From: Mustelus asterias
Lineage: Eukaryota
Direction: 5' to 3'
Length of the DNA stretch: 64,000 nt
NCBI RefSeq assembly: GCF_964213995.1
Contig: NC_135813.1
Span: 60,884,001 to 60,948,000, forward strand
Numbering within the stretch: position 1 is the first letter of the stretch; every line of letters begins with the position of its first letter. The notes below the pieces were generated by a model. It worked only from the letters and a program-made list of their open reading frames with translations, did not search any database and was not told the DNA's origin. The position numbers were made by a program, and so were the translations under genes. Shown piece after piece: positions 1 to 64,000 of this stretch.

Positions 1-663
1 CTACCGTGCCACCCAATTGTGTTCAAATTAATTCATGGCATGTGAAATAGTCTGGAACTTTCTGAAACATGATAAGGAATTCTCTTGCTCGCTATTTAAA
101 CAAAATGTTCTTTCCACTATCTTGGTCCTTTATCACATGGAACGAAAGGACTGGGGGAAAGGAAGTTTTGAGTTGTGGTCATTATTTTTCTGAGAATTAT
201 ACAGTTCTCTTGTTTAGCAGGCAGGCAGATCTGATTGGTTGTTGCTGCCTTATTTTTTTACTGGTTGTTTAGTTTTGGTAACCATCCCTGCTGGAGGGTG
301 TTGGAACCACAATTTATATCCAGATTGTGTTCACTTGTTTTCAATAATTGAGCACTTTGGCTCCTGGAATCTGTTTGTTTTTATTTTTGAATGGCCCTGT
401 CTTATTGCGTCTGTGCCATCTCTTTTCAGGAGCAACTTTGTTACTCCCACAGTCCCACATGCTCCCTGTAACCCATCAATTATTCTTTTTGTTCACTTGT
501 TTATCCAATTCCTTTTTGCTAACCCAGTTGACTCTACATTGACTGCACTCTCAGGCAAATCTTAATCACTCGCCGTGTGAAAATGTCTCTCCGCATGCAG
601 TGTTTGCTTCTTTTGCTAATCGTCTTAATTTGCGAATTGGCATTTCTCCCTATCTACTCTATC

Positions 664-1165
664 TGCCAGGCAGGAGTGTTCCCTTCCTGTCGGGGAACGC
701 TTCAGCAGTCAAGGGCATTCAGCCTCTGATCTACGGGTAAGCGTTCTCCAAGGCGGCTTTCACGACACACGACAACACAGAATCGCTGAGCAGAAACTGA
801 TAGCCAAGTTCCGCACGCATGAGAACGGCCTCAACCGGGATCTTGGGTTCATGTCACACTATCTGTAACCCCCACAACTTGCCTGGGCTTGCAAAATCTC
901 ACTAACTGTCCTGGCTGGAGACAATTCACACCTCTTTAACCTGTGCTAAACCCTCTCTCCACTCACATTGTCTGCACCTATAAAGACTTGATTACCTGTT
1001 AAGACTCACATTCCAACCATTATCTTGTAATTGAGTTTGTGTCTATATATGCCCTGTTTGTGAACTGAACTCTTCACTCACCTGATGAAGGGGCAATGCA
1101 CCAAAAGCTCGTGCTACCAAATAAACCTTTTGGACTTTAACCTGGTATTGTGAGACTACTTATTG
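664..1165 (+). mobile_element. Penelope-like element 3' fragment (GIY-YIG C-terminus plus pLTR)
   Basis: ..PVGERFSSQGHSASDLRVSVLQGGFHDTRQHRIAEQKLIAKFRTHENGLNRDLGFMSHYL*; degenerate hammerhead at about 1077-1113; TSD tactct(a/g)tc at 655-663 and 1166-1174 inside a CR1 fragment. Confidence 0.8.
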
Positions 1166-1174
1166 TACTCTGTC

Positions 1175-2480
1175 AAGACCTCTCACCGTTCTGAGCACCT
1201 CTATCAATACTCCTTTCAACCTTCTCTTCCCTAGGGAGATGACATGCAGCTTCTCCAATCTCTCTTCATAACTGAAGTCTCCGGAACCATTCTCATAAAA
1301 CTTTTGTACATCCTCTTGAAAGCTTTCACATCCACCCAAAAGTGCCCTGCCCAGAGCTGGGCACAATATTCCAGTTGAAGCCAAAACAGTGGTTTATAAA
1401 GTTTCATTGTAACTTCCTTGGTTTTGTACTCTCTGCCTCTTTTTGAAAAGCCGAGGATCCCACATGGTTTTACACCACTTTATCAGCCTGTGCAACTACA
1501 TTCAACAATCTGAGCACATATATCTCGAGATCTATCTCTTCCTCCACTACCTCTGGCATTGTGCCCTCTATTTTGTATTGCCTCCTCTCATACTTTTCAC
1601 TAAAATGTACCACCCTGTAACTCACTGCATTGAATTTAGCCTGTCATGTGTCTGTCCATTGCACCAGCCTGTCTATATCCTCTTGAAGTCTGTCACTATT
1701 CTCTTCACAGTTCGTGATACTTCCAAGTTTTTGTCATCTGAAAATTTCAAAGTTGTGCCCTGCACACTCCTTCCTCCAGTCTGAAAAACGGCTGTTCACC
1801 AATGCTTTCTCTTTCTTGTAATGCAGCAACTTTGTAACCATGCTGCTATTGACTGTTTTATTCTGAGTGCAGGATTTTCTATACCCTCCCCCATCCCAGC
1901 AGAGGTGGCCCATCATTGGTCAGAGACAGATCTTCCAGCCCCGCTGTGTCAAAGGGGTTTCCTGTTGTTTGCAGTTTCTGCTACTGTGGAACCATAGCAG
2001 CGGGTCACCGTTGGCAGGACTGGAAGATCCCACCAGTGGGAATGGCTGGAAAATCCTGCCCTTAGAAGTGCAGTGCCCAGAATTAGACATAGTACTCCAG
2101 TTGAGCCAAGCCTGTGTTTTATAAAAGTTCATCATAATGTCCTTGGTTTTGTACTCTTTGCCTCTATTTAAAAAGCTTATATGACTCTTCAACCATTTTC
2201 TCAAGCAGCCCAGCCACCTTCAACAATTTGAGCACAATGGACTTCAGATTTGCTGACAAGCCTGTTATGCAGCATTTTAGCACACCCCTTTTGGAAGTCC
2301 ATATACACCACGTTATTCTCATTAACTCTCTGTTAGCTATTCAAAAAACTCCATCAAATTAGTTGAACTTGACTTGTCTTTAACAAATCCACAAAGGCTT
2401 TCCTTAATTAATCCACGCTTGTCAAATTTTGTCCGGGTCATTGTTTCAAATACCTTCCCTACCACCAAGGAGAACCTGAC
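1175..2480 (-). mobile_element. Decayed CR1-type LINE fragments, interrupted by a MITE at about 1866-2061
   Basis: SYEERLEKL...RRLKG.LIEV; YKPV..S.VVGKVFE...GFVK.KS..TNLMEFFE RT motifs. Confidence 0.75.
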
Positions 2481-2934
2481 TGGCTTGTAGTTGCTGTGGT
2501 TATCCTTGCACCCTTTCAAATAAACAATTTTACCCTTAACTGTCAATCCACCCCTCTCACTTGTCAATGTTGAGCACTTTCAATTGCATCATCTGCCCCT
2601 CTTTACCCCACTGATTTGACTTTTTTGCAGTAACCATAGTGACATCTTCCCCTGATAGAAGACAGTGATATGCTGACGGAAGATGAGAAACAGGGACACG
2701 ACACAGAGCTGCGTTTAAAATTGCAGTTTGAACTTACCTTCTAATACTTTTTCGATCAGAAAGCCCATCTGACTTTGAATCTTTACCCCTTCTATAAAGT
2801 TCCAAAGCACTTTAAGCTTCAGTCAGAATGACTGCTGATGCTGTTTTCTCCACGACAATTCATACCCTGATGATGCTAAGTTGGCAAGCGGTGGCCTCAG
2901 AAAGGTAGTTTGGAAGGGCTAAAATGCTACACGC

Positions 2935-3548
2935 TTTATTTATTTGTCACAAGTAGGCTTACATTCACACTGCAATGAAGTTACTATGAAAATCCCCTAG
3001 TTGCCACACTCTGGTGCCCGTTTGGGGGACCACTGAGGGAGAATTTAGCATGGCCAATGCACTTAACCAGACGTCTTTGGACTGTGGGAGGAAACCGGAG
3101 CACTCAGAGGAAACCCACGCAGATGCAGGGAGGAACGTGCAAACTCCACACAGCCAACGATCCAAGCCGGGAATCAAACCCAGGTCCCTGGCGCTGTGAG
3201 GCAGCAGTGGTTAGCACTACTGCCTCACAGCGCCAGGGACCCCGGGTTCAATTCTGGCCTCGGGTCACTGTCTGTGTGGAGTTTGCATGTTCTCCTCATG
3301 TCTGCGTGGGTTTCCTCCGGTTGCTCCAGTTTCCTGCCACAATCCAAAGATGTGCGGGTTAGGTTGATTGGCCGTGCTAAATTGCCCCTAGTGTCAGGGG
3401 ATTACCAGGGTAAATCTGTGGGGTTATGGGAATAGGACCTGGGTGGGGTTGTGGTCGGTGCAGGCTCAATGGGCCAAATGGCCTCCTTCTGCACTGTAGG
3501 GATTCAATTCAATGATTCAGTGCTAACCACTGTGCCACCGTGACACCC
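2935..3548. mobile_element. Two HE1/V-SINE-like SINEs: a + copy (about 3205-3517) nested in the head of a - copy
   Basis: tRNA-like head (TGGTTAGC...GGTTCRATTC); the host head resumes at about 3518 after cagtg. Confidence 0.85.
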
Positions 3549-4597
3549 ATAATTCTGTTGTTTTGGCAGGAACATGTTGAGCATAGCACCAGCACTTTGT
3601 ACCTGATCTGAGAGATCCAAAAATGGAAAACAGTTGTGTCCTCTACAGCTAACATTCCTCGCACCAAAGAGCAAAACGATTCACAATTTAAGTTGAGATT
3701 TTCAGACCACAGATACGTGTACAATGTGGGAATCTTTGGCTCGAATTTCTTTGGAGCTGTTTCCACATTTCATCAGAAAACTGGTGGTAGCCCTAGTTAA
3801 TGCCCATGAATGGAATTGCACTCGAGGCCAGAATAGCAAGGAGGCAGAGTTCCTGAAGGGTTGTTGGGATGGGGAGAGGAAAGGGAGTATTTTGAACACA
3901 AGGAGGGGAATTCAAAATTTGGGAGTTGGTTGCACCTGCTAAGTGTCTCCCTGTGTCACAACAGACTCATGGAATGAGCAGAAGGCTGGAATCTTCCAAT
4001 TGTTCATGCCCAACCGCTGCTGCAAGCAAGGATGGAGAATTTGGCACTCAGCCAAATCTCCATTCATTGCAGCGGGACTGGAAAATCCCATTGGCGTGAA
4101 TGGCTGGTAAATTCCATCCTAAATGTTTATTCCAAGCACCCTGCCAATGGTGTTCTAACAAACCTTGTTTCGTGTCCCAGCAATGACAATAGTCCATGTT
4201 GTCAGGATCATTTCAAATTGGCTTCCAATTTGAGATGCCATTGCCTGGTTGTTATGTGAAATTAGATGCTGGTGCAATAGTGGATGCTCTTTCAAGATAT
4301 TGGTTCAGGTGCATTTTTCGGGTGTTTAATTTTTTTGTATACCTGACGGGGGTGCAAGCTGTTTACATGGAGAAGGTGCTCCACTCCCAACATTGCTTGT
4401 AGTCACCAACATTAAATATTCACCAAAAATAACCTGCAGTGTAACTTAGAAAAGGAGAATATGGTGAGCACAATAGTTTAGTATATGTGAATTGTGAAGA
4501 TTCCTTGCTGCTGGGATAAGCTGGAGCCTTGTCTGGTCCCTGTCATGTCTTAGCTCTTTGAGGAATTCCAATGTCTAAAGGTTATTTTTTGTTTCAG

Positions 4598-4694
4598 GAT
4601 GTGGAAAAGGAATATGTGGGATTCGCTACACTTCCCAACCAAGTCCATCGCAAATCAGTGAAAAAAGGTTTTGACTTTACGTTAATGGTAGCAG
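4598..4694 (+). CDS. SEPTIN5: Septin-5 coding exon ([32 protein letters not shown])
   Basis: ttttgtttcag acceptor, GTAAGA donor, 97 nt; polybasic region of SEPT2-group septins. Confidence 0.96.
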
Positions 4695-4851
4695 GTAAGA
4701 ATACTACTTGCTCACACTTCTCAAAACCTACAGAACAAAATAACTGTCATCCCATAATGGTGACTGAAACTAACATAGAAGTTAATTCATTTTGACCTGC
4801 ACATTGGTTTACTGTTGCTCTAAGCTTAGAGGGTAAAGAAATGGAGAAAAT

Positions 4852-5060
4852 GGACAAATTTCTCTGCCCTCTCAGCCACGTGTTTCCTGCCGGCAGGAGG
4901 TGGCGCGTTGTTTGCCAGCGGCAGGATTTTCTGGTCCCGCCGCTGTCGATGGGAGTTTCCATTGATGTCACCCCACGTTAGCGGGAAACCCACGGGCAGG
5001 TGTGCGCTGCCAGCGGGACCAGAGAATCCCGCCAGCGTGAGTGGCCGGAGAATTCCAGCC
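4852..5060. mobile_element. Palindromic PIF/Harbinger-type MITE
   Basis: Nested inverted repeats; 3-bp TSD AAT (4849-4851 and 5061-5063). Confidence 0.6.
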
Positions 5061-5177
5061 AATGTATCATAACTTCAGCATAGATCCTGAGGAATAGGTA
5101 TAACATGAAAATAATAGAAAATTGGTGTTGTCTAGTTTTTAAAATAATCCAAAGTATACTGTTTTAAATAAGTTATT

Positions 5178-5545
5178 CTTTTATGGGATGTGGGTGTTTC
5201 TGGCTGGGCCAACATTTGCCCATCCCTAATTCTCCTTGAACTGAGTGGCTTGCTACAGCATTTTGAAGGCAGTTAAGAGTCAATCACATTGTTGTGGGCC
5301 TGGAGTCACATGTAGGCCGGACCAGCAGATGTCCTTCTCTAAAGGGCATTAGTGAAACAGATGGGTTTTTGCAACAATCATTTCATGGTCACCATTACAG
5401 AGATTAAATTTTCAATTCCAGATTAACTGAATTTAATTTACACCAGTTGTCCTGGCAGGATTTGAACTCTTGTCCCCAGATCATTAGCCTGCACCTCTAG
5501 ATTACCACTCCAGTGATATTACCACTGTGCCAGCATCTTCCCAGT
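5178..5545 (-). mobile_element. Second tRNA-derived SINE family; related copies near 15483, 21103, 28110, 30335
   Basis: tRNA-like head on - strand; 3' end (gggatgggcaa..atg.tggcccagccag..cccacatccc) shared with the LINE at 10095-10960. Confidence 0.7.
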
Positions 5546-5921
5546 AGCGCACTCTAGGAACTGTTGCTTTGGTCAAAATCTGTGCAGGAGAAGTCATGGA
5601 CTCTGTTTATGAAAGCGCTTCATGTGGTCTTAATTGAGAATAAAAAAATCTTTTGTTTTTTAAATTCATTCTGGGGATGTGGGCATCATTGGCAAATCAG
5701 ACATTTTTGCCTATCCTCAGATACCCTAGAGAAGATGGTGTACTGCTTTCCTTTGAGTTACTGCTCTCTGTGTTGCCGGCACTCACATGTTCGGTTAGAA
5801 GTTCCAGAATTTTGACCCAGTGGTGAATAAGTGGTAACATGTGTCTGGACGGTGTTTGTCTTGGAAGGGAGCTTGGAGGTGTTGGTGCTCCCATGAAACC
5901 TACTGTCTGCCTCTTTCTAGG

Positions 5922-6096
5922 AGTTTGTGTCTTTATATGCCCTGTTTGTGAACAGAATTCCCACTCACCTGAAGAAGGGGCTTGGGGCTCCGAAAGCTTG
6001 TGTGGTTTTTGCTACCAAATAAACCTGTTGGACTTCAACCTGGTATTGTTAAACTTCTTACTGTGTTTACCCCAGTCCAACGCTGGCATCTCCACA
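5922..6096 (+). mobile_element. Solo Penelope-like pLTR with intact hammerhead core
   Basis: Homologous to 1033-1165; 10-bp TSD TCTTTCTAGG (5912-5921 and 6097-6106). Confidence 0.8.
5965..6003 (+). ncRNA. Minimal type I hammerhead ribozyme motif
   Basis: CAC-CUGAAGA-a-GGGGC(uuggg)GCUCC-GAAA-GC-UU|GUG; all core nucleotides present, short palindromic stem III. Confidence 0.65.
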
Positions 6097-6291
6097 TCTT
6101 TCTAGGTACACAAGGTTGCAGTTTTAGGATGCTCTGTTAGAAGAAACCTTTGTGGGTTGCTGAAGTGGATCCTGTAGCCAGTACAGTACACACTGCAGCC
6201 ATGATACACAAATGCAGAAGGAGAGTGGATTGAAAGTAAACATGGAATAATGTTTCAGAGGGTAAATACATTAATAGACAATACAGCTAAC

Positions 6292-6509
6292 TGTTATCTA
6301 TGCCCCGATGGACTAAGGGAGCATAAAGTATCGTAAGGGAGGCTTGGTAACTTGAACACTGGGAGCTCTTTATTAGAAGTGTGCACTGTTCCACAAACGG
6401 ATCTCACACTCTCCAACTGAGTGAGGTTAATTGCCCAGGGGTCACCCCTGACCCGCACTCTTAAAGGGCAGTCTGCACCCCAAACCCCAACATATATGCA
6501 TATATCACA
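6292..6509. mobile_element. Solo LTR (218 bp)
   Basis: TGTTAT...ATCACA termini; 5-bp TSD CTAAC (6287-6291 and 6510-6514). Confidence 0.7.
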
Positions 6510-6771
6510 CTAACCACCTCAGAAAGATAGGAAAAGGTGAACACCTCAAGGTTAGGTGATTTTGAAGGGTCTTGTGTGACAAATATTTCACATCACTGCT
6601 TCTGTCAAAGTTGGTGGTATTTCAAAACAGAAAGTGCTGAAAAGGAACCAACAGCCAGGAAGCAAAAGACAACGTGATTCTCCCAGTCCACTGTTCTAAG
6701 TTTGTTAAATCAGTGGAACCCTCAGTGAACCAGTCTGAACATCCATCTTTAGCCATTTCTGCTCTATCTAC

Positions 6772-7762
6772 TAAACTGTAATGAAATTGTAGAATGATAC
6801 AGCCGAGAAGCAGGCCCTTCTGCCCATAGTGCCAGTGCTGGCTCCCTGCAAGTGCAGTCCAATTAGTCCCATTTCCCTGCTCTAACCCTGCAAACTTTTT
6901 TTCTCTTCACATATTTTTCTATTCCTTTTTGAAAGTTATTATTGAATCTGACCTCCTGCCATTGTTTAGTCCCATATGATTTCCGAGCCAGGATGCTTTG
7001 AGTCAAACTTCTCATGGGGAAACTTAATTATGATCATATAACATATTTATTGTAACTAATAATAAGGAATATGGGTGTGAAATTCAATGTTGGTGGGGAT
7101 ATAAAGCAGGCGGTATTCAATTTTTTGCGAATTTTATGCTTTGTCCGATGTTAAGTTCCATTGACTTCAAAAGAACTGAATATCCAGAGTGTCATAGAGC
7201 AGTCAGAATAATTCCAATGTGCTTGTTGCGTTTCCCAACCCATGTCCACTTTCACCCCATTTTGACTGTACAGTGCTGGTGACGGCTGTTGAATGTTATC
7301 AAGCTGCTACCTTTCAAACATTTTTATTTATTTTGACATGAAGAGAGACTTTTATAAGATCCTTTATGCAAGATTTACGGTCAATCTGAAAGTTCATGGA
7401 GAAAGTCAGAACTTGTAAACTTTACATGGACCACAGTCTATTGCTGTTCGTTTGAAGTTCTTTAATTTGAATGGTTATATCTTTCAGTTTTGCACTAAAA
7501 AAACATCCAGTACTGTTTGATTACAGCCACTTGTTTTGAATTCCTGGCTGGGTATAAAAAAATCGGATTTGACCGTAAACTATTAAACTGTAATAAAATT
7601 GGAGAATGATACAGCAGAGAAGCAGGCCCTTCTGCCCATAGTGCCAGTGCTGGCTCCCTACAAGTGCAGTCCAATTAGTCCCATTTCCCTGCTCTAACCC
7701 TGCAAAAGTTTTTTCACTTCACATATTTTTCTATTCCTTTTTGAAAGTTATTATTGAATCTG
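6772..7762 (+). repeat. Local 179-bp direct duplication (6772-6950 and 7584-7762)
   Basis: Near-identical copies of a CR1 3' end plus its flank. Confidence 0.9.
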
Positions 7763-8549
7763 CTTCCACCACCCTTTTAGACAAAGTACTCCAGATCGGA
7801 ACAACTCACTGTCTAAATTTTCTTGTCCACACCTCATCTTTTGTTTTGAATGAATTACCTTAAATCTGTGGACTATGGTTACCAGCTTTTCTGCCATTAA
7901 CTGGAAACATTTTTCTTATTTAATCTACCAAACCCTTCATGATTTTCAGCATATCTATCAAACTTTCACTAACCTTCTCTGCTCTAAGGATAACAATAAT
8001 GGGCCTTCCCTGGAATTGAGGACCATGATGGTGGGAGTACTGCCCACCGAGTACTGCCAACCAGTCAGAGGCAGGCAGTTCCTTATTGCCATCAGTGCCA
8101 CTGAGAATGGTGGCAACTGCAGGCATGCACCTACCAAATACCGATGATCACTGAGTGACTCCAAACCAAAGACCAATGAGGGGAATGGGGGTTGCAAAGT
8201 GTGGTGGGGGGGGGGAGGGGTGTCATAGGCGAGGGAGAAACAGGGGTGTTGGAGGCATGGCCTGGGCCTTTCAGTGGTTCCCATCAGGTGGGTCACTGAG
8301 TCGGCACAGAGTGAAATCTATCCTCATATCCTTGTCACCAACCCTTAGCCTCCCCTCTCCTGTGACCCACACCCTGCCACCTCCATTGGACCTGGAGTCC
8401 TAATATAATCTTGGGCTTTTCTTAGGTGCACTGCTGCATGAAGAGCTGCCAGCCTTTGATTGGCTGATAGATCTTGGAGGGTGAGACTTACGCTTCTTAA
8501 ATTATGAAGAAGCCCTGATGGTGGCCACTTATATTAACTGAAAGACACT

Positions 8550-8892
8550 TCATAGAACCATAGAATGATGAACCATAGAATTCCTACAGTGCAGAAGGAA
8601 GCCATTCGGCCCATCGAGTCTGCACTGACCACAATCCCATCCAGGCCTATTCCCATAATCCCATGCATTTACCCTAGCTAGTCCCTCTGACACTAAGGTC
8701 AATTTAGCATGGTCAATCCACCTAACCTGCACATCTTTGGACTGTGGAAGGAAACTGGAGCACCTGAAGGAAACCCACGCAGACACGGGGAGAACGTGCA
8801 AACTCCACACAGACAGTGACCCGAGCCAGGAATCGAACCCAGGTCCCTGGCGCTGTGAGACAGCAGTGCTAACCACTGTGTCACCGTGCGCA
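8550..8892 (-). mobile_element. HE1/V-SINE-like SINE, CR1-type tail
   Basis: Full head and core with catagaa-type tail repeats. Confidence 0.85.
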
Positions 8893-9234
8893 CTCGATTC
8901 CATTGGCTCTCCCCCACAGAACTGATGGGATTCCCGGCCTGTTCTCTGACCAGTGGGTGAGACCCCTGTCAGTCTGACAATATCCTGGCCATTGCCCATC
9001 CTCGCTGTTATCAAAATGAATCACTTCATAATTCACTGCATTCATTTCATTCCCCATTTAACAAAATAAAGAGAGTTTGAGTTGGGTGTGCTTCAAAGAA
9101 CGGGTTACAATGATAAATCTGAGTGTTAAATAGACAAACTGGTTTGTGAACAATTTTTCTGATTGTGAGGTGTATTTGAGGAAATTAACTCCCCTTCGAA
9201 TGGTGTTTGAAATTCTTTGTTGTTTCTTCCACAG

Positions 9235-9321
9235 GAGAGTCGGGGCTGGGAAAGTCCACTTTGGTCAAGAGTCTCTTCCTTACAGATCTTTACAAAGACA
9301 GGAAACTTCTCAACGCTGAAG
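9235..9321 (+). CDS. SEPTIN5: Septin-5 exon with P-loop ([29 protein letters not shown])
   Basis: ttccacag / GTAAGA; G1 motif GxxGxGKS; phase 1-1 fits neighbouring exons. Confidence 0.97.
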
Positions 9322-10094
9322 GTAAGAGCTGAGTGGTATTGCTGTGATACATAAAATAGACGTTGCTATGGTGTGGCTGCCATTTTGGACTAAATACATA
9401 CATTTGCCTTCAGCAAAACACCACCTGAAGATGATGGGTTGTGCGAAGTTCTATCTTATATGCCTGTGCCATTTCTGGTGCCACCCTTCCTGGGGAATGG
9501 CTGAGTTATAGAAGAACAGTGTCCTGCAGCTGCTTATTTGATTAATCAGTGCCCACTCCATAAATCTTTAATACCCTGTCCTCTAGTCTGTGGGGCTGAT
9601 CCAGCCTGCTTGTCTTTCTTTGGGAGTCTTGGCCTGGACCTGTACAATGGTCCCTATTTTTGTTGACTGGAAGAGCTGTATTCCAGCTTTTATCCAAAAC
9701 ACTGGCTTCCTGATGGATCCCAGGCCTTGACTATGAAAACGTCTGGTCTGGGACTGCCGCACCCTCCCCAACAGTCCCCCTCACATCTCCTCACTGCACC
9801 TATTTGAAGTAGGGCGGCACTTATGCACTGTTTGGAGGCTTCTGCCAAAATTACACATTTAATAATTGGTTCAGGAAAAGTATAGTGTCAGAGGACTGGA
9901 GGATAGCAAACGTTCTACTTATATTAATGATGGGAGACAGAAGACTTGCAGGGAACTATCGACTAGTCAGCTCATTATCAGTAATCTAGAATCTGTAATG
10001 AAGAATAAAATAGAAAACTATTTAGGAACTAAAAGTATAATAATGAATTGTTAGCATGGATTTCAAGAGACTCAACTCATTGAATTATTTGAAG

Positions 10095-10960
10095 AGGCTG
10101 GGAATTCTGCAGTAAGTAACTCACCTCCTGACTCCACAAAGCCTATCCATCGCCATCTACAAGGCACAAGTCAGGAGTAGTCTCCATTTCCCTGGCTGAG
10201 TGCAGCTCCAACAACACTCAAGAGGCTCGGCATCATCCAGGTCAGAGCAGCCCGTTTGATAGACGCCCCATCCACCACCTTCAACGTTGACTCCCTCCAC
10301 CATTGACGCACAGTGGCAACAGTGTAACATCTACAAGATGCACTGCAGCAACTCACCAAGGTTCCTTTGACAGCACCTTTCAAACCCATGCTGTCTACCA
10401 CCTAAAAGGACAAGGGTAACAGATAGAATCATAGAATCCCACAGAACAGAAGGAGGCCATTTGGCTCATCGCGTCTGCACTGCTCATAATCCCACTCAGG
10501 CCCTATCCCCATAACCCCATGCATTTACCCTAGCTAGTCCCCCTGACACTAAGGGGCAATTTAGCATGGCCAATCTAACCTGCACATCTTTGGACTGTGG
10601 GAGGAAACCGGACCACCTGGAGGAAACCCATGCAGACATGGAGAGAATGTGCAAACTCCACACAGACAATGACCAAGCTGGGAATCAAACCCGGGTCCCT
10701 GGTGCTGTGAGGCAGCAGTGCTAACCGTGTATGGAACATCACCATTTGCAAGTGCCCCTCCAAGCCACACTGACTTGAAAATGTATCACCATTCCTTCAC
10801 TGTCGCTGGCTCAAAATCCTGGAATTCCTTCCCTAAGCATTGTGGGTGTACCTAGACTACAGTTCAAGAAGGCAGCTCACCACCATTTTCTCAAGAGAAA
10901 ATGAGGATGGGCAATAAATGCTAGTCTAGACAGTGATGCCCACCTACATAAATATAAAAA
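10095..10960 (+). mobile_element. CR1/L2-group LINE 3' fragment with a nested HE1-like SINE (about 10422-10728, -)
   Basis: THLLTPQSL..IYKAQVRS...AAPTTLK.L..IQ..AARLI; other copies near 27560, 48830, 54700. Confidence 0.75.
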
Positions 10961-11783
10961 GAGAATAAATAAATGAACAGAGAGAATAACATAGTAGATG
11001 TAATTTATCTAGATTTGCAAGACACCTTGGATAAGATGCCACATAATAATCTAATTAATAAGGTTAGTGTATGCAGAGTTGAGGAACAGGCACGTGAATG
11101 GATTGCTATCTAGTTACAGCCAGAAAGCAGAGCTTTGGGGTAAAGTGGAAGAAATGGGGTCCTGCACATATCAGTGCTGGGACTCAGCTACTCACAATTT
11201 TTATTAACGTTTTAGACTTTGGAACCACAAACACAATTTTTAACTTTGCAGATTGCAACAAATAGGGGGAGAGAGAATAGTCAGCACTGAGGAGGTCTGC
11301 AAAAAAGATATTTTTTAAAATAATAAGCTTTAAGAATGGGCATATGATTGGCAACTGAATTTCAACACAGATAATTGTGAGACATTAAACTTTGGTGAGA
11401 AAAACAGGAAGTCACATTTTACTTGGGAATTAAGAATTTAAATGGGGTAGAAAAACAAAGGGATTTGGGAGTGCAAATACACCAATCACAAAGTAGCGAC
11501 ATCAATGAACAAGGGTTTAAAAAGGCAATGCAAACACAGGGTTTATTTCTAGATGGAGAGAGGGATTGATTTAAAAAGTACAGATATGTGCTACAGTTGT
11601 ATCAAATCTTGGTTAGAAAACACTTGAAGTACCGTGTACAGTTCTGAATGACATATTATAAAAAGAATATAGAGGGGCCGGACAGAGTACAGAAATGGTT
11701 CACGAGGGTCATAACAGAAAACAGAATGCTCAGGAGTGACATGATTAAGGTCTTTAAAATTATGAAAGGATTTGATGGAGTAG

Positions 11784-12027
11784 TGTAAAGACTCAGGAAG
11801 CCCAACTGGAAGGGAAATTAGTTCATTACAAAATGCAAAGTAAACCCACTACCGTGGTGTACACACACTCGTCCCTGCTTGGGACTGCAGGGCCTGCTTT
11901 ATATAAGGCTCCGGTAATGAGTTTCAGCTGGGCAGGCCACTGCCTGTTACCAGGGGAACTCCCACTCAATGAGCCCCACAGGGAGATCAATCTGTGATTC
12001 CCTGTGCACCTCATGGGGGTTATCACA
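11784..12027. mobile_element. Solo LTR (244 bp) inserted into a CR1 fragment
   Basis: TGT...ACA termini; 5-bp TSD AGTAG (11779-11783 and 12028-12032); removing it rejoins CR1 (gatggagtagacacagagaggatgtttcc). Confidence 0.8.
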
Positions 12028-12859
12028 AGTAGACACAGAGAGGATGTTTCCACTTGTGGGGAAGAACAAAACCAGAGGCCATCAATCTACAATAGTCACT
12101 ATGAAATCTAATAGCAAATTCAGAAGAAATGTCAGTACCCACACAGTGGTGAGAAGGTGACATTTTCTACCAGAGTTGAAGTGAATGATATGGATACATT
12201 TAAGGGGAGGTAGCAGAAGGCAGTAGTGGGCTATGTTGATAGAATCACAAAATGGTTGTAGGAGGCCATTCAGCCTATCATGTATGCTAGCTATCTATAA
12301 GAGCCACTCAGCTAGTCCCAATCCATTGCCATTTTCCCATAGCCCTTTTATCTTCAGATAATTATTCAATTTCTTTTGAAAGCCACACTTGAACCTGCTT
12401 ACACCACACCCTAAGGCAATGTATTCCAGATTCTCGACACTTAAGATTTTTCCTCATGTCACCATTGCTTCCTTTGCCAATCATCTTAAATGTGTGTGCC
12501 CTCAGCACTTCCGCCAATAGGGATGGTTTCTCCCTATCTACTCTCTCCAGCTCCCTTGTGGTTTTGAACACCTTTATCCAGTCTCCTCTTAAATTTCTCT
12601 TCACTCAAGAGAACAGATCTTCTCCAATCTATCCATGTAACTGAAATCTCTCATTCCAGAACCATTCCCATTTACTAGATGAGGATGGATGGGAGGATTC
12701 TTAAATGGGGCACAAACATTGACATGGATTTGTTGGGCTGAATGGCTTGTTTCAATGCTGCATTTTCTCTGTAATAGAAACCTCCTGCTAAACAGATGTA
12801 AAATATTCTGGATGCTGGAACGCTGAAATAAAAATGAAGTATTCAGCAGATCAGACAGC

Positions 12860-12987
12860 GGATGGGATTTTCCGGCCGCGTTCGCCCCAAAGCCGGAAGA
12901 TCCTGCCCAAGGTCACCGGACCTTTGCGTGGTCCACGGTTCCCACTGCTACAATTCCTGTGGCGGGTGAGATGGGAAAATTCTGCCC
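12860..12987. mobile_element. Harbinger-type MITE inside a Penelope-like terminus
   Basis: TIR GGATGGGATTTTCC / GGAAAATTCTGCCC; 3-bp TSD AGC. Confidence 0.7.
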
Positions 12988-13688
12988 AGCACCTATGATG
13001 AAAGAAACAGATAAAGGCGCATGCTAATGATGTTAGAGATGAATGGATTTTCACCAAGTATCTGCTTTTGTTCTGTTCCTCACCAGACTTTCCACAATGT
13101 CTTTTTTAATATATATTCACTTCTATCTGCTCTGGAGACATTTTTTTTTGTTTCTTTCCCTTTTCATTATCAGCTCATTTTGCTTTGCACCGTCACCATT
13201 TATGTCATTTAATCATGCCTGCCCTCCACCCTATTGCAGGCTTCTAGGTTTTGTTTCTTTCTTTCCCTCCCATTTCACTAGCTACGTATTTCCTTTATAG
13301 CTGTTCATTTCTAGCATCTTCCAGTTCTGATGAAAGGTCGTTGACCTGACCCGCAGCTTCCTAATCTAACACACCTGCATGTGAAGGCAGACACAAACCC
13401 TGTTGGCCTTGTTTCTGTGGTGGGTTGATCCAGCATTTCCTGAGATACACACATACATCTCATGGCAATACGTTACCCTGCCGTAATACAGGAAGTTAGC
13501 ATCTAATGAAAGAACAACCTTCACTTCCTGGGTTAAAGGTTAGAACAGACTAATCAGCCATTTCTGATTCATTGAGATTAGAAAATATAGATATTGCACT
13601 GAGAAATGGGGTGAGAGATGGGAAGAGTATTATGTTTCACTAGGTTTACAGGAGCTTTTTGCTCACGTTTTCCCCAACCTTCTTACAG

Positions 13689-13812
13689 AAAGAATCAGCC
13701 AAACAGTGGAGATAATAAAACACACGGTGGACATTGAAGAGAAAGGTGTCAAACTTAAATTGACGATAGTTGACACGCCTGGATTTGGGGATGCGGTGAA
13801 CAACATACAAAG
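13689..13812 (+). CDS. SEPTIN5: Septin-5 exon ([41 protein letters not shown])
   Basis: cttacag / GTGTGT; switch-I Thr and G3 DTPG motif. Confidence 0.96.
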
Positions 13813-14537
13813 GTGTGTACAAATGCAACATCACTGAGGATTAGGTTATTATGGAGACGTTAACAGAGAATTCCATCACTGAGTGAATTGATTAACATGG
13901 AGGTGTGAATAGATTCCTAAAATCTCTAAGAATCCAGTTACTATAAATTAGTATAAATATGACCACAGTACAAAGTTAGGTGACACTGTATAAGATGGGA
14001 GCAGGAAGTTGTAAAGGGACATTGATGTTAATTGTATATTGTATTTAACTGATGCAAATGATGAATATGACTTGTGCCCTTATTAAAAAGCAACAGACTG
14101 AAACTGTGGTTGTAGGGTAAGGAGATGCATGTTTGCAATTGTATATCGCCGGAAATAAATGCTTCTGAAAGTATGTAAAAATTGGCTCCAGTTCTATCCT
14201 TCACCACCTGGCTTTCTGCATTACAACAATTGATAAATTAAATAAGTAAACAAAACGGTGGCATTTTTTAAAGGTTTTTTGAATGCAATGTGGGAAAGTG
14301 TGACATCATCCACTTTGAACTTTATGATGAGATCAGAATATTTTCTAAGTGACAGGAAACTAGGAATTGTGAATGACGAGAGAGATTCAGGATTCCAAAT
14401 AGAGAAATCACGAAAAAACTTGTGAACAGGTACAAAGGTAATAGATTATTGGCATTTATAGCAAGAAGGATGAAAGACATAGGGCTTGAAGCTCTCCAGA
14501 GCTCTAATTAGATTCAGGTTACAGTGCGATGGTCAGT

Positions 14538-14850
14538 TGGGTGGTACATTGGTTAGCTCTGCTGCCTCACAGCGCCAGGGACCCGATTCAATTCCTGCCT
14601 TGAGTGATTGTCTGTGTGGAATTTGCATGTCTCCCTGTGTCCGCATGGGTTTCCTCTGGGTTCTCTGATTTCCAACCACACTCCAAAGAGGTGCAGGTTA
14701 AGTTGATTGGCCATGGTAAATTGCGCCTTAGTGTCAGGGTGACGAGCAGGGTAAATATGTGGGGTTAGGGGGATATGACTTGGGTGGGATTGTTGTCAGT
14801 GCAGACTCGATGGGCCAAATGGCTTCCTTCTGCACTGCAGGGATTCTATG
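14538..14850 (+). mobile_element. HE1/V-SINE-like SINE within a decayed CR1
   Basis: Head, core and CR1-type tail. Confidence 0.8.
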
Positions 14851-15177
14851 GTTTTCAAACCACAACCTCGGGAAGGATGTATTAGTCTTGGAGAGGGTGC
14901 ATAGCAGATTCATCAGAATGGTACCATGACTAAAATGGATAAATGATGAGGACAGGATGGATGGATTAGGCATGTATGCCCCGCAATACAGTCGAATAAG
15001 AGATGATCTAATTGAGGAAATTTAATTAAAGGTGGGCAAAGAGAAACTCTTTCCTCTGGTGGGTGACTCCCAAAATGAGGAGGCATAGTCTCAAGTTTGG
15101 AGCTGCCCATTCAGGGGCGATGTGAGGAAACATTTTTTCACACAAAGGATAGTGAAAAGCCTGGAAACCAGATAAAG

Positions 15178-15481
15178 ACGGCACAGGCAGCAAGGTAGCA
15201 CAGTGGTTAGCCAGCACCAAGGACCTGTGTTCAATTCCCGGCTTGGGTCACTGTCTGTGTGGATTCTGCACGTTTTTCCCATGTCTGCGTGGGTTTCCTC
15301 TGGAGCTCCGGTTTCCTCCCACAGTCCAAACATGTGCACATTAGGTGGATTGGCCATGCTAAATTCTCCCTCAGTGTACCCGAACAGGTGCCAGAGTGTG
15401 GTGACTAGGGGATTTTCACAGTAACTTCATTGCAGTGTTAATATAAGACTACTTGTGAATAATAAATAAACTTTAACTTTA
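15178..15481 (+). mobile_element. HE1-like SINE with alternative (Rex1-like) tail
   Basis: Tail ttttcacagtaacttcattgcagtgttaat...cttgtga.taataaataaacttt. Confidence 0.8.
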
Positions 15482-16199
15482 GTATGGCAGATTTCCTTCC
15501 CTAAAAGACATTAGTGAACCAGATGGGTTTTTCGGACAATCGACAATGTCTTCATAGTCTTCAGTAGATTCTTAATTCCAGATTTGTTTTATTGAATTCA
15601 AATTGCACCATCTTCCGTTGCAGGATTCGAAGCTGGATCCCCAAAACATTAGCTGAGTTTCTGGATTAATAGTCTAGCAGTAAAACCAGTAGGCTATCAG
15701 CTCAAATATTTTATTTCAAAACTAAAATTGATCGATTTTTGTTAGACAAAGGTGCTGAGGGTTATCGAGCCAAGGCGCTTGGATCAATTTAATACACAGA
15801 CCAGCCATGATCTAAATGAATGGCTTGATGGGCTGAATGGTCTACTCCTGTGTTAAATACTATTTATAGAGCACATATTTGGCCCAATGGGTCTGTTCTG
15901 GTGTTTATGCTCCACACGAGCCTTTCCCACTTCATTTGAATCTATTACCATTTCCTTTTTATTTCTTCCTCCTTCAAGTACTTGGCTTACTTCCCCCTTA
16001 AATGCATCTATGACATTTGTCTCAATTATTCTGTACGGTAGCAAAATTCACATTCTAACTGTTCTCCAACAATATTTCTCTTGAATTCTTCATTGGATTT
16101 ATTAATTATTAGAATTAATCATTAAGAATAGATACAATGTTGCTGGAGTATGGTGAATGTAGAGATATATTTGAGCATTGCTAAAAAAACACACGGAGC

Positions 16200-16610
16200 A
16201 TGCTGGCTAAGCTTTTCATCTTGGACTCATCAGGTTAGATCACAAGATTACTCACTGTAAAGGGAACAATTTATATTGCATGAGAAGAGAGTGCTGGTTG
16301 TTTGGCAAGTGCATTCTGATTGGTCGAGGCAGTGACATTGATAATGCCATAGGGAACAGCAAACTACCAGGCTATTGTTCAAATTCAAACCAGGCAGGTC
16401 AACTCTGATCAAGGCATCACCGTGGGGAATGAACCAGTGAATGGCTGACCCCCCAGCCTTTTGTTTGGTTGAAAACAGCACAATGCGTAGACATGCTCCT
16501 TCTGTCTCCAAAGGACAAAGCCCGACATATGAATATATGTGGCTTCTAGCATGTGTAAGTGAGCCACCCTGAGAGCCTGACTGATGATATATAGCGATAT
16601 ACATTGGCAG
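16200..16610 (-). mobile_element. Penelope-like element 3' fragment, second family
   Basis: IISQALRVAHLHMLEATYIH...VLWRQKEHV (GIY-YIG C-terminal type); CTGATGA-GTCcaaGAT-GAAA-AGCTT core at about 16208-16233. Confidence 0.65.
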
Positions 16611-18484
16611 TACATAAGCCAGGTTTTCATATTTATATCAGGATTTATACAAGAAGTGTCACCGATATATATCAGCATTCTATGTTTGAAATGTCCATAT
16701 GGAATATGAATAAAGAAACTCAGGTCACAGCTTGTTCTATTTATGGAACTCGTGTGCACAAAAATTATGCACCTCAAACTCTGTGCTGTAAATAGTATCC
16801 ATCATTCACTTACATAAAAAGGAGTAGGAACAGTCCATTCATCCATATATGCAGGGGGGAGCTGGACAATATGATTTTAGAATTAGAAGTTCTGAAGCAT
16901 GAACTAACTTTTTTTCATTTGGCAGCTCCGGGGTCTTTACAGTTTCTCTTGGTTCACCATTTAAAAAAAAAGTTTTAGTGCATATCATGTGATGCTAACA
17001 CACATTCCAAAAAGAGTCATGTTAGTATTGTGCTATTAAAACAGGCACTGGTTAAAGAAAATTAAAAATTGTAAATGCCCCAGTGTCATCAAACAAAAGT
17101 GCTCCTTTTTAGCTGGGCACAAATTGTAAAGCCCAAAACGTAGTAAAAATAAAAAGAATTTAAAATTGAACTGATAATATTACTTCCTGTGTTTACCACA
17201 GGCTCTAGTCCCTGTGGTCTCTGCCAGTTACAATAGACCTCAGCTCTCTTTCCAGGGCCATCAGGTGACCGTACAACCACAAACCTATGTTTTGTTTCTT
17301 TCTGTAGACAGTTGCCATTCAGTGTCTTGTTTGCCTACTGGCTCGAGACACAAATGGGTTATATAGGGTAGGATTTTTGTTCCAATATGGAGTGGGAATG
17401 GAGGCAGACAGACGCAGAATTTCCTGATGCAATCTGGCATGCCAGTCCCCTATCACAGTTCCAACACTCAGCCACTTTCCTGACGATTGGATTGGACATG
17501 GAGAGGCCACCCAAAATTGGTGATGGGTAGTATATTAAAAGGGTATTCCATTGATCAGAGGGCTACAGATGCCTGGTGTCTGATCAGCGGGGCCATCACT
17601 CCAGGATCACTTAGAACACCACCCTAGCAGCCAGAACACTGCATCAGCTGCAGATCACTCAGTAGAGAGATTCTTCTTCCACAATGGCGGCTGGCAGCAG
17701 TGGTCATTTTTAGTTTCAAATATTTAAAAAGTGCGGAGGGGGCCTCAAGATGGAAATGCCGTTTCTCTCCCTTACCCACAATGGCAGGCTGCAGTGCCTC
17801 AGTGCAGGAGGGCCTCCTATTATACCCCAGCTTTGAGAATCTGCCAGCTCTCCTGAACCGGATGGGAAGCGCACCCTCTGGCTGCAAATTGGCCAATTTT
17901 GCAAAAATCACTCAGGGGTTGCTGCTCCTGACGTGGGTCAGGACTTGCATTTGACACCAACATTGGTGTCCTGGCTCCAAATGGGAAACACTGCCCATTG
18001 CCTGGTTGCTCAAAGAGGTGGTGGGAAATCGGGAATGGAGGACAATGAGTGAGGCAGGAACACAGGTGCCACAGCACTCCTGGGAGATCGACGAGCGATA
18101 GATGAGTCCAGATAGAATAATCATGCACATGCCCTGGGCAGAGAAGGCTTGATGGAACAAATGGTTTAGACCTGCTCTATACTCTATTGAGTTCCTAAAT
18201 ATAGCTACATTGGCTGCAGTGCTACATGCGAGAACGTAACAAAGATTGCTGAATCAAGTAGATGGCGGGACAAATTTGGAAGGAATGGGCTCTGTGGGCT
18301 GAATGGCCTCATCATCTTCTTTTGCTTTCCTACATTCTTAAAGCGATCTCAGATTGACCAGGGGCAGTGCACATTACAACTGTGATGCAACTTTGCTGAC
18401 TATTGCAGGCTTACTTAGCCAATAAAAGACCCAAAGCATGAGAACTCTTTGATTACAGCCTCTCCTCTCTCTCTTCTGTTGCAG

Positions 18485-18619
18485 CTGGAAGCCCATAGCC
18501 GATTACATCGACCAACAGTTTGAACAGTATTTCCGAGATGAAAGTGGCCTGAACAGGAAGAACATTCAGGATAACCGAGTGCACTGTTGCCTGTATTTTA
18601 TCTCTCCTTATGGACACGG
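18485..18619 (+). CDS. SEPTIN5: Septin-5 exon ([44 protein letters not shown])
   Basis: Long pyrimidine tract plus gcag / GTAAGA; typical septin [10 protein letters not shown] motif. Confidence 0.97.
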
Positions 18620-18851
18620 GTAAGAGGAAGAGTTGGACTGAGGGGTAATTGTATCATTTTTCTATTGGTTCTTCCTGTCACTGAATATGTTAACTAGAGG
18701 TAGGAGCATAATAATGCTGTTATAGGATGTAGCAAGAGGACACATCTGGATCTGATTGTGAACATATTCCTATCAGCCCGAGAGATGCCTGGACCTAATG
18801 TTAATTTAGGGGTTGATACTCCTCGCTGTAGGAGCCATGATTGGCAGAACA

Positions 18852-19150
18852 GAGAATCATAGAATCCATACAGTGCAGAAGGAGGTCATTCAGCCCACCA
18901 AGCCTTCATCGACAACAATCCCACCCAGGCCCTAACCCCATACATTTACCCTGCTAATCCCCCCTGACACTAGGGGACAATTTTAGCATGATCACTCTAC
19001 CTATCTTAGGAGTGTGGGAGGAAACCGGAGCACCTGGAGGAAACCCACGCAGACAACGTGAAACTCTGCACAGTCACCCATGGCTGGAATTGAACCCGAG
19101 TCCCTGGCGCTGTGAGGCAGCCCGCTAACCACTGTGCCACCATGTCGCCA
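18852..19150 (-). mobile_element. HE1/V-SINE-like SINE
   Basis: Family head, core and tail. Confidence 0.8.
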
Positions 19151-19555
19151 TAGTGAACTCTGTGCTCCGTTTGTTCTTTAAGCACTGAGGGGCATTAGGA
19201 GAAGGTTGAGTTTCTCTTGGTGAGTGAGACAAACAGATTTATTTTTCATTCCTTCATGAGATGTGGGTTTCACTGGCTACGCCAGTATTTTTATTGCTGG
19301 TCCCCAATTGCCTCTGAGATGATGGTGGTGAGCCACTTTTTGATCTGCTGCTGTCCATACATTTCTGTATGTCTTGGGGCCCTTTTAAAATTTGATGATC
19401 CCAGCTTGCAGAAGAGTGTTGTACTGCTTCAACCTGTTTGGATACATTTTAGGCTGCGTACATGGAATTGGGAGTCTGGTTCTGTGATTGATTTGATTTG
19501 CCTGGGGAGAGGGTTTCTACTACTCTGACATTGGATGGTGCTGGGCTTGTCTTAC

Positions 19556-19845
19556 AGGGTGGCACAGTGGTTAGCACTGCTGCCTCACAGCACCAGGGAC
19601 CCAGGTTCGATTCCTGGCTTAGGTCACTGTCTCAGCGGAGTTTGCACTTTCTCCCCGTGTCTGCATGAGTTTCCTCTGGTTTCCTCCCACAGTCCGAAAG
19701 ACGGGCTGTTTAGGTGCATTGGCCATACTAAATTCTCCCTCAGTGCACCCAAACAGGCGCCGGAGTGTGGCGACTAGGAGATTTTCACAGTAACTTCATT
19801 GCAGTGTTAATGTAAGCCTACTCGTGACACTAATAAATAAACTTA
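19556..19845 (+). mobile_element. HE1-like SINE with alternative tail
   Basis: Same tail as the copies at 15178 and 62372. Confidence 0.8.
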
Positions 19846-20239
19846 GGTGTAAAGTGGGGGCCTGAGGATCCATTGTGGTAGGTGGAATGCACACACTTAT
19901 TCCACACTGAAAGTGCTTGACAATCATGTGGTTAAAGTTCCTCTAGAAACACCGCATGCGAGCAGCAGAAACAGGCGTTTGGTTCTATGCTTGGGGTGGT
20001 AGTGGGTTGATCAGATGCCTTTTTGAGATACCCTTAATTGAGCAGGAATTTGCAGACAAATAAAGGGGACTACTCGAGGCTGCCATTGGAAAACTAAATT
20101 TGTACATATTTACTTAGTTTATTGTGGAGCCAGGAGGAAGAGCAGTGCTCTTCCAAGCGCCACATTAAATCCACTGCTGACCAACTCTCATTTGCATCAG
20201 GGTGTGATCTAACCATGCTCTGGGTGCAATTTGTATTTC

Positions 20240-20520
20240 TGTATGGAGGGGTGATTAATTTTTAGGGGCGATTTGTTTTTCCGTGCATGAAGGGAGGGTG
20301 ATTTATCTCTGGGAGGAACTGTTTCTGTGTCTGTGGGGAAGGGTGATTTATCTCTGGGAGGATCTGTTTCACTGACTGCAGGAAAGGGTGAGTTATTTCT
20401 AAGGTGATCTGTTTCTCTGTGTGTGGGGAAGGGTGATTTATCTCTCGGACGAGTTTCCCTTTATCTGAAGGTATAACGTGCCTGTCTCGGGAGTAATTTA
20501 TTCCCTCTGTTTGGGTTAAG
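20240..20520 (+). repeat. 45-bp minisatellite abutting a SEPT5 acceptor
   Basis: GGGTGA units start at 20296, 20341, 20386, 20431 with degenerate copies on both sides. Confidence 0.85.
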
Positions 20521-20638
20521 GTTGCGGCCGCTGGACACAGAGTTCATGAAGGCATTACACCAGAAAGTGAACATTGTGCCAGTGATTGCGAAAGCCGACT
20601 CACTCACACCTATTGAGGTGAAGAAACTCAAAGAGAGG
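20521..20638 (+). CDS. SEPTIN5: Septin-5 exon ([39 protein letters not shown])
   Basis: G4 AKAD motif; weak acceptor ttgggttaag, GTGAGA donor; phase fits. Confidence 0.95.
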
Positions 20639-22069
20639 GTGAGAAACATCATTCATAAAATAACAGTTGTGAGCTAAATACAAGAATGTTAAATTCAGTC
20701 CTGTCAATATTATTGGCCTTATTTTAATAGCCAGGGAAATGTGTCAGGAACCATGAGACACATATAACTGTAAACCAAAATAGTGTTGTTAATGGACCAT
20801 GTTTTTCGATTTAATGACAAGTTCAAAATGTTGACTGATCAGGATTGAACAGCGTTCATTCATTGAGTAGATGCAATCTGCAGTACAGCCTGTATTAATG
20901 CTGATGGAGAATTGGTCTTTCCTGTATCTGCTCTGTATGCACTCTGCAATGCATAATCTGCAGTGTTGTCACATTTGTGCCAGTTTGGTCACCTATGGCA
21001 AGCTCACCTTCTATTCTTCACCTCCCTTTTCTTTTATCTTGATGTTCTCATTTATCATGAGGCCAATTACTAAGTGTATGCCAATGACACAAAGCGTCAT
21101 CTCGAGGCAATGGCACAGTGGAACTATCACTGGACCAGCAATCCAGAGACCAAGGGTAATGCCCTTGGAATCTGGGTTCCAATCCTACCATGGTGAAATG
21201 TGAATTTAATAAAAATCTGGAATTAGAAGTCTAATGATGAAACCATTGTTGATTGTCATAAAAACCCATCTGGTTCACGAATGTCCTTTAGGGAAGGAAA
21301 TCTGCCTGGTTTAGCCTACATGTGACTTCAGACCCACAGCAATGTGGTTGATTAGGGATGGACAATAAATGCTGGCCCAGCCAACGATGGCCACATCCTG
21401 TAAAAATTAATTTAAAAATATTACTCTCGACTCCATGACTGCTTGCTATACAATTTGACTGCCTGTCCAGCATCCCAATTGTGGAGAGCAAAGAAGTTTT
21501 TTCATCTTAACATCAGTAAGATCATGTCTTTCTTTTATTTTAATTAATTCTCAAAATGTGTGTGTTGCTGATAAGGGCAGTGTTGATTGCCCATCTCTAG
21601 TTGCCCTGAGGTTTGATGCTGTTTGTTAGATTATTTTAGAGAGCAGTTAATAGTAAACCACATTAACTGCTTCTGGAATCTCATATGGACCTGACCCCCC
21701 TAAAGGACATCTGTGAGCCAGATGTTGTTTTCACAATCCGACCAGTTTCATTTTTACTGATGCTAGCTTTTTATTGCTAGAATTATTTTCAAAGTTAATT
21801 TGTGATGGGACTTAAACTCAAATTGTCTGGATTATTAGTCCAGAAGTGAACATTAGTCCAATCGTGTAACCTCAATGCTACCATATCCTTTTTGGCTTAG
21901 GTGAAAAGCTTTATTCCCTAGCATTCAGTTCCATGTTTCCCATTGGCTTTTTGCTCGAGCTGTACTCAGTGGTACCGGCTTTGGCCCTTCAATGCTCACA
22001 TCCTATCCATCATCATGTTTGACTGTTTTTGCCTGTATGTGTGTATTGGCTGCTACTTCTCCCTCCCTC

Positions 22070-23623
22070 ATTATAGAATCCCTACAGTGCAGAAGGAGGC
22101 CATCTGGCCCATTGAGTCTGCACCGACCACAATCCCACCCAGGCCCTATTCCCGTAACCCCACATATTTACCCTTCTAATCCCCCTGACACTAAGGTCAA
22201 TTTAGCATGGCCAAATAACCTAACCCACACACCTTTGAACTTAAGAACTAGGAGCAGGAGTAGGCCATCTGGCTCGTCGAGTCTGCTCCGCCATTCAATA
22301 AGATCATGCCTGATCTTTTCGTGGACTCAGTTCCACTTACCCGCCCGCTCACCATAGCCCTTAATTCCTTTACTGTTCAAAAATTTATCTATCCTTGCCT
22401 TAAAAACATTCAATGAGGTAGCTCAACTGCTTCACTGGGCAGGGAATTCCACAGATTCACAACCCTTTGTGTGAAGACGTTCCTCCTCAACTTAGTTCTA
22501 AATCTGCTCCCCCTTATTTTGAGGCCAAGTCCCCTAGTTCTAGTTTCATCCGCCAACCTCCCTGCTTCTACCTTATCTATTCCAATCATAATCTTATATG
22601 TTTCTATAAGGTTTCCCCTCATTCTTCTGAATTCCAATGAGTATAGCCCCAGTCTACTCAGCCTCTCCTCATAAGCCAACCATCTGAACTCCGGAATCAA
22701 CCTAGTGAGTCTCCTCTGTACCCCTCCAGTGCCAGTATATCGTTTCTCAAGTAAGGAGACCAAAACTGTATACAGTACTCCAGGTGTGGCCTCACCAGCA
22801 CCTTATACAGCTGCAACATAACCTCGCTGTTTTTAAACTCCATCCCTCTAGCAATGAAGGACAAAATTCCATTTGCCTTCTTAATTACCTGCTGCACCTG
22901 CAAACCAACTCCTTGAGATTCCGGCACAAGGACACTCAGGTCCCTCTGCACAGCAGCATGCTGCAATTTTTTACCATTTAAATAATAGTCCATTTTGCTG
23001 TTATTCCCACCAAAATGGATGACCTCACATTTAACAACATTGTACTCCATCTGCCAGACCCTCGCCCACTCACTTAGACTATCTGTATCCCTTTGCAGAC
23101 TTTCAGCATCCTCTGCACACTTTGCTCTGCCACTCATCTTAGTGTCGTCTGTGAATTTTGACACACTGCGCTTGGTCCCCAACTCCAAATCATCGATGTA
23201 AATCATAAGCAATTGCGGTCCCAACACTGATCCCTGAGGCACACCGCTAGTCACTGATCCCCAACCAGAAAAACACCCATTTACCCCCATTCTTTGCTTT
23301 CTGTTAGTTAACCAATCCTCTATCCATGCTAATAGATTACCTGTAACACCGTGCACCTTTATCTTATGTAGCAATCTTTGGAGCGGCACCTTGTCAAATG
23401 CCTTATGGAAATCCAGACACACCACATCCACAGGTTCCCCATTGTCCACTGCACATGTAATGTTCTCAAAGAACTGTGGGAGGAAATCAGAGCACCTGGA
23501 GGAACCCACATAGACATGGGGAGAATGTGCGAACTCCACACAGACAATGACCCGAGGCCGGAATTGACCCCGCGTCTCTGGCGCTATGAGGCAGCAGTGC
23601 TAACCACTGTGCCACCGTGCTGC
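22070..23623 (-). mobile_element. 5'-truncated CR1 LINE (about 22240-23472) inserted into an HE1-like SINE
   Basis: RT motifs LDFHKAFDKVP, SGVPQGSVLGP, KFTDDTK, LYKVLVRPHLEYC; SINE halves rejoin at gaact|gtgggagg. Confidence 0.9.
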
Positions 23624-24082
23624 CTCATACTCAATATAATCTCCAAGCTCAACATTCTCCAATGTACTCCTGCCCAGCTTCCCCAGCGTGTGTTCCTGCC
23701 CCCCCCTCCCCCCCACCCCCCCAACCCCGCTGGACAAATTCAAAACTCCCGATAGTGTTGTAAGTTGTACCAGCCTAGGGCTTACCAACCTATATACATA
23801 CACAGTCCCACAATCATATTGAAATCTTCATTATTTTGTAGGAATCCCTGATGGCCTTCCCATATCCATCTAATCCCTCCACCATTTCTGCAACATTTTC
23901 AGCTATTGTTCCATTGTTCTCTCTGACTCTGTACATTAGGAGGTCCCTCCTCCTGTTCCAGAATTGGTGACAGGATGTTTTCAGTCATCATGCTTCCAGG
24001 CTCTGGAATTCTCTCCCTCCACTTTTTCTCCTTCCTCTATCTCTTCCCAAAATCTACTCAAAGACAATCTCTTTGATCACAC

Positions 24083-24920
24083 TAAGATGAAAGCAAAATA
24101 CTGCAGATGCTGAACCCCAACACAAACTGGAGGAACAGCACCTCATCTTCCGATTGGGCCTTCTGGACTGAACATTGAGTTCAACAACTTCAGAGGATGA
24201 ACTCTCTCCTCTACTTTCGTCCCATTTCCATTAATTTTATTTCATTTTGTTTCTTCTTTTCATAAGACCATAAAATATAGGAACAGAATTAGGCCATTCG
24301 GCCCATCGAGTCTGCTCCACCATTCAATCATGGCTGATATGATTCTCATCCACATTCTCCTGCCTTATCCCTATAACCTCTGATCCCCTTATTGATCAAG
24401 AATCTATCTATCTCTGTTTTAAAGACACTCAGTGACCTGGCCCCCACAGCCCTCTGTGGCAATGAGTTCCACAGTTCACTACCCTCTGGCTGAAGAAATT
24501 CCTCCTTGTCTCGTTCATCCATTTCTATCCTCCCTCTTTCTCACTTCAATTTTTCCACTTCTCCATTCCAGCTCTCTCTTGTTCCTCCTCCCCCGCCCTC
24601 CTGCCCCCTGCCCCCCACCCCAGGGCAACTGCCTTAACCATCTGTATCTCTGTTCTGCCATTCACACATTCTGATCACATAATGGACACTTTTAGCACCT
24701 TTCTCAGCCTTCTTCATCCTTATTTGCATTCCCTTTGTCTAATTACAGACCCACCTCTCCCCCCCCCCCCCCCCCCCCCCACCCTCATAGTATAAATCTC
24801 TCCTGATTTTCTTTGCTCTTAGCTCTGACTAAGGGTCATCCAGACTTGAAACGTTAACTCTATTCTCTCTCCATAGATGCTGTCAGAAGTGCTGATATTT
24901 TCCACCATTTTCTGCTTTCG
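24083..24920 (+). mobile_element. Penelope-like 3' fragment with short inverted 5' end and a nested CR1 tail (about 24265-24510)
   Basis: KLEEQHLIFRLG..GLNIEFNNFR; mutated hammerhead 24821-24860; 15-bp TSD (14/15) at 24068-24082 and 24921-24935; C22 run at 24759-24780. Confidence 0.75.
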
Positions 24921-25093
24921 TCTCTCTGATCACACAATTGTTTGACACTCTGCCTTTGTGCTTACTCTATCTGTCTCCTCCCCTGAAGCTCATTGACATG
25001 CCTCACTATGATATTGTCATCATGAAGATTGCAGTACAGTAACCAGTTTCTTAATAACTTAATTTTGCCATGTTCATTCTTGTGCCAATGTAG

Positions 25094-25195
25094 ATTAGAG
25101 ATGAAATTGAACAGTACGGAATTAAAATATATCAATTTCCAGAGTGCGACTCAGATGAGGATGATGACTTTAAGCAACAGGACAAGGAACTAAAG
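25094..25195 (+). CDS. SEPTIN5: Septin-5 exon (IRDEIEQYGIKIYQFPECDSDEDDDFKQQDKELK)
   Basis: tgtag / GTGAGA; acidic FPECDSDED motif of the SEPT2 group. Confidence 0.96.
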
Positions 25196-25978
25196 GTGAG
25201 ATGCAATTCCAGGGATGTGGGATGCAAGGGAAGGATAGTTCTGGAAGGAAGGAGTGGAGAGAGGAGATCAAACTGTTGGAATAAATCAGGAGTGGCGTGC
25301 ACTCTGACTCTAATCCTGGTTAAAGACAATGGGATCACATCCAAACCTCAAACTGAGTTGAATATGATCACACTTCAGAACTTTAATTGATTGACCAGTG
25401 CCCAGAATAAAACTTAATGGAATAGAACCTCATCCCAAATGTAATGAGGTGTCTGAAAATCAATAACAATCACAACATTACCTAATAGCCACTGACGAGG
25501 AAAGCCATTTAGTCAATTTTAACTCATCTGTTCAGAAACTATGTGTGTGGTGTTGGCTCACGTCTTGATTGTTATTGGAAGAAGGAATTATCTGCAACTG
25601 AACACAAGAATACAACACAAAGAAATGGAAGCAGGAGAAGGCCACCAGCCCCTTCAAGCCTGCCCCACCATTCAATGAGATCATGGCTGATCTATGCTGG
25701 CCTCCAACTATGGGGCACAGTAGCATGGTGGGGTATTCAACCCGAGATCATCTTTATTTTCTGTCCCTGTTATATTTATTAATTAATCCCGTTAGAGAAA
25801 CTTCATTTTGAAAATTTAATTTGCTGAATTTGGAGCATATCAATTATGGGGGCAGACAGTACTTGAGAAATTATTAGTCAGACATTACGAAATACTTTAG
25901 CCTCTCAGTTCTAGTAATCCTCTTGAATATCAATCAAAGGAATGAACAATGTCAGGAATCTGCTGTCAGTGATGCCAC

Positions 25979-26780
25979 TATTGGTAACACTATTGCCTCT
26001 TGAGTCAAACGTTAGTTGATTCAAGAATTATAGAATTTTTTTTTTATAGAAACCCTACAGTGCAGAAAGAGGCTATTCGGCCCATCGAATCTGCACCGAC
26101 CAAAACCCCACCCAGGCCCACTCATATCCCTCCATATTTTACCCGCTAATCCCTCTAACCTACGCATCCTGGGACACTAAGGGGCAATTTAGCATGGCCA
26201 ATTAACCTAACCCGCACATCTTTGGATTGTGGGAGGAAACCGGAGCACCCGGAGGAAATCCAGGCAGACACAGGGAGAATGTGCAAACTCCACACAGACA
26301 GTGACCCAAGCCGGGAATCGAACCCAGGTCCCTGGAGCTGTGAAGCAGCAGTGCTAACCACTGTGCTACCGTGCCGCCCAAGTTGCAACTCAAGACGTGA
26401 GCATAAAAATCAAAGCTGACACACTAGTGCGGTACTGCGGGAGTGCTGCACTCCCACAGTTGACGTTTTTTGATTAGACATAACACTGAGGACCCATCTG
26501 CCCTCTCAGGTGAAGGTAAAAGATCCACAACACCATTTTGAAGAAAAGTAGAGGAGTTGCCACCCCACCACATCTCCTAACAATATTTATCCCTCAGTCA
26601 ACATAACAACTCGGTCATTAACAAACTGTTGTTTCCGGGAGTTTGCCGTGTGTAAATTGGCTGTTTCATATATAACAACATTTCAAAAGTACTCCATTGG
26701 CTACAAAACACTTTGGGACATTCAGTGGTTTGGAAAGGTGCTGTACAACTGCAAACCTTTTCTTTTTTTCCTCTTTCTTT
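25979..26780 (+). mobile_element. Deu-domain SINE (SacSINE1-like) with a nested HE1-like SINE (about 26026-26378, -)
   Basis: gctgacac..gtgc.gtactg.gggagtgctgcac, ccatctgccctctcaggtg..gtaaaagatcc, caatatttatccctca, tail gaaaggtgctgtacaactgcaaa-(pyrimidine run). Confidence 0.8.
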
Positions 26781-26784
26781 GTAG

Positions 26785-26881
26785 GAGAGCATTCCCTTTG
26801 CTGTCATCGGTAGCAACACGGTGGTGGAGGCACGGGGTCAGAGGGTCCGTGGACGACTGTACCCCTGGGGGATTGTAGAAG
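26785..26881 (+). CDS. SEPTIN5: Septin-5 exon ([32 protein letters not shown])
   Basis: Strong pyrimidine tract plus gtag / GTGAGG; start of septin unique element GRxYPWG. Confidence 0.97.
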
Positions 26882-28926
26882 GTGAGGCTGCTGTGGGAGG
26901 GGAAGTGCAATCTACCTCAAAGTGACTGTTCAAAAAGGGAGAAGATGTGTGAGGCAATTTTTAATAAACTTTAGAACTGTGAGGAGAGCAACGTTTAAGC
27001 AAGACTTTTATTTCTCCTTGAACAGAATTATGTCAGTTTACAAAATTCCGGAAGTTAGAATTGAACAGAAGTGTAAACATCAGTGTGGCATGGCTCTGAA
27101 TGTAAAGATAGATAAAAGAATATTTTCCAGTTCATCTGATATTACACCAGATCCTGTCAGTTCCTTATGTAGAGCTAAGATAAAGAAATGAGAAGATACC
27201 AAGTTGAGTATATGGTATGTGCTCAGTTAGCTGATCGCAGCTGGGACAACCATTAAGTTGGCATAATTGCCCTTAGTGCAAATTTGCTTGGGAAGGCTTG
27301 CAATATTCCTATTCTTTATTGCTGTCCAATGATCCTTGCTGTTGATCTCGGCTAGGGAGTGGGCTACATGGATGGCCCTCCTGCATCTCAGTCGGCCACA
27401 AGATTGAAATCGGGCTTATTCACTAACCATGACCCATGAATAGGATTAAATACATTCAATACATGCCAAATGTTTCATAATGGGTTATATAAAGTGCTTA
27501 CTCCTTTATATTTTAATAGAACTATCAACTTCACATGGTAAAAACAAGAGAAATATTTACGCTTTGGACACGGAGTGCACAGCTCTCACAGCTGATCCAG
27601 GCTTGGGCTGACAAGTGAAAATTAACATTTGCACTAAACAAGTGCCAAGCAATGACCATCTCCCCTTGACACTCAATGGCATTATTGTTGCTGAATTCCC
27701 CCACCACCAACATCCTGGGGTTTACGATTGACCAGAAACTGAAATGGACTAGCCACATAAATACTGTGCTACTAGAACAGCTCAGAAGTTGGGAATCTTC
27801 CTGTGAGTAACTTAGTTCCTTAAACCCCAAAGCCTGTCCACCATCTGCAAGGCACAGGATAAGCATGTGAAAAAATGCTCTCATCTTGCCTTCTTGCTCA
27901 ACATCATCCAGGATAAAATAGCTAGCTTGACTGCCACCTCTTCCATGAACATTCACTCTCTCCATCACCGATGGACAGTAGCAGCAATGTGTACCATTTA
28001 CAAGATGCACTGCAGGAACTCACCAACGCTCTTCCAAACTCACAGTTGCTATCATCTAGAAGGACACGGGCAGCTGACACATGCACCCAGATTGATTTGG
28101 CATTACTAGTTTTATTTATTGTTGCATGGGATTTGGGTTTCACTGGCAAGGCCAGCATTTGTTGCCCAGTTGAACTGACCCTATTGGGTCATTTCGGACG
28201 GCAGTTAAAAGTCAGCTACAATTCTGTGAATCTGGATTCACATGTAGGCCAGACCAGGTAAGGACAACAGCTTTTTTTCCCCTAAAGGGTTATTACTAAA
28301 GGATAGTGAACCAGATGGGTTTTTACAGCAACCGATGATAGTTTCATGCTCACCATTACTGAGACTAGCTTTCAATTCTAGACTTATTAACTGACTTCAA
28401 ATTCCATCAGCAGCCATGGTGGGATTTGAACCCATGTCCCCAGAGCATTAGCCTGGATTACTAGTCCATCTGGAGCGATTAGGTTAAAGTTCAAAGGGTG
28501 GAGTTTCCACTTTGCGATTCTGTTGCAAATTGCAACCTTTTCAAAAATGTTCTTTTTCTCTTGAGTTTTTGCCCTACTTATTTGCATATAACAAATGGAA
28601 AATCTGCATATTGCAATTGAGCAATTTGTTTAAAAATTTGCTGTAAAAATTATTTGTCAATACAATTAATCATGGTAAGTTGGCGCAGTTTGAATAATGC
28701 AGCTGAAAATGTTTGTCACAAAAGTGAATCATTTTTAGTCAATGGTAATTTGCTGGGAATAACCTGATTTTAAATGACTGAAAATGATTTTTAAAAACAT
28801 ACAGAATCACTGTCGTTATATTGTGGCAAAATAGTCAGCTTCTCAGTAAATTCGGATAAAAATACATTCAGAATTTTAAATCATGCCTATTAATGCCCTT
28901 GTGGCCAAAAGAGCCAGTTTAGGTTT

Positions 28927-29236
28927 TCATAGAATCCCCACAGTACAGAAGGAGGCCATTTGGCCCTTCGAGTCTGCACCGACTACAATCCTACCCAGGC
29001 CCTATTCCTATAACCCCACATATTTACCCTGCTAATCCGCTGATACTAGGGTCAATTTAGCATGGCCAATCATTGTAACCCGCACATCTTTAGACTGTGG
29101 GAGGAAACCGGAGCACCCGGAGGAAACCCACACAGACACAGGGGGAATGTGCAAACTCCACACAGACAGTGACTCGAGGCCAGAATTGAACCTGGGTCCC
29201 TGGTGGTGTGAGGCAATGCTTGCTACCGTGCCACCC
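28927..29236 (-). mobile_element. HE1/V-SINE-like SINE; a truncated copy follows at about 29441-29613
   Basis: Family head, core and tail. Confidence 0.8.
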
Positions 29237-30857
29237 TACAGAAGGCTGCAAACAAGTGGAATTAGTGGAAGCTCTGATTGGTGATTAATTCACTCGCAGG
29301 GTGTGACCAGTTCAATAAGCAAGGCAGGTTTAATCTGGTGTAATATTTTTCCACAAACTAGCAGATGAAGGAAATCTGTGCTCAAACTTGCACATTATTT
29401 TGCTGGCTGTGCTGATTTCAGATTGTTAGGGAGAATGAACTCATAGAGTCATTGAATCCCTACTGTGCAGAAGAGGCTATTCGGCCCATCGAGTCTGCAC
29501 TGACTATCTGGCAGAGTATCTTAACCAGGTCCTCTCCTCCACCTTATCCCTGTAACCCCACACATTTCCCATGGCTAATCCACGTAACCTACACATCCTG
29601 GGACACTAAGGGACACTCGGAAGAATCATTCAACACTCAAACCTGATTCAATCGACAAACAGTTTGAGTTACACCAGCGGGGAGAAACCACAGGGGCTGA
29701 CCGTGCGCAAATCATCAATTTCTCAACAGTTACTCAGCCCATCCCGGCTGGTCACAATCCAATCATAATGGTTATAGATGACATGTATATTACATATAGG
29801 TCCAATGAAATTAGTACCGAGGCTGTGTGATCAGCTCATGGACAGTTCTGGACCATCCCACGGCATTTACCCGGCACATGTTAATGGTCCCTGAACCTCC
29901 AAAATGAATCTCTCAGGACATTCTTATCTCTGACTTCTCTGTACTGCTAGCAGTCTCACAAAGCATTTGCCTGTGTGCTGATACAAGAGGCCCTGCTACG
30001 CAAGTTGAATGGCCCATGACTTTGTCTTTAATGACTCAATAGCTGTAGGAAGGTGGTCAAGTCAGTTAGCTAGCTAACCCCATGATGCTTCTCAAACTGT
30101 TATACTCCATTTTGATTAGTATCGTACATGGCTAGAATGAAGTTGAATATAATCATGTGTATTGCAGGTGCCTTTGCTTCAGGCCTACCTCAACACAGAT
30201 GAATTGCGCTAAAGAAACCTGCATAGTTGAGTGAAACCTCACTCCAGCTCTGAATTCACCCTTGAAATCCAGAGGGATATTTGAACTAAATGAGCTGTGG
30301 CACCGTCATAGGATTAACCACCTTATAATTTTTAAAAATTCATTTGTGGGACATGGATGTCGCTGGCTGGCCAGCATTTATTGTCGACCCCTAGCTGCCC
30401 GTGGGCAGTTAAGAGTCACCCACATTGCTGTGGCTCTGGAGTCACATGTAGGCCAAACCAGGTAAGGACTGCAGATTTCCTTCCCTAAAGGACATTAGTG
30501 AACCAGATGTGTTTTTCTGACGATTGACAATAGTTTCATGGTCATCAATAGATTCATAATTCAGATTTTTTTTATTGAATTCAAATTTCGACATCTGCTG
30601 TGGTGGGATTCGAACCTGGGTCCCCAGAACATTAGCTGAGTTTCTGGATTAATAGTCTAGCGGTAATATCACTATGCCATCGCCTCCCTGAGCTGGTAGA
30701 AAATTACTATCGTGAATGGTACATCCAGGTTGTGGTTTGCTAATCCTTCCATTTCTTCTCATATTCTCCAAAGGAAGAGTGAATGCATGCACACACAACA
30801 ACTAGCTTGGGAATGCAAGCAATCAGTGAAGGTTTAATTTTTGTTTTATGTTGACAG

Positions 30858-30993
30858 TGGAGAATCAGGCACATTGTGACTTCGTAAAACTGAGGAACAT
30901 GCTGATCCGAACACACATGCAGGACCTGAAGGATGTGACCTGGGACATTCACTATGAAAATTTCAGAGCCAGGTGCATTCAGGAGATGACCAG
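30858..30993 (+). CDS. SEPTIN5: Septin-5 exon ([45 protein letters not shown])
   Basis: ttgacag / GTCTGT; [16 protein letters not shown] is SEPT5-like. Confidence 0.96.
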
Positions 30994-31649
30994 GTCTGTT
31001 TTTTTTATCTTTCTTGCACTCACCTTCTTGTAGGAAACTCGATCTGACAACTGAGCATTATCCTTTGAATGAGTGCTATTGCAGGCAGTGTGGTGGCAAA
31101 GCATATTCCACCATCAGTACACAGGCCTGATTGAGGGACGCAGGCATCCCATCTCCCAGGTAACTGTTGACATCACTCTGCTGTGTTGCAGATCTTGGAA
31201 ACAATTCATTGTCGAAAGGTGCCAAAAATGATCATTATGAGGGAAAGCAAATCTAAGGGATATTTGTTGTTGGACAGTTTGTGTGTCACTATTGACTGGT
31301 GGCTAATGAGCTGCAATTGGCTAAAAGCGCTCAATCCTCATCTCTGTTGCAATAGTAACATGATGGCAAAGGTCCTGTGGCCTCTGTGTAGAAGTGGATG
31401 CAATTATGCAAGTCATGTTCAGCATTACAAATTGATTACTCATTACATTTTAGGGCCCATATCTTTGAGGGGAACAAATTCTCACGGTGGAATCGGTTTA
31501 TTTTGTAATTATATATTTCAAAAAAGCAAGGAGGCCATTCAGCCCATTATAAACTGTCACTTCAGTATTTCAGCTCTCCCAGCCTAGCAGCCATAACATA
31601 GGCATAATTCAGTAGAGTTCCTGGAGAAATTATGAACATGGTCATTATG

Positions 31650-34046
31650 GCCATCCGTGGTTGGATGGAAAGAAATTTGTTGAGTGTATTCAGGAGGAAT
31701 TTCTCATTCAGTATGTGGATGGCCTGACTAGAGAGGGGGCAAAACTTGACCTCCTCTTGGGAAATAAGGAAGGGCAGGTGACAGAAGTGTTAGTGAGGGA
31801 TCACTTTGGGACCAGTGACCATAATTCTATTAGTTTTAAGATAGCTATGGAGAATGATAGGTTTGTCCCAAAAGTTAATATTCTAAATTGGGGCAAGGCC
31901 AATTTTGATGGTATCAGGCAGGAACTTTCAAAAGTTAATTGGGGGAGTCTGTGGGAAGGAAAAGGGACGTCTGGCAAGTGGCATGCTTTCAAAAGTGTGT
32001 TAACCAGGGTTCAGGGTAAACACATTCCTCTTAGAGTGAAGGGCAAGGCAGAAGTCGGGAACCCTTGATGACTCGGCATATTGAGGCCTTGGTCAAGAAG
32101 AAAGAGGCACATGACGTGCATAGGCATCTGGGATCACGTGAATCTCTTGAAGAGTATAGGGGGTGTAGGAGTAGAGTTAAAAGAGAAATCAGGAGGGCAA
32201 AAAGGGGACTCAAAATTGTTTTGGCAGAAAAGGCAAAGGAGCTTCTTCAAATACATAAAGGGCAAAAGAGTAACAAGGGACAGAGTAGAGCCTCTTAAGG
32301 ATTAACAAGGTAATCTATGTGCGGATCCACAAGAGATGGGTGAGATCCTAAATGAATATTTCTCATCAGTAATTACTGTTGAGAAAAGCATGGATGTTGG
32401 GGAACTTGGGGAATTAAATATTGATGTCTTGAGGAGTGTACATATTACAGAGAAGGAGGTGCTGGAAGTCTTAAAGTGCATCAAGGTAGATAAATCTGCG
32501 GGACCTGATGAGGTATGTCCCAGGACGTGTGGGAGGCTAGGGAGGAAATTGTGGGTCCCCTAGCCGAGATATTTGAATCATTGATAGTCATGGGTGAGGT
32601 GCCTGAAGATTGGAGAGTGGAAAATGTTGTGCCTTTGTTTAAAAAGGGCTGCAGGGAAAAGCCTGGGAACTACAGGCCAGTTAGCCTCACATCTGTGGTG
32701 GGTAAATTGTTGGAAGGTATTTTGAGAGACAGGATCTACAGGCATTTAGAGATGCAAGAACTGATTAGTGACAGTCAGCATGGCTTTGTGAGTGGAATAT
32801 CGTGTCTCACAAATTTAATTGAGTTTTTTGAAGGGGTAACCAAGAAGGTAGATGAGGGCAGTGCAATTGATGTTGTCTACATGGACTTTAGCAAGGCCAT
32901 TGACAAGGTACCGCATGGTAGGTTGTTGCATAAAGTTAAATCTCACGGGATCCAGGGTGAGGTATCTAAATGGATACAAAATTGGCTTCTTTCAGAAGCC
33001 AGAGGGTGGTTGTAGAGAGTTGTTTTTCAAACTGGAGGCCTGTGACCAGCGGTGTGCCTCAGGGATCAGTGCTGGGACCACTGTTATTTGTCATTTATAT
33101 TAATGATTTGGATGAGAATATAGGGGGCATGGTTTATAAGTTTGCAGATGACAGCAAGATTGGTGGCATGGTGGACAGTGATGAAGGTTATCTCCAATTG
33201 CAGCAGGATCTTGGTCAATTGGGCCAGTGGACTGACGAATGGCAGATGGAGTTTAATTTGGACAAATGCGAGGTAATGCATTTTGGTAGATTGAACCAGG
33301 GCAGGACTTACTCAATTAATGGTAGGGCGTTGGGGAGAGTTACAGAACAAAGAGATCTAGGGGTACATGTTCATAACTCCTTGAAAGTGGAGTCACAGGT
33401 GGACAGAGTGGTGAAGAAGGCATTCAGCATGCTTGGTTTCATGGGTCAGAACATTGAATCTAGGAGTTGGGACGTCTTGTTGAAGTTGTACAAGACATTG
33501 GTAAGCCCCACACTTGGAATACTGTGTGCAGTTCTGGTCACCCTATTATAGAAAAGATATTATTAAACTAGAAAGAGTGCAGAAAAGATTTACAAGGATG
33601 CTACCGGGACTTGATGGATTGAGTTATAAGGAGAGGCTGAATAGACGGGGTCTTTTTTCTATGGAGCATAGGAGGCTGAGGGGTGACCTTTTAGAGGTCT
33701 ATAAAATAATGAGGGGCATAGACAAGGTAGGTAGTCAATATCTTTTCCCAAAGGTAGGGGAGTCTAAAACTAGAGGGTATAGGTTTAAGGTGAGAGGGGA
33801 GGGGCAATTGTTTCACACAGACCGTGGTGAGTGTCTGGAACAAGCTGCCAGAGGTAGTAGTAGAGGCGGGTACAATTTTATCTTTTAAAAAGCATTTAGA
33901 TAGTTACATGGGTACGATGGGTTTAGAGGGATATGGGCCAAATGCGGGCAATTGGGATTAGTTTAGGGGTTTTAAAAAAAAAGGGCGGCATGGACAAGTT
34001 AGGCCGAAGGGCCTGTTTCCATGCTGTAAACCTCTATGACTCTATT
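31650..34046 (+). mobile_element. 5'-truncated CR1 (HER1-like) LINE, about 2.4 kb, frameshifted ORF2
   Basis: Endonuclease end (LDLLL...SDHN), PGNYRPVSLTSVVGKLLE, QHGF, DFSKA.DKVPH, FADD; ctatga-type tail. Confidence 0.93.
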
Positions 34047-34202
34047 AGCATTATTTCTCCAGGATGTCCAGACATTTCCTGCAAAAGTGATGTCAGATCA
34101 GAGAACCATGGAAATTCCAGCTCTGTGGCTTTGCTTTCCATTATTCTGATTATATTGCACACTTCATTTTTAAGCACTTCTGAACTTATGCCATTTGACT
34201 TC

Positions 34203-34514
34203 ACAGATTCCCTACAGTACAGAAAGAGGTCATTAGGCCCATTGAGTCTGTACCAACCACAATCCCACCCAGGCCCTATTCCCATAACCCACACATTCAC
34301 CCTGCTAATCCCCCTAACACTCGGGTCAATTTAGCATGGCCAATCCACCTAACCCGCACATCTTTGGACTGTGGGAGGAAACTGGAGCACCTAGAGCACG
34401 CAGACAGTGGGAGAATGGGCAAACTCAACACTGACAGTGACCCGAGGCCGGAATTGAACCCTGGTCCCTGGCACTGTGAGGCAGCAGTGCTAACCACTGT
34501 GCCACCATGCCACC
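34203..34514 (-). mobile_element. HE1/V-SINE-like SINE
   Basis: Family head, core and tail. Confidence 0.8.
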
Positions 34515-35289
34515 TAGTTATATTCACCAAGTTATACTTGTAATGTTGGGTCCAATTAATCTGCCAAATTATAGAGTCATATTCAGTGTTTACCAGGCCT
34601 AAGATGCTTAATAGTTTATTCATCTCCCGGAGCTTCCTTTAACCATCTTCCATGCAATCCAGAACATTTGGTAATTAAATCTTTCCTCATGTTTCATGCA
34701 CTTTACACTGGCATCCTATTCTGGCTTAAGACTCTTAATGCTAAAAGTTCCATATCCCTCTGGCATTGTGGCAGCTAGAACTGGATACAATTCTTCAAGT
34801 GCAATCTGACCAGTATGTTGGAGAACCTGAGCAGAACCTCAATAAATTAACTTTCCATTGTCTTGACTATGTATTCAAGCATTCTGACAGCTTTATCAAT
34901 TGCCTCATTACACAATTGAGACACTGGCAGTGACTATGATGTAGAAAGTCATAATTCTATTCCATTTATATTTTATGTAGTTATATCTATATATAGATCT
35001 ATGCAATGTAAATTTATTTTGCATTTACTTTCTTCTGTTAAATTAGATCAAAATCTACGTCACGTTGTTGAGATTCCATCAATGTAAAGTCAATTGCAGA
35101 ACTATTCGGATGACTTGGCCAATTGCATTGAACTGAGCAAAGACCATTTAAAGCATGCAGCCCTCTAACAGTATTAACAGTGTTAGGCACTGAATGGATA
35201 GACTCTCAATGGAAGTTCATACTACCTCTGATGTAACAGCCACTTACACCATTTCTCCAAGGTTTCCATCGATCATTTGTCAACATAGT

Positions 35290-36481
35290 CTGCAGAGAGA
35301 TTTGGACAGGCTGAGTGAGTGGGCGGCACGATAGCACAGTGGTTAGCACTGCTGCTTCACAGCTCCAGGGTCTCGGGTTCGATTCCCGGCTCGGGTCACT
35401 GTCTGTGTGGAGTTTGCACATTCTCCTCGTGTCTGCGTGGGTTTCCTCCAGGTGCTCCGGTTTCCTCCCACAGTCCAAAGATGTGCGGGTTAGGTTGATT
35501 GGCCAGGTTAAAAATTGCCCCTTAGAGTCCTGAGATGCGTAGGTTAGCGGGTAAATATGTGGGGTAGGGCCTGGGTGGGATTGTGGTTGGTGCAGACTCG
35601 ATGGGCCGAATGGCCTCCTTCTGCACTGTAGGGTTTCTATGATTTCTATGATGATCTGGCAGATGGAGTTAACAAATGCGAGGTTATTCACTTTGGAAGA
35701 AATAATAGCAAATTGGATTATTATCTAAATGGAAAAAAATTACAACATACTACTGTGCAAAGGGACCTGGGGGCCCTTGTGCATGAGACGCAAAAACCCA
35801 GTCTGCAGGTGCAACAGGTGATCAAGAAGGCAAATGGGATGTTGGCCTATATCGCAAGGGGGATAGAATATAAAAGCAGAGATGTCTTGCTGCGTCTGTA
35901 CAGGGCATTGGTGAGGCCGCAGCTGAAATACTGTGTGCAATATTTGTCCCCTTATTTGCGGAAGGATATATTGGCCTTGGAGGGAGTGCAGAGAAGGTTC
36001 ACCAGGTTGATACCAGAGATGAGGGATGGTGATTATGAGGAGAGACTGAGCAGATTGGGTTTGTATTCGTTGGAATTTAGAAGGCTTAGGGGGGATCTTA
36101 TAGATACATATAAGATAATGAAGGGGCTGGATAGGGTAGAGATGGAGAGATTCTTTCCACTTAGAAAGGAAACTAGAACTAGAGGGCACAGCCTCAAAAT
36201 AAAGGGGGGTCAGTTTAGGACAGAGTTGAGGAGGAACTTCTTCTCTCAGAGGGTGGTGAATCTCTGGAATTCTCTGCCCACTGAAGTGGTGGAGGCTACC
36301 TCGTTGAATATGTTTAAATCACGGATAGATGGATTCCTGATCGGTAAGGGAATTAGGGGTTATAGTGATCAGGCGGGTAAGTGGAACTGATCCACTTCAG
36401 ATCAGCCATGATCTTATTGAATGACGGGGCAGGCTCGAGGGGCTAGATGGCCTACTCCTGCTCCTATTTCTTATGTTCTTT
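35290..36481 (+). mobile_element. CR1 3' fragment with a young HE1-like SINE (about 35321-35652) inserted near its 5' end
   Basis: LQRDLDRLSEW|SINE|IWQME; 225-aa open ORF2 C-terminus at 35713-36390. Confidence 0.9.
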
Positions 36482-36830
36482 AACATGGTTGGAGAACCTC
36501 TTACAGGATGTTATTGATTGAAAGCCTGTTCTTTTCCATCATAGATAGAAATTGACAATGTCTGACATTCTCTGGGGTTTCTTTTGTGCACCCATTGTAA
36601 CTCTGGTGGGAAGTTGGCAGAACCTTGGAGAACAATCACAGCAGACATTTTAAGCGGTTTGCAGATTTCTTTGGAGACTTGATTTGTTTTCATGCCTATG
36701 ACTGGAACTCAGAAATGTCAAAGCCTAAATTTCTTTATTCATCTTAATATGTTGTTTTGAAATTGGGCCTTAGTTCATCTCAAAGTGATCAGACTAAAGC
36801 TACTGAATTTTTCTTTCTTTAACTTCACAG

Positions 36831-36933
36831 TAAATTGACCCAGGACAACCGAGCAGAAAGTCCACTCCCCTTACTACCTGTGCCAACCCCAGATGCAGAG
36901 ACAGAGAAACTCATCAAAATGAAGGATGAAGAG
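36831..36933 (+). CDS. SEPTIN5: Septin-5 exon ([34 protein letters not shown])
   Basis: ttcacag / GTGGGC; matches the SEPT5-type KLTQD...ESP...[11 protein letters not shown] linker. Confidence 0.95.
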
Positions 36934-37363
36934 GTGGGCATCTGGGAAGTGCATGCCATGTTATGTGGTTGAATAGTCTGCAACCATGAGATGTCTGGTG
37001 CTGACCATATGTGCGAATGGACTCATCAGTAAATGTTCATTTCAGTGTTGTGATTTCAGCCTTTTATCCAGTTGTTGACCATCCTTTTGCCTGATGTTTT
37101 TGTATTGAATTGTTTCTGAAAGATGCCATCTTGTGATCATTTTCAAATCATATGAGAAGGCACATTGTATCACTCAGTGATTAGCAATACAATTAACACA
37201 TTCCCAATTGACGGGCATTACCTATTATCTGTGATCATTTTTTGAGATTTATTCATTTTCAAGACTTGGCTAATGCTAACAATGCAAATTTATTATCTAT
37301 CTCAAGTCTCCCTGAGCAGTCATAGGCTTTGTATGTGTGGTTTGGCTGAATACCAAATTATGG

Positions 37364-37670
37364 TCATAGAATCCCTACAGTGCAGAAAAAGGCCTTTCAG
37401 CCCATTGAGCCTGCACCAACCGCAATCCTACCCAGGCCCTATCCCCGTACTCCTAAATATTTACCCTACTAATCTCCCTGACACTAAGGAGCAATTTAGC
37501 ATGGCCAATCCACCTAACCAGTGGTTAAGTTGTGGGAGGAAACTGGAACACCTGGAGGAAACCCACATAGACACAGGGAGAAGATGCAAACTTCACACAA
37601 TTACCCAAGGCTGGAATTGAACCTGGGTCCCTGGTGCCATGAGGCAGCAGTGTTAACCACTGTGCCACCG
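37364..37670 (-). mobile_element. HE1/V-SINE-like SINE
   Basis: Family head, core and tail. Confidence 0.8.
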
Positions 37671-38831
37671 TGTTACAATCCCAGTTGATGATAAAACTGG
37701 ATAGGAAGATTCTGGAATGGAACCCTGGCTCAAAAGACTGAACTTGTACATTTTTTTATAAAACATGGAGGAACAGGGTCACAGGACCACTAATTCATTT
37801 TATCAACAAGAACATTTTTACTCCCCCCCCCTCCCCCATAGCTTATCAAATACACGCAGATTTTAAGATTAACACGCATTACAAAGCCTTAAACTATAAC
37901 TCCTTAATACAACATCCCTTTACTATACAAGATGGCTATAATCAAATATACTCTCCACTCTGAACCTCAATGTGTGTGGATTTCTCCTAAATGATTTAGG
38001 AGAAATCATCCCCACATGATTGTCATATGAGAGTTTTTAAACTCCACTCACAAAAAAAAACAAGCTTTAAAATATTTGTTCACAATAATGCTTTCAATTC
38101 GTGCTGTCCAGGTTTTCCAAATTGCACTTTTAAACAAAGCTGCCCCTTTAGGATTTCATTGTCCGGACTGCTGTACAAACTGTTCACAATTGCTTTAACT
38201 CTTGTTTCCTCAATTCTATTAAGATGATGTCAGATGTTTGAGTTACCTCTGAAGTTAGCGGTCCCATTTTAAATCTGGTTACTGCAATTGTCTCTTCAAC
38301 TTCAAACACTTTGTTTACTCTTCCTTGAACTCTTCTGAACAATAGCTTGGTCTCTATTCTCCTAATTTCAGTCATTTTAGCATTCTTTCTGTTCCAGTTC
38401 CCTAGTTAGCTGGACTTTAACTTGCTCCTTAAGAAGCTTACATCTTTGAAATGACCTTGTCTTGTCCAGCTTCTTCTGGCATAGGTGGGAGAGGTTCACT
38501 CCCCAGTGTCCTATATCCAACTGCAAATATCAAGCTAAAACTAAAACTTTTTCCCCCTTAATAGGGCCGCTAGTTGCTAAGCAACATCCATTTGCTTATG
38601 CCTTTTATTTATTCTTCACGCTGTAGTCCTCTCTAAGCACAATAGAACTTAAAAATAGAACTTAACCTATCCCTACACATACAAGCACCTTTGTCCGGCA
38701 TGAATCTAACTATAGGTTTTACCCTTCCAGGCACAGAAATATTAAATTAAACTCACTTAAAACCATATCTTATTTCGAAACGTTTACCAATATAAATATA
38801 AATCCCTTAAAATAAAATTGTTTTCCTAACA
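37671..38831. mobile_element. Possible long solo LTR
   Basis: TGTTA...TAACA termini, truncates the adjacent SINE head; TSD only partial (caccg/caaag). Confidence 0.4.
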
Positions 38832-39149
38832 CAAAGTACTATACTTTCGACTTGATGTCTGTATGTTGAACTGGCACTGCAAACTGGCTACCTGAATAGA
38901 TGCTCCCCAATTTTGATTTCCAATATAATCATTAGAAATTAAAACTCCGCAGTTCCTATAACAGGTGGCCAATTCACAATGTCAGTTTTAGGTTTGGGCA
39001 GCAAGTCAAAAATCCATGCCCTCATTTCTGAATTGACCAAGTAGCCAAACTGCTAACCACTGACATAGAAAGGTTTCATCATGACAAGTGCCAATTTCCA
39101 TAGTAAATGAATATATTTTCATGTTGTAGAATGGCAGAGTTTTACTTAA

Positions 39150-39865
39150 CTGGTAATAGATTGGGAAATGTTGACGTATAAAGGGACTTGGGTGTCCTTG
39201 TACACTAGCCGCTGAAATCAAGTATGCAGGTTCAGCAAGCAGTTAGGAATGCAAATGGTAGGTTGGCCTTCACTGCAAGAGGACTGGAGTTCAGGGGCAA
39301 GGATGTCTCACTGCAGCTGCAAAGGGCCTTGGTGAGATCACACCTGGAGCAGTTTTGGTCTCCTTATCTAAGAAAGGATATACTTATCATTGAGGGAGTG
39401 CAGCAAAGTTCACCAGATTGATTCCTGAGTGCCATAATAGGAGAAATTAGCTCGACTGGGCCTGTATTCACTCAAATTTAGAAGAGCGAAAGGAGATCTC
39501 ATTGAAACGTATAAATTTCTGACAGTACTGGACATACTGGATGCAGAGATGTTGTTTCCTCTGGCTCAGGGCCTAGAACACGGGGTCATAGTCTCAGGAT
39601 ACAGTCCATTTAGGACTGAGATAAGGTGTAACTTCTGCACTCAGAAGTGAACCTCTGGAATTCTCTACCACAGAACGCCGTGGAGGCTAAGTCACTGAAT
39701 ATATTTAAGAAGGACATAGATAGATTTCTAGTCTCAAAGTGTCAAAAGTATGGGGAGAAGGTAGGAGTATGGTGTTGAGATAGAGGATCAGCCAAGGTCA
39801 TATTGAATGGTGGAGCAGGCTTGAAGGGCCGAATGGCCTACTTCTGCTCCTATTTTCTATGTAAC
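39150..39865 (+). mobile_element. CR1 3' fragment
   Basis: QVQQAVRNANG.LAF.ARGLEF...ALVRSHLE; CR1 tail. Confidence 0.85.
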
Positions 39866-40055
39866 ATTTAATGAATATGCGCACAACTATCTGGATTATT
39901 CATGATCTAAATATGGGTGTTTAGATAAACCTGGGATGGATGACTATTAATATGTAAGCATTGGTCTGCAACATTCAGTAGTGTAGAGAGTATGGCTACT
40001 GCTTGTCACTGATGTATACCAATAGCTGACAAGAATTTGGGCTTTCTTTCTACAG

Positions 40056-40112
40056 CTGCGGAGAATGCAAGAAATGTTGCAACGAATGCAACAGCAAATG
40101 CAGGACCAGTGA
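40056..40112 (+). CDS. SEPTIN5: Septin-5 terminal coding exon (LRRMQEMLQRMQQQMQDQ*)
   Basis: ttctacag acceptor; C-terminus nearly identical to mammalian SEPT5; TGA at 40110-40112. Confidence 0.96.
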   Translation: MRRMQEMLQRMQQQMQDQ

Positions 40113-40429
40113 GTGACGGACTGACACTGAGTGAAGAACAAGTACTCACCTCTTCAGCCAAATCCAATAGGAATGAAGAAGGCTGGACAAGGCACAGGCC
40201 ACGCCTCTGGGGGAAATGCACTGTACAGAATGTGTTCCGTGTTTTCTGTTATACTCTAGAGACAGCTTAAGGGTGACCATGTGTCTGGCCTACTCTGTCT
40301 AGTGCCACCATATCATTTACATATCCTGCTTGTTTGTTTGGGTTTGTATTTAATATCTTGTCAGTACAATTGAAAGCCATTCAGCGACATATCTGCATTG
40401 GAATGCTTATGTGGAAAATACTCTTTACT

Positions 40430-40435
40430 AATAAA
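40430..40435 (+). terminator. Probable SEPTIN5 polyadenylation signal AATAAA
   Basis: Canonical hexamer about 320 nt after the stop, followed by GT/T-rich sequence at about 40460-40510. Confidence 0.6.
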
Positions 40436-40619
40436 TGTTTTCAAATTGGTCTGACTTTAGGTAGTGGGTTTTATTTAAAGGTGTTGGTGCATTATTTGGT
40501 TTGTATTCTGTCACACAATCCTCGATTTTTCTGAGCGGATTGTGGTGTTGCTCTGGGAAATTCCCAGAGAAATTACTAAAGTGACCTTTTAAGTTTTTCC
40601 TCTTGAGTTCAGCCCAATC

Positions 40620-41215
40620 TGTTGTTGCAATTATACAGGGCCTTGGTGAGGCCACACCTAGAGTATTGTGTGCAGTTTTGGTCTCTCTTTTGAGGAAGGA
40701 TGTTTTTGCTCTCAAGAGAGTGCAACGGAGGTTTATCAGGCTGATTTCAGGAATGGCGGGACTGATGTATGAGGAAAGACTGACTCGGTTAGGATTGTTT
40801 TCGCTGGAGATCAGACAAATGAGGGGGGATCTCATAGAAACTTACAAAATTCTAACAGTACTAGACAGGGTAGATGCAGGGAGGATATTCCCAATGATGG
40901 GGAAGTCCAGAACCAGGGGTCACATCTGAGGATTCAGGGTAGAACATTTAAGACAGAGGTGAGGAGACATTTTGTCACCCAAAGAGTTGTGAGCCTGTGG
41001 AATTCATTACCACAGGAAGTAATTGATGCCAAAACATTGAATGTATTCAAGAGGTGGATAGATATAGCACTTGAGGTGAATGGGATCAAAGGTTATGGGG
41101 AAAAGCAGGATTAGGCTATTGAGTTGGATGATCAGCCATGATCGTAATGAATAGTGGAGCAGGTTCGAAGGGCCCAATGGCATCCTCCTGCTCTTATCTT
41201 CTATGTTTCTATGTG
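40620..41215 (+). mobile_element. CR1 3' fragment
   Basis: RVQRRFIRLISGMAGLMYEERLTRLGLFSLE..RGDLIETYKIL. Confidence 0.85.
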
Positions 41216-42079
41216 TCTAAATAATCTCCTAACAAATTTACAGTACGAGACTGGACAAAGCACTTCCCTGGATCAGAATTGGACAAAGCTCAGGGATGGT
41301 TCAGAACTTGCCCATGGCCTGCTCCTATTATTGTGCTCTGACCGGATTGTTACTGAACCACATTTTAGCATAAGATTGAAAATGCGTTATTTGCTGTTCA
41401 GCTTAGGTTTTGTGCTTTTCACTGAAAACTCTGTCAGGTCGGTGTCTGTTGAGTGTTTCTTTGCTCTGCGCATGGCCTCTGACTCTAGTCCATTGAGATG
41501 TTTATCAAGATAAATCAAACTTAGTGTTTTCCAGATACAAGGGCCCTGAAATTATGCAGGACTTCTCCATATTTCCCTTTGAAGCTTCAGCAGAAGTCAC
41601 GAGGAAATGTTATAAATGGCGAGAAACCTCTGTTTGAATCATTTCCAAGGGGTTCTGAGGATGACCTTGCTGAAGCTACTGCAACAGAACAATTCATGTG
41701 GTGTTTGCATTGGACATGCTACAGAGATTACATTCCAAGAACACTTTCTATTAGATGAAAGGGCTCTAGGATTAATTGCATTTATGGGAGGGAACTTGCA
41801 ATAAATGCAAATTTTTTCTTTAATACAAAAAAAAACTTACCGTTTGTCATTTGAATTGCGTGTTAAGGCTAAAACCAACTGGAAAGTGAGACAATTGCCT
41901 TCAGGTAAGGCTTTGACTCGAGATTCAGGCTCTATGTTCACTACTAACCAGAATGCAAAACTCTTTCTGTTGGAGCATGAATGCACTGTAAAGGAAAATG
42001 ATTCTCCTCTGATAGAGTGTATTAGTTATTGCCTTCCCCCTCTTGATTGTGATCTTTGATCTGAACATTGATATGGTGC

Positions 42080-42400
42080 AAATAAAGACAAGCTAATCAT
42101 TCTTGGAGACTCCCAAGCAAGAGTTGGTGCAGATTGCTAGGCAGATAATGAAGTGGGGGTCATCGTAAGAACTGGTGCTGGCAATTATAACAGCAATGGT
42201 TTCCCTTGCTGCAGGGTTGAACATGAGCTGTTAATCACCAACACAGTTCTCCATCTTCCTATTCACAACAAGATGCCTTGGATGTGCCCCCATTCCATGT
42301 AGTGACATCTAATTGATTGTGTCATCAGCAAGTAGCGGGGGAGGCAAGATGTGTTTGTAATGAAAGCCATATGTGACACTAACCGCTGGGCTGATCACAA
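42080..42400 (+). mobile_element. RTE-clade LINE endonuclease remnant
   Basis: DKLIILGD..ARVG...NSNG...EHELLITNT...WMCPHS..HLIDCVI...WADH, with stops. Confidence 0.7.
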
Positions 42401-42607
42401 TTTCAAAGCTAAGCATCAGGATGTACCCCCTAGACACCGCCAGGGCATGAAACCCCGGAGGTGCCTCAGTGTCTCAAGACAAAAATAAAGGCAAAACTTC
42501 ATAATGTTATTGATTGTGCATCAAGTTACTCAGTCAAAGACCAAATTTGTCAGCCCATACTTCAGTTAGTTTAATCACATTAATCTGATTCTGTACCTCC
42601 GTATCAT

Positions 42608-43412
42608 TGATGATGAGACGGAGTACAGCAAAGAGATAGAGAATCTGGTGAACTGGTGCAACAACAATAATCTCTCCCTCAATGTCAACAAAATGGAGGA
42701 GATAGTCATTGGCTTCAGGAAGCATAGTGGAGGACATGCCGCTGTCTACATCAATCGTGATGAAGTGGAACTAGTTGAGAGCTTCAAATTTCTAGGTGTC
42801 CAGATCATCAATAACCTCTCCTGCTCCTGCAATGCTGACGCTATAGTTAAGAAAGTCCACCAACGCCTCTACTTTTTCAGGAGGCTAAGGAAATTTGGTT
42901 TGTCTGTTGTGGCTCTCACTAACCTTTACAGATCCACCATAGAAAGCATTCTTTCTGGTTGTATCACAGCTTGGTATGGCTACTGCTCGTCTAAGACTGC
43001 CAAAATCTACAAAGGGTCGTGAACGAAACCCAGTCCATCATGCAAACCATCCACCCATCCATTGACTGTGTCTATACTTCCCACTTCCTCAGAAAAGCAC
43101 CCAGCATAATCAAGGACCACACGCAACCCAGACATACTCTCTTCCACCTCCTTCCGTCGGGAAAAAGATACAGAAGTCTGAGGACATGTACCAACCGACA
43201 CAAGAACAGCTTCTTCCCTGCTGCCATCAGATTTTTGAATGGACCAACCTTGTATTAAGTTGATCTTTCTCTATACCCTAGGTATGGTGTAACATTTTAT
43301 TCTGTATTGTCTCCTTTCCTTCTCTATGTACAGTATGCTTTGTATAGTGCTCAAGAAACAATACTTTTCACTGTATACTAACAGATGTGACAATAGTAAA
43401 TCAAATTGAATC
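42608..43412 (+). mobile_element. Rex1/Babar-clade LINE 3' fragment
   Basis: WCNNNNLSLNVNK.EEIVI.FRK...VESFKFLGV...KK.HQRLYF.RRL...Y.STIESIL..CITAWYG; NSFFPAAIR; tail tgtgacaatagtaaatcaaa. Confidence 0.85.
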
Positions 43413-43689
43413 TGGAACTCAGTTGTTGTAACATGTTACTGATTTTACAATAAGTATTAAGAGAAGCCATTTATAATGGTCACAATCATGATGGCATCAT
43501 CTAGCAATCAGTTTACATTAAGCAGCCTTATATTTTAAAATTTAATGCTGTTTCATACCTAAAGACACAAGTGAAATTCTGTTACAATTTCAACTTTACT
43601 ATTAGATTTGTGGATACAGTCTAAGCTGAATCTCAAAAACATGGGCAACTGATAGAATCATGCACTGTGGAATTGCAGTATTAAAGGTA

Positions 43690-44140
43690 CACTGTCTGTG
43701 TGGAGGTTGCACATTCCCCCTGCGTCTGCTAGTGTTATCCGGGTGATCTGGTTTCCTCCCCCACAGTCCAAAGATGTGAAGGTTAGGTGGATTGGCCATG
43801 GAAAATTGCCCCTTAGTGTCCCAAGATATGTAGGTTATGGAGATCAGGGGAGGCATGTGGGGTTACAAGAGGGGTTGGAGTTTGCACATTCTCCTCGTGT
43901 CTGCGTGGGTTTGTGCCAGGTGATCTGGTTTTCTCCCACAGTCCAAAGATGTGCAGGTTAGGTGGATTGGCAATGCTAAATTGCCCCTTAGTGTCCCAGG
44001 ATGTGTAGACTAGGGGGATTATCAGGTTAGGTATGTGAGGTTACGGGAGGGGGTGGGCCTTGGTGAGATGCTCTGTTGGAGAGACGATGCAGATGCATTG
44101 GGCCGAATGGCCTCCTTCTGCACTGTAGGAATTCAATGAT
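43690..44140 (+). mobile_element. Tandem (dimeric) headless HE1-like SINE
   Basis: Core repeated at about 43690 and 43875, single tail. Confidence 0.75.
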
Positions 44141-44464
44141 TCCAGATGGCTATAGTGTGGGAAAGCGTAGCAGAGGTAGGAAGTCAACCATATTGATGGG
44201 CTGATTGGCCTACTCCTGCCCCTGGTAATGGTGTCATTCTCCAAACAGAATTAGCATTTCATTAAGATCTGCAATATACTGTAGAGAGTTGCAACTATTC
44301 AGGGATTAAGTTTAATGAGACATTTCTGTGAACTGGTGATTTCTGAAACTTGTCAGCAATTCTGTACTTATTTCAAGAATGAAATACATCATCTGTTCCC
44401 ATCAGCTGTGTCTGGTCACATAAGAAAATATAGATACCTCAGTTTGAATTGATTCTCACTTTTT

Positions 44465-45405
44465 TACAATTCCTACAAATGACTTTGATGAAGGGACCGA
44501 AGGTATGGTTGCTAAATTTGCTGATGACACAAATATCGGTAGGGAAAGTAAGTTGTGAAAAGGGCATAAAGATGCAATAAAGAGATAGGTCAAGGAAGTA
44601 GGTAAAGATCTGGCAAATGGAGTATAATATGGGCAAATGTGAAATTGTCAACTTTGGCAGGAAGAATGAAAAAGCTAATTATTTAAAAAATGAGAGATTT
44701 CATACCTCTGAGATTCAGAGGTGTCTGAATGTCCCAATGCATGAATCATGAAAGGCCAGTGTGGAGGTCTAGCAAGTCATCAAAGCTAATAGAATATTAT
44801 TGTTTATTATGAGGGAAATTGAATATAAAAGTGGGGAGGTTATACTTCAGTTGTACATGAGAGTTGACCACATCAGGAGTACTGTGTATGGTATTGGTGT
44901 CCTTACTTCAGGAAGGATATAAATGCATTAGCAGCAGTTCACAGAAGGTTTACTAGACCAGGAATGGGCAGGTTGTCTAATGAGGAAAGGTTGGGCAGGC
45001 TAGGGTTACATCCACTAGTTTCAAAGAGTAAGAGGTGATGATTAAGATTTCTAAGATCCTGAGGGATCTTGACAGAGTCAGTGTGGAGAGGATGTTTCCT
45101 CTTGTGGGAGAATCTAGAATGAGCGATCACTGTTTACAAATAAGAGGTCTCTCATCTAAGACAGAGATTAGGTGTTTTTTTCTCAGTGGGTCTTTGGCAC
45201 TCTCTTCCTCAAAGGCAGTGGAAGCAGAGTCTTTGAATATTTTTAAGGCCAAGCTAGATAGATTCTTGCTAAACAAGGGGGTAAAATGTTATAAAGGGTC
45301 AGTGGGCAGTTTCAATAAGATCAGCTATGATTTTATTGAATGGTAGAGCATGCTCAAGGAACTGGGTGGTCTACTGCTGCCTTTAATTTGTATGTTTGTA
45401 TGTTC
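44465..45405 (+). mobile_element. Decayed CR1 3' fragment
   Basis: NDFDEG...AKFADDT, IWQMEYN.GKCE, CR1 tail. Confidence 0.8.
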
Positions 45406-46596
45406 ATCAGGATAAATGTACGGTATACAATAAAACTTTGAAAGAAATGCAGTAGTTCTGTATGGAATCATATTATCATTTAAATATGTAAAAGCCCCTC
45501 AAAAGTAACACAAAACATTACTTCATGTGCTGATTTTACATACATAGTTAATAAAAATGTGCTGAATACAAACTGGATCAAGGTTTTTCTCTATGGAATA
45601 TTTTGAGAACTATCTATTTGATAAACCTGTCTCAATTTTTAAAAGCCTTCTCTCATCAAAATTTCTTGCAATTTAGCCAGAGGAAATGGACCCCGCTACA
45701 ATCTAAAATGTTAATAATGCAATAGGAAACAGGCAACAAAAGAGCAGATGTGACAAGAAGAATGATGGATTGGAGATAGAGGATCAAATGCACTAATGTT
45801 AGCTGAAACACCATTAGATGTTTTATAGGTCACAATCTAAGAGTTGGAGCCATTCTGGTCATTAAAATATTTGACCACCCACGTAATAGTGATTTCCTAA
45901 TGTTAAATGTTCTTTCGCAAGTGAAGGCAAATTCAAGGCAAGTTCGACCAGACCATTCCCATATTTTAATCTTTTGAATACCTTAATATAACCATAGGAC
46001 CATAGAAACATCATAACGCAGAGAGGAGCCATTAAGCCTGATGGGCAGGATTTTATAGCGTCGCTCATCCTAAAACCATAAAGTCCCACCTGAGGTCAAT
46101 GGACCTTCTCATTGTCCGGCCCTCACCCACTTTCATTCCCGTGGCTGGTGGGGCTGTAAAATTCCAATGAATGTGTCTGTGCTGGAAAGAAAGTGTAAAA
46201 TGAAGCTAGCCATTCATTTTTATCCCTTTTTCCAGCACCTAGTCCATAAACTTGCAGTTTACAGCACTTCAGATGCAGGTCCATGGAACTTCTAAATATG
46301 GTGAGCATTTCAGCCTCAACCACCAATTAGGCAGTGAATTCCAGACACCCACCATCCTCTGGGTGAAAACCTTTCTCCTCATGTCCATCTAACCCTTCTG
46401 CCAGTCACCTTAAATCTATGTCCCTGGTAATTGACCCCTCAATTAGGTGGAAACAAGTCTTTCCTGTGTACCTTATTTAGGCCCCTCAAAATTTTGTATA
46501 CTAGAGAGAAGCGGCACAGAGCAGATATGAAATGGAAATTCCAGTCTGATTACCAACACTTTCAGCGAGGCACCACCCGGTCAATCAAAAGCCAAT

Positions 46597-46802
46597 ATGC
46601 CCTGCAAGCTGGTCCTAAGTCCTGAAGTGGTAAGGAGATGATCACAAACCAAATGTACTGTCCTACCTGCAGCTCAACCAAAAAGGCACCAGTCAAGAAA
46701 GCCAAGAAACCAAAACCAGACGTCACTAAAGGGAATGTGAGTGATTCGAGCCAGGATCGTAATGGTATCCCTGCCCAAAATGGGGAAAATAAAGAGGCAT
46801 GA
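46597..46802 (+). pseudogene. HMGN-like (HMG-14/17) intronless retrocopy
   Basis: MPCK LVLSPEVVRR*SQTKCTVLPAAQP(fs)KKAPVKKAKKPKPDVTKGNVSDSSQDRNGIPAQNGENKEA*; MP(R)K start, RR(R)S core, PKKAP and PAxNGE motifs; one stop and one -1 frameshift. Confidence 0.6.
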
Positions 46803-46869
46803 GAATTGAAGAATACTGATGGTAAAAATCTTGACCAAGTCTGGAGAGCTTGCCAATTTCCTCTCACTT

Positions 46870-47300
46870 GTATAATTGGGAAAGTGGCAGAAGTGGGTTG
46901 TGCAGGGTATGGAGAATATGAGGTTGGAAGCTGGGGAGAGAATATCTCCAGAGGAGATGAGGTCAGGGACAGTCCTGGAAACAATGGCCTGATGTATGCT
47001 GGTGAGGTCAGGGTTCAGGAGAAGGTAGGAGGAAGTGTCTCAGAGTTGGCTCTCTGCCTCAGCAAGATAGAGATCTGTATGCCAGACAACAACAGCATCA
47101 TCCTTGTCAGAATGTTTGACAGCGAAGTCAGGGTTGGACTTGAGAGAATGGAATGTAGCAAGTTCAGGAGGAGACCGGTTGGAGTGGCTGAGAGGAATAG
47201 AGTAATTGAGATGGTCAAGGTTAGACCACAGTTCTCAAGGAAAAGATCAAGAACAGGTAGGAGGCCAGAAGGAGGGTAGAGCTGGAAAAAATTGAACTTC
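46870..47300 (-). mobile_element. Penelope-like RT N-terminal fragment
   Basis: PPSGLLPVLDLFLENC...LKSNPDFAVKHSDKDDAVVVWHTDLYLAEAESQL (decayed DKG motif). Confidence 0.75.
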
Positions 47301-47739
47301 AAGAAAGGCAGAAAAATTACCCGTGATACCATAAACACATATACGCATCTATGCTTCCTTGTCTCTTGGTGCACTGATGTTTCACCAAGTAAATTAAAGT
47401 AAATCCTTACTTCTACTATAGTTTTGTTTCAATTTCCGTCTACACTTTGTCCTGTAAATCATCCGAAAAGTGGAGTTGAATAGTTTAGTTGATATGAATA
47501 TATGATCATGTAAACTGGCCCTTATATTTAGTTTGTACTTGGGCAAAGGCAACTTTCTCCACTATTAAATTTATGGCATTTCCAAAAATCTCAGCCTCTA
47601 CCATCCATTCTTTATACGGTGTTTATGTCGTGTCAGACTCATCACATTATGGTTATTGCAAGCAGTTATGTAAACATATTCATGAATGCTTGGATGGGAA
47701 TTCTCAATATTTGATCATTGTATCAAATTAGTCAAGCTC

Positions 47740-48400
47740 TATAGTGAAAGTTGGCATACAGGTACTGCAAGCAATTCAGAAGGCAAATGGCACTTTGACC
47801 TTTATTGCAAGGGATTGGAGGACAAGAATAAGACAGTCTTGCTACAATTGTACAGGGGTTAGGTTTACCACACCTGGAGTCCTATGTTCAATTTTGCTCT
47901 CCAGGGATATGCTTGCCCAGGAGACTGCGCAAAGAAGGTTCACTAAATTTGTTCCTGGGTTAAGAAGGTAGTCCTGTCATGTGAGGTTGAGTAAATTGGA
48001 ATTATATGCACTGAGGTTTAGAAGACTGAGAGGTAATCTCATTGAAACATAGAAGGTTCTCAAGGGGTTTGAGATGGTAGGCACTAAGAGGTTGTTAACC
48101 TGGCTGGGAAATATAGAACATGAGGATGTAGTTATAGGATAAGGGTACAATCATTTCAGATTGCAATGAGGCAAAATTCCTTCACTCACAGGGTCGTGAA
48201 TCTTTAGAATTCTTTAACCCATTGGGCCTTGGACATCCCATTGTCAAATATCTTTAAGGCTGGGATCGACAAATGTTTGGTCACTCAGGGAATTGAGTGA
48301 TATGGAGATCAGCTGGCAAAATTGAGTAGAGTCAGAAGATCAGGAATTACCCAAAAGAATGGTGGAGCAGTCTCCAAGGGGAGTATGGTATATCCCTAGT
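47740..48400 (+). mobile_element. Decayed CR1 3' fragment
   Basis: QVLQAIQKANGTLTFIAR...QRRFTKFVPG. Confidence 0.75.
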
Positions 48401-49835
48401 TCCTTTCAGTGCATTCTACCATTTACCATTGTCTGATTTCACCTTTCTGTAACTTTTATTCCTTAATCAATGGCTAAAATACTGGTCACGTTCCATTTTC
48501 TTTCATACTATTCATTCACAGGATATGGGCACCCCTGGCAAGGTTGCCATTTATTGCCCATTCCTAATTGCTCTGTAGAAAGTAGTGATGAGCTGTCTTC
48601 TTAAACTGTTGGTGTCTATGTGGCGTAGGCACACACAGAGTGCTGGAAGAGAATTTTTATTCAACTTTTCTGAAGTGGTTTTATGCAACTGGCTTGATTG
48701 GCCATTTCAGAAGACTCTGGGTCTGGATTTATATGGCATGTAGTGTAAGGACGTCAGATATCCTTCCAGGATATTGTTGAAGATCATTAGTGAACTAGGG
48801 TGGAGTAGACACTGAACACAACCATTGTGGCTAGCAGAGCAAATCAGAGACTCCTGCAGTGAGTAACACATCTCCTGACTTCTCAAAGCCTGTCCACCAT
48901 CTACAAGGTGCAAGTCAAGCACTTGAAGGAATTATCCCAAAAGGACTCAAGAAGCTCAATACCATCCAGGACAAACCAGCGCACTTGATTGGCACCCCAT
49001 CCACCACTTACAACATTTACTCCCTCCACCACTGGTGCAGTGGGAGCAGCAGCTGCCATTTGCGAGATGCGCTGCAGCAACTCACCAAAGTCTTTTGGAC
49101 AGCAGCTTCCAAATCCATGACTTCTACCACCTAGAAGGACAAAGGCAGCAGATACATGGGAACACCACAATGTGCAAGTTACCTTCCAAGGCACACACCT
49201 TGGAAATATAGCGCTGTTCCTTCATAGTCAAAATCCTGGAAATCCCTCCTGAACAACACGAAGAGACCGACATCACATGCACTGCAGCTGACCATCCTCA
49301 CCAACACCTTCTCAAGGGCAATTAAGGATGGACAATAAATGCTGGCCTAGCCAGTGATGTCCACATCCTGTAAAATAATGAAAAAATATAATGGCAGAAG
49401 GAGATGTGGTTTTGTCAGCAGGCTTGGTGTATCTGCTCAGGAGAGCCTCGGGTCAGACCATTCGAAGGTTTGAGTGGGACACGCAATTGGAAAATGTGCA
49501 TTGTTTGAAAGTAACTGTAACTAACAGACAGACAGGGAACCTGTGTACTCAAGTGACAGTGGCAGGTTGATCTCCAAGAGACATTTTTTTTTTGAAAACT
49601 TGTATCCCAGATTTACTAATTACATCTAAATCCGCCCAGCTGCCGCGGTGAGATTTGAGTTCATGTCGTCTGAACATTCAAACAGGTTTTTGGATTACCA
49701 GTCCAGTGACATTGCGACTCTGCTGCGGAGGAGGGGCACTACAAATCCAGCATTAGAGTAACAACAGGGACAATTGCTGCCAGTTTTTTTTTGTAAAGAT
49801 CTGAAACTTACTTGCTATGCTCCCTCGTCGTGCTG

Positions 49836-49938
49836 AGATAAGATGCAATTCCAAGAGGGTGTCAGAGATAACCCGGAAAAAATGACGCCAACTCATCAAC
49901 AGTGGCCGGATATACTGTGCACCCGACCAAACCGATAA
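49836..49938. promoter_or_regulatory. GATA/ETS motif cluster upstream of GP1BB (candidate thrombocyte enhancer)
   Basis: AGATAA 49836 and 49866, CCGGAA 49873, CCGGAT 49906, CGATAA 49933 within about 100 bp of apparently non-repeat DNA. Confidence 0.45.
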
Positions 49939-50939
49939 GCCTGTTTTGAGAAAAGGACGTGACTGCCTGAAGGAGCTTCACATCGTTTGCTGCAGGCCAT
50001 TGTGTCAGCACCAAGATTAAAACGACTAGGGGAAAAAAAAGGAAAAAAAATAAGACGTTGACGTCCAATTCAGTAAGAAAGGAGTACTAAAGGAGGTAAA
50101 TGTCTCATAAATAAAAACGAGAAAATGCTCAGCAGTTCAGGCGGCATCTGTGGAGAGGAGAACAGCTAGCTTTCACTTCGATGACGTTATATTATCAAGC
50201 CGAAACGGTAATTATGCTTCTCAGTAGAATGTTAGCTGGCCGACTGATTGTACCGAACTCTTCTATTCTTAATTGCGGATTTTTACTATGTACGGTATTT
50301 TGCTGTTATTAAAAGAGTTCGCAGTTTCGTTGTTGGATCAGATAATGAGTTAGAATGAGATACAGCATTATAGTATAAAATAATGCATTTTGGAAATTGC
50401 AAGCAATGATGGAGGCAACTTCAAAGATTTACAAGTTAGGTGAATTTGCCATGCTATATTTCCCCTTAGTGTCCCAAGATGTATTGGTTAGGTGGATTAG
50501 CCATGGTAAATGTGCAGAGTTACGGGATAAGGGGGGGAGGTGGGCGGGGTTAATGGAAAAATACTGCGGATGCTGGAATCTGAAACAAAACAGAAAATGC
50601 TGGAAAAAACTCATCAGGTCTGACAGCATCTGTGGTGAGAGAATAGAGCTAATGTTTCGAGTCTGGATGGCCCGACATTCAGACTCGAAGCGTTGGCTCT
50701 ATCCTCTCTCCAATACTCTAATACTGGTTCTAATACTCTTTGATGCTGACTCGCGTTGTTCGGAATTATTATCGGGACAAATTAATCCATAAATTTTAAC
50801 TAACCAAACTATTATGGCCCCTTCTGCACTGTAAGGATTATATGCCTATAACTAAAATGGTTAATAATTACAGAACTCAATAATCCATTGGCAAGTTTCT
50901 GTTGTGACTCGTTGCTCTGCTCCAGCGCATTCTCTGTGT

Positions 50940-51073
50940 AAGTTTTAACACGATAAAGGGCTGGGTCTGCTTATATCAGCCAACGGCTGGTCTGTGCTTA
51001 ATCCGATCCCTTTATCAGCTGGGACAGAGACCCATCTCTTCGTCAGACGTAGTCACTCAAAATTGAAAAAAAG
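50940..51073 (+). promoter_or_regulatory. GP1BB: Probable GP1BB promoter and short non-coding exon 1
   Basis: CGATAA 50951, TTATCA 51012; donor AAG|GTGAAG at 51073/4; matching acceptor (CTAAC branch 51481, ttattccag ending 51504) 3 nt before the ATG. Confidence 0.5.
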
Positions 51074-51507
51074 GTGAAGAAGTTATGTGAATTAGATCAA
51101 TTTAAAATACTTGTGTCCGAAGATTGGATGTGAACTTGATCTCCCCTTAATTCAACTAATAGGAATAGGGGTTATAGTGAAGGGTGATCGATTGGCAGAA
51201 ACTGAAGGGAACTGAGGCATTAATCCTAATAAATACCATCGCATGTGACATTTGGTCCATCTATTCTGGGATATTTTATGGCAGGTCTGAAAAAAAATAC
51301 CATCTTGGTTTGTCGTAACGATAAGGGAAACATGATTGGCAAGGACATATAAAAATGGAATAAAGTGTTGGATGAAATGGATTGTTCTTGATTGTATCCC
51401 GTTTGTGATATTTCTTGTGAAATTAAAAGTCAGCAAAAGGGATTAGCATATTCAAAGGAATACAACCACAATTCTTCGAGCTAACCCTGCGAACTTTATT
51501 CCAGATT

Positions 51508-52095
51508 ATGTCACTGCTGAGACACAAAGGAGTTCTCCTTGTGTTTCTGTCCTTAGTCCAAGTGGCGGCTTTCCAATGCTCGCAAACATGTAACTGTTCC
51601 CGGACCTCTATGGACTGCAGCGATCGGGACCTGGATGAGAGCACAGTGCCCAAGCACATTGAGGCCGCCATTACCGTCATCAAATTGAACAACAACAGAT
51701 TATCTTCCATCCCCAATGGCCTCTTTGACAACCTGCAAAACCTGAGATCAGTTACATTGGAAAATAACCCATGGGTATGCGATTGCAACATTTTGTACCT
51801 GAGATCCTGGCTTCTCAAACAGGAAGTTCGAACCCAGTACAAGAACCTAAGGTGCTCGTCGCCGGCGGAGCTCCAGGGGAGGCTGATCTTATATCTAACG
51901 GAGAATGAAGTTGCCTCCAGTTGCAAGGATTGGTATTGTGACATGGCTTTGATGTGCCAGATCGGGCTTTTCGTCTTCATTATCATTCAGGCCATTCTTC
52001 TGATACTTGTAATAATATTTCTGAGAAGATTTGAAACATTTTCGAAGGAGGCAATCCGAGCTCCCAAAGAAGATCATTTTCGGAATGCGATGTGA
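51508..52095 (+). CDS. GP1BB: Platelet/thrombocyte glycoprotein Ib beta chain (195 aa)
   Basis: Signal peptide, LRRNT CxxxCxCx6C, one LRR, LRRCT NPWVCDC..LRSWL..Y.NLRC..PAELQGRLILYL, juxtamembrane Cys, TM helix, LRR stop-transfer; directly downstream of SEPT5 as in mammals. Confidence 0.93.
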   Translation: MSLLRHKGVLLVFLSLVQVAAFQCSQTCNCSRTSMDCSDRDLDESTVPKHIEAAITVIKLNNNRLSSIPNGLFDNLQNLRSVTLENNPWVCDCNILYLRSWLLKQEVRTQYKNLRCSSPAELQGRLILYLTENEVASSCKDWYCDMALMCQIGLFVFIIIQAILLILVIIFLRRFETFSKEAIRAPKEDHFRNAM

Positions 52096-52529
52096 AGAGG
52101 ACTTGTTCTGCCGGTCCAAAACCCTCCAGAGTCCAACGGGGAAAGTTGTTTGTCAGGCATTCACTAGTTGACATTTTAGCAGTGTCACAAATAATGACAG
52201 TGACTGCTTTGCAAACATTCCGGGCTGTCACTATCCCTTCTCCAGCAGCTCCACCAAGCTCATTCAGGGAAACTCCGGGAAACTGTTTTATTCTGCCCTG
52301 CATTTTGCACAAACGATGAATCTGTGATCGATTAGCGAGCCTTTGTACATTTTGTCTTGGTTAAGATTTACTAACGGCGACACTATCTGAAGTTGTGACT
52401 TAATACAGTTAAGAAAAAAATATTTAAGACGGAACCCCATTTCATTAATTCGACAGTTTGGGGAGGTTGAATGGGAAGTTTAGTGTAAATAATACAAATA
52501 CGTTTAGGTACTGGCAGCTACATCAAGAT

Positions 52530-52691
52530 AAGAGCAAATTACTGCGGATGCTGGACTCTGAAACCAAAAGAGAAAATGCTGGAAAATCTCAGCAGGTCTG
52601 GCAGCATCTGTAAGGAGAGAAAAGAGCTGACGTTTCGAATCCAGATGATCCTTTGTCATCTTTGACTCTTTACTCTCCTGACAGTTGCTGC
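52530..52691. mobile_element. Inverted Penelope-like terminal fragment about 430 bp downstream of the GP1BB stop
   Basis: Perfect 15-bp TSD CAGCTACATCAAGAT (52515-52529 and 52692-52706); internal inversion. Confidence 0.8.
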
Positions 52692-54699
52692 CAGCTACAT
52701 CAAGATCACGGAGAATGCGCCAGAGCATCTGTCGACACCCATCAGAATATGTACCCAGAGCCGCAGCAATGACGATCTTTGATAACGGAGGAAAAATATT
52801 TCTAACGAAGGAGGGTTGTCTATATGTTAATGTCCCCAAAGCTTTCAAGTGTTGTTTACAACACGGTTGGTAATGGTAATATTCTGAAATGTACACTGTA
52901 ATTCTGTATTCCGATTGCTTTCTGATATACAGTTTAACCCAGAAAAAACTCTGCCACTGTAATACTGAATATATTTGTGTTTTTCCTAATGTAGATTCTG
53001 TTGAGCAATTACTAATATCGGTGCTTTCGTAGCGGCTATATCATTGGAATTATTACTGGGAAATATGTGATGGCAGTAATTGTAACGCGAGGAAATTAAT
53101 TAAAATTTCCGTTTATCGCGTCCTGCTTTGTGATGTTCCGAAGTGTCAATGCGAAAGATCAATGTGTAAAATGATCGAACGAGATTAAATTACATTACAT
53201 TTAGAAGCGAAGATAGATCTTTATTCATAGATATGGGTGGAGAAGGAAGCCTGTCTGAATCTCTCCTTCTGCAACAGATACACGCTGAACACATGACTTC
53301 CATATTTCGTACAGGGAAGTTTTGGCTGTCTTGGGAATACTTCGTTTTGCACTGAAGCCACCCATCACCCAGGGCATAACAGTGCGATGAGATCGCTGTC
53401 ACAATATTTATCCATTTTCACTTCACTTGGATATTCGATTCGTTTGATATATTATGCTTTTTATGCGTTTAGTTTAACTAGCGTCACCGTCACTTGTGGA
53501 AGTTATTTGGAAGATAGTTCGTGTTCAGTTAAAATTGCGCCACAGCGACACTTGTTGGTGACTGAAGGAAAACCTGGGGCTCCCAGCCACGGTGACCGGA
53601 AGCAAAATTGTCCACTGTCCTTATAGCTACAGGAAGCATGGTTACTCAGCGAAATGAATGAAAATAAAATAGAACACAGATACTAAGAGATAATGGTAGG
53701 TGGAGATTAAGTAAGTATAATGCAATCATATATTGGGATTTAAAATAAGCCCTCAAACTCCGTGGCATTTGAAGTTGATTAATATTGATTATGGTTGCTG
53801 TATTGAATGTGATGGGGGGTGCCGTGATATAGAGGCGGCTTCTAATCAAGGCATAAACGAGACAATATAATTCTGAAGTATACCTGTAAAATTTAGAATC
53901 ATCTTCTGTAATGTGTAAAGTCTTGCTTGTGCTGAATAAAGTTTAATCGCCACATTAAACCAATTGATGTCATTGTCGAATCACTGGAAACCAAAATGTA
54001 AAATAAATGAACACAGCGAAATTTCATTAGTGGCAATTGTACCGTTACTGGGACTCATTTTTTTTCAGAAATATATGAGCTAAGAAGATGTCCACACCTT
54101 CTGACATGGAAAAGGGGGCAATGACACATTCTTAATAAGAAATTCAATGTGAAGGAGATGATGGCATCAGAAAATAATGAATAAACAGAGAAATTTCATC
54201 GAAATGCCCTAGTCTGATGTAGGCTATCACAGGCAATGTGCCAGGAGCTGAGGACTTGAAAGGAACTTCTAAAGTAATTAATTAGAAGTTGCGATAAATA
54301 TTGGAAGCATTGCTGTCAGAAAATAACCCGTGCATTCGACTCTAATCAATTCGTGGTTAATCTCGATTGTTTGCTTTTGTGTTCAGTTTTGAATTAAATG
54401 ATTCATATTGAATTGACAATCACAGCCGAGGTCGCTCTGTTCGGTCCCTCGTCAGCTCTTGATTCTCCACCACAGCCTAGCGTGTCTATGTTATGTAAAT
54501 AGGAAACGATTCTATCAGATTCTAAGTAGTCATTTTGGAAACACAACTGATACCCAATTTCTCACGAAAACCCGATTCCAACAAATAACGTTTGTTATTG
54601 TAAATAATTGCTACGGTAAACCATGGAGTTATTATTGACTTCATTGAATTAAATTACCATTCACGTCACATAAACACAGTGGCTACAATAGCAAATCAG

Positions 54700-56030
54700 A
54701 AGCGAGGAACCTGGTGAGTAACTCACCTCCTGACTCTCCAAAGCCTGTCCACCATCTACAAGGCACAGGTCAGGAGTGTAATGGAATACCCCTCAGTTGC
54801 TTGGATGAGTGCAGCTCCAACAACACTCAAGAAGCTTGACACCATCCAGGACAAAGCAGCCCGCTTGATTGGCATTATATCCGCAAACATTCACTCCCTC
54901 CACCACTGACTCTCAGTAGCCGCAGTGTGTACTATTTGCAAGATGTACTGCAGAAATTCAGCAAAGATCCTTAGACAGTACCTTCCAAACCCATGACCAC
55001 ATCCAGCTAGAAGGACAAGGGCAGCAGATACATGGGAACCCCACCACCTGCAAGTTCCCCTCCAAGCCACTCGTCATCCTGACTTCGAAATGTATCACCG
55101 TTCCTTCGCAGTCGCTACGTTAAAATCCTGGAATTCCCTCCCGAAAGGCATTGTGGGTCAACCCACAGCACATGAACTGCATTGTTTCAAGAAGGCAGCT
55201 CACCACCACCTTCTCAAAGGCAACTAGGAACGGCCAACGAATGCTGGCCAGTAAGCAACTCCAATGCCCCACGAATTTTGGTAGAACTAACGTCGGGGGG
55301 AGCTGTACGATAAATGGTAGAACCATAAAGGGTGTCGATACGCAGAGGGATCTGGGTGTGTAAGTCCACAGATCCTTGAAGGTGACGTCACAGGTGGAGA
55401 AGGTAGTGAATAAGGCATATGGCATACTTGCCTTTATAGGACGGGGCATAGAGTATAAAAGTTGGGGTCTGATGTTGCAGTTGTATAGAACGTTGGTTCG
55501 GCCGCATTTGGAATACTGCGCCCAGTTCTGGTCGCCACACTACCGGAAGGACGTGGAGGCTTTAGAGAGAGTGCAGAGGAGGTTTACCAGGATGTTGCCT
55601 GGTATGCAAGGGCTTAGTTATGAGAAGAGATTGGGTAAACTGGGGTTGTTCTCACTGGAAAGACGGAGGATGAGGGGTGTATAAAATTATGAAAGGCATA
55701 GATAGGGTGAACGGTGGGAAGCTTTTTCCCAGATCGGTGGTGACGTTCACGAGGGGTCATAGGTTCAAGGTGAGGGAGGGGGGGGGGGGAGGTTTAACAC
55801 GGATATCAGAAGGACGTATTTTACACAGAGGGTGGTGGGGGCCTGGAATGCGCTGCCGGGCAAGGTGGTGGAGGCGGACACACTGGGAACATTTAAGACT
55901 TATCTAGATAGCCACATGAATGGAGTGGGAATGGAGGGATACAAAAGGATGGTCTAGTTTGGACCAGGGAGCGGCGCGGGCTTGGAGGGCTGAAGGGCCT
56001 GTTCCTGTGCTGTACTGTTCTTTGTTCTTT
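54700..56030 (+). mobile_element. CR1/L2-group LINE 3' end followed by a CR1 3' fragment (about 55272-56030)
   Basis: HLLTLQSLSTIYKAQVRSVMEY..; LYRTLVRPHLEYCAQFWSPHYRKDVEALERVQRRFTRMLPG. Confidence 0.85.
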
Positions 56031-56413
56031 GAATGAATACAAAATCTTTTCAGGTTATTGCTAAGCAGATGGGGGAATGGCTTAGAGGTGTTGGCAACAT
56101 CTAAATACCGAAGATTCTCCCGTTTCCAGCTCTTTCTCTGGCATCACCTCAGTATTTTGGATTGGGTCATGTAACTGCACATCTTCTTGCTCTACTTGAC
56201 TCCTAGTATCCTGAAGCGTGCAATTGGCAAATTCAGGAGACATTTCTAGATATAACTAACTGCTGTTCTGTATGTGGACCTAACAAAAGACTTTTTCCCG
56301 AAATGCTGCTGAGTTCATGAGCTTATCCACATGGATAATGTCTATAATGCTGTGCCATGCTGTCAACTCATGACATCAGCATTTTACCACTAAATGGGAA
56401 TACCTGCTGTTGC

Positions 56414-57856
56414 CCTCTTTTCAGGTCAAACCAAATAAACAAACTCAGATTAAGTCAGGACAAAGTAAAAAGGGGCAGCTCCCCAAAAGGAGGGGGGAAC
56501 AGCCCGAACAAAAGTCAAAGTACAAAGGAAACTTAAAAACATCAGATTAAAATGTGATTGTCAGGGTTAATAACGCACCCCAACCCCTGTGGTGCCCAAC
56601 GAGCGTGGAAGGCATCAACCGCGCCCGTGGACACCGCATGCTCCCTCACCAGGGACACCTGGCCGCGAACATAGCTGCGGTAGAGGGGCAGACAGTCAGG
56701 ATGGATGGCCCCCTCGATCGCCCGCTGCCTGGACCAGTAAATGGCGCATTTCGCCAGGCCCAGGAGCAGGTTCACGAGGAGGTCGCCATCCCAACCCTCC
56801 TCTCTCCGCACCGGGTGTCCGTAGATCAGGAGTGTGGGAAGTGCAAACAAAACATCAATAAAAGGTTCTTTAGGAAAACAAAAAGGGAGTGCAGCCTAAG
56901 ACACACAACATAGACATGGTCCACGGACTCCACAAGGCCACAGAAAGGGCAGTCTTCGGAGCTTGTGAACCAGTGAATCCTACGGTTGTGCGGCACTGCT
57001 GCAGGCATCACCCTCCACCCCAGGTCCCTGACATAATTGGGGGAGATCCCTCCGTAGAGGGACCTCCAGCGGGGACCTCCGCCGCCCGGCGGCAACAAGG
57101 CCCGCCAAGGTGTATCCGGGCGACATGCGAGGAGGCGGTAGTGGAAGGTGTGCAGCAGCAGCCCACACAGGAAACGCCTCCGCGTGGTAGACAAAGGCAC
57201 AGAGGATATTTCCGCGAGGCGGCTCAGGCTGTGGGGCACCTGACCCGAGGAGGGGGTTTGAGGTTTTGTGCCAATGTGGAATTCCGTCCAAACAGGGGAA
57301 TGCTAGGGCAGGATCCCACCGCACGCCTGCACCGCCTCGAGTTTGCGTGCAGTTTCGGGGCCCAGCACGACCGTCCTAAGGTCTAGGATAGCTTTGGCTG
57401 CGTGCCGGACGGCCGTCCCCGCGCGCTGAGCCAGCACGTGGGGACTCATCCAGCCCGCCCCTCCGCCATCGAGCACGTCCCCGATTCTGGTCACCCCGGC
57501 GTCCACAGCCCTCCTCTCCGCCAGCCACCTGAAGTCATACGGCTGGAGGAGCGGATTCCTGAGCAGCGGCTCTTGCACGAGAGCCGCTACTCCTGACAGG
57601 GGGGGGGAGCTGCATCGCGAGGCGACCGTGTTCCAGACAGTGAGGAGGTCCTGGTAAAAGACGGGCAACTCCTGCAGGGCGGTCGAAACACGCCCCAGAT
57701 CGATATGCAGGAGCAGCACATCATATTTGAGGCCACTGGCGGAAGAAATACGCCGCCATGGCACACCATTGTGGAGGGGGCTCAACGTAAAGGTACCTCT
57801 GCAGGGCCTGGAGGCGGAAGGTCGCTATCTGAGTGCGAAGGCACACCAGACCTTGA
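56414..57856 (-). mobile_element. 5'-truncated Tx1-clade (L1-like) LINE
   Basis: LPVFYQDLL.VW..EPL..NP, DLGWRV.., CPFCGLVESVDHVYVVC knuckle, LVNLLLGLAK.AI..SR; 15-bp TSD AATACCTGCTGTTGC (56399-56413 and 57857-57871). Confidence 0.88.
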
Positions 57857-58074
57857 AATACCTGCTGTTGCGGCTAAGTGTTTTTGTCTATTTAGGATCC
57901 ATCACCAACAACTGAAGATGCCATTGGGATGTAGAAATTGTTCTCAACAAACAAGGGGGGCAGAAAAGGATCAGGCAAACATACAAAGAAACGTTCGCCC
58001 GAATAGTAACAAAAAGGGATCAGATCGAGGCCAGGTTATCAAAAGTGTTAATGGTAATCAATAATTGGCCGACA

Positions 58075-58212
58075 AGCTTTCGGAGCGCTGCTCCTTCATC
58101 AGGTGAGCGCTCCGAAAGCTCGCGATTCCAAATAAAGCTGTTGGACTTTAATCTAGTGTTGTGAGACTTCTTACGGTGCCCACCGCAGTTCAACGCCGGT
58201 ATCTCCACTTCA
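58075..58212. mobile_element. Head-to-head Penelope-like pLTR fragments with hammerhead core on - strand
   Basis: 15-bp perfect inverted repeat 58075-58089 / 58106-58120; remainder homologous to 5990-6096. Confidence 0.8.
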
Positions 58213-58539
58213 GGACAGACTTTGTGACTGGTATGAATGCAAAACATCACGGTGGATTCCTGGACTGGTTTCAGTTGGAGGTGTCAGTGAAAATTCAATT
58301 ACATTCAGTCTAAGCTGCCGCACGTAAGGACTTGATTCGATGTTAAGACCAAGGATTAAATGAATCGAATTGGACTGAAAAACCAACTCTGACAACCTGG
58401 GAATTGGAGCTATCTGGACACTCATTATGGAGGCCGTCATATTTTGGCCCCGTACTTGCGACACCAGGTGACTTAATAAAAAAATGATCACGACATTTTG
58501 TTTTACTTATTGTCAGAAAAATATTTGTCAGATTTTTTC

Positions 58540-59720
58540 CTACGCTTTTGACATAAATGATTTGGACTCGGAAATCGGAAGTACAATTTCAACATTTGTG
58601 GATGACAACGAATTGGGGCATTTCGTTAATATTGAGAAGACTGCGACAAAATACACGAAAACCTTAATAAACTTGTAGAATGGGCATAAAAAAGGCTGAA
58701 TGAATTTTCATACAAATAAACGTGAGATGGTTGGAGAAATAAAGAGGCTACACAGTCGTGGAAAATAAGAGCTTAAAGAACCATGGGACTGATGGGTGTA
58801 TATTGATATAGGAACATAGGAACGAGGAACAGGCATAGGCTGTGCTATCCTTTGAGCCTGCTCCGATATTCAATTAAATCTTGGCTGATCTACTTCAACG
58901 CTATTTTTCCACACGACCCCATATTATTTTTATATTTAATAATTAAGATTCTATCAGTCTACATCTGGAACACACTCAATGACTGGGCCTCCGAAGCCCA
59001 TTGGATGGAGAATTCCATGATTCACCACATTCTGAGTGAAGAGATTTCTCTTATCTCAGTCCTGAGTGGCCTGCTTCTAATTCTGATTCTGTGGCCCAGA
59101 GCTAGGGGAAACATCCTTCCTGCATTTATCCTATTGAGGCTTGTGATACTTTTGTTGTGCCTCAATGAGTTAATCTCTCATTCTTTTAAATTCAAGAGAA
59201 TACAGACCAAATGCCCTCAATCTCCGCCATCCCAGGAATCAGTCTGGTGAACATTTGTTGCACTGTCTAAGACAAGTATACACTTCCCACATTACTAAAT
59301 GTAGCAATATAAATAACCAAGAGGTTAAAATATGAACTCTGAATTGAGGTTCATTTTTGGAAGCATATAATTAAGAAAAGCAGGAAAGCTAACCGAACCT
59401 TGTGCAGAATGTTGGTTAGACGACATTTTAGCGAACTATGCACAAGTCTGTTCTCCATATATGGAAGAGGACGCAGAGGGGAATGTGTTAGAAGGATTTA
59501 CTGTCATGATACCGCAACTGAGAGGTTGTGACTATCTGAAAGACTGAGCAGTCTTTTATCTTCTAGCGTGACCTGGTAACAAGGTGTATTAAATCGTAGC
59601 TTCAGAGAAGACTGCTACATTTGTGGGGAATACAATATTCAGTGTTATAAAATGATTGTCACCAACTAGTCCAGTAAAGAATTCAGAAATCTACTACATG
59701 CCCAGTGAGTGGTTATAATG
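58540..59720. mobile_element. Old CR1 (+) with a nested CR1 3' end (-, about 58808-59280)
   Basis: INDLDSEIGSTISTFVDD; CR1 tail ataggaacatagg in reverse. Confidence 0.65.
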
Positions 59721-59929
59721 TTGAACGTGTGACCAAGTGGCATTGCCCAGTTCAGCAGAATGTCTTGTATCTGTGCTGTAACTTCAATATAATTGTGCAA
59801 GAATTAAATCTACAGTTTGTCACAGGAAATAAATCCTCACTATTTAATCGAGTTTATTTTGTTGTTCTGGATTGGTACAGAGGAACCCGAATTTTTTTTT
59901 AGCTGCGCCTGAGATAATACAGTTATATA

Positions 59930-59935
59930 TTTATT
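59930..59935 (-). terminator. Probable IgL polyadenylation signal (AATAAA on - strand)
   Basis: TTTATT on + about 200 nt past the C-exon stop; a second copy at 59853. Confidence 0.55.
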
Positions 59936-60132
59936 ACGCTGCAGTATTGTAACGTTACATTGAAGTTCAGGGAGAACAGGGGTTAAGATTGAGTCATTGG
60001 GATCCAAACTGAACATCTGCTATGATTTGAAATGTTCCTTTTAAAATGAAAAATGCGATATCTGAGGACGGACTTTACTTTTGAAAAGCATTTAACTAAT
60101 ACTACAACAGATCAATACGAACGAGTCATGAA

Positions 60133-60455
60133 TCAGATACAGCTGGATCTAGAGATGCTTGTTTGAAGCGGGTTCGCTTGAGTCTCGTGTTTGACCAGAC
60201 AGGAGTAAAGCTCGTGTGAGTTCCACTCTGAGGCTGACAGAGTCAGATAACTGCTCACACTGAACGTATTGTCCGCCTCCTGCTGGACCCGACTGGTCTC
60301 AACCCCATTCCCTCTGACGCTGCCATCGACAGTCCATTCAATCTCCGCTGCTCCCGGGTTAAAACCGCTCACCAAACACACCAGGGTCGCCGTGTCCTTT
60401 TCCGCGATTTGAGTCGGTGAAGGCCGAAGGACCGACACCCTGGGGGCCCGTGGAT
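60133..60455 (-). CDS. IGLC: Immunoglobulin light-chain constant exon, shark lambda/type II-like
   Basis: Acceptor ttttgctttccag (phase 1); xPRAPRVSVLRPS...TATLVCLVSGFNPG..IEWTVDG...TFSVSSYLTL..SEWNSHELYSCLVKHE...SRSSCI*; C1-set Cys/Trp/Cys plus penultimate interchain Cys. Isotype assignment is from recall. Confidence 0.92.
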
Positions 60456-62371
60456 CTGGAAAGCAAAAGCATACGTAAGAGTGAGGGAAAGTTCACACAC
60501 CGTCGCATGTGAAGAGTCGGACGTCAGAGTATTGTTTTTCCGCTCTTTTTTCATTCAGTTGCTGTGCAAAACGGATCAGAAATATTTATCAATGGAGGTG
60601 AACAACCTTACTAAACATATGTAGCCGCGTTCGTCCCGAAAGTTGAAAATATAAATAGAGAAAATAACTTTAAGGAACTAATGGAAAGTAAAATAATTTC
60701 TCTGCAAAAATACTAGTCTCATAGCAATGCGTGTTTGGCAATGTTGTAGATTGTTTAATTGTTTAATTCAAATAACGATACTTTGAACAATCTCCAAAAT
60801 TAGCTATGTGATAAACAGTGTGAAATCAATGCTTCCAGAGTGATTTTTGAAAGGCCGGTTATTATTTTGAGACACAATAAAGTAATAAATAATCAGCTCT
60901 ACAGATTCATTCAAGTGCATTTTCTAATTGATCCCGGAGTGGATTTCCTTTAGAGCACAAGTGATCCCTTTTAATTGCATCAGTAGATCGACGAAGCAGT
61001 TCTGTCAATTTGAACAAATTCCTTGGAGCATTCCCCGAGCTTCCACGGTTAGTTCGGAAACAATTCTTCGATTTAAAAGGCGTGAATTGAGAATTAAAAC
61101 CATTGATTAACACAATGCAGATGTCGAATTTGATCGGATTCAATTCATCACAACACCAAAAGAAGAATCACTTGATGCAAGAGATCCCCAGACTCGGAAT
61201 AGATCTAATCTAAATTCTATCGTAGATTTATACACATTAGAACACACAGTGAGACTTGCATAAATGCCAGTTTTTCGACTACCGCAATGTATTTAATTTA
61301 TTTAGTCCAAATTTTCTCATTCGTCTTAGATTGATATATAACAAAAGGAACAAATAATTCCAGACGAATTTGTCGATGTTACTTGGATAAAACAAGTACT
61401 GAGATCGTGAAATGATTCCTGCAAAAATATAAATTTGTTTAAGTAATTGCAGACTGGAATCGCTGCTTTTGTGAGCAATTTTCACAATATTCCTTGAATC
61501 AAGTTGTAAACCTTTAACTAATATTTTATGGCCTGAATTCTTATCGTCCCCAGCCATTCGGCTTGAATCGCCCTAGCTACAGCTTTTGTGTTCCATCTGA
61601 CTGCAGTTAACCATAAAAGCTTGAAAACAATACCGGAATAAGATGTCATGCCCAGATCATGTGAACAGTATGTCCTCCAGTGTCAATGGTTAAAACAGTT
61701 TCAAACAAAAATTACTTGTCCCTTGGCAAACTATCTGTTCAAATTATGATGCTCCCCAAATCAATTACATTAATAATTCGTGTCGTGTTATAAATAAAGC
61801 TTCCTGTGATACCAATTCTAAAATACAAAGATGTCTAAGAATGACAAGCTGCCACAACCAGGGGTCTTTTAAAAGGCGCTTGTTTCTTTGTATTACTACG
61901 TGTAGTAACATGGACTACATCCTCTGGAAACTGTCAATCAAGCATTGTAATAATAACCAAATGGATTTATCATTACTAAAAGCACAAAAAGACGGATTAT
62001 ACACTCCTTGAATGGTATAGTGAGATGGCTGTCTCCAGTTCTGTGGAAGTAGGTTGTTACGTTCGCGCTGTAATTCACGGTCAGCAGTAATAGCTACTTA
62101 GGAAGAATAATTTTCGCAACCGCCGTCTTTCAGGCAAATTGCCAACGCGATTTAATTAACCCCCAAGTATTGCGTTGGTTACTATGACGCCAACATCAAA
62201 ATCAGCTTCCCAAAATGCAAAGAACAATTTGATCGAAATCTAGAAGCCTCACTAAGAACATTGCAACTTGATGTATCCCCGTTGCATTCTATCATAGACG
62301 CTAAAATTACAGGAACATTCTAGACACATGTCGGGAAAAATGGAATGACAGGGATTTGCAAACTTGACAAA

Positions 62372-62658
62372 TGGGCGGCAGGGTAGCCCAGTGGTTAGCA
62401 CTGCTGCCTCACAGCGCCAGGGACCCGGGTTCGATTCCCGATTTGGGTCATTGCCTGTGTGGAGTCTGCACGTTCTCCCCGTGTTTGCGTGGGTTTTTTC
62501 CAGGTGCTCTGGTGTCCTCCCACATTCTGAAAGATGTGCTGGTTAAGTGCATTAACCCGAACAGGCGCCGGAGTGTGGCGACTAGAGGAATTTTGCAGTA
62601 ACTTCATTGCAATGTTAATGTAAGCCTTACTTGTGACTAATAAATGAACTTTACTTTA
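62372..62658 (+). mobile_element. HE1-like SINE with alternative tail, in the presumed IgL J-C intron
   Basis: Head GGGCGGCAGGGTAG..GGTTCGATTCC; CpGs retained. Confidence 0.85.
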
Positions 62659-63289
62659 CAAAAGGTGCAGTTTGGTAAAGGAATCCCTGGAATCTCGAAG
62701 AAATACTGCTCGCCTCTCATTTGATATACACCTTGAGTGAATTGAATTTGTGTGGAATATAACAGCGGGACCGCTGGAAATCTCACATAACGACATCTCT
62801 GTTTTAGTCGTCGGATTCTAGACGACTTGGTCATAATATAGCAAAACAGCTCATTTAAAATGCGGGACAGAATATCTTTAGTGATGTGACTGGTATTTTC
62901 CTAACGTGTACATTGCATTGGAGTAAGCAGAACTACAGAATAAACTATCTAAGCAATCATCTATATACGGCAAGGAGATATGATAACATAATTCAAGGCG
63001 TTATTTATAAAAAATATATCGAATTGGTAAGCAGGGAAAAGGATTAAGGATGTTAGGTATCTTCATCAGAAAACTAGCATAAGTTTATAAAACACGAATA
63101 TATCCAATTTCCCTACAGATGCTGCAGGAACAGTTAAGAGTTTCCAGCAATTTCTATTGGTATTTAATATTTCTAATTTTAAACATTATTTTGTTTTTTT
63201 GGATTTAAATTTAAAGCTCTGTGTGGTATTAAAATATATACACCGTAACATCGCAGGTTATCACACGGTACACAACTCGATAATCTCAT

Positions 63290-63640
63290 TTGGAATAGAT
63301 GGCAATCTCTTCAACCTGAGACAACTGAAATACTCACCTGAAGTTTCATAGGTGATGATAATGGAATTGCTATTTACCGATGTTTGTGCCCTTGTGCCCT
63401 ACTTTGAGCATGGCCTCAAATCATAGATTGTTTTTCAAAAACAACTGACGGCCATAGTCTAATCGTCGCCTTACGGAAGGCAGAGATACTCCACCAACCA
63501 CTGCCACCTCTGACTATCCACCAGCTAATCTGTCAATGACACAACTCTGAAGGTTCAGATAACTTTACCTTTCTCGGAAGCACAATCCCCAGAGATTGCT
63601 GCATTGACAGTGAGGTGGCAAATAATTACTGGTTAGTAAT
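63290..63640 (+). mobile_element. RTE-clade RT remnant
   Basis: DGNLFNLRQLK...ELLFTDVCALV (decayed FADD). Confidence 0.65.
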
Positions 63641-64000
63641 GCTGCAACTGCATGTTTATTATAAACATCGTGGGTTAATGTGAATTGTCGGCTGCGAATC
63701 GTGTACTCTATTGGACGCCCATGCTTGATTTAGAGTCGAATTGATCATAGTTGCTGTGTATCCTACTTGCACGGCTGGATGCCAGGGTAAATTGCTCCCC
63801 GGAGTCGGAAGCCGACTCGATTTTAGGCCGATTGATTAATTTGGGAATTTGCACTTTATATTTTAAATCCTCTCAGCATGGGGGCAAACGACACGGGAGC
63901 AAGTCAATCCAAACAAAGAGGCCCACACGCTTCTCTTTGTGTTAGGATCCATCGTAAGTACTGACTGATGCTGATTAGCGAGCAAATTGTTTTTGCGTCT

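Follow-up and report, generated by a model that had tools for sequence, protein, structure and literature searches.

The immunoglobulin (Ig) light-chain C exon that follows GP1BB in the window, by which we mean the whole 64,000-nucleotide stretch of Mustelus asterias DNA analysed here, heads an array of about 22 V-J-C clusters (array B), and a second array (array A) lies across the HIRA-to-GP1BB block. The last cluster of array B is split, its V and J segments carrying 23/12 recombination signals, and it therefore likely rearranges somatically; it likely preserves the ancestral rearranging form of lambda. We put the probability of this reading at roughly three in four. The features on which it is built are collected in Table 1.

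Table 1. Positions of the genes, exons and recombination signals in the window and beyond its end (L001, L038 and C13 coordinates lie outside the numbering of the window).
Feature	Position	Strand	Remark
Septin gene (taken as SEPT5 from similarity and position)	4562..31030	+	ORF segments holding the 7 exons found
GP1BB main coding exon, 195 aa	51508..52095	+	ORF and homologue matches
Pair of polyadenylation-signal hexamers downstream of the C exon	59853..59935	-	at 59853 and 59930
C exon of an Ig light chain (classical type II/lambda)	60133..60455	-	opens array B
J-C intron of the window's cluster	60456..64000	-	continues past the window end
Germline-joined VJ exon of the window's cluster	L001:211-540	-	beyond the window end
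Leader of the window's cluster	L001:680-728	-	beyond the window end
Octamer of the window's cluster	L001:857	-	beyond the window end
Split 23/12 cluster	L038:1212-8577 = C13:61.410-61.418 Mb		470 kb distal, far outside the window
Split cluster, leader	L038:1212-1260
Split cluster, V	L038:1443-1751
Split cluster, V signal	L038:1752-1790		23-bp spacer
Split cluster, J signal	L038:1978-2005		12-bp spacer
Split cluster, J	L038:2006-2044
Split cluster, C exon	L038:8249-8577

The order SEPT5(+)-GP1BB(+)-IgL C exon(-), proposed by the sequence-only reading, was confirmed, with an intact C exon 8.0 kb from GP1BB in gap-free assembly. The GP1BB ORF is preceded by an AG acceptor, and its best full-length natural match in the PDB is GP1b-beta (E 8e-31), outscored by a designed leucine-rich repeat (LRR) protein via the repeats. 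The named homologues returned for this ORF are all GP1BB, the rest being unnamed or hypothetical, and the PDB and homologue matches rule out GP9 or a VLR as its identity. Upstream, all three septin ORF segments scanned, out of seven exon-bearing ones between 4.6 and 31 kb, matched Pfam Septin; the span in Table 1 is that of the ORF segments, the 3' exons falling outside the mapped set. We take this gene to be SEPT5 from similarity and from its position beside GP1BB and CDC45, and no Septin-5 chain was found among the PDB matches of the septin segments. The C exon runs from an acceptor at 60455 to a stop at 60133 on the minus strand and matches Pfam C1-set (E 1e-24), so that it converges with GP1BB across a stop-to-stop gap of 8,038 bp.

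LINE and SINE fragments lie within this 8-kb interval and might suggest that GP1BB and the C exon were misjoined in assembly, a chance that we regard as next to negligible, since there is not a single N in the window or in the surrounding contiguous block of 705 kb. Moreover, the linkage recurs, which argues against a misjoin: GP1BB and lambda share one chromosome in all seven other sharks checked, and in three other sharks their models bear neighbouring accession numbers. Distances between RefSeq accessions do not reflect position, since even in Mustelus asterias 784 numbers separate GP1BB from the split gene; we therefore relied only on the GenBank draft numbers and on the two RefSeq cases that lie very close together, and treat these as weak evidence.

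The leader and joined VJ that the sequence-only reading expected beyond 64 kb were both found just outside the window, where an octamer, a leader and an open joined VJ lie 0.2-0.9 kb past its end. The window's cluster is thus a pre-joined L-VJ-C minicluster for which recombination is unneeded. A candidate J donor near 63340, inside the window, has no FGxG in any frame and was rejected, the real VJ being situated beyond 64000. The basking-shark relative has been automatically named lambda-1-like, and the window's cluster presumably resembles the published NS3/type II sequences.

The further clusters anticipated beyond the window are present as two arrays, comprising 28 light-chain C exons on C13, six at 60.058-60.173 Mb and 22 at 60.944-61.418 Mb. 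Both arrays bracket the HIRA-UFD1-CDC45-SEPT5-GP1BB block of 770 kb, in which a stricter CDC45 search returned two exons only, and GP1BB is placed at the inner edge of array B. Among 22 V regions, 19 have an in-frame J, one is truncated, one is decayed and one bears a recombination signal. The earlier view that type II genes are germline-joined accordingly holds for the window's cluster and for these 19 V regions and fails for the one split cluster.

It had also been proposed that the ancestral lambda locus of gnathostomes has its outer edge at GP1BB and that Ig clusters displaced TBX1 from there. The adjacency itself is real, and the neighbouring accession numbers in other sharks agree with it. 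However, the second array lies 770 kb to the other side of GP1BB, and the genes met past array B are a V-set and a LIM-domain gene instead of TBX1, which is located at C13:88.04 Mb, together with TANGO2 about 27 Mb off on the opposite strand; GP1BB moreover adjoins TBX1 in both human and mouse. We therefore consider an outer-edge position very improbable. T-box matches at C13:55.5 and 94.0 Mb were rejected as TBX1, and the LIM-domain gene is presumably paxillin by similarity.

TOP3B is found at 58.96-58.98 Mb, 1.1 Mb from the nearer array (starting at 60.06 Mb), and MIF/DDT at 55.30 and 56.23 Mb, within 4-5 Mb of the arrays, so that the lambda locus is linked to both on C13; a DER1-family gene is also near the arrays on this chromosome, and IFT81 is on it as well, 46 Mb away. 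SMARCB1, which neighbours lambda in tetrapods, lies on a different contig and is unlinked to the arrays. A Yippee search gave no match on C13. A codon-score exon hunt in the flanks (113 scanned, chosen from 277) recovered only two HES-type genes, a LINE and HIRA. Positional support for the identity of type II with lambda, which the sequence-only reading sought in GP1BB, does not come from GP1BB alone and is provided by the linkage to TOP3B, MIF and HIRA. Together with signal polarity, this linkage leads us to infer orthology between the shark locus and tetrapod IGL.

The V and J segments of the split cluster, the last of the 22, are 254 bp apart, with their signals facing each other. The 23-bp spacer on V and the 12-bp spacer on J represent lambda polarity; as an internal control, the kappa and sigma V genes of the same genome carry 12-bp spacers, a mark that the split V lacks. 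No other facing 23/12 pair occurs in 1,070,000 contiguous bases of C13, which otherwise contain seven single signal-like motifs. Both signals, the splice sites and the reading frames are intact. Re-insertion of signals into a joined gene is an unlikely origin for this arrangement, as the signals have no flanking target-site duplication. Where PDB matches of the split V specify an isotype, it is mostly lambda-6, and a near-length homologue search with it gave no match.

We compared four of the 22 listed runs and found a V-J joint in three of them, read from assembled contigs of two samples. X3 and X4 derive from one sample of a single species, X16 from a second species and X5 from a third. The three junctions are all different and all in frame, and the whole spacer is gone. 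In X3 and X4, V1750 is joined to J2009 through one intervening base, which differs between the runs; in X16, V1747 is joined to J2007 through two intervening bases, and the contig continues into the C exon. X3, X4 and X16 carry no RNA label on record, and the transcript status of X3 and X4 rests on splicing, the leader intron having been removed in both. Across leader, V and J, these two contigs show 0 differences from the split gene. X3 also contains an unjoined contig spanning the V signal, and in the DNA run X5 the spacer and both signal regions are covered in overlapping pieces. Spacer loss with variable V-J ends, as expected of a RAG-rearranging cluster, was thus seen in the contigs of three of four runs and in two species. 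The joints differ in both trimming and inserted bases, and the difference between X3 and X4 could be hypermutation of one joint.

Such joints could instead stem from a germline-joined allele or paralogue absent from the assembly, the split copy being a silent relic. Nurse-shark kappa offers a precedent, in which joined and split copies coexist (PMC2193156); each run shows one dominant junction, the X3/X4 sample may be another animal than that of the assembly, and the species of X16 may carry a joined gene. However, X3 and X4 match the split gene over leader, V and J yet differ from each other at the joint, the split cluster is single-copy by protein (next best 51% identity) and by DNA search, with no second copy in 5,313 contigs, and its signals, splice sites and frames are preserved, with the spacer retained in a third species. 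We consider this explanation improbable and favor somatic rearrangement. In developing B cells, RAG would cut at both signals of the split cluster, and the ends would be trimmed and ligated, a base or two being added or subsequently mutated, to give a CDR3 of 10 residues.

The V tree places all C13 V genes outside the kappa clade (100/97) and apart from sigma/sigma-2; among the V genes of this genome, only the C8 V falls within the kappa clade. The isotype labels of C8, C26, C373 and C2496 are our own assignments from signal polarity and the V tree. Lambda-type V of lungfish and tetrapods forms a group with three V genes of array A (94/80, unstarred). The split lineage and classical type II both branch from an open basal fork outside any lambda clade, and lambda V is paraphyletic to kappa in this tree. 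In the C tree, the C domains of C13 all come together in a single clade at only 90/86, and of six alternatives compared by AU tests one was marginally rejected (type II with kappa, p 0.047), the other five giving non-significant p values of 0.18-0.23. Both trees were built without teleost lambda-2 and without a nurse-shark NS3 reference.

A further possibility is that the split cluster does rearrange but represents the missing cartilaginous-fish lambda-2 isotype (23/12, one or two genes per genome) beside true lambda. Its V shares just 41-51% identity with the remaining V genes of C13 and, in the V tree, belongs to a separate clade that reaches back to chimaera (92/98), and PMC5985310 predicts that lambda-2 may survive in unstudied cartilaginous fish. 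However, its CDR1 of 8 residues exceeds the 5-7 stated for lambda-2, and both CDR1 and CDR2 (3 residues), counted by eye at IMGT positions, are within the lambda limits of 3-9 and 3-7 in PMC5985310. The C domain of the split cluster groups with two joined array-A clusters having lambda-like V (99/97, C tree), and the cluster is embedded in a lambda array on the chromosome of IFT81, though far from that gene. A lambda-2 identity is therefore unlikely, and we retain the reading of a lambda cluster that stayed split.

In carpet sharks, sevengill and chimaera, the orthologues of the split cluster appear to be joined, judging by predicted proteins, which suggests that the split cluster retained the rearranging ancestor and that joining happened more than once; the joined clusters would have arisen from split genes via RAG in germ cells. 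On balance we lean, by a modest margin, towards regarding it as the first RAG-rearranging Ig lambda of a cartilaginous fish, a single cluster of ancient origin, with orthologues ranging from chimaera to ground sharks, that was kept split here and germline-joined several times elsewhere. This would date lambda polarity to the jawed-vertebrate ancestor and, with the HIRA-to-GP1BB block bracketed beside TOP3B, anchor type II to tetrapod IGL.

To our knowledge, shark lambda is the textbook antibody chain without rearrangement, and its signal polarity, the trait by which lambda is defined elsewhere, could therefore not be read. A split, expressed 23/12 cluster supplies this polarity directly and points to joining as the derived state, and the gene map adds positional evidence that type II is lambda. 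With one gene kept split in a shark lineage and apparently joined in others, there is a natural pair for dating germline RAG events and for comparing expression order and isotype exclusion between rearranging and pre-joined lambda. In sharks, the genes of the 22q11 deletion are divided between a HIRA-to-GP1BB block and a TBX1-TANGO2 block.

Passages of two reviews, PMC5192425 and PMC4279169, describe all lambda genes as germline-joined in the cartilaginous fish species studied. The multiple pre-joined L-VJ-C miniclusters of cartilaginous-fish lambda (type II, nurse shark NS3) agree with the window's cluster and with 19 of the 22 V regions, but one cluster described here remains split, both of its 23/12 signals being intact and its joints of somatic type. 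In the sterlet, IgL3/lambda is a single rearranging V-J-C cluster with 23/12 signals as in the shark split cluster, and IFT81, the marker of true lambda in sturgeon and gar (PMC5985310), is on the shark lambda chromosome; however, the sterlet gene shows no junctional variability, and its marker is linked instead of 46 Mb off. The nurse-shark kappa isotype NS4 likewise combines split and germline-joined clusters, the joined ones derived via germ-cell RAG (PMC2193156), but it is 12/23 and mostly split, whereas the shark lambda described here is 23/12 and split in 1 of 22 clusters. Ray-finned fish lambda-2 resembles the split cluster in its 23/12 signals and low copy number and differs in its shorter CDR1, the shark gene being embedded in a lambda array. 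Tetrapod IGL, located between the MIF-VPREB3 block and TOP3B (PMC9614664), shares with the shark arrays the 23/12 polarity and the presence of MIF/DDT, a DER1-family gene, TOP3B and HIRA on the same chromosome. In contrast, tetrapod IGL is a translocon and the shark locus consists of miniclusters, with TOP3B at a distance and SMARCB1 elsewhere, and GP1BB, next to TBX1 in human and mouse, adjoins lambda in the shark.

The GP1BB–lambda microsynteny is real and useful. The GP1BB and C-exon coordinates of the sequence-only reading proved exact, the two stop codons are separated by 8,038 bp, and the window and its 705-kb surroundings are free of N. The septin exons are presumably SEPT5, a label we took from position and similarity; a Septin-5 chain was absent from the PDB search with the septin sequence. 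Retroelement fragments (56500-57900 on the minus strand and 54700-55990), including a GC-rich degenerate LINE end, lie between GP1BB and the C exon. The leader and joined VJ sought beyond the 64 kb were found just past the window end (stretch L001); to judge from the sequence, they belong to a type II/lambda cluster of the ordinary pre-joined kind, with a germline CDR3 of 5 residues and an extra cysteine, compared with ~8–12 residues in neighbouring clusters.

An assembly misjoin is an unlikely source of the adjacency. GP1BB and a lambda model share a chromosome in all seven other sharks where both are placed (Hemiscyllium, two Chiloscyllium, Stegostoma, Rhincodon, Heptranchias, and Cetorhinus); GP1BB of Callorhinchus has no placement. 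The GP1BB and lambda accessions are near in three of eight comparisons (XP_060700049/050; GCC28657 vs GCC28660-61; XP_067861657-61 vs 670) and 119–1057 apart in the other five; as the gap is 784 in Mustelus asterias itself, RefSeq numbering says little about position.

Among the 150 candidates scored out of 727, 28 close relatives of the window C exon lie on the same contig (C13, NC_135813.1), all confirmed in contiguous DNA. They form array A (60.058–60.173 Mb, 6 C exons) and array B (60.944–61.418 Mb, 22 C exons), the latter supplying the further clusters anticipated beyond the window. HIRA, UFD1, CDC45, the septin, and GP1BB lie between the arrays in human order, most of this 770-kb block having been located by family search. 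With arrays on both sides of the block, GP1BB is an inner boundary; the site had been proposed as a possible edge of the ancestral lambda locus, but array A lies beyond the block. The accompanying TBX1 proposal was wrong as well: TBX1 does not follow directly after the Ig clusters but is ~27 Mb from GP1BB, the two being parted by a 27-Mb rearrangement.

HIRA is on the minus strand with its 3' end toward array A. Mouse Igl, which we take to lie within about 0.1 Mb after Hira, would match this array A–HIRA arrangement. In the PMC4487986 supplement the mouse genes run Tbx1-Gp1bb-Sept5-Cdc45-Hira, and Hira ends at 18.97 Mb; zebrafish gp1bb, sept5a, and cdc45 are assigned there to chromosome 8 and tbx1 to chromosome 5; the GP1BB–TBX1 change may thus run in either direction. 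Tetrapod lambda is anchored between MIF and TOP3B, with HIRA among the neighbours in some species, according to the accessible text of PMC9614664. Excerpts of other papers map IgH, together with some of the IgL, close to TCR alpha-delta (PMC12227049), show the chimaera lambda cluster sharing a scaffold with MHC-paralogon-9 genes (PMC10751288), and leave fish light-chain types unseparated (PMC13320880).

Features of the window and of contig C13 (plain coordinates are window positions, the window being C13:60,884,001-60,948,000; L001 starts at the window end, L038 lies at ~61.41 Mb)
Feature	Position	Strand	Remark
Septin exons	4.6-31 kb	+	exon-bearing ORFs
GP1BB	51508-52095	+	ORF and homology
C1-set light-chain exon	60455-60133	-	acceptor, stop, polyA signals
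VJ exon, window's cluster	L001:540-211		open, germline-joined
Leader exon, window's cluster	L001:728-680		
Octamer, window's cluster	L001:857		perfect; just past window end
Leader, split cluster	L038:1212-1260		
V, split cluster	L038:1443-1751		
J, split cluster	L038:2006-2044		GT donor
C exon, split cluster	L038:8249-8577		open
ESS2	C13:51.83 Mb		proximal marker
DER1-family gene	C13:52.13 Mb		proximal marker
MIF/DDT	C13:55.30 and 56.23 Mb		proximal marker
TOP3B	C13:58.96-58.98 Mb		proximal marker
Two HES-type bHLH-orange genes	C13:59.94 and 60.03 Mb (L090:8978-9782, L099:5399-5725)		mutually facing; next to array A on its proximal side
V-set gene	C13:61.428 Mb (L061:8874-9293)	+	distal of array B
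LIM-domain gene	C13:61.49-61.52 Mb		distal of array B
TANGO2	C13:87.2 Mb		
TBX1	C13:88.04 Mb		
IFT81	C13:107.26 Mb		

SMARCB1 sits at the end of another contig, C16 (L059, C16:103.44-103.47 Mb), and not on C13, away from the lambda region; the small contig C3106 carries a copy of SNF5 that appears to lack introns, and a further copy of the DER1 family. Two divergent T-box genes (L021-L022, C13:55.51 Mb; L024-L025, C13:94.04 Mb) are unlike TBX1, TBX3, and TBX5, the first being presumably TBX6/TBX16-like. At C13:60.97-61.16 Mb (L003-L027), about ten near-identical clusters run head to tail with a 19–20 kb period and differ mainly in their CDRs; farther distally the orientation varies and some C exons are orphans. 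Two intact clusters with germline-joined VJ, in divergent orientation (L040:2768-7261 and L039:4701-8195, C13:60.150-60.173 Mb), group by V with tetrapod lambda-5/VpreB-type V and by C with the split cluster's C. The V-set gene, 10 kb beyond the split cluster's C exon, is a single-exon VJ-type domain; its N-terminus is leader-like, and it carries a J-like strand with GxG. It was rejected as a light-chain V at 27% identity, its PDB matches being weak antibody V regions, and it presumably resembles NKp30/CD28-type genes.

The premise that type II genes are germline-joined held for 19 of the 22 array V regions, which carry an in-frame J (one more is truncated and one decayed), but failed for the most distal, at 61.410 Mb, which bears a recombination signal. 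The V-side signal of this split cluster has a 6/7 heptamer, a 23-bp spacer, and a 7/9 nonamer; the J-side signal has an 8/9 nonamer, a 12-bp spacer, and a 7/7 heptamer. No other facing 23/12 pair occurs in 1,070,000 contiguous C13 bases, which hold seven single signal-like motifs, and the kappa (contig C8) and sigma (C26) genes of the same genome have V spacers of 12 bp. The ATG is preceded, at a distance of 110 bp, by an octamer with one mismatch. Protein and DNA searches each gave a single copy of the gene, the next best protein match standing at 51%. Its NCBI model, XP_078083771, bridges V to J with residues from J-heptamer read-through, and this bridge is an annotation artefact. Elsewhere, sigma-2-like divergent C genes occur on three contigs (L057, C75:17.33 Mb; L058, C373; L078, C2496), with a joined VJ on C373, a frameshifted joined VJ on C75, and no V found in 30 kb of C2496.

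The split lambda-polarity cluster apparently rearranges. Joints were examined in four of 22 matching sequencing runs, none of the 22 recorded as RNA. Runs X3 and X4 come from a single sample of one species. Each gave a contig in which the leader intron is spliced out (GT..AG), the leader, V, and J sequences match the genome without a difference, and V1750 joins J2009 with one base between, a different base in each run. In X16, from another species and guessed to be RNA, V1747 joins J2007 with two bases between, and the contig continues into the C exon. All three joints, seen in assembled contigs rather than reads and from two samples, are in frame with a 10-residue CDR3; the inserted bases may be either N addition or hypermutation. 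X3 also holds an unjoined contig across the V signal alongside the joined one. In X5 (DNA, a third species), overlapping pieces cover V, spacer, and J, one with a single difference over 125 bases including the J signal. We give about three chances in four to the reading in which this last cluster of array B is split and likely rearranges. Its presence in the very array that begins beside GP1BB was unexpected.

The available text of PMC5192425 and PMC4279169 describes all cartilaginous-fish lambda genes as germline-joined. Titles and abstract openings yielded no report of split shark lambda or GP1BB–lambda linkage; Criscitiello and Flajnik 2007, Hsu 2016, Iacoangeli 2017, Ohta 2019, Matz 2021, and Flajnik 2024 may already note split lambda. 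Proteins 60–78% identical in V occur in Hemiscyllium, Chiloscyllium, Stegostoma, Rhincodon, Heptranchias, and Callorhinchus, with a CDR3 of 10 residues (11 in Callorhinchus). These orthologues are probably germline-joined, because their CDR3s are common between species in two carpet-shark paralogue groups and identical in two Callorhinchus GenBank proteins, and the proteins contain no heptamer read-through. The C tree places the split gene among these orthologues as sister to carpet sharks (99/94, branch supports); sevengill and chimaera branch outside. If joining runs in one direction only, as taken in the part of PMC2193156 available, the ancestor was split and joining occurred at least twice, or else there was differential loss of split and joined paralogues. 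No target-site duplication, which would point to re-insertion, was found at the signals.

The V tree has 72 rows and 94 columns; of the 23 V regions of this genome it includes 15, after thinning of near-duplicates, along with search matches selected by hand. It holds a kappa clade (100/97) with no C13 V genes inside and separate sigma and sigma-2. Three array-A V genes join lungfish and tetrapod lambda/VpreB-type V (94/80), and classical type II and the split lineage lie in an open basal fork. The C tree (50 rows) unites all C13 C domains (90/86) apart from lungfish and lizard lambda; AU tests on 24 of these rows rejected one of six alternatives, marginally, and C-domain resolution is poor also in the portion of PMC5985310 at hand. 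Polarity, CDR lengths, position, and exclusion, rather than a strong clade, support assigning the split cluster and its locus to lambda. Compared with the lambda-2 of that source, whose CDR1 has 5–7 residues, the split CDR1 has 8; as a single 23/12 cluster it resembles the sterlet lambda described there, which adjoins IFT81.
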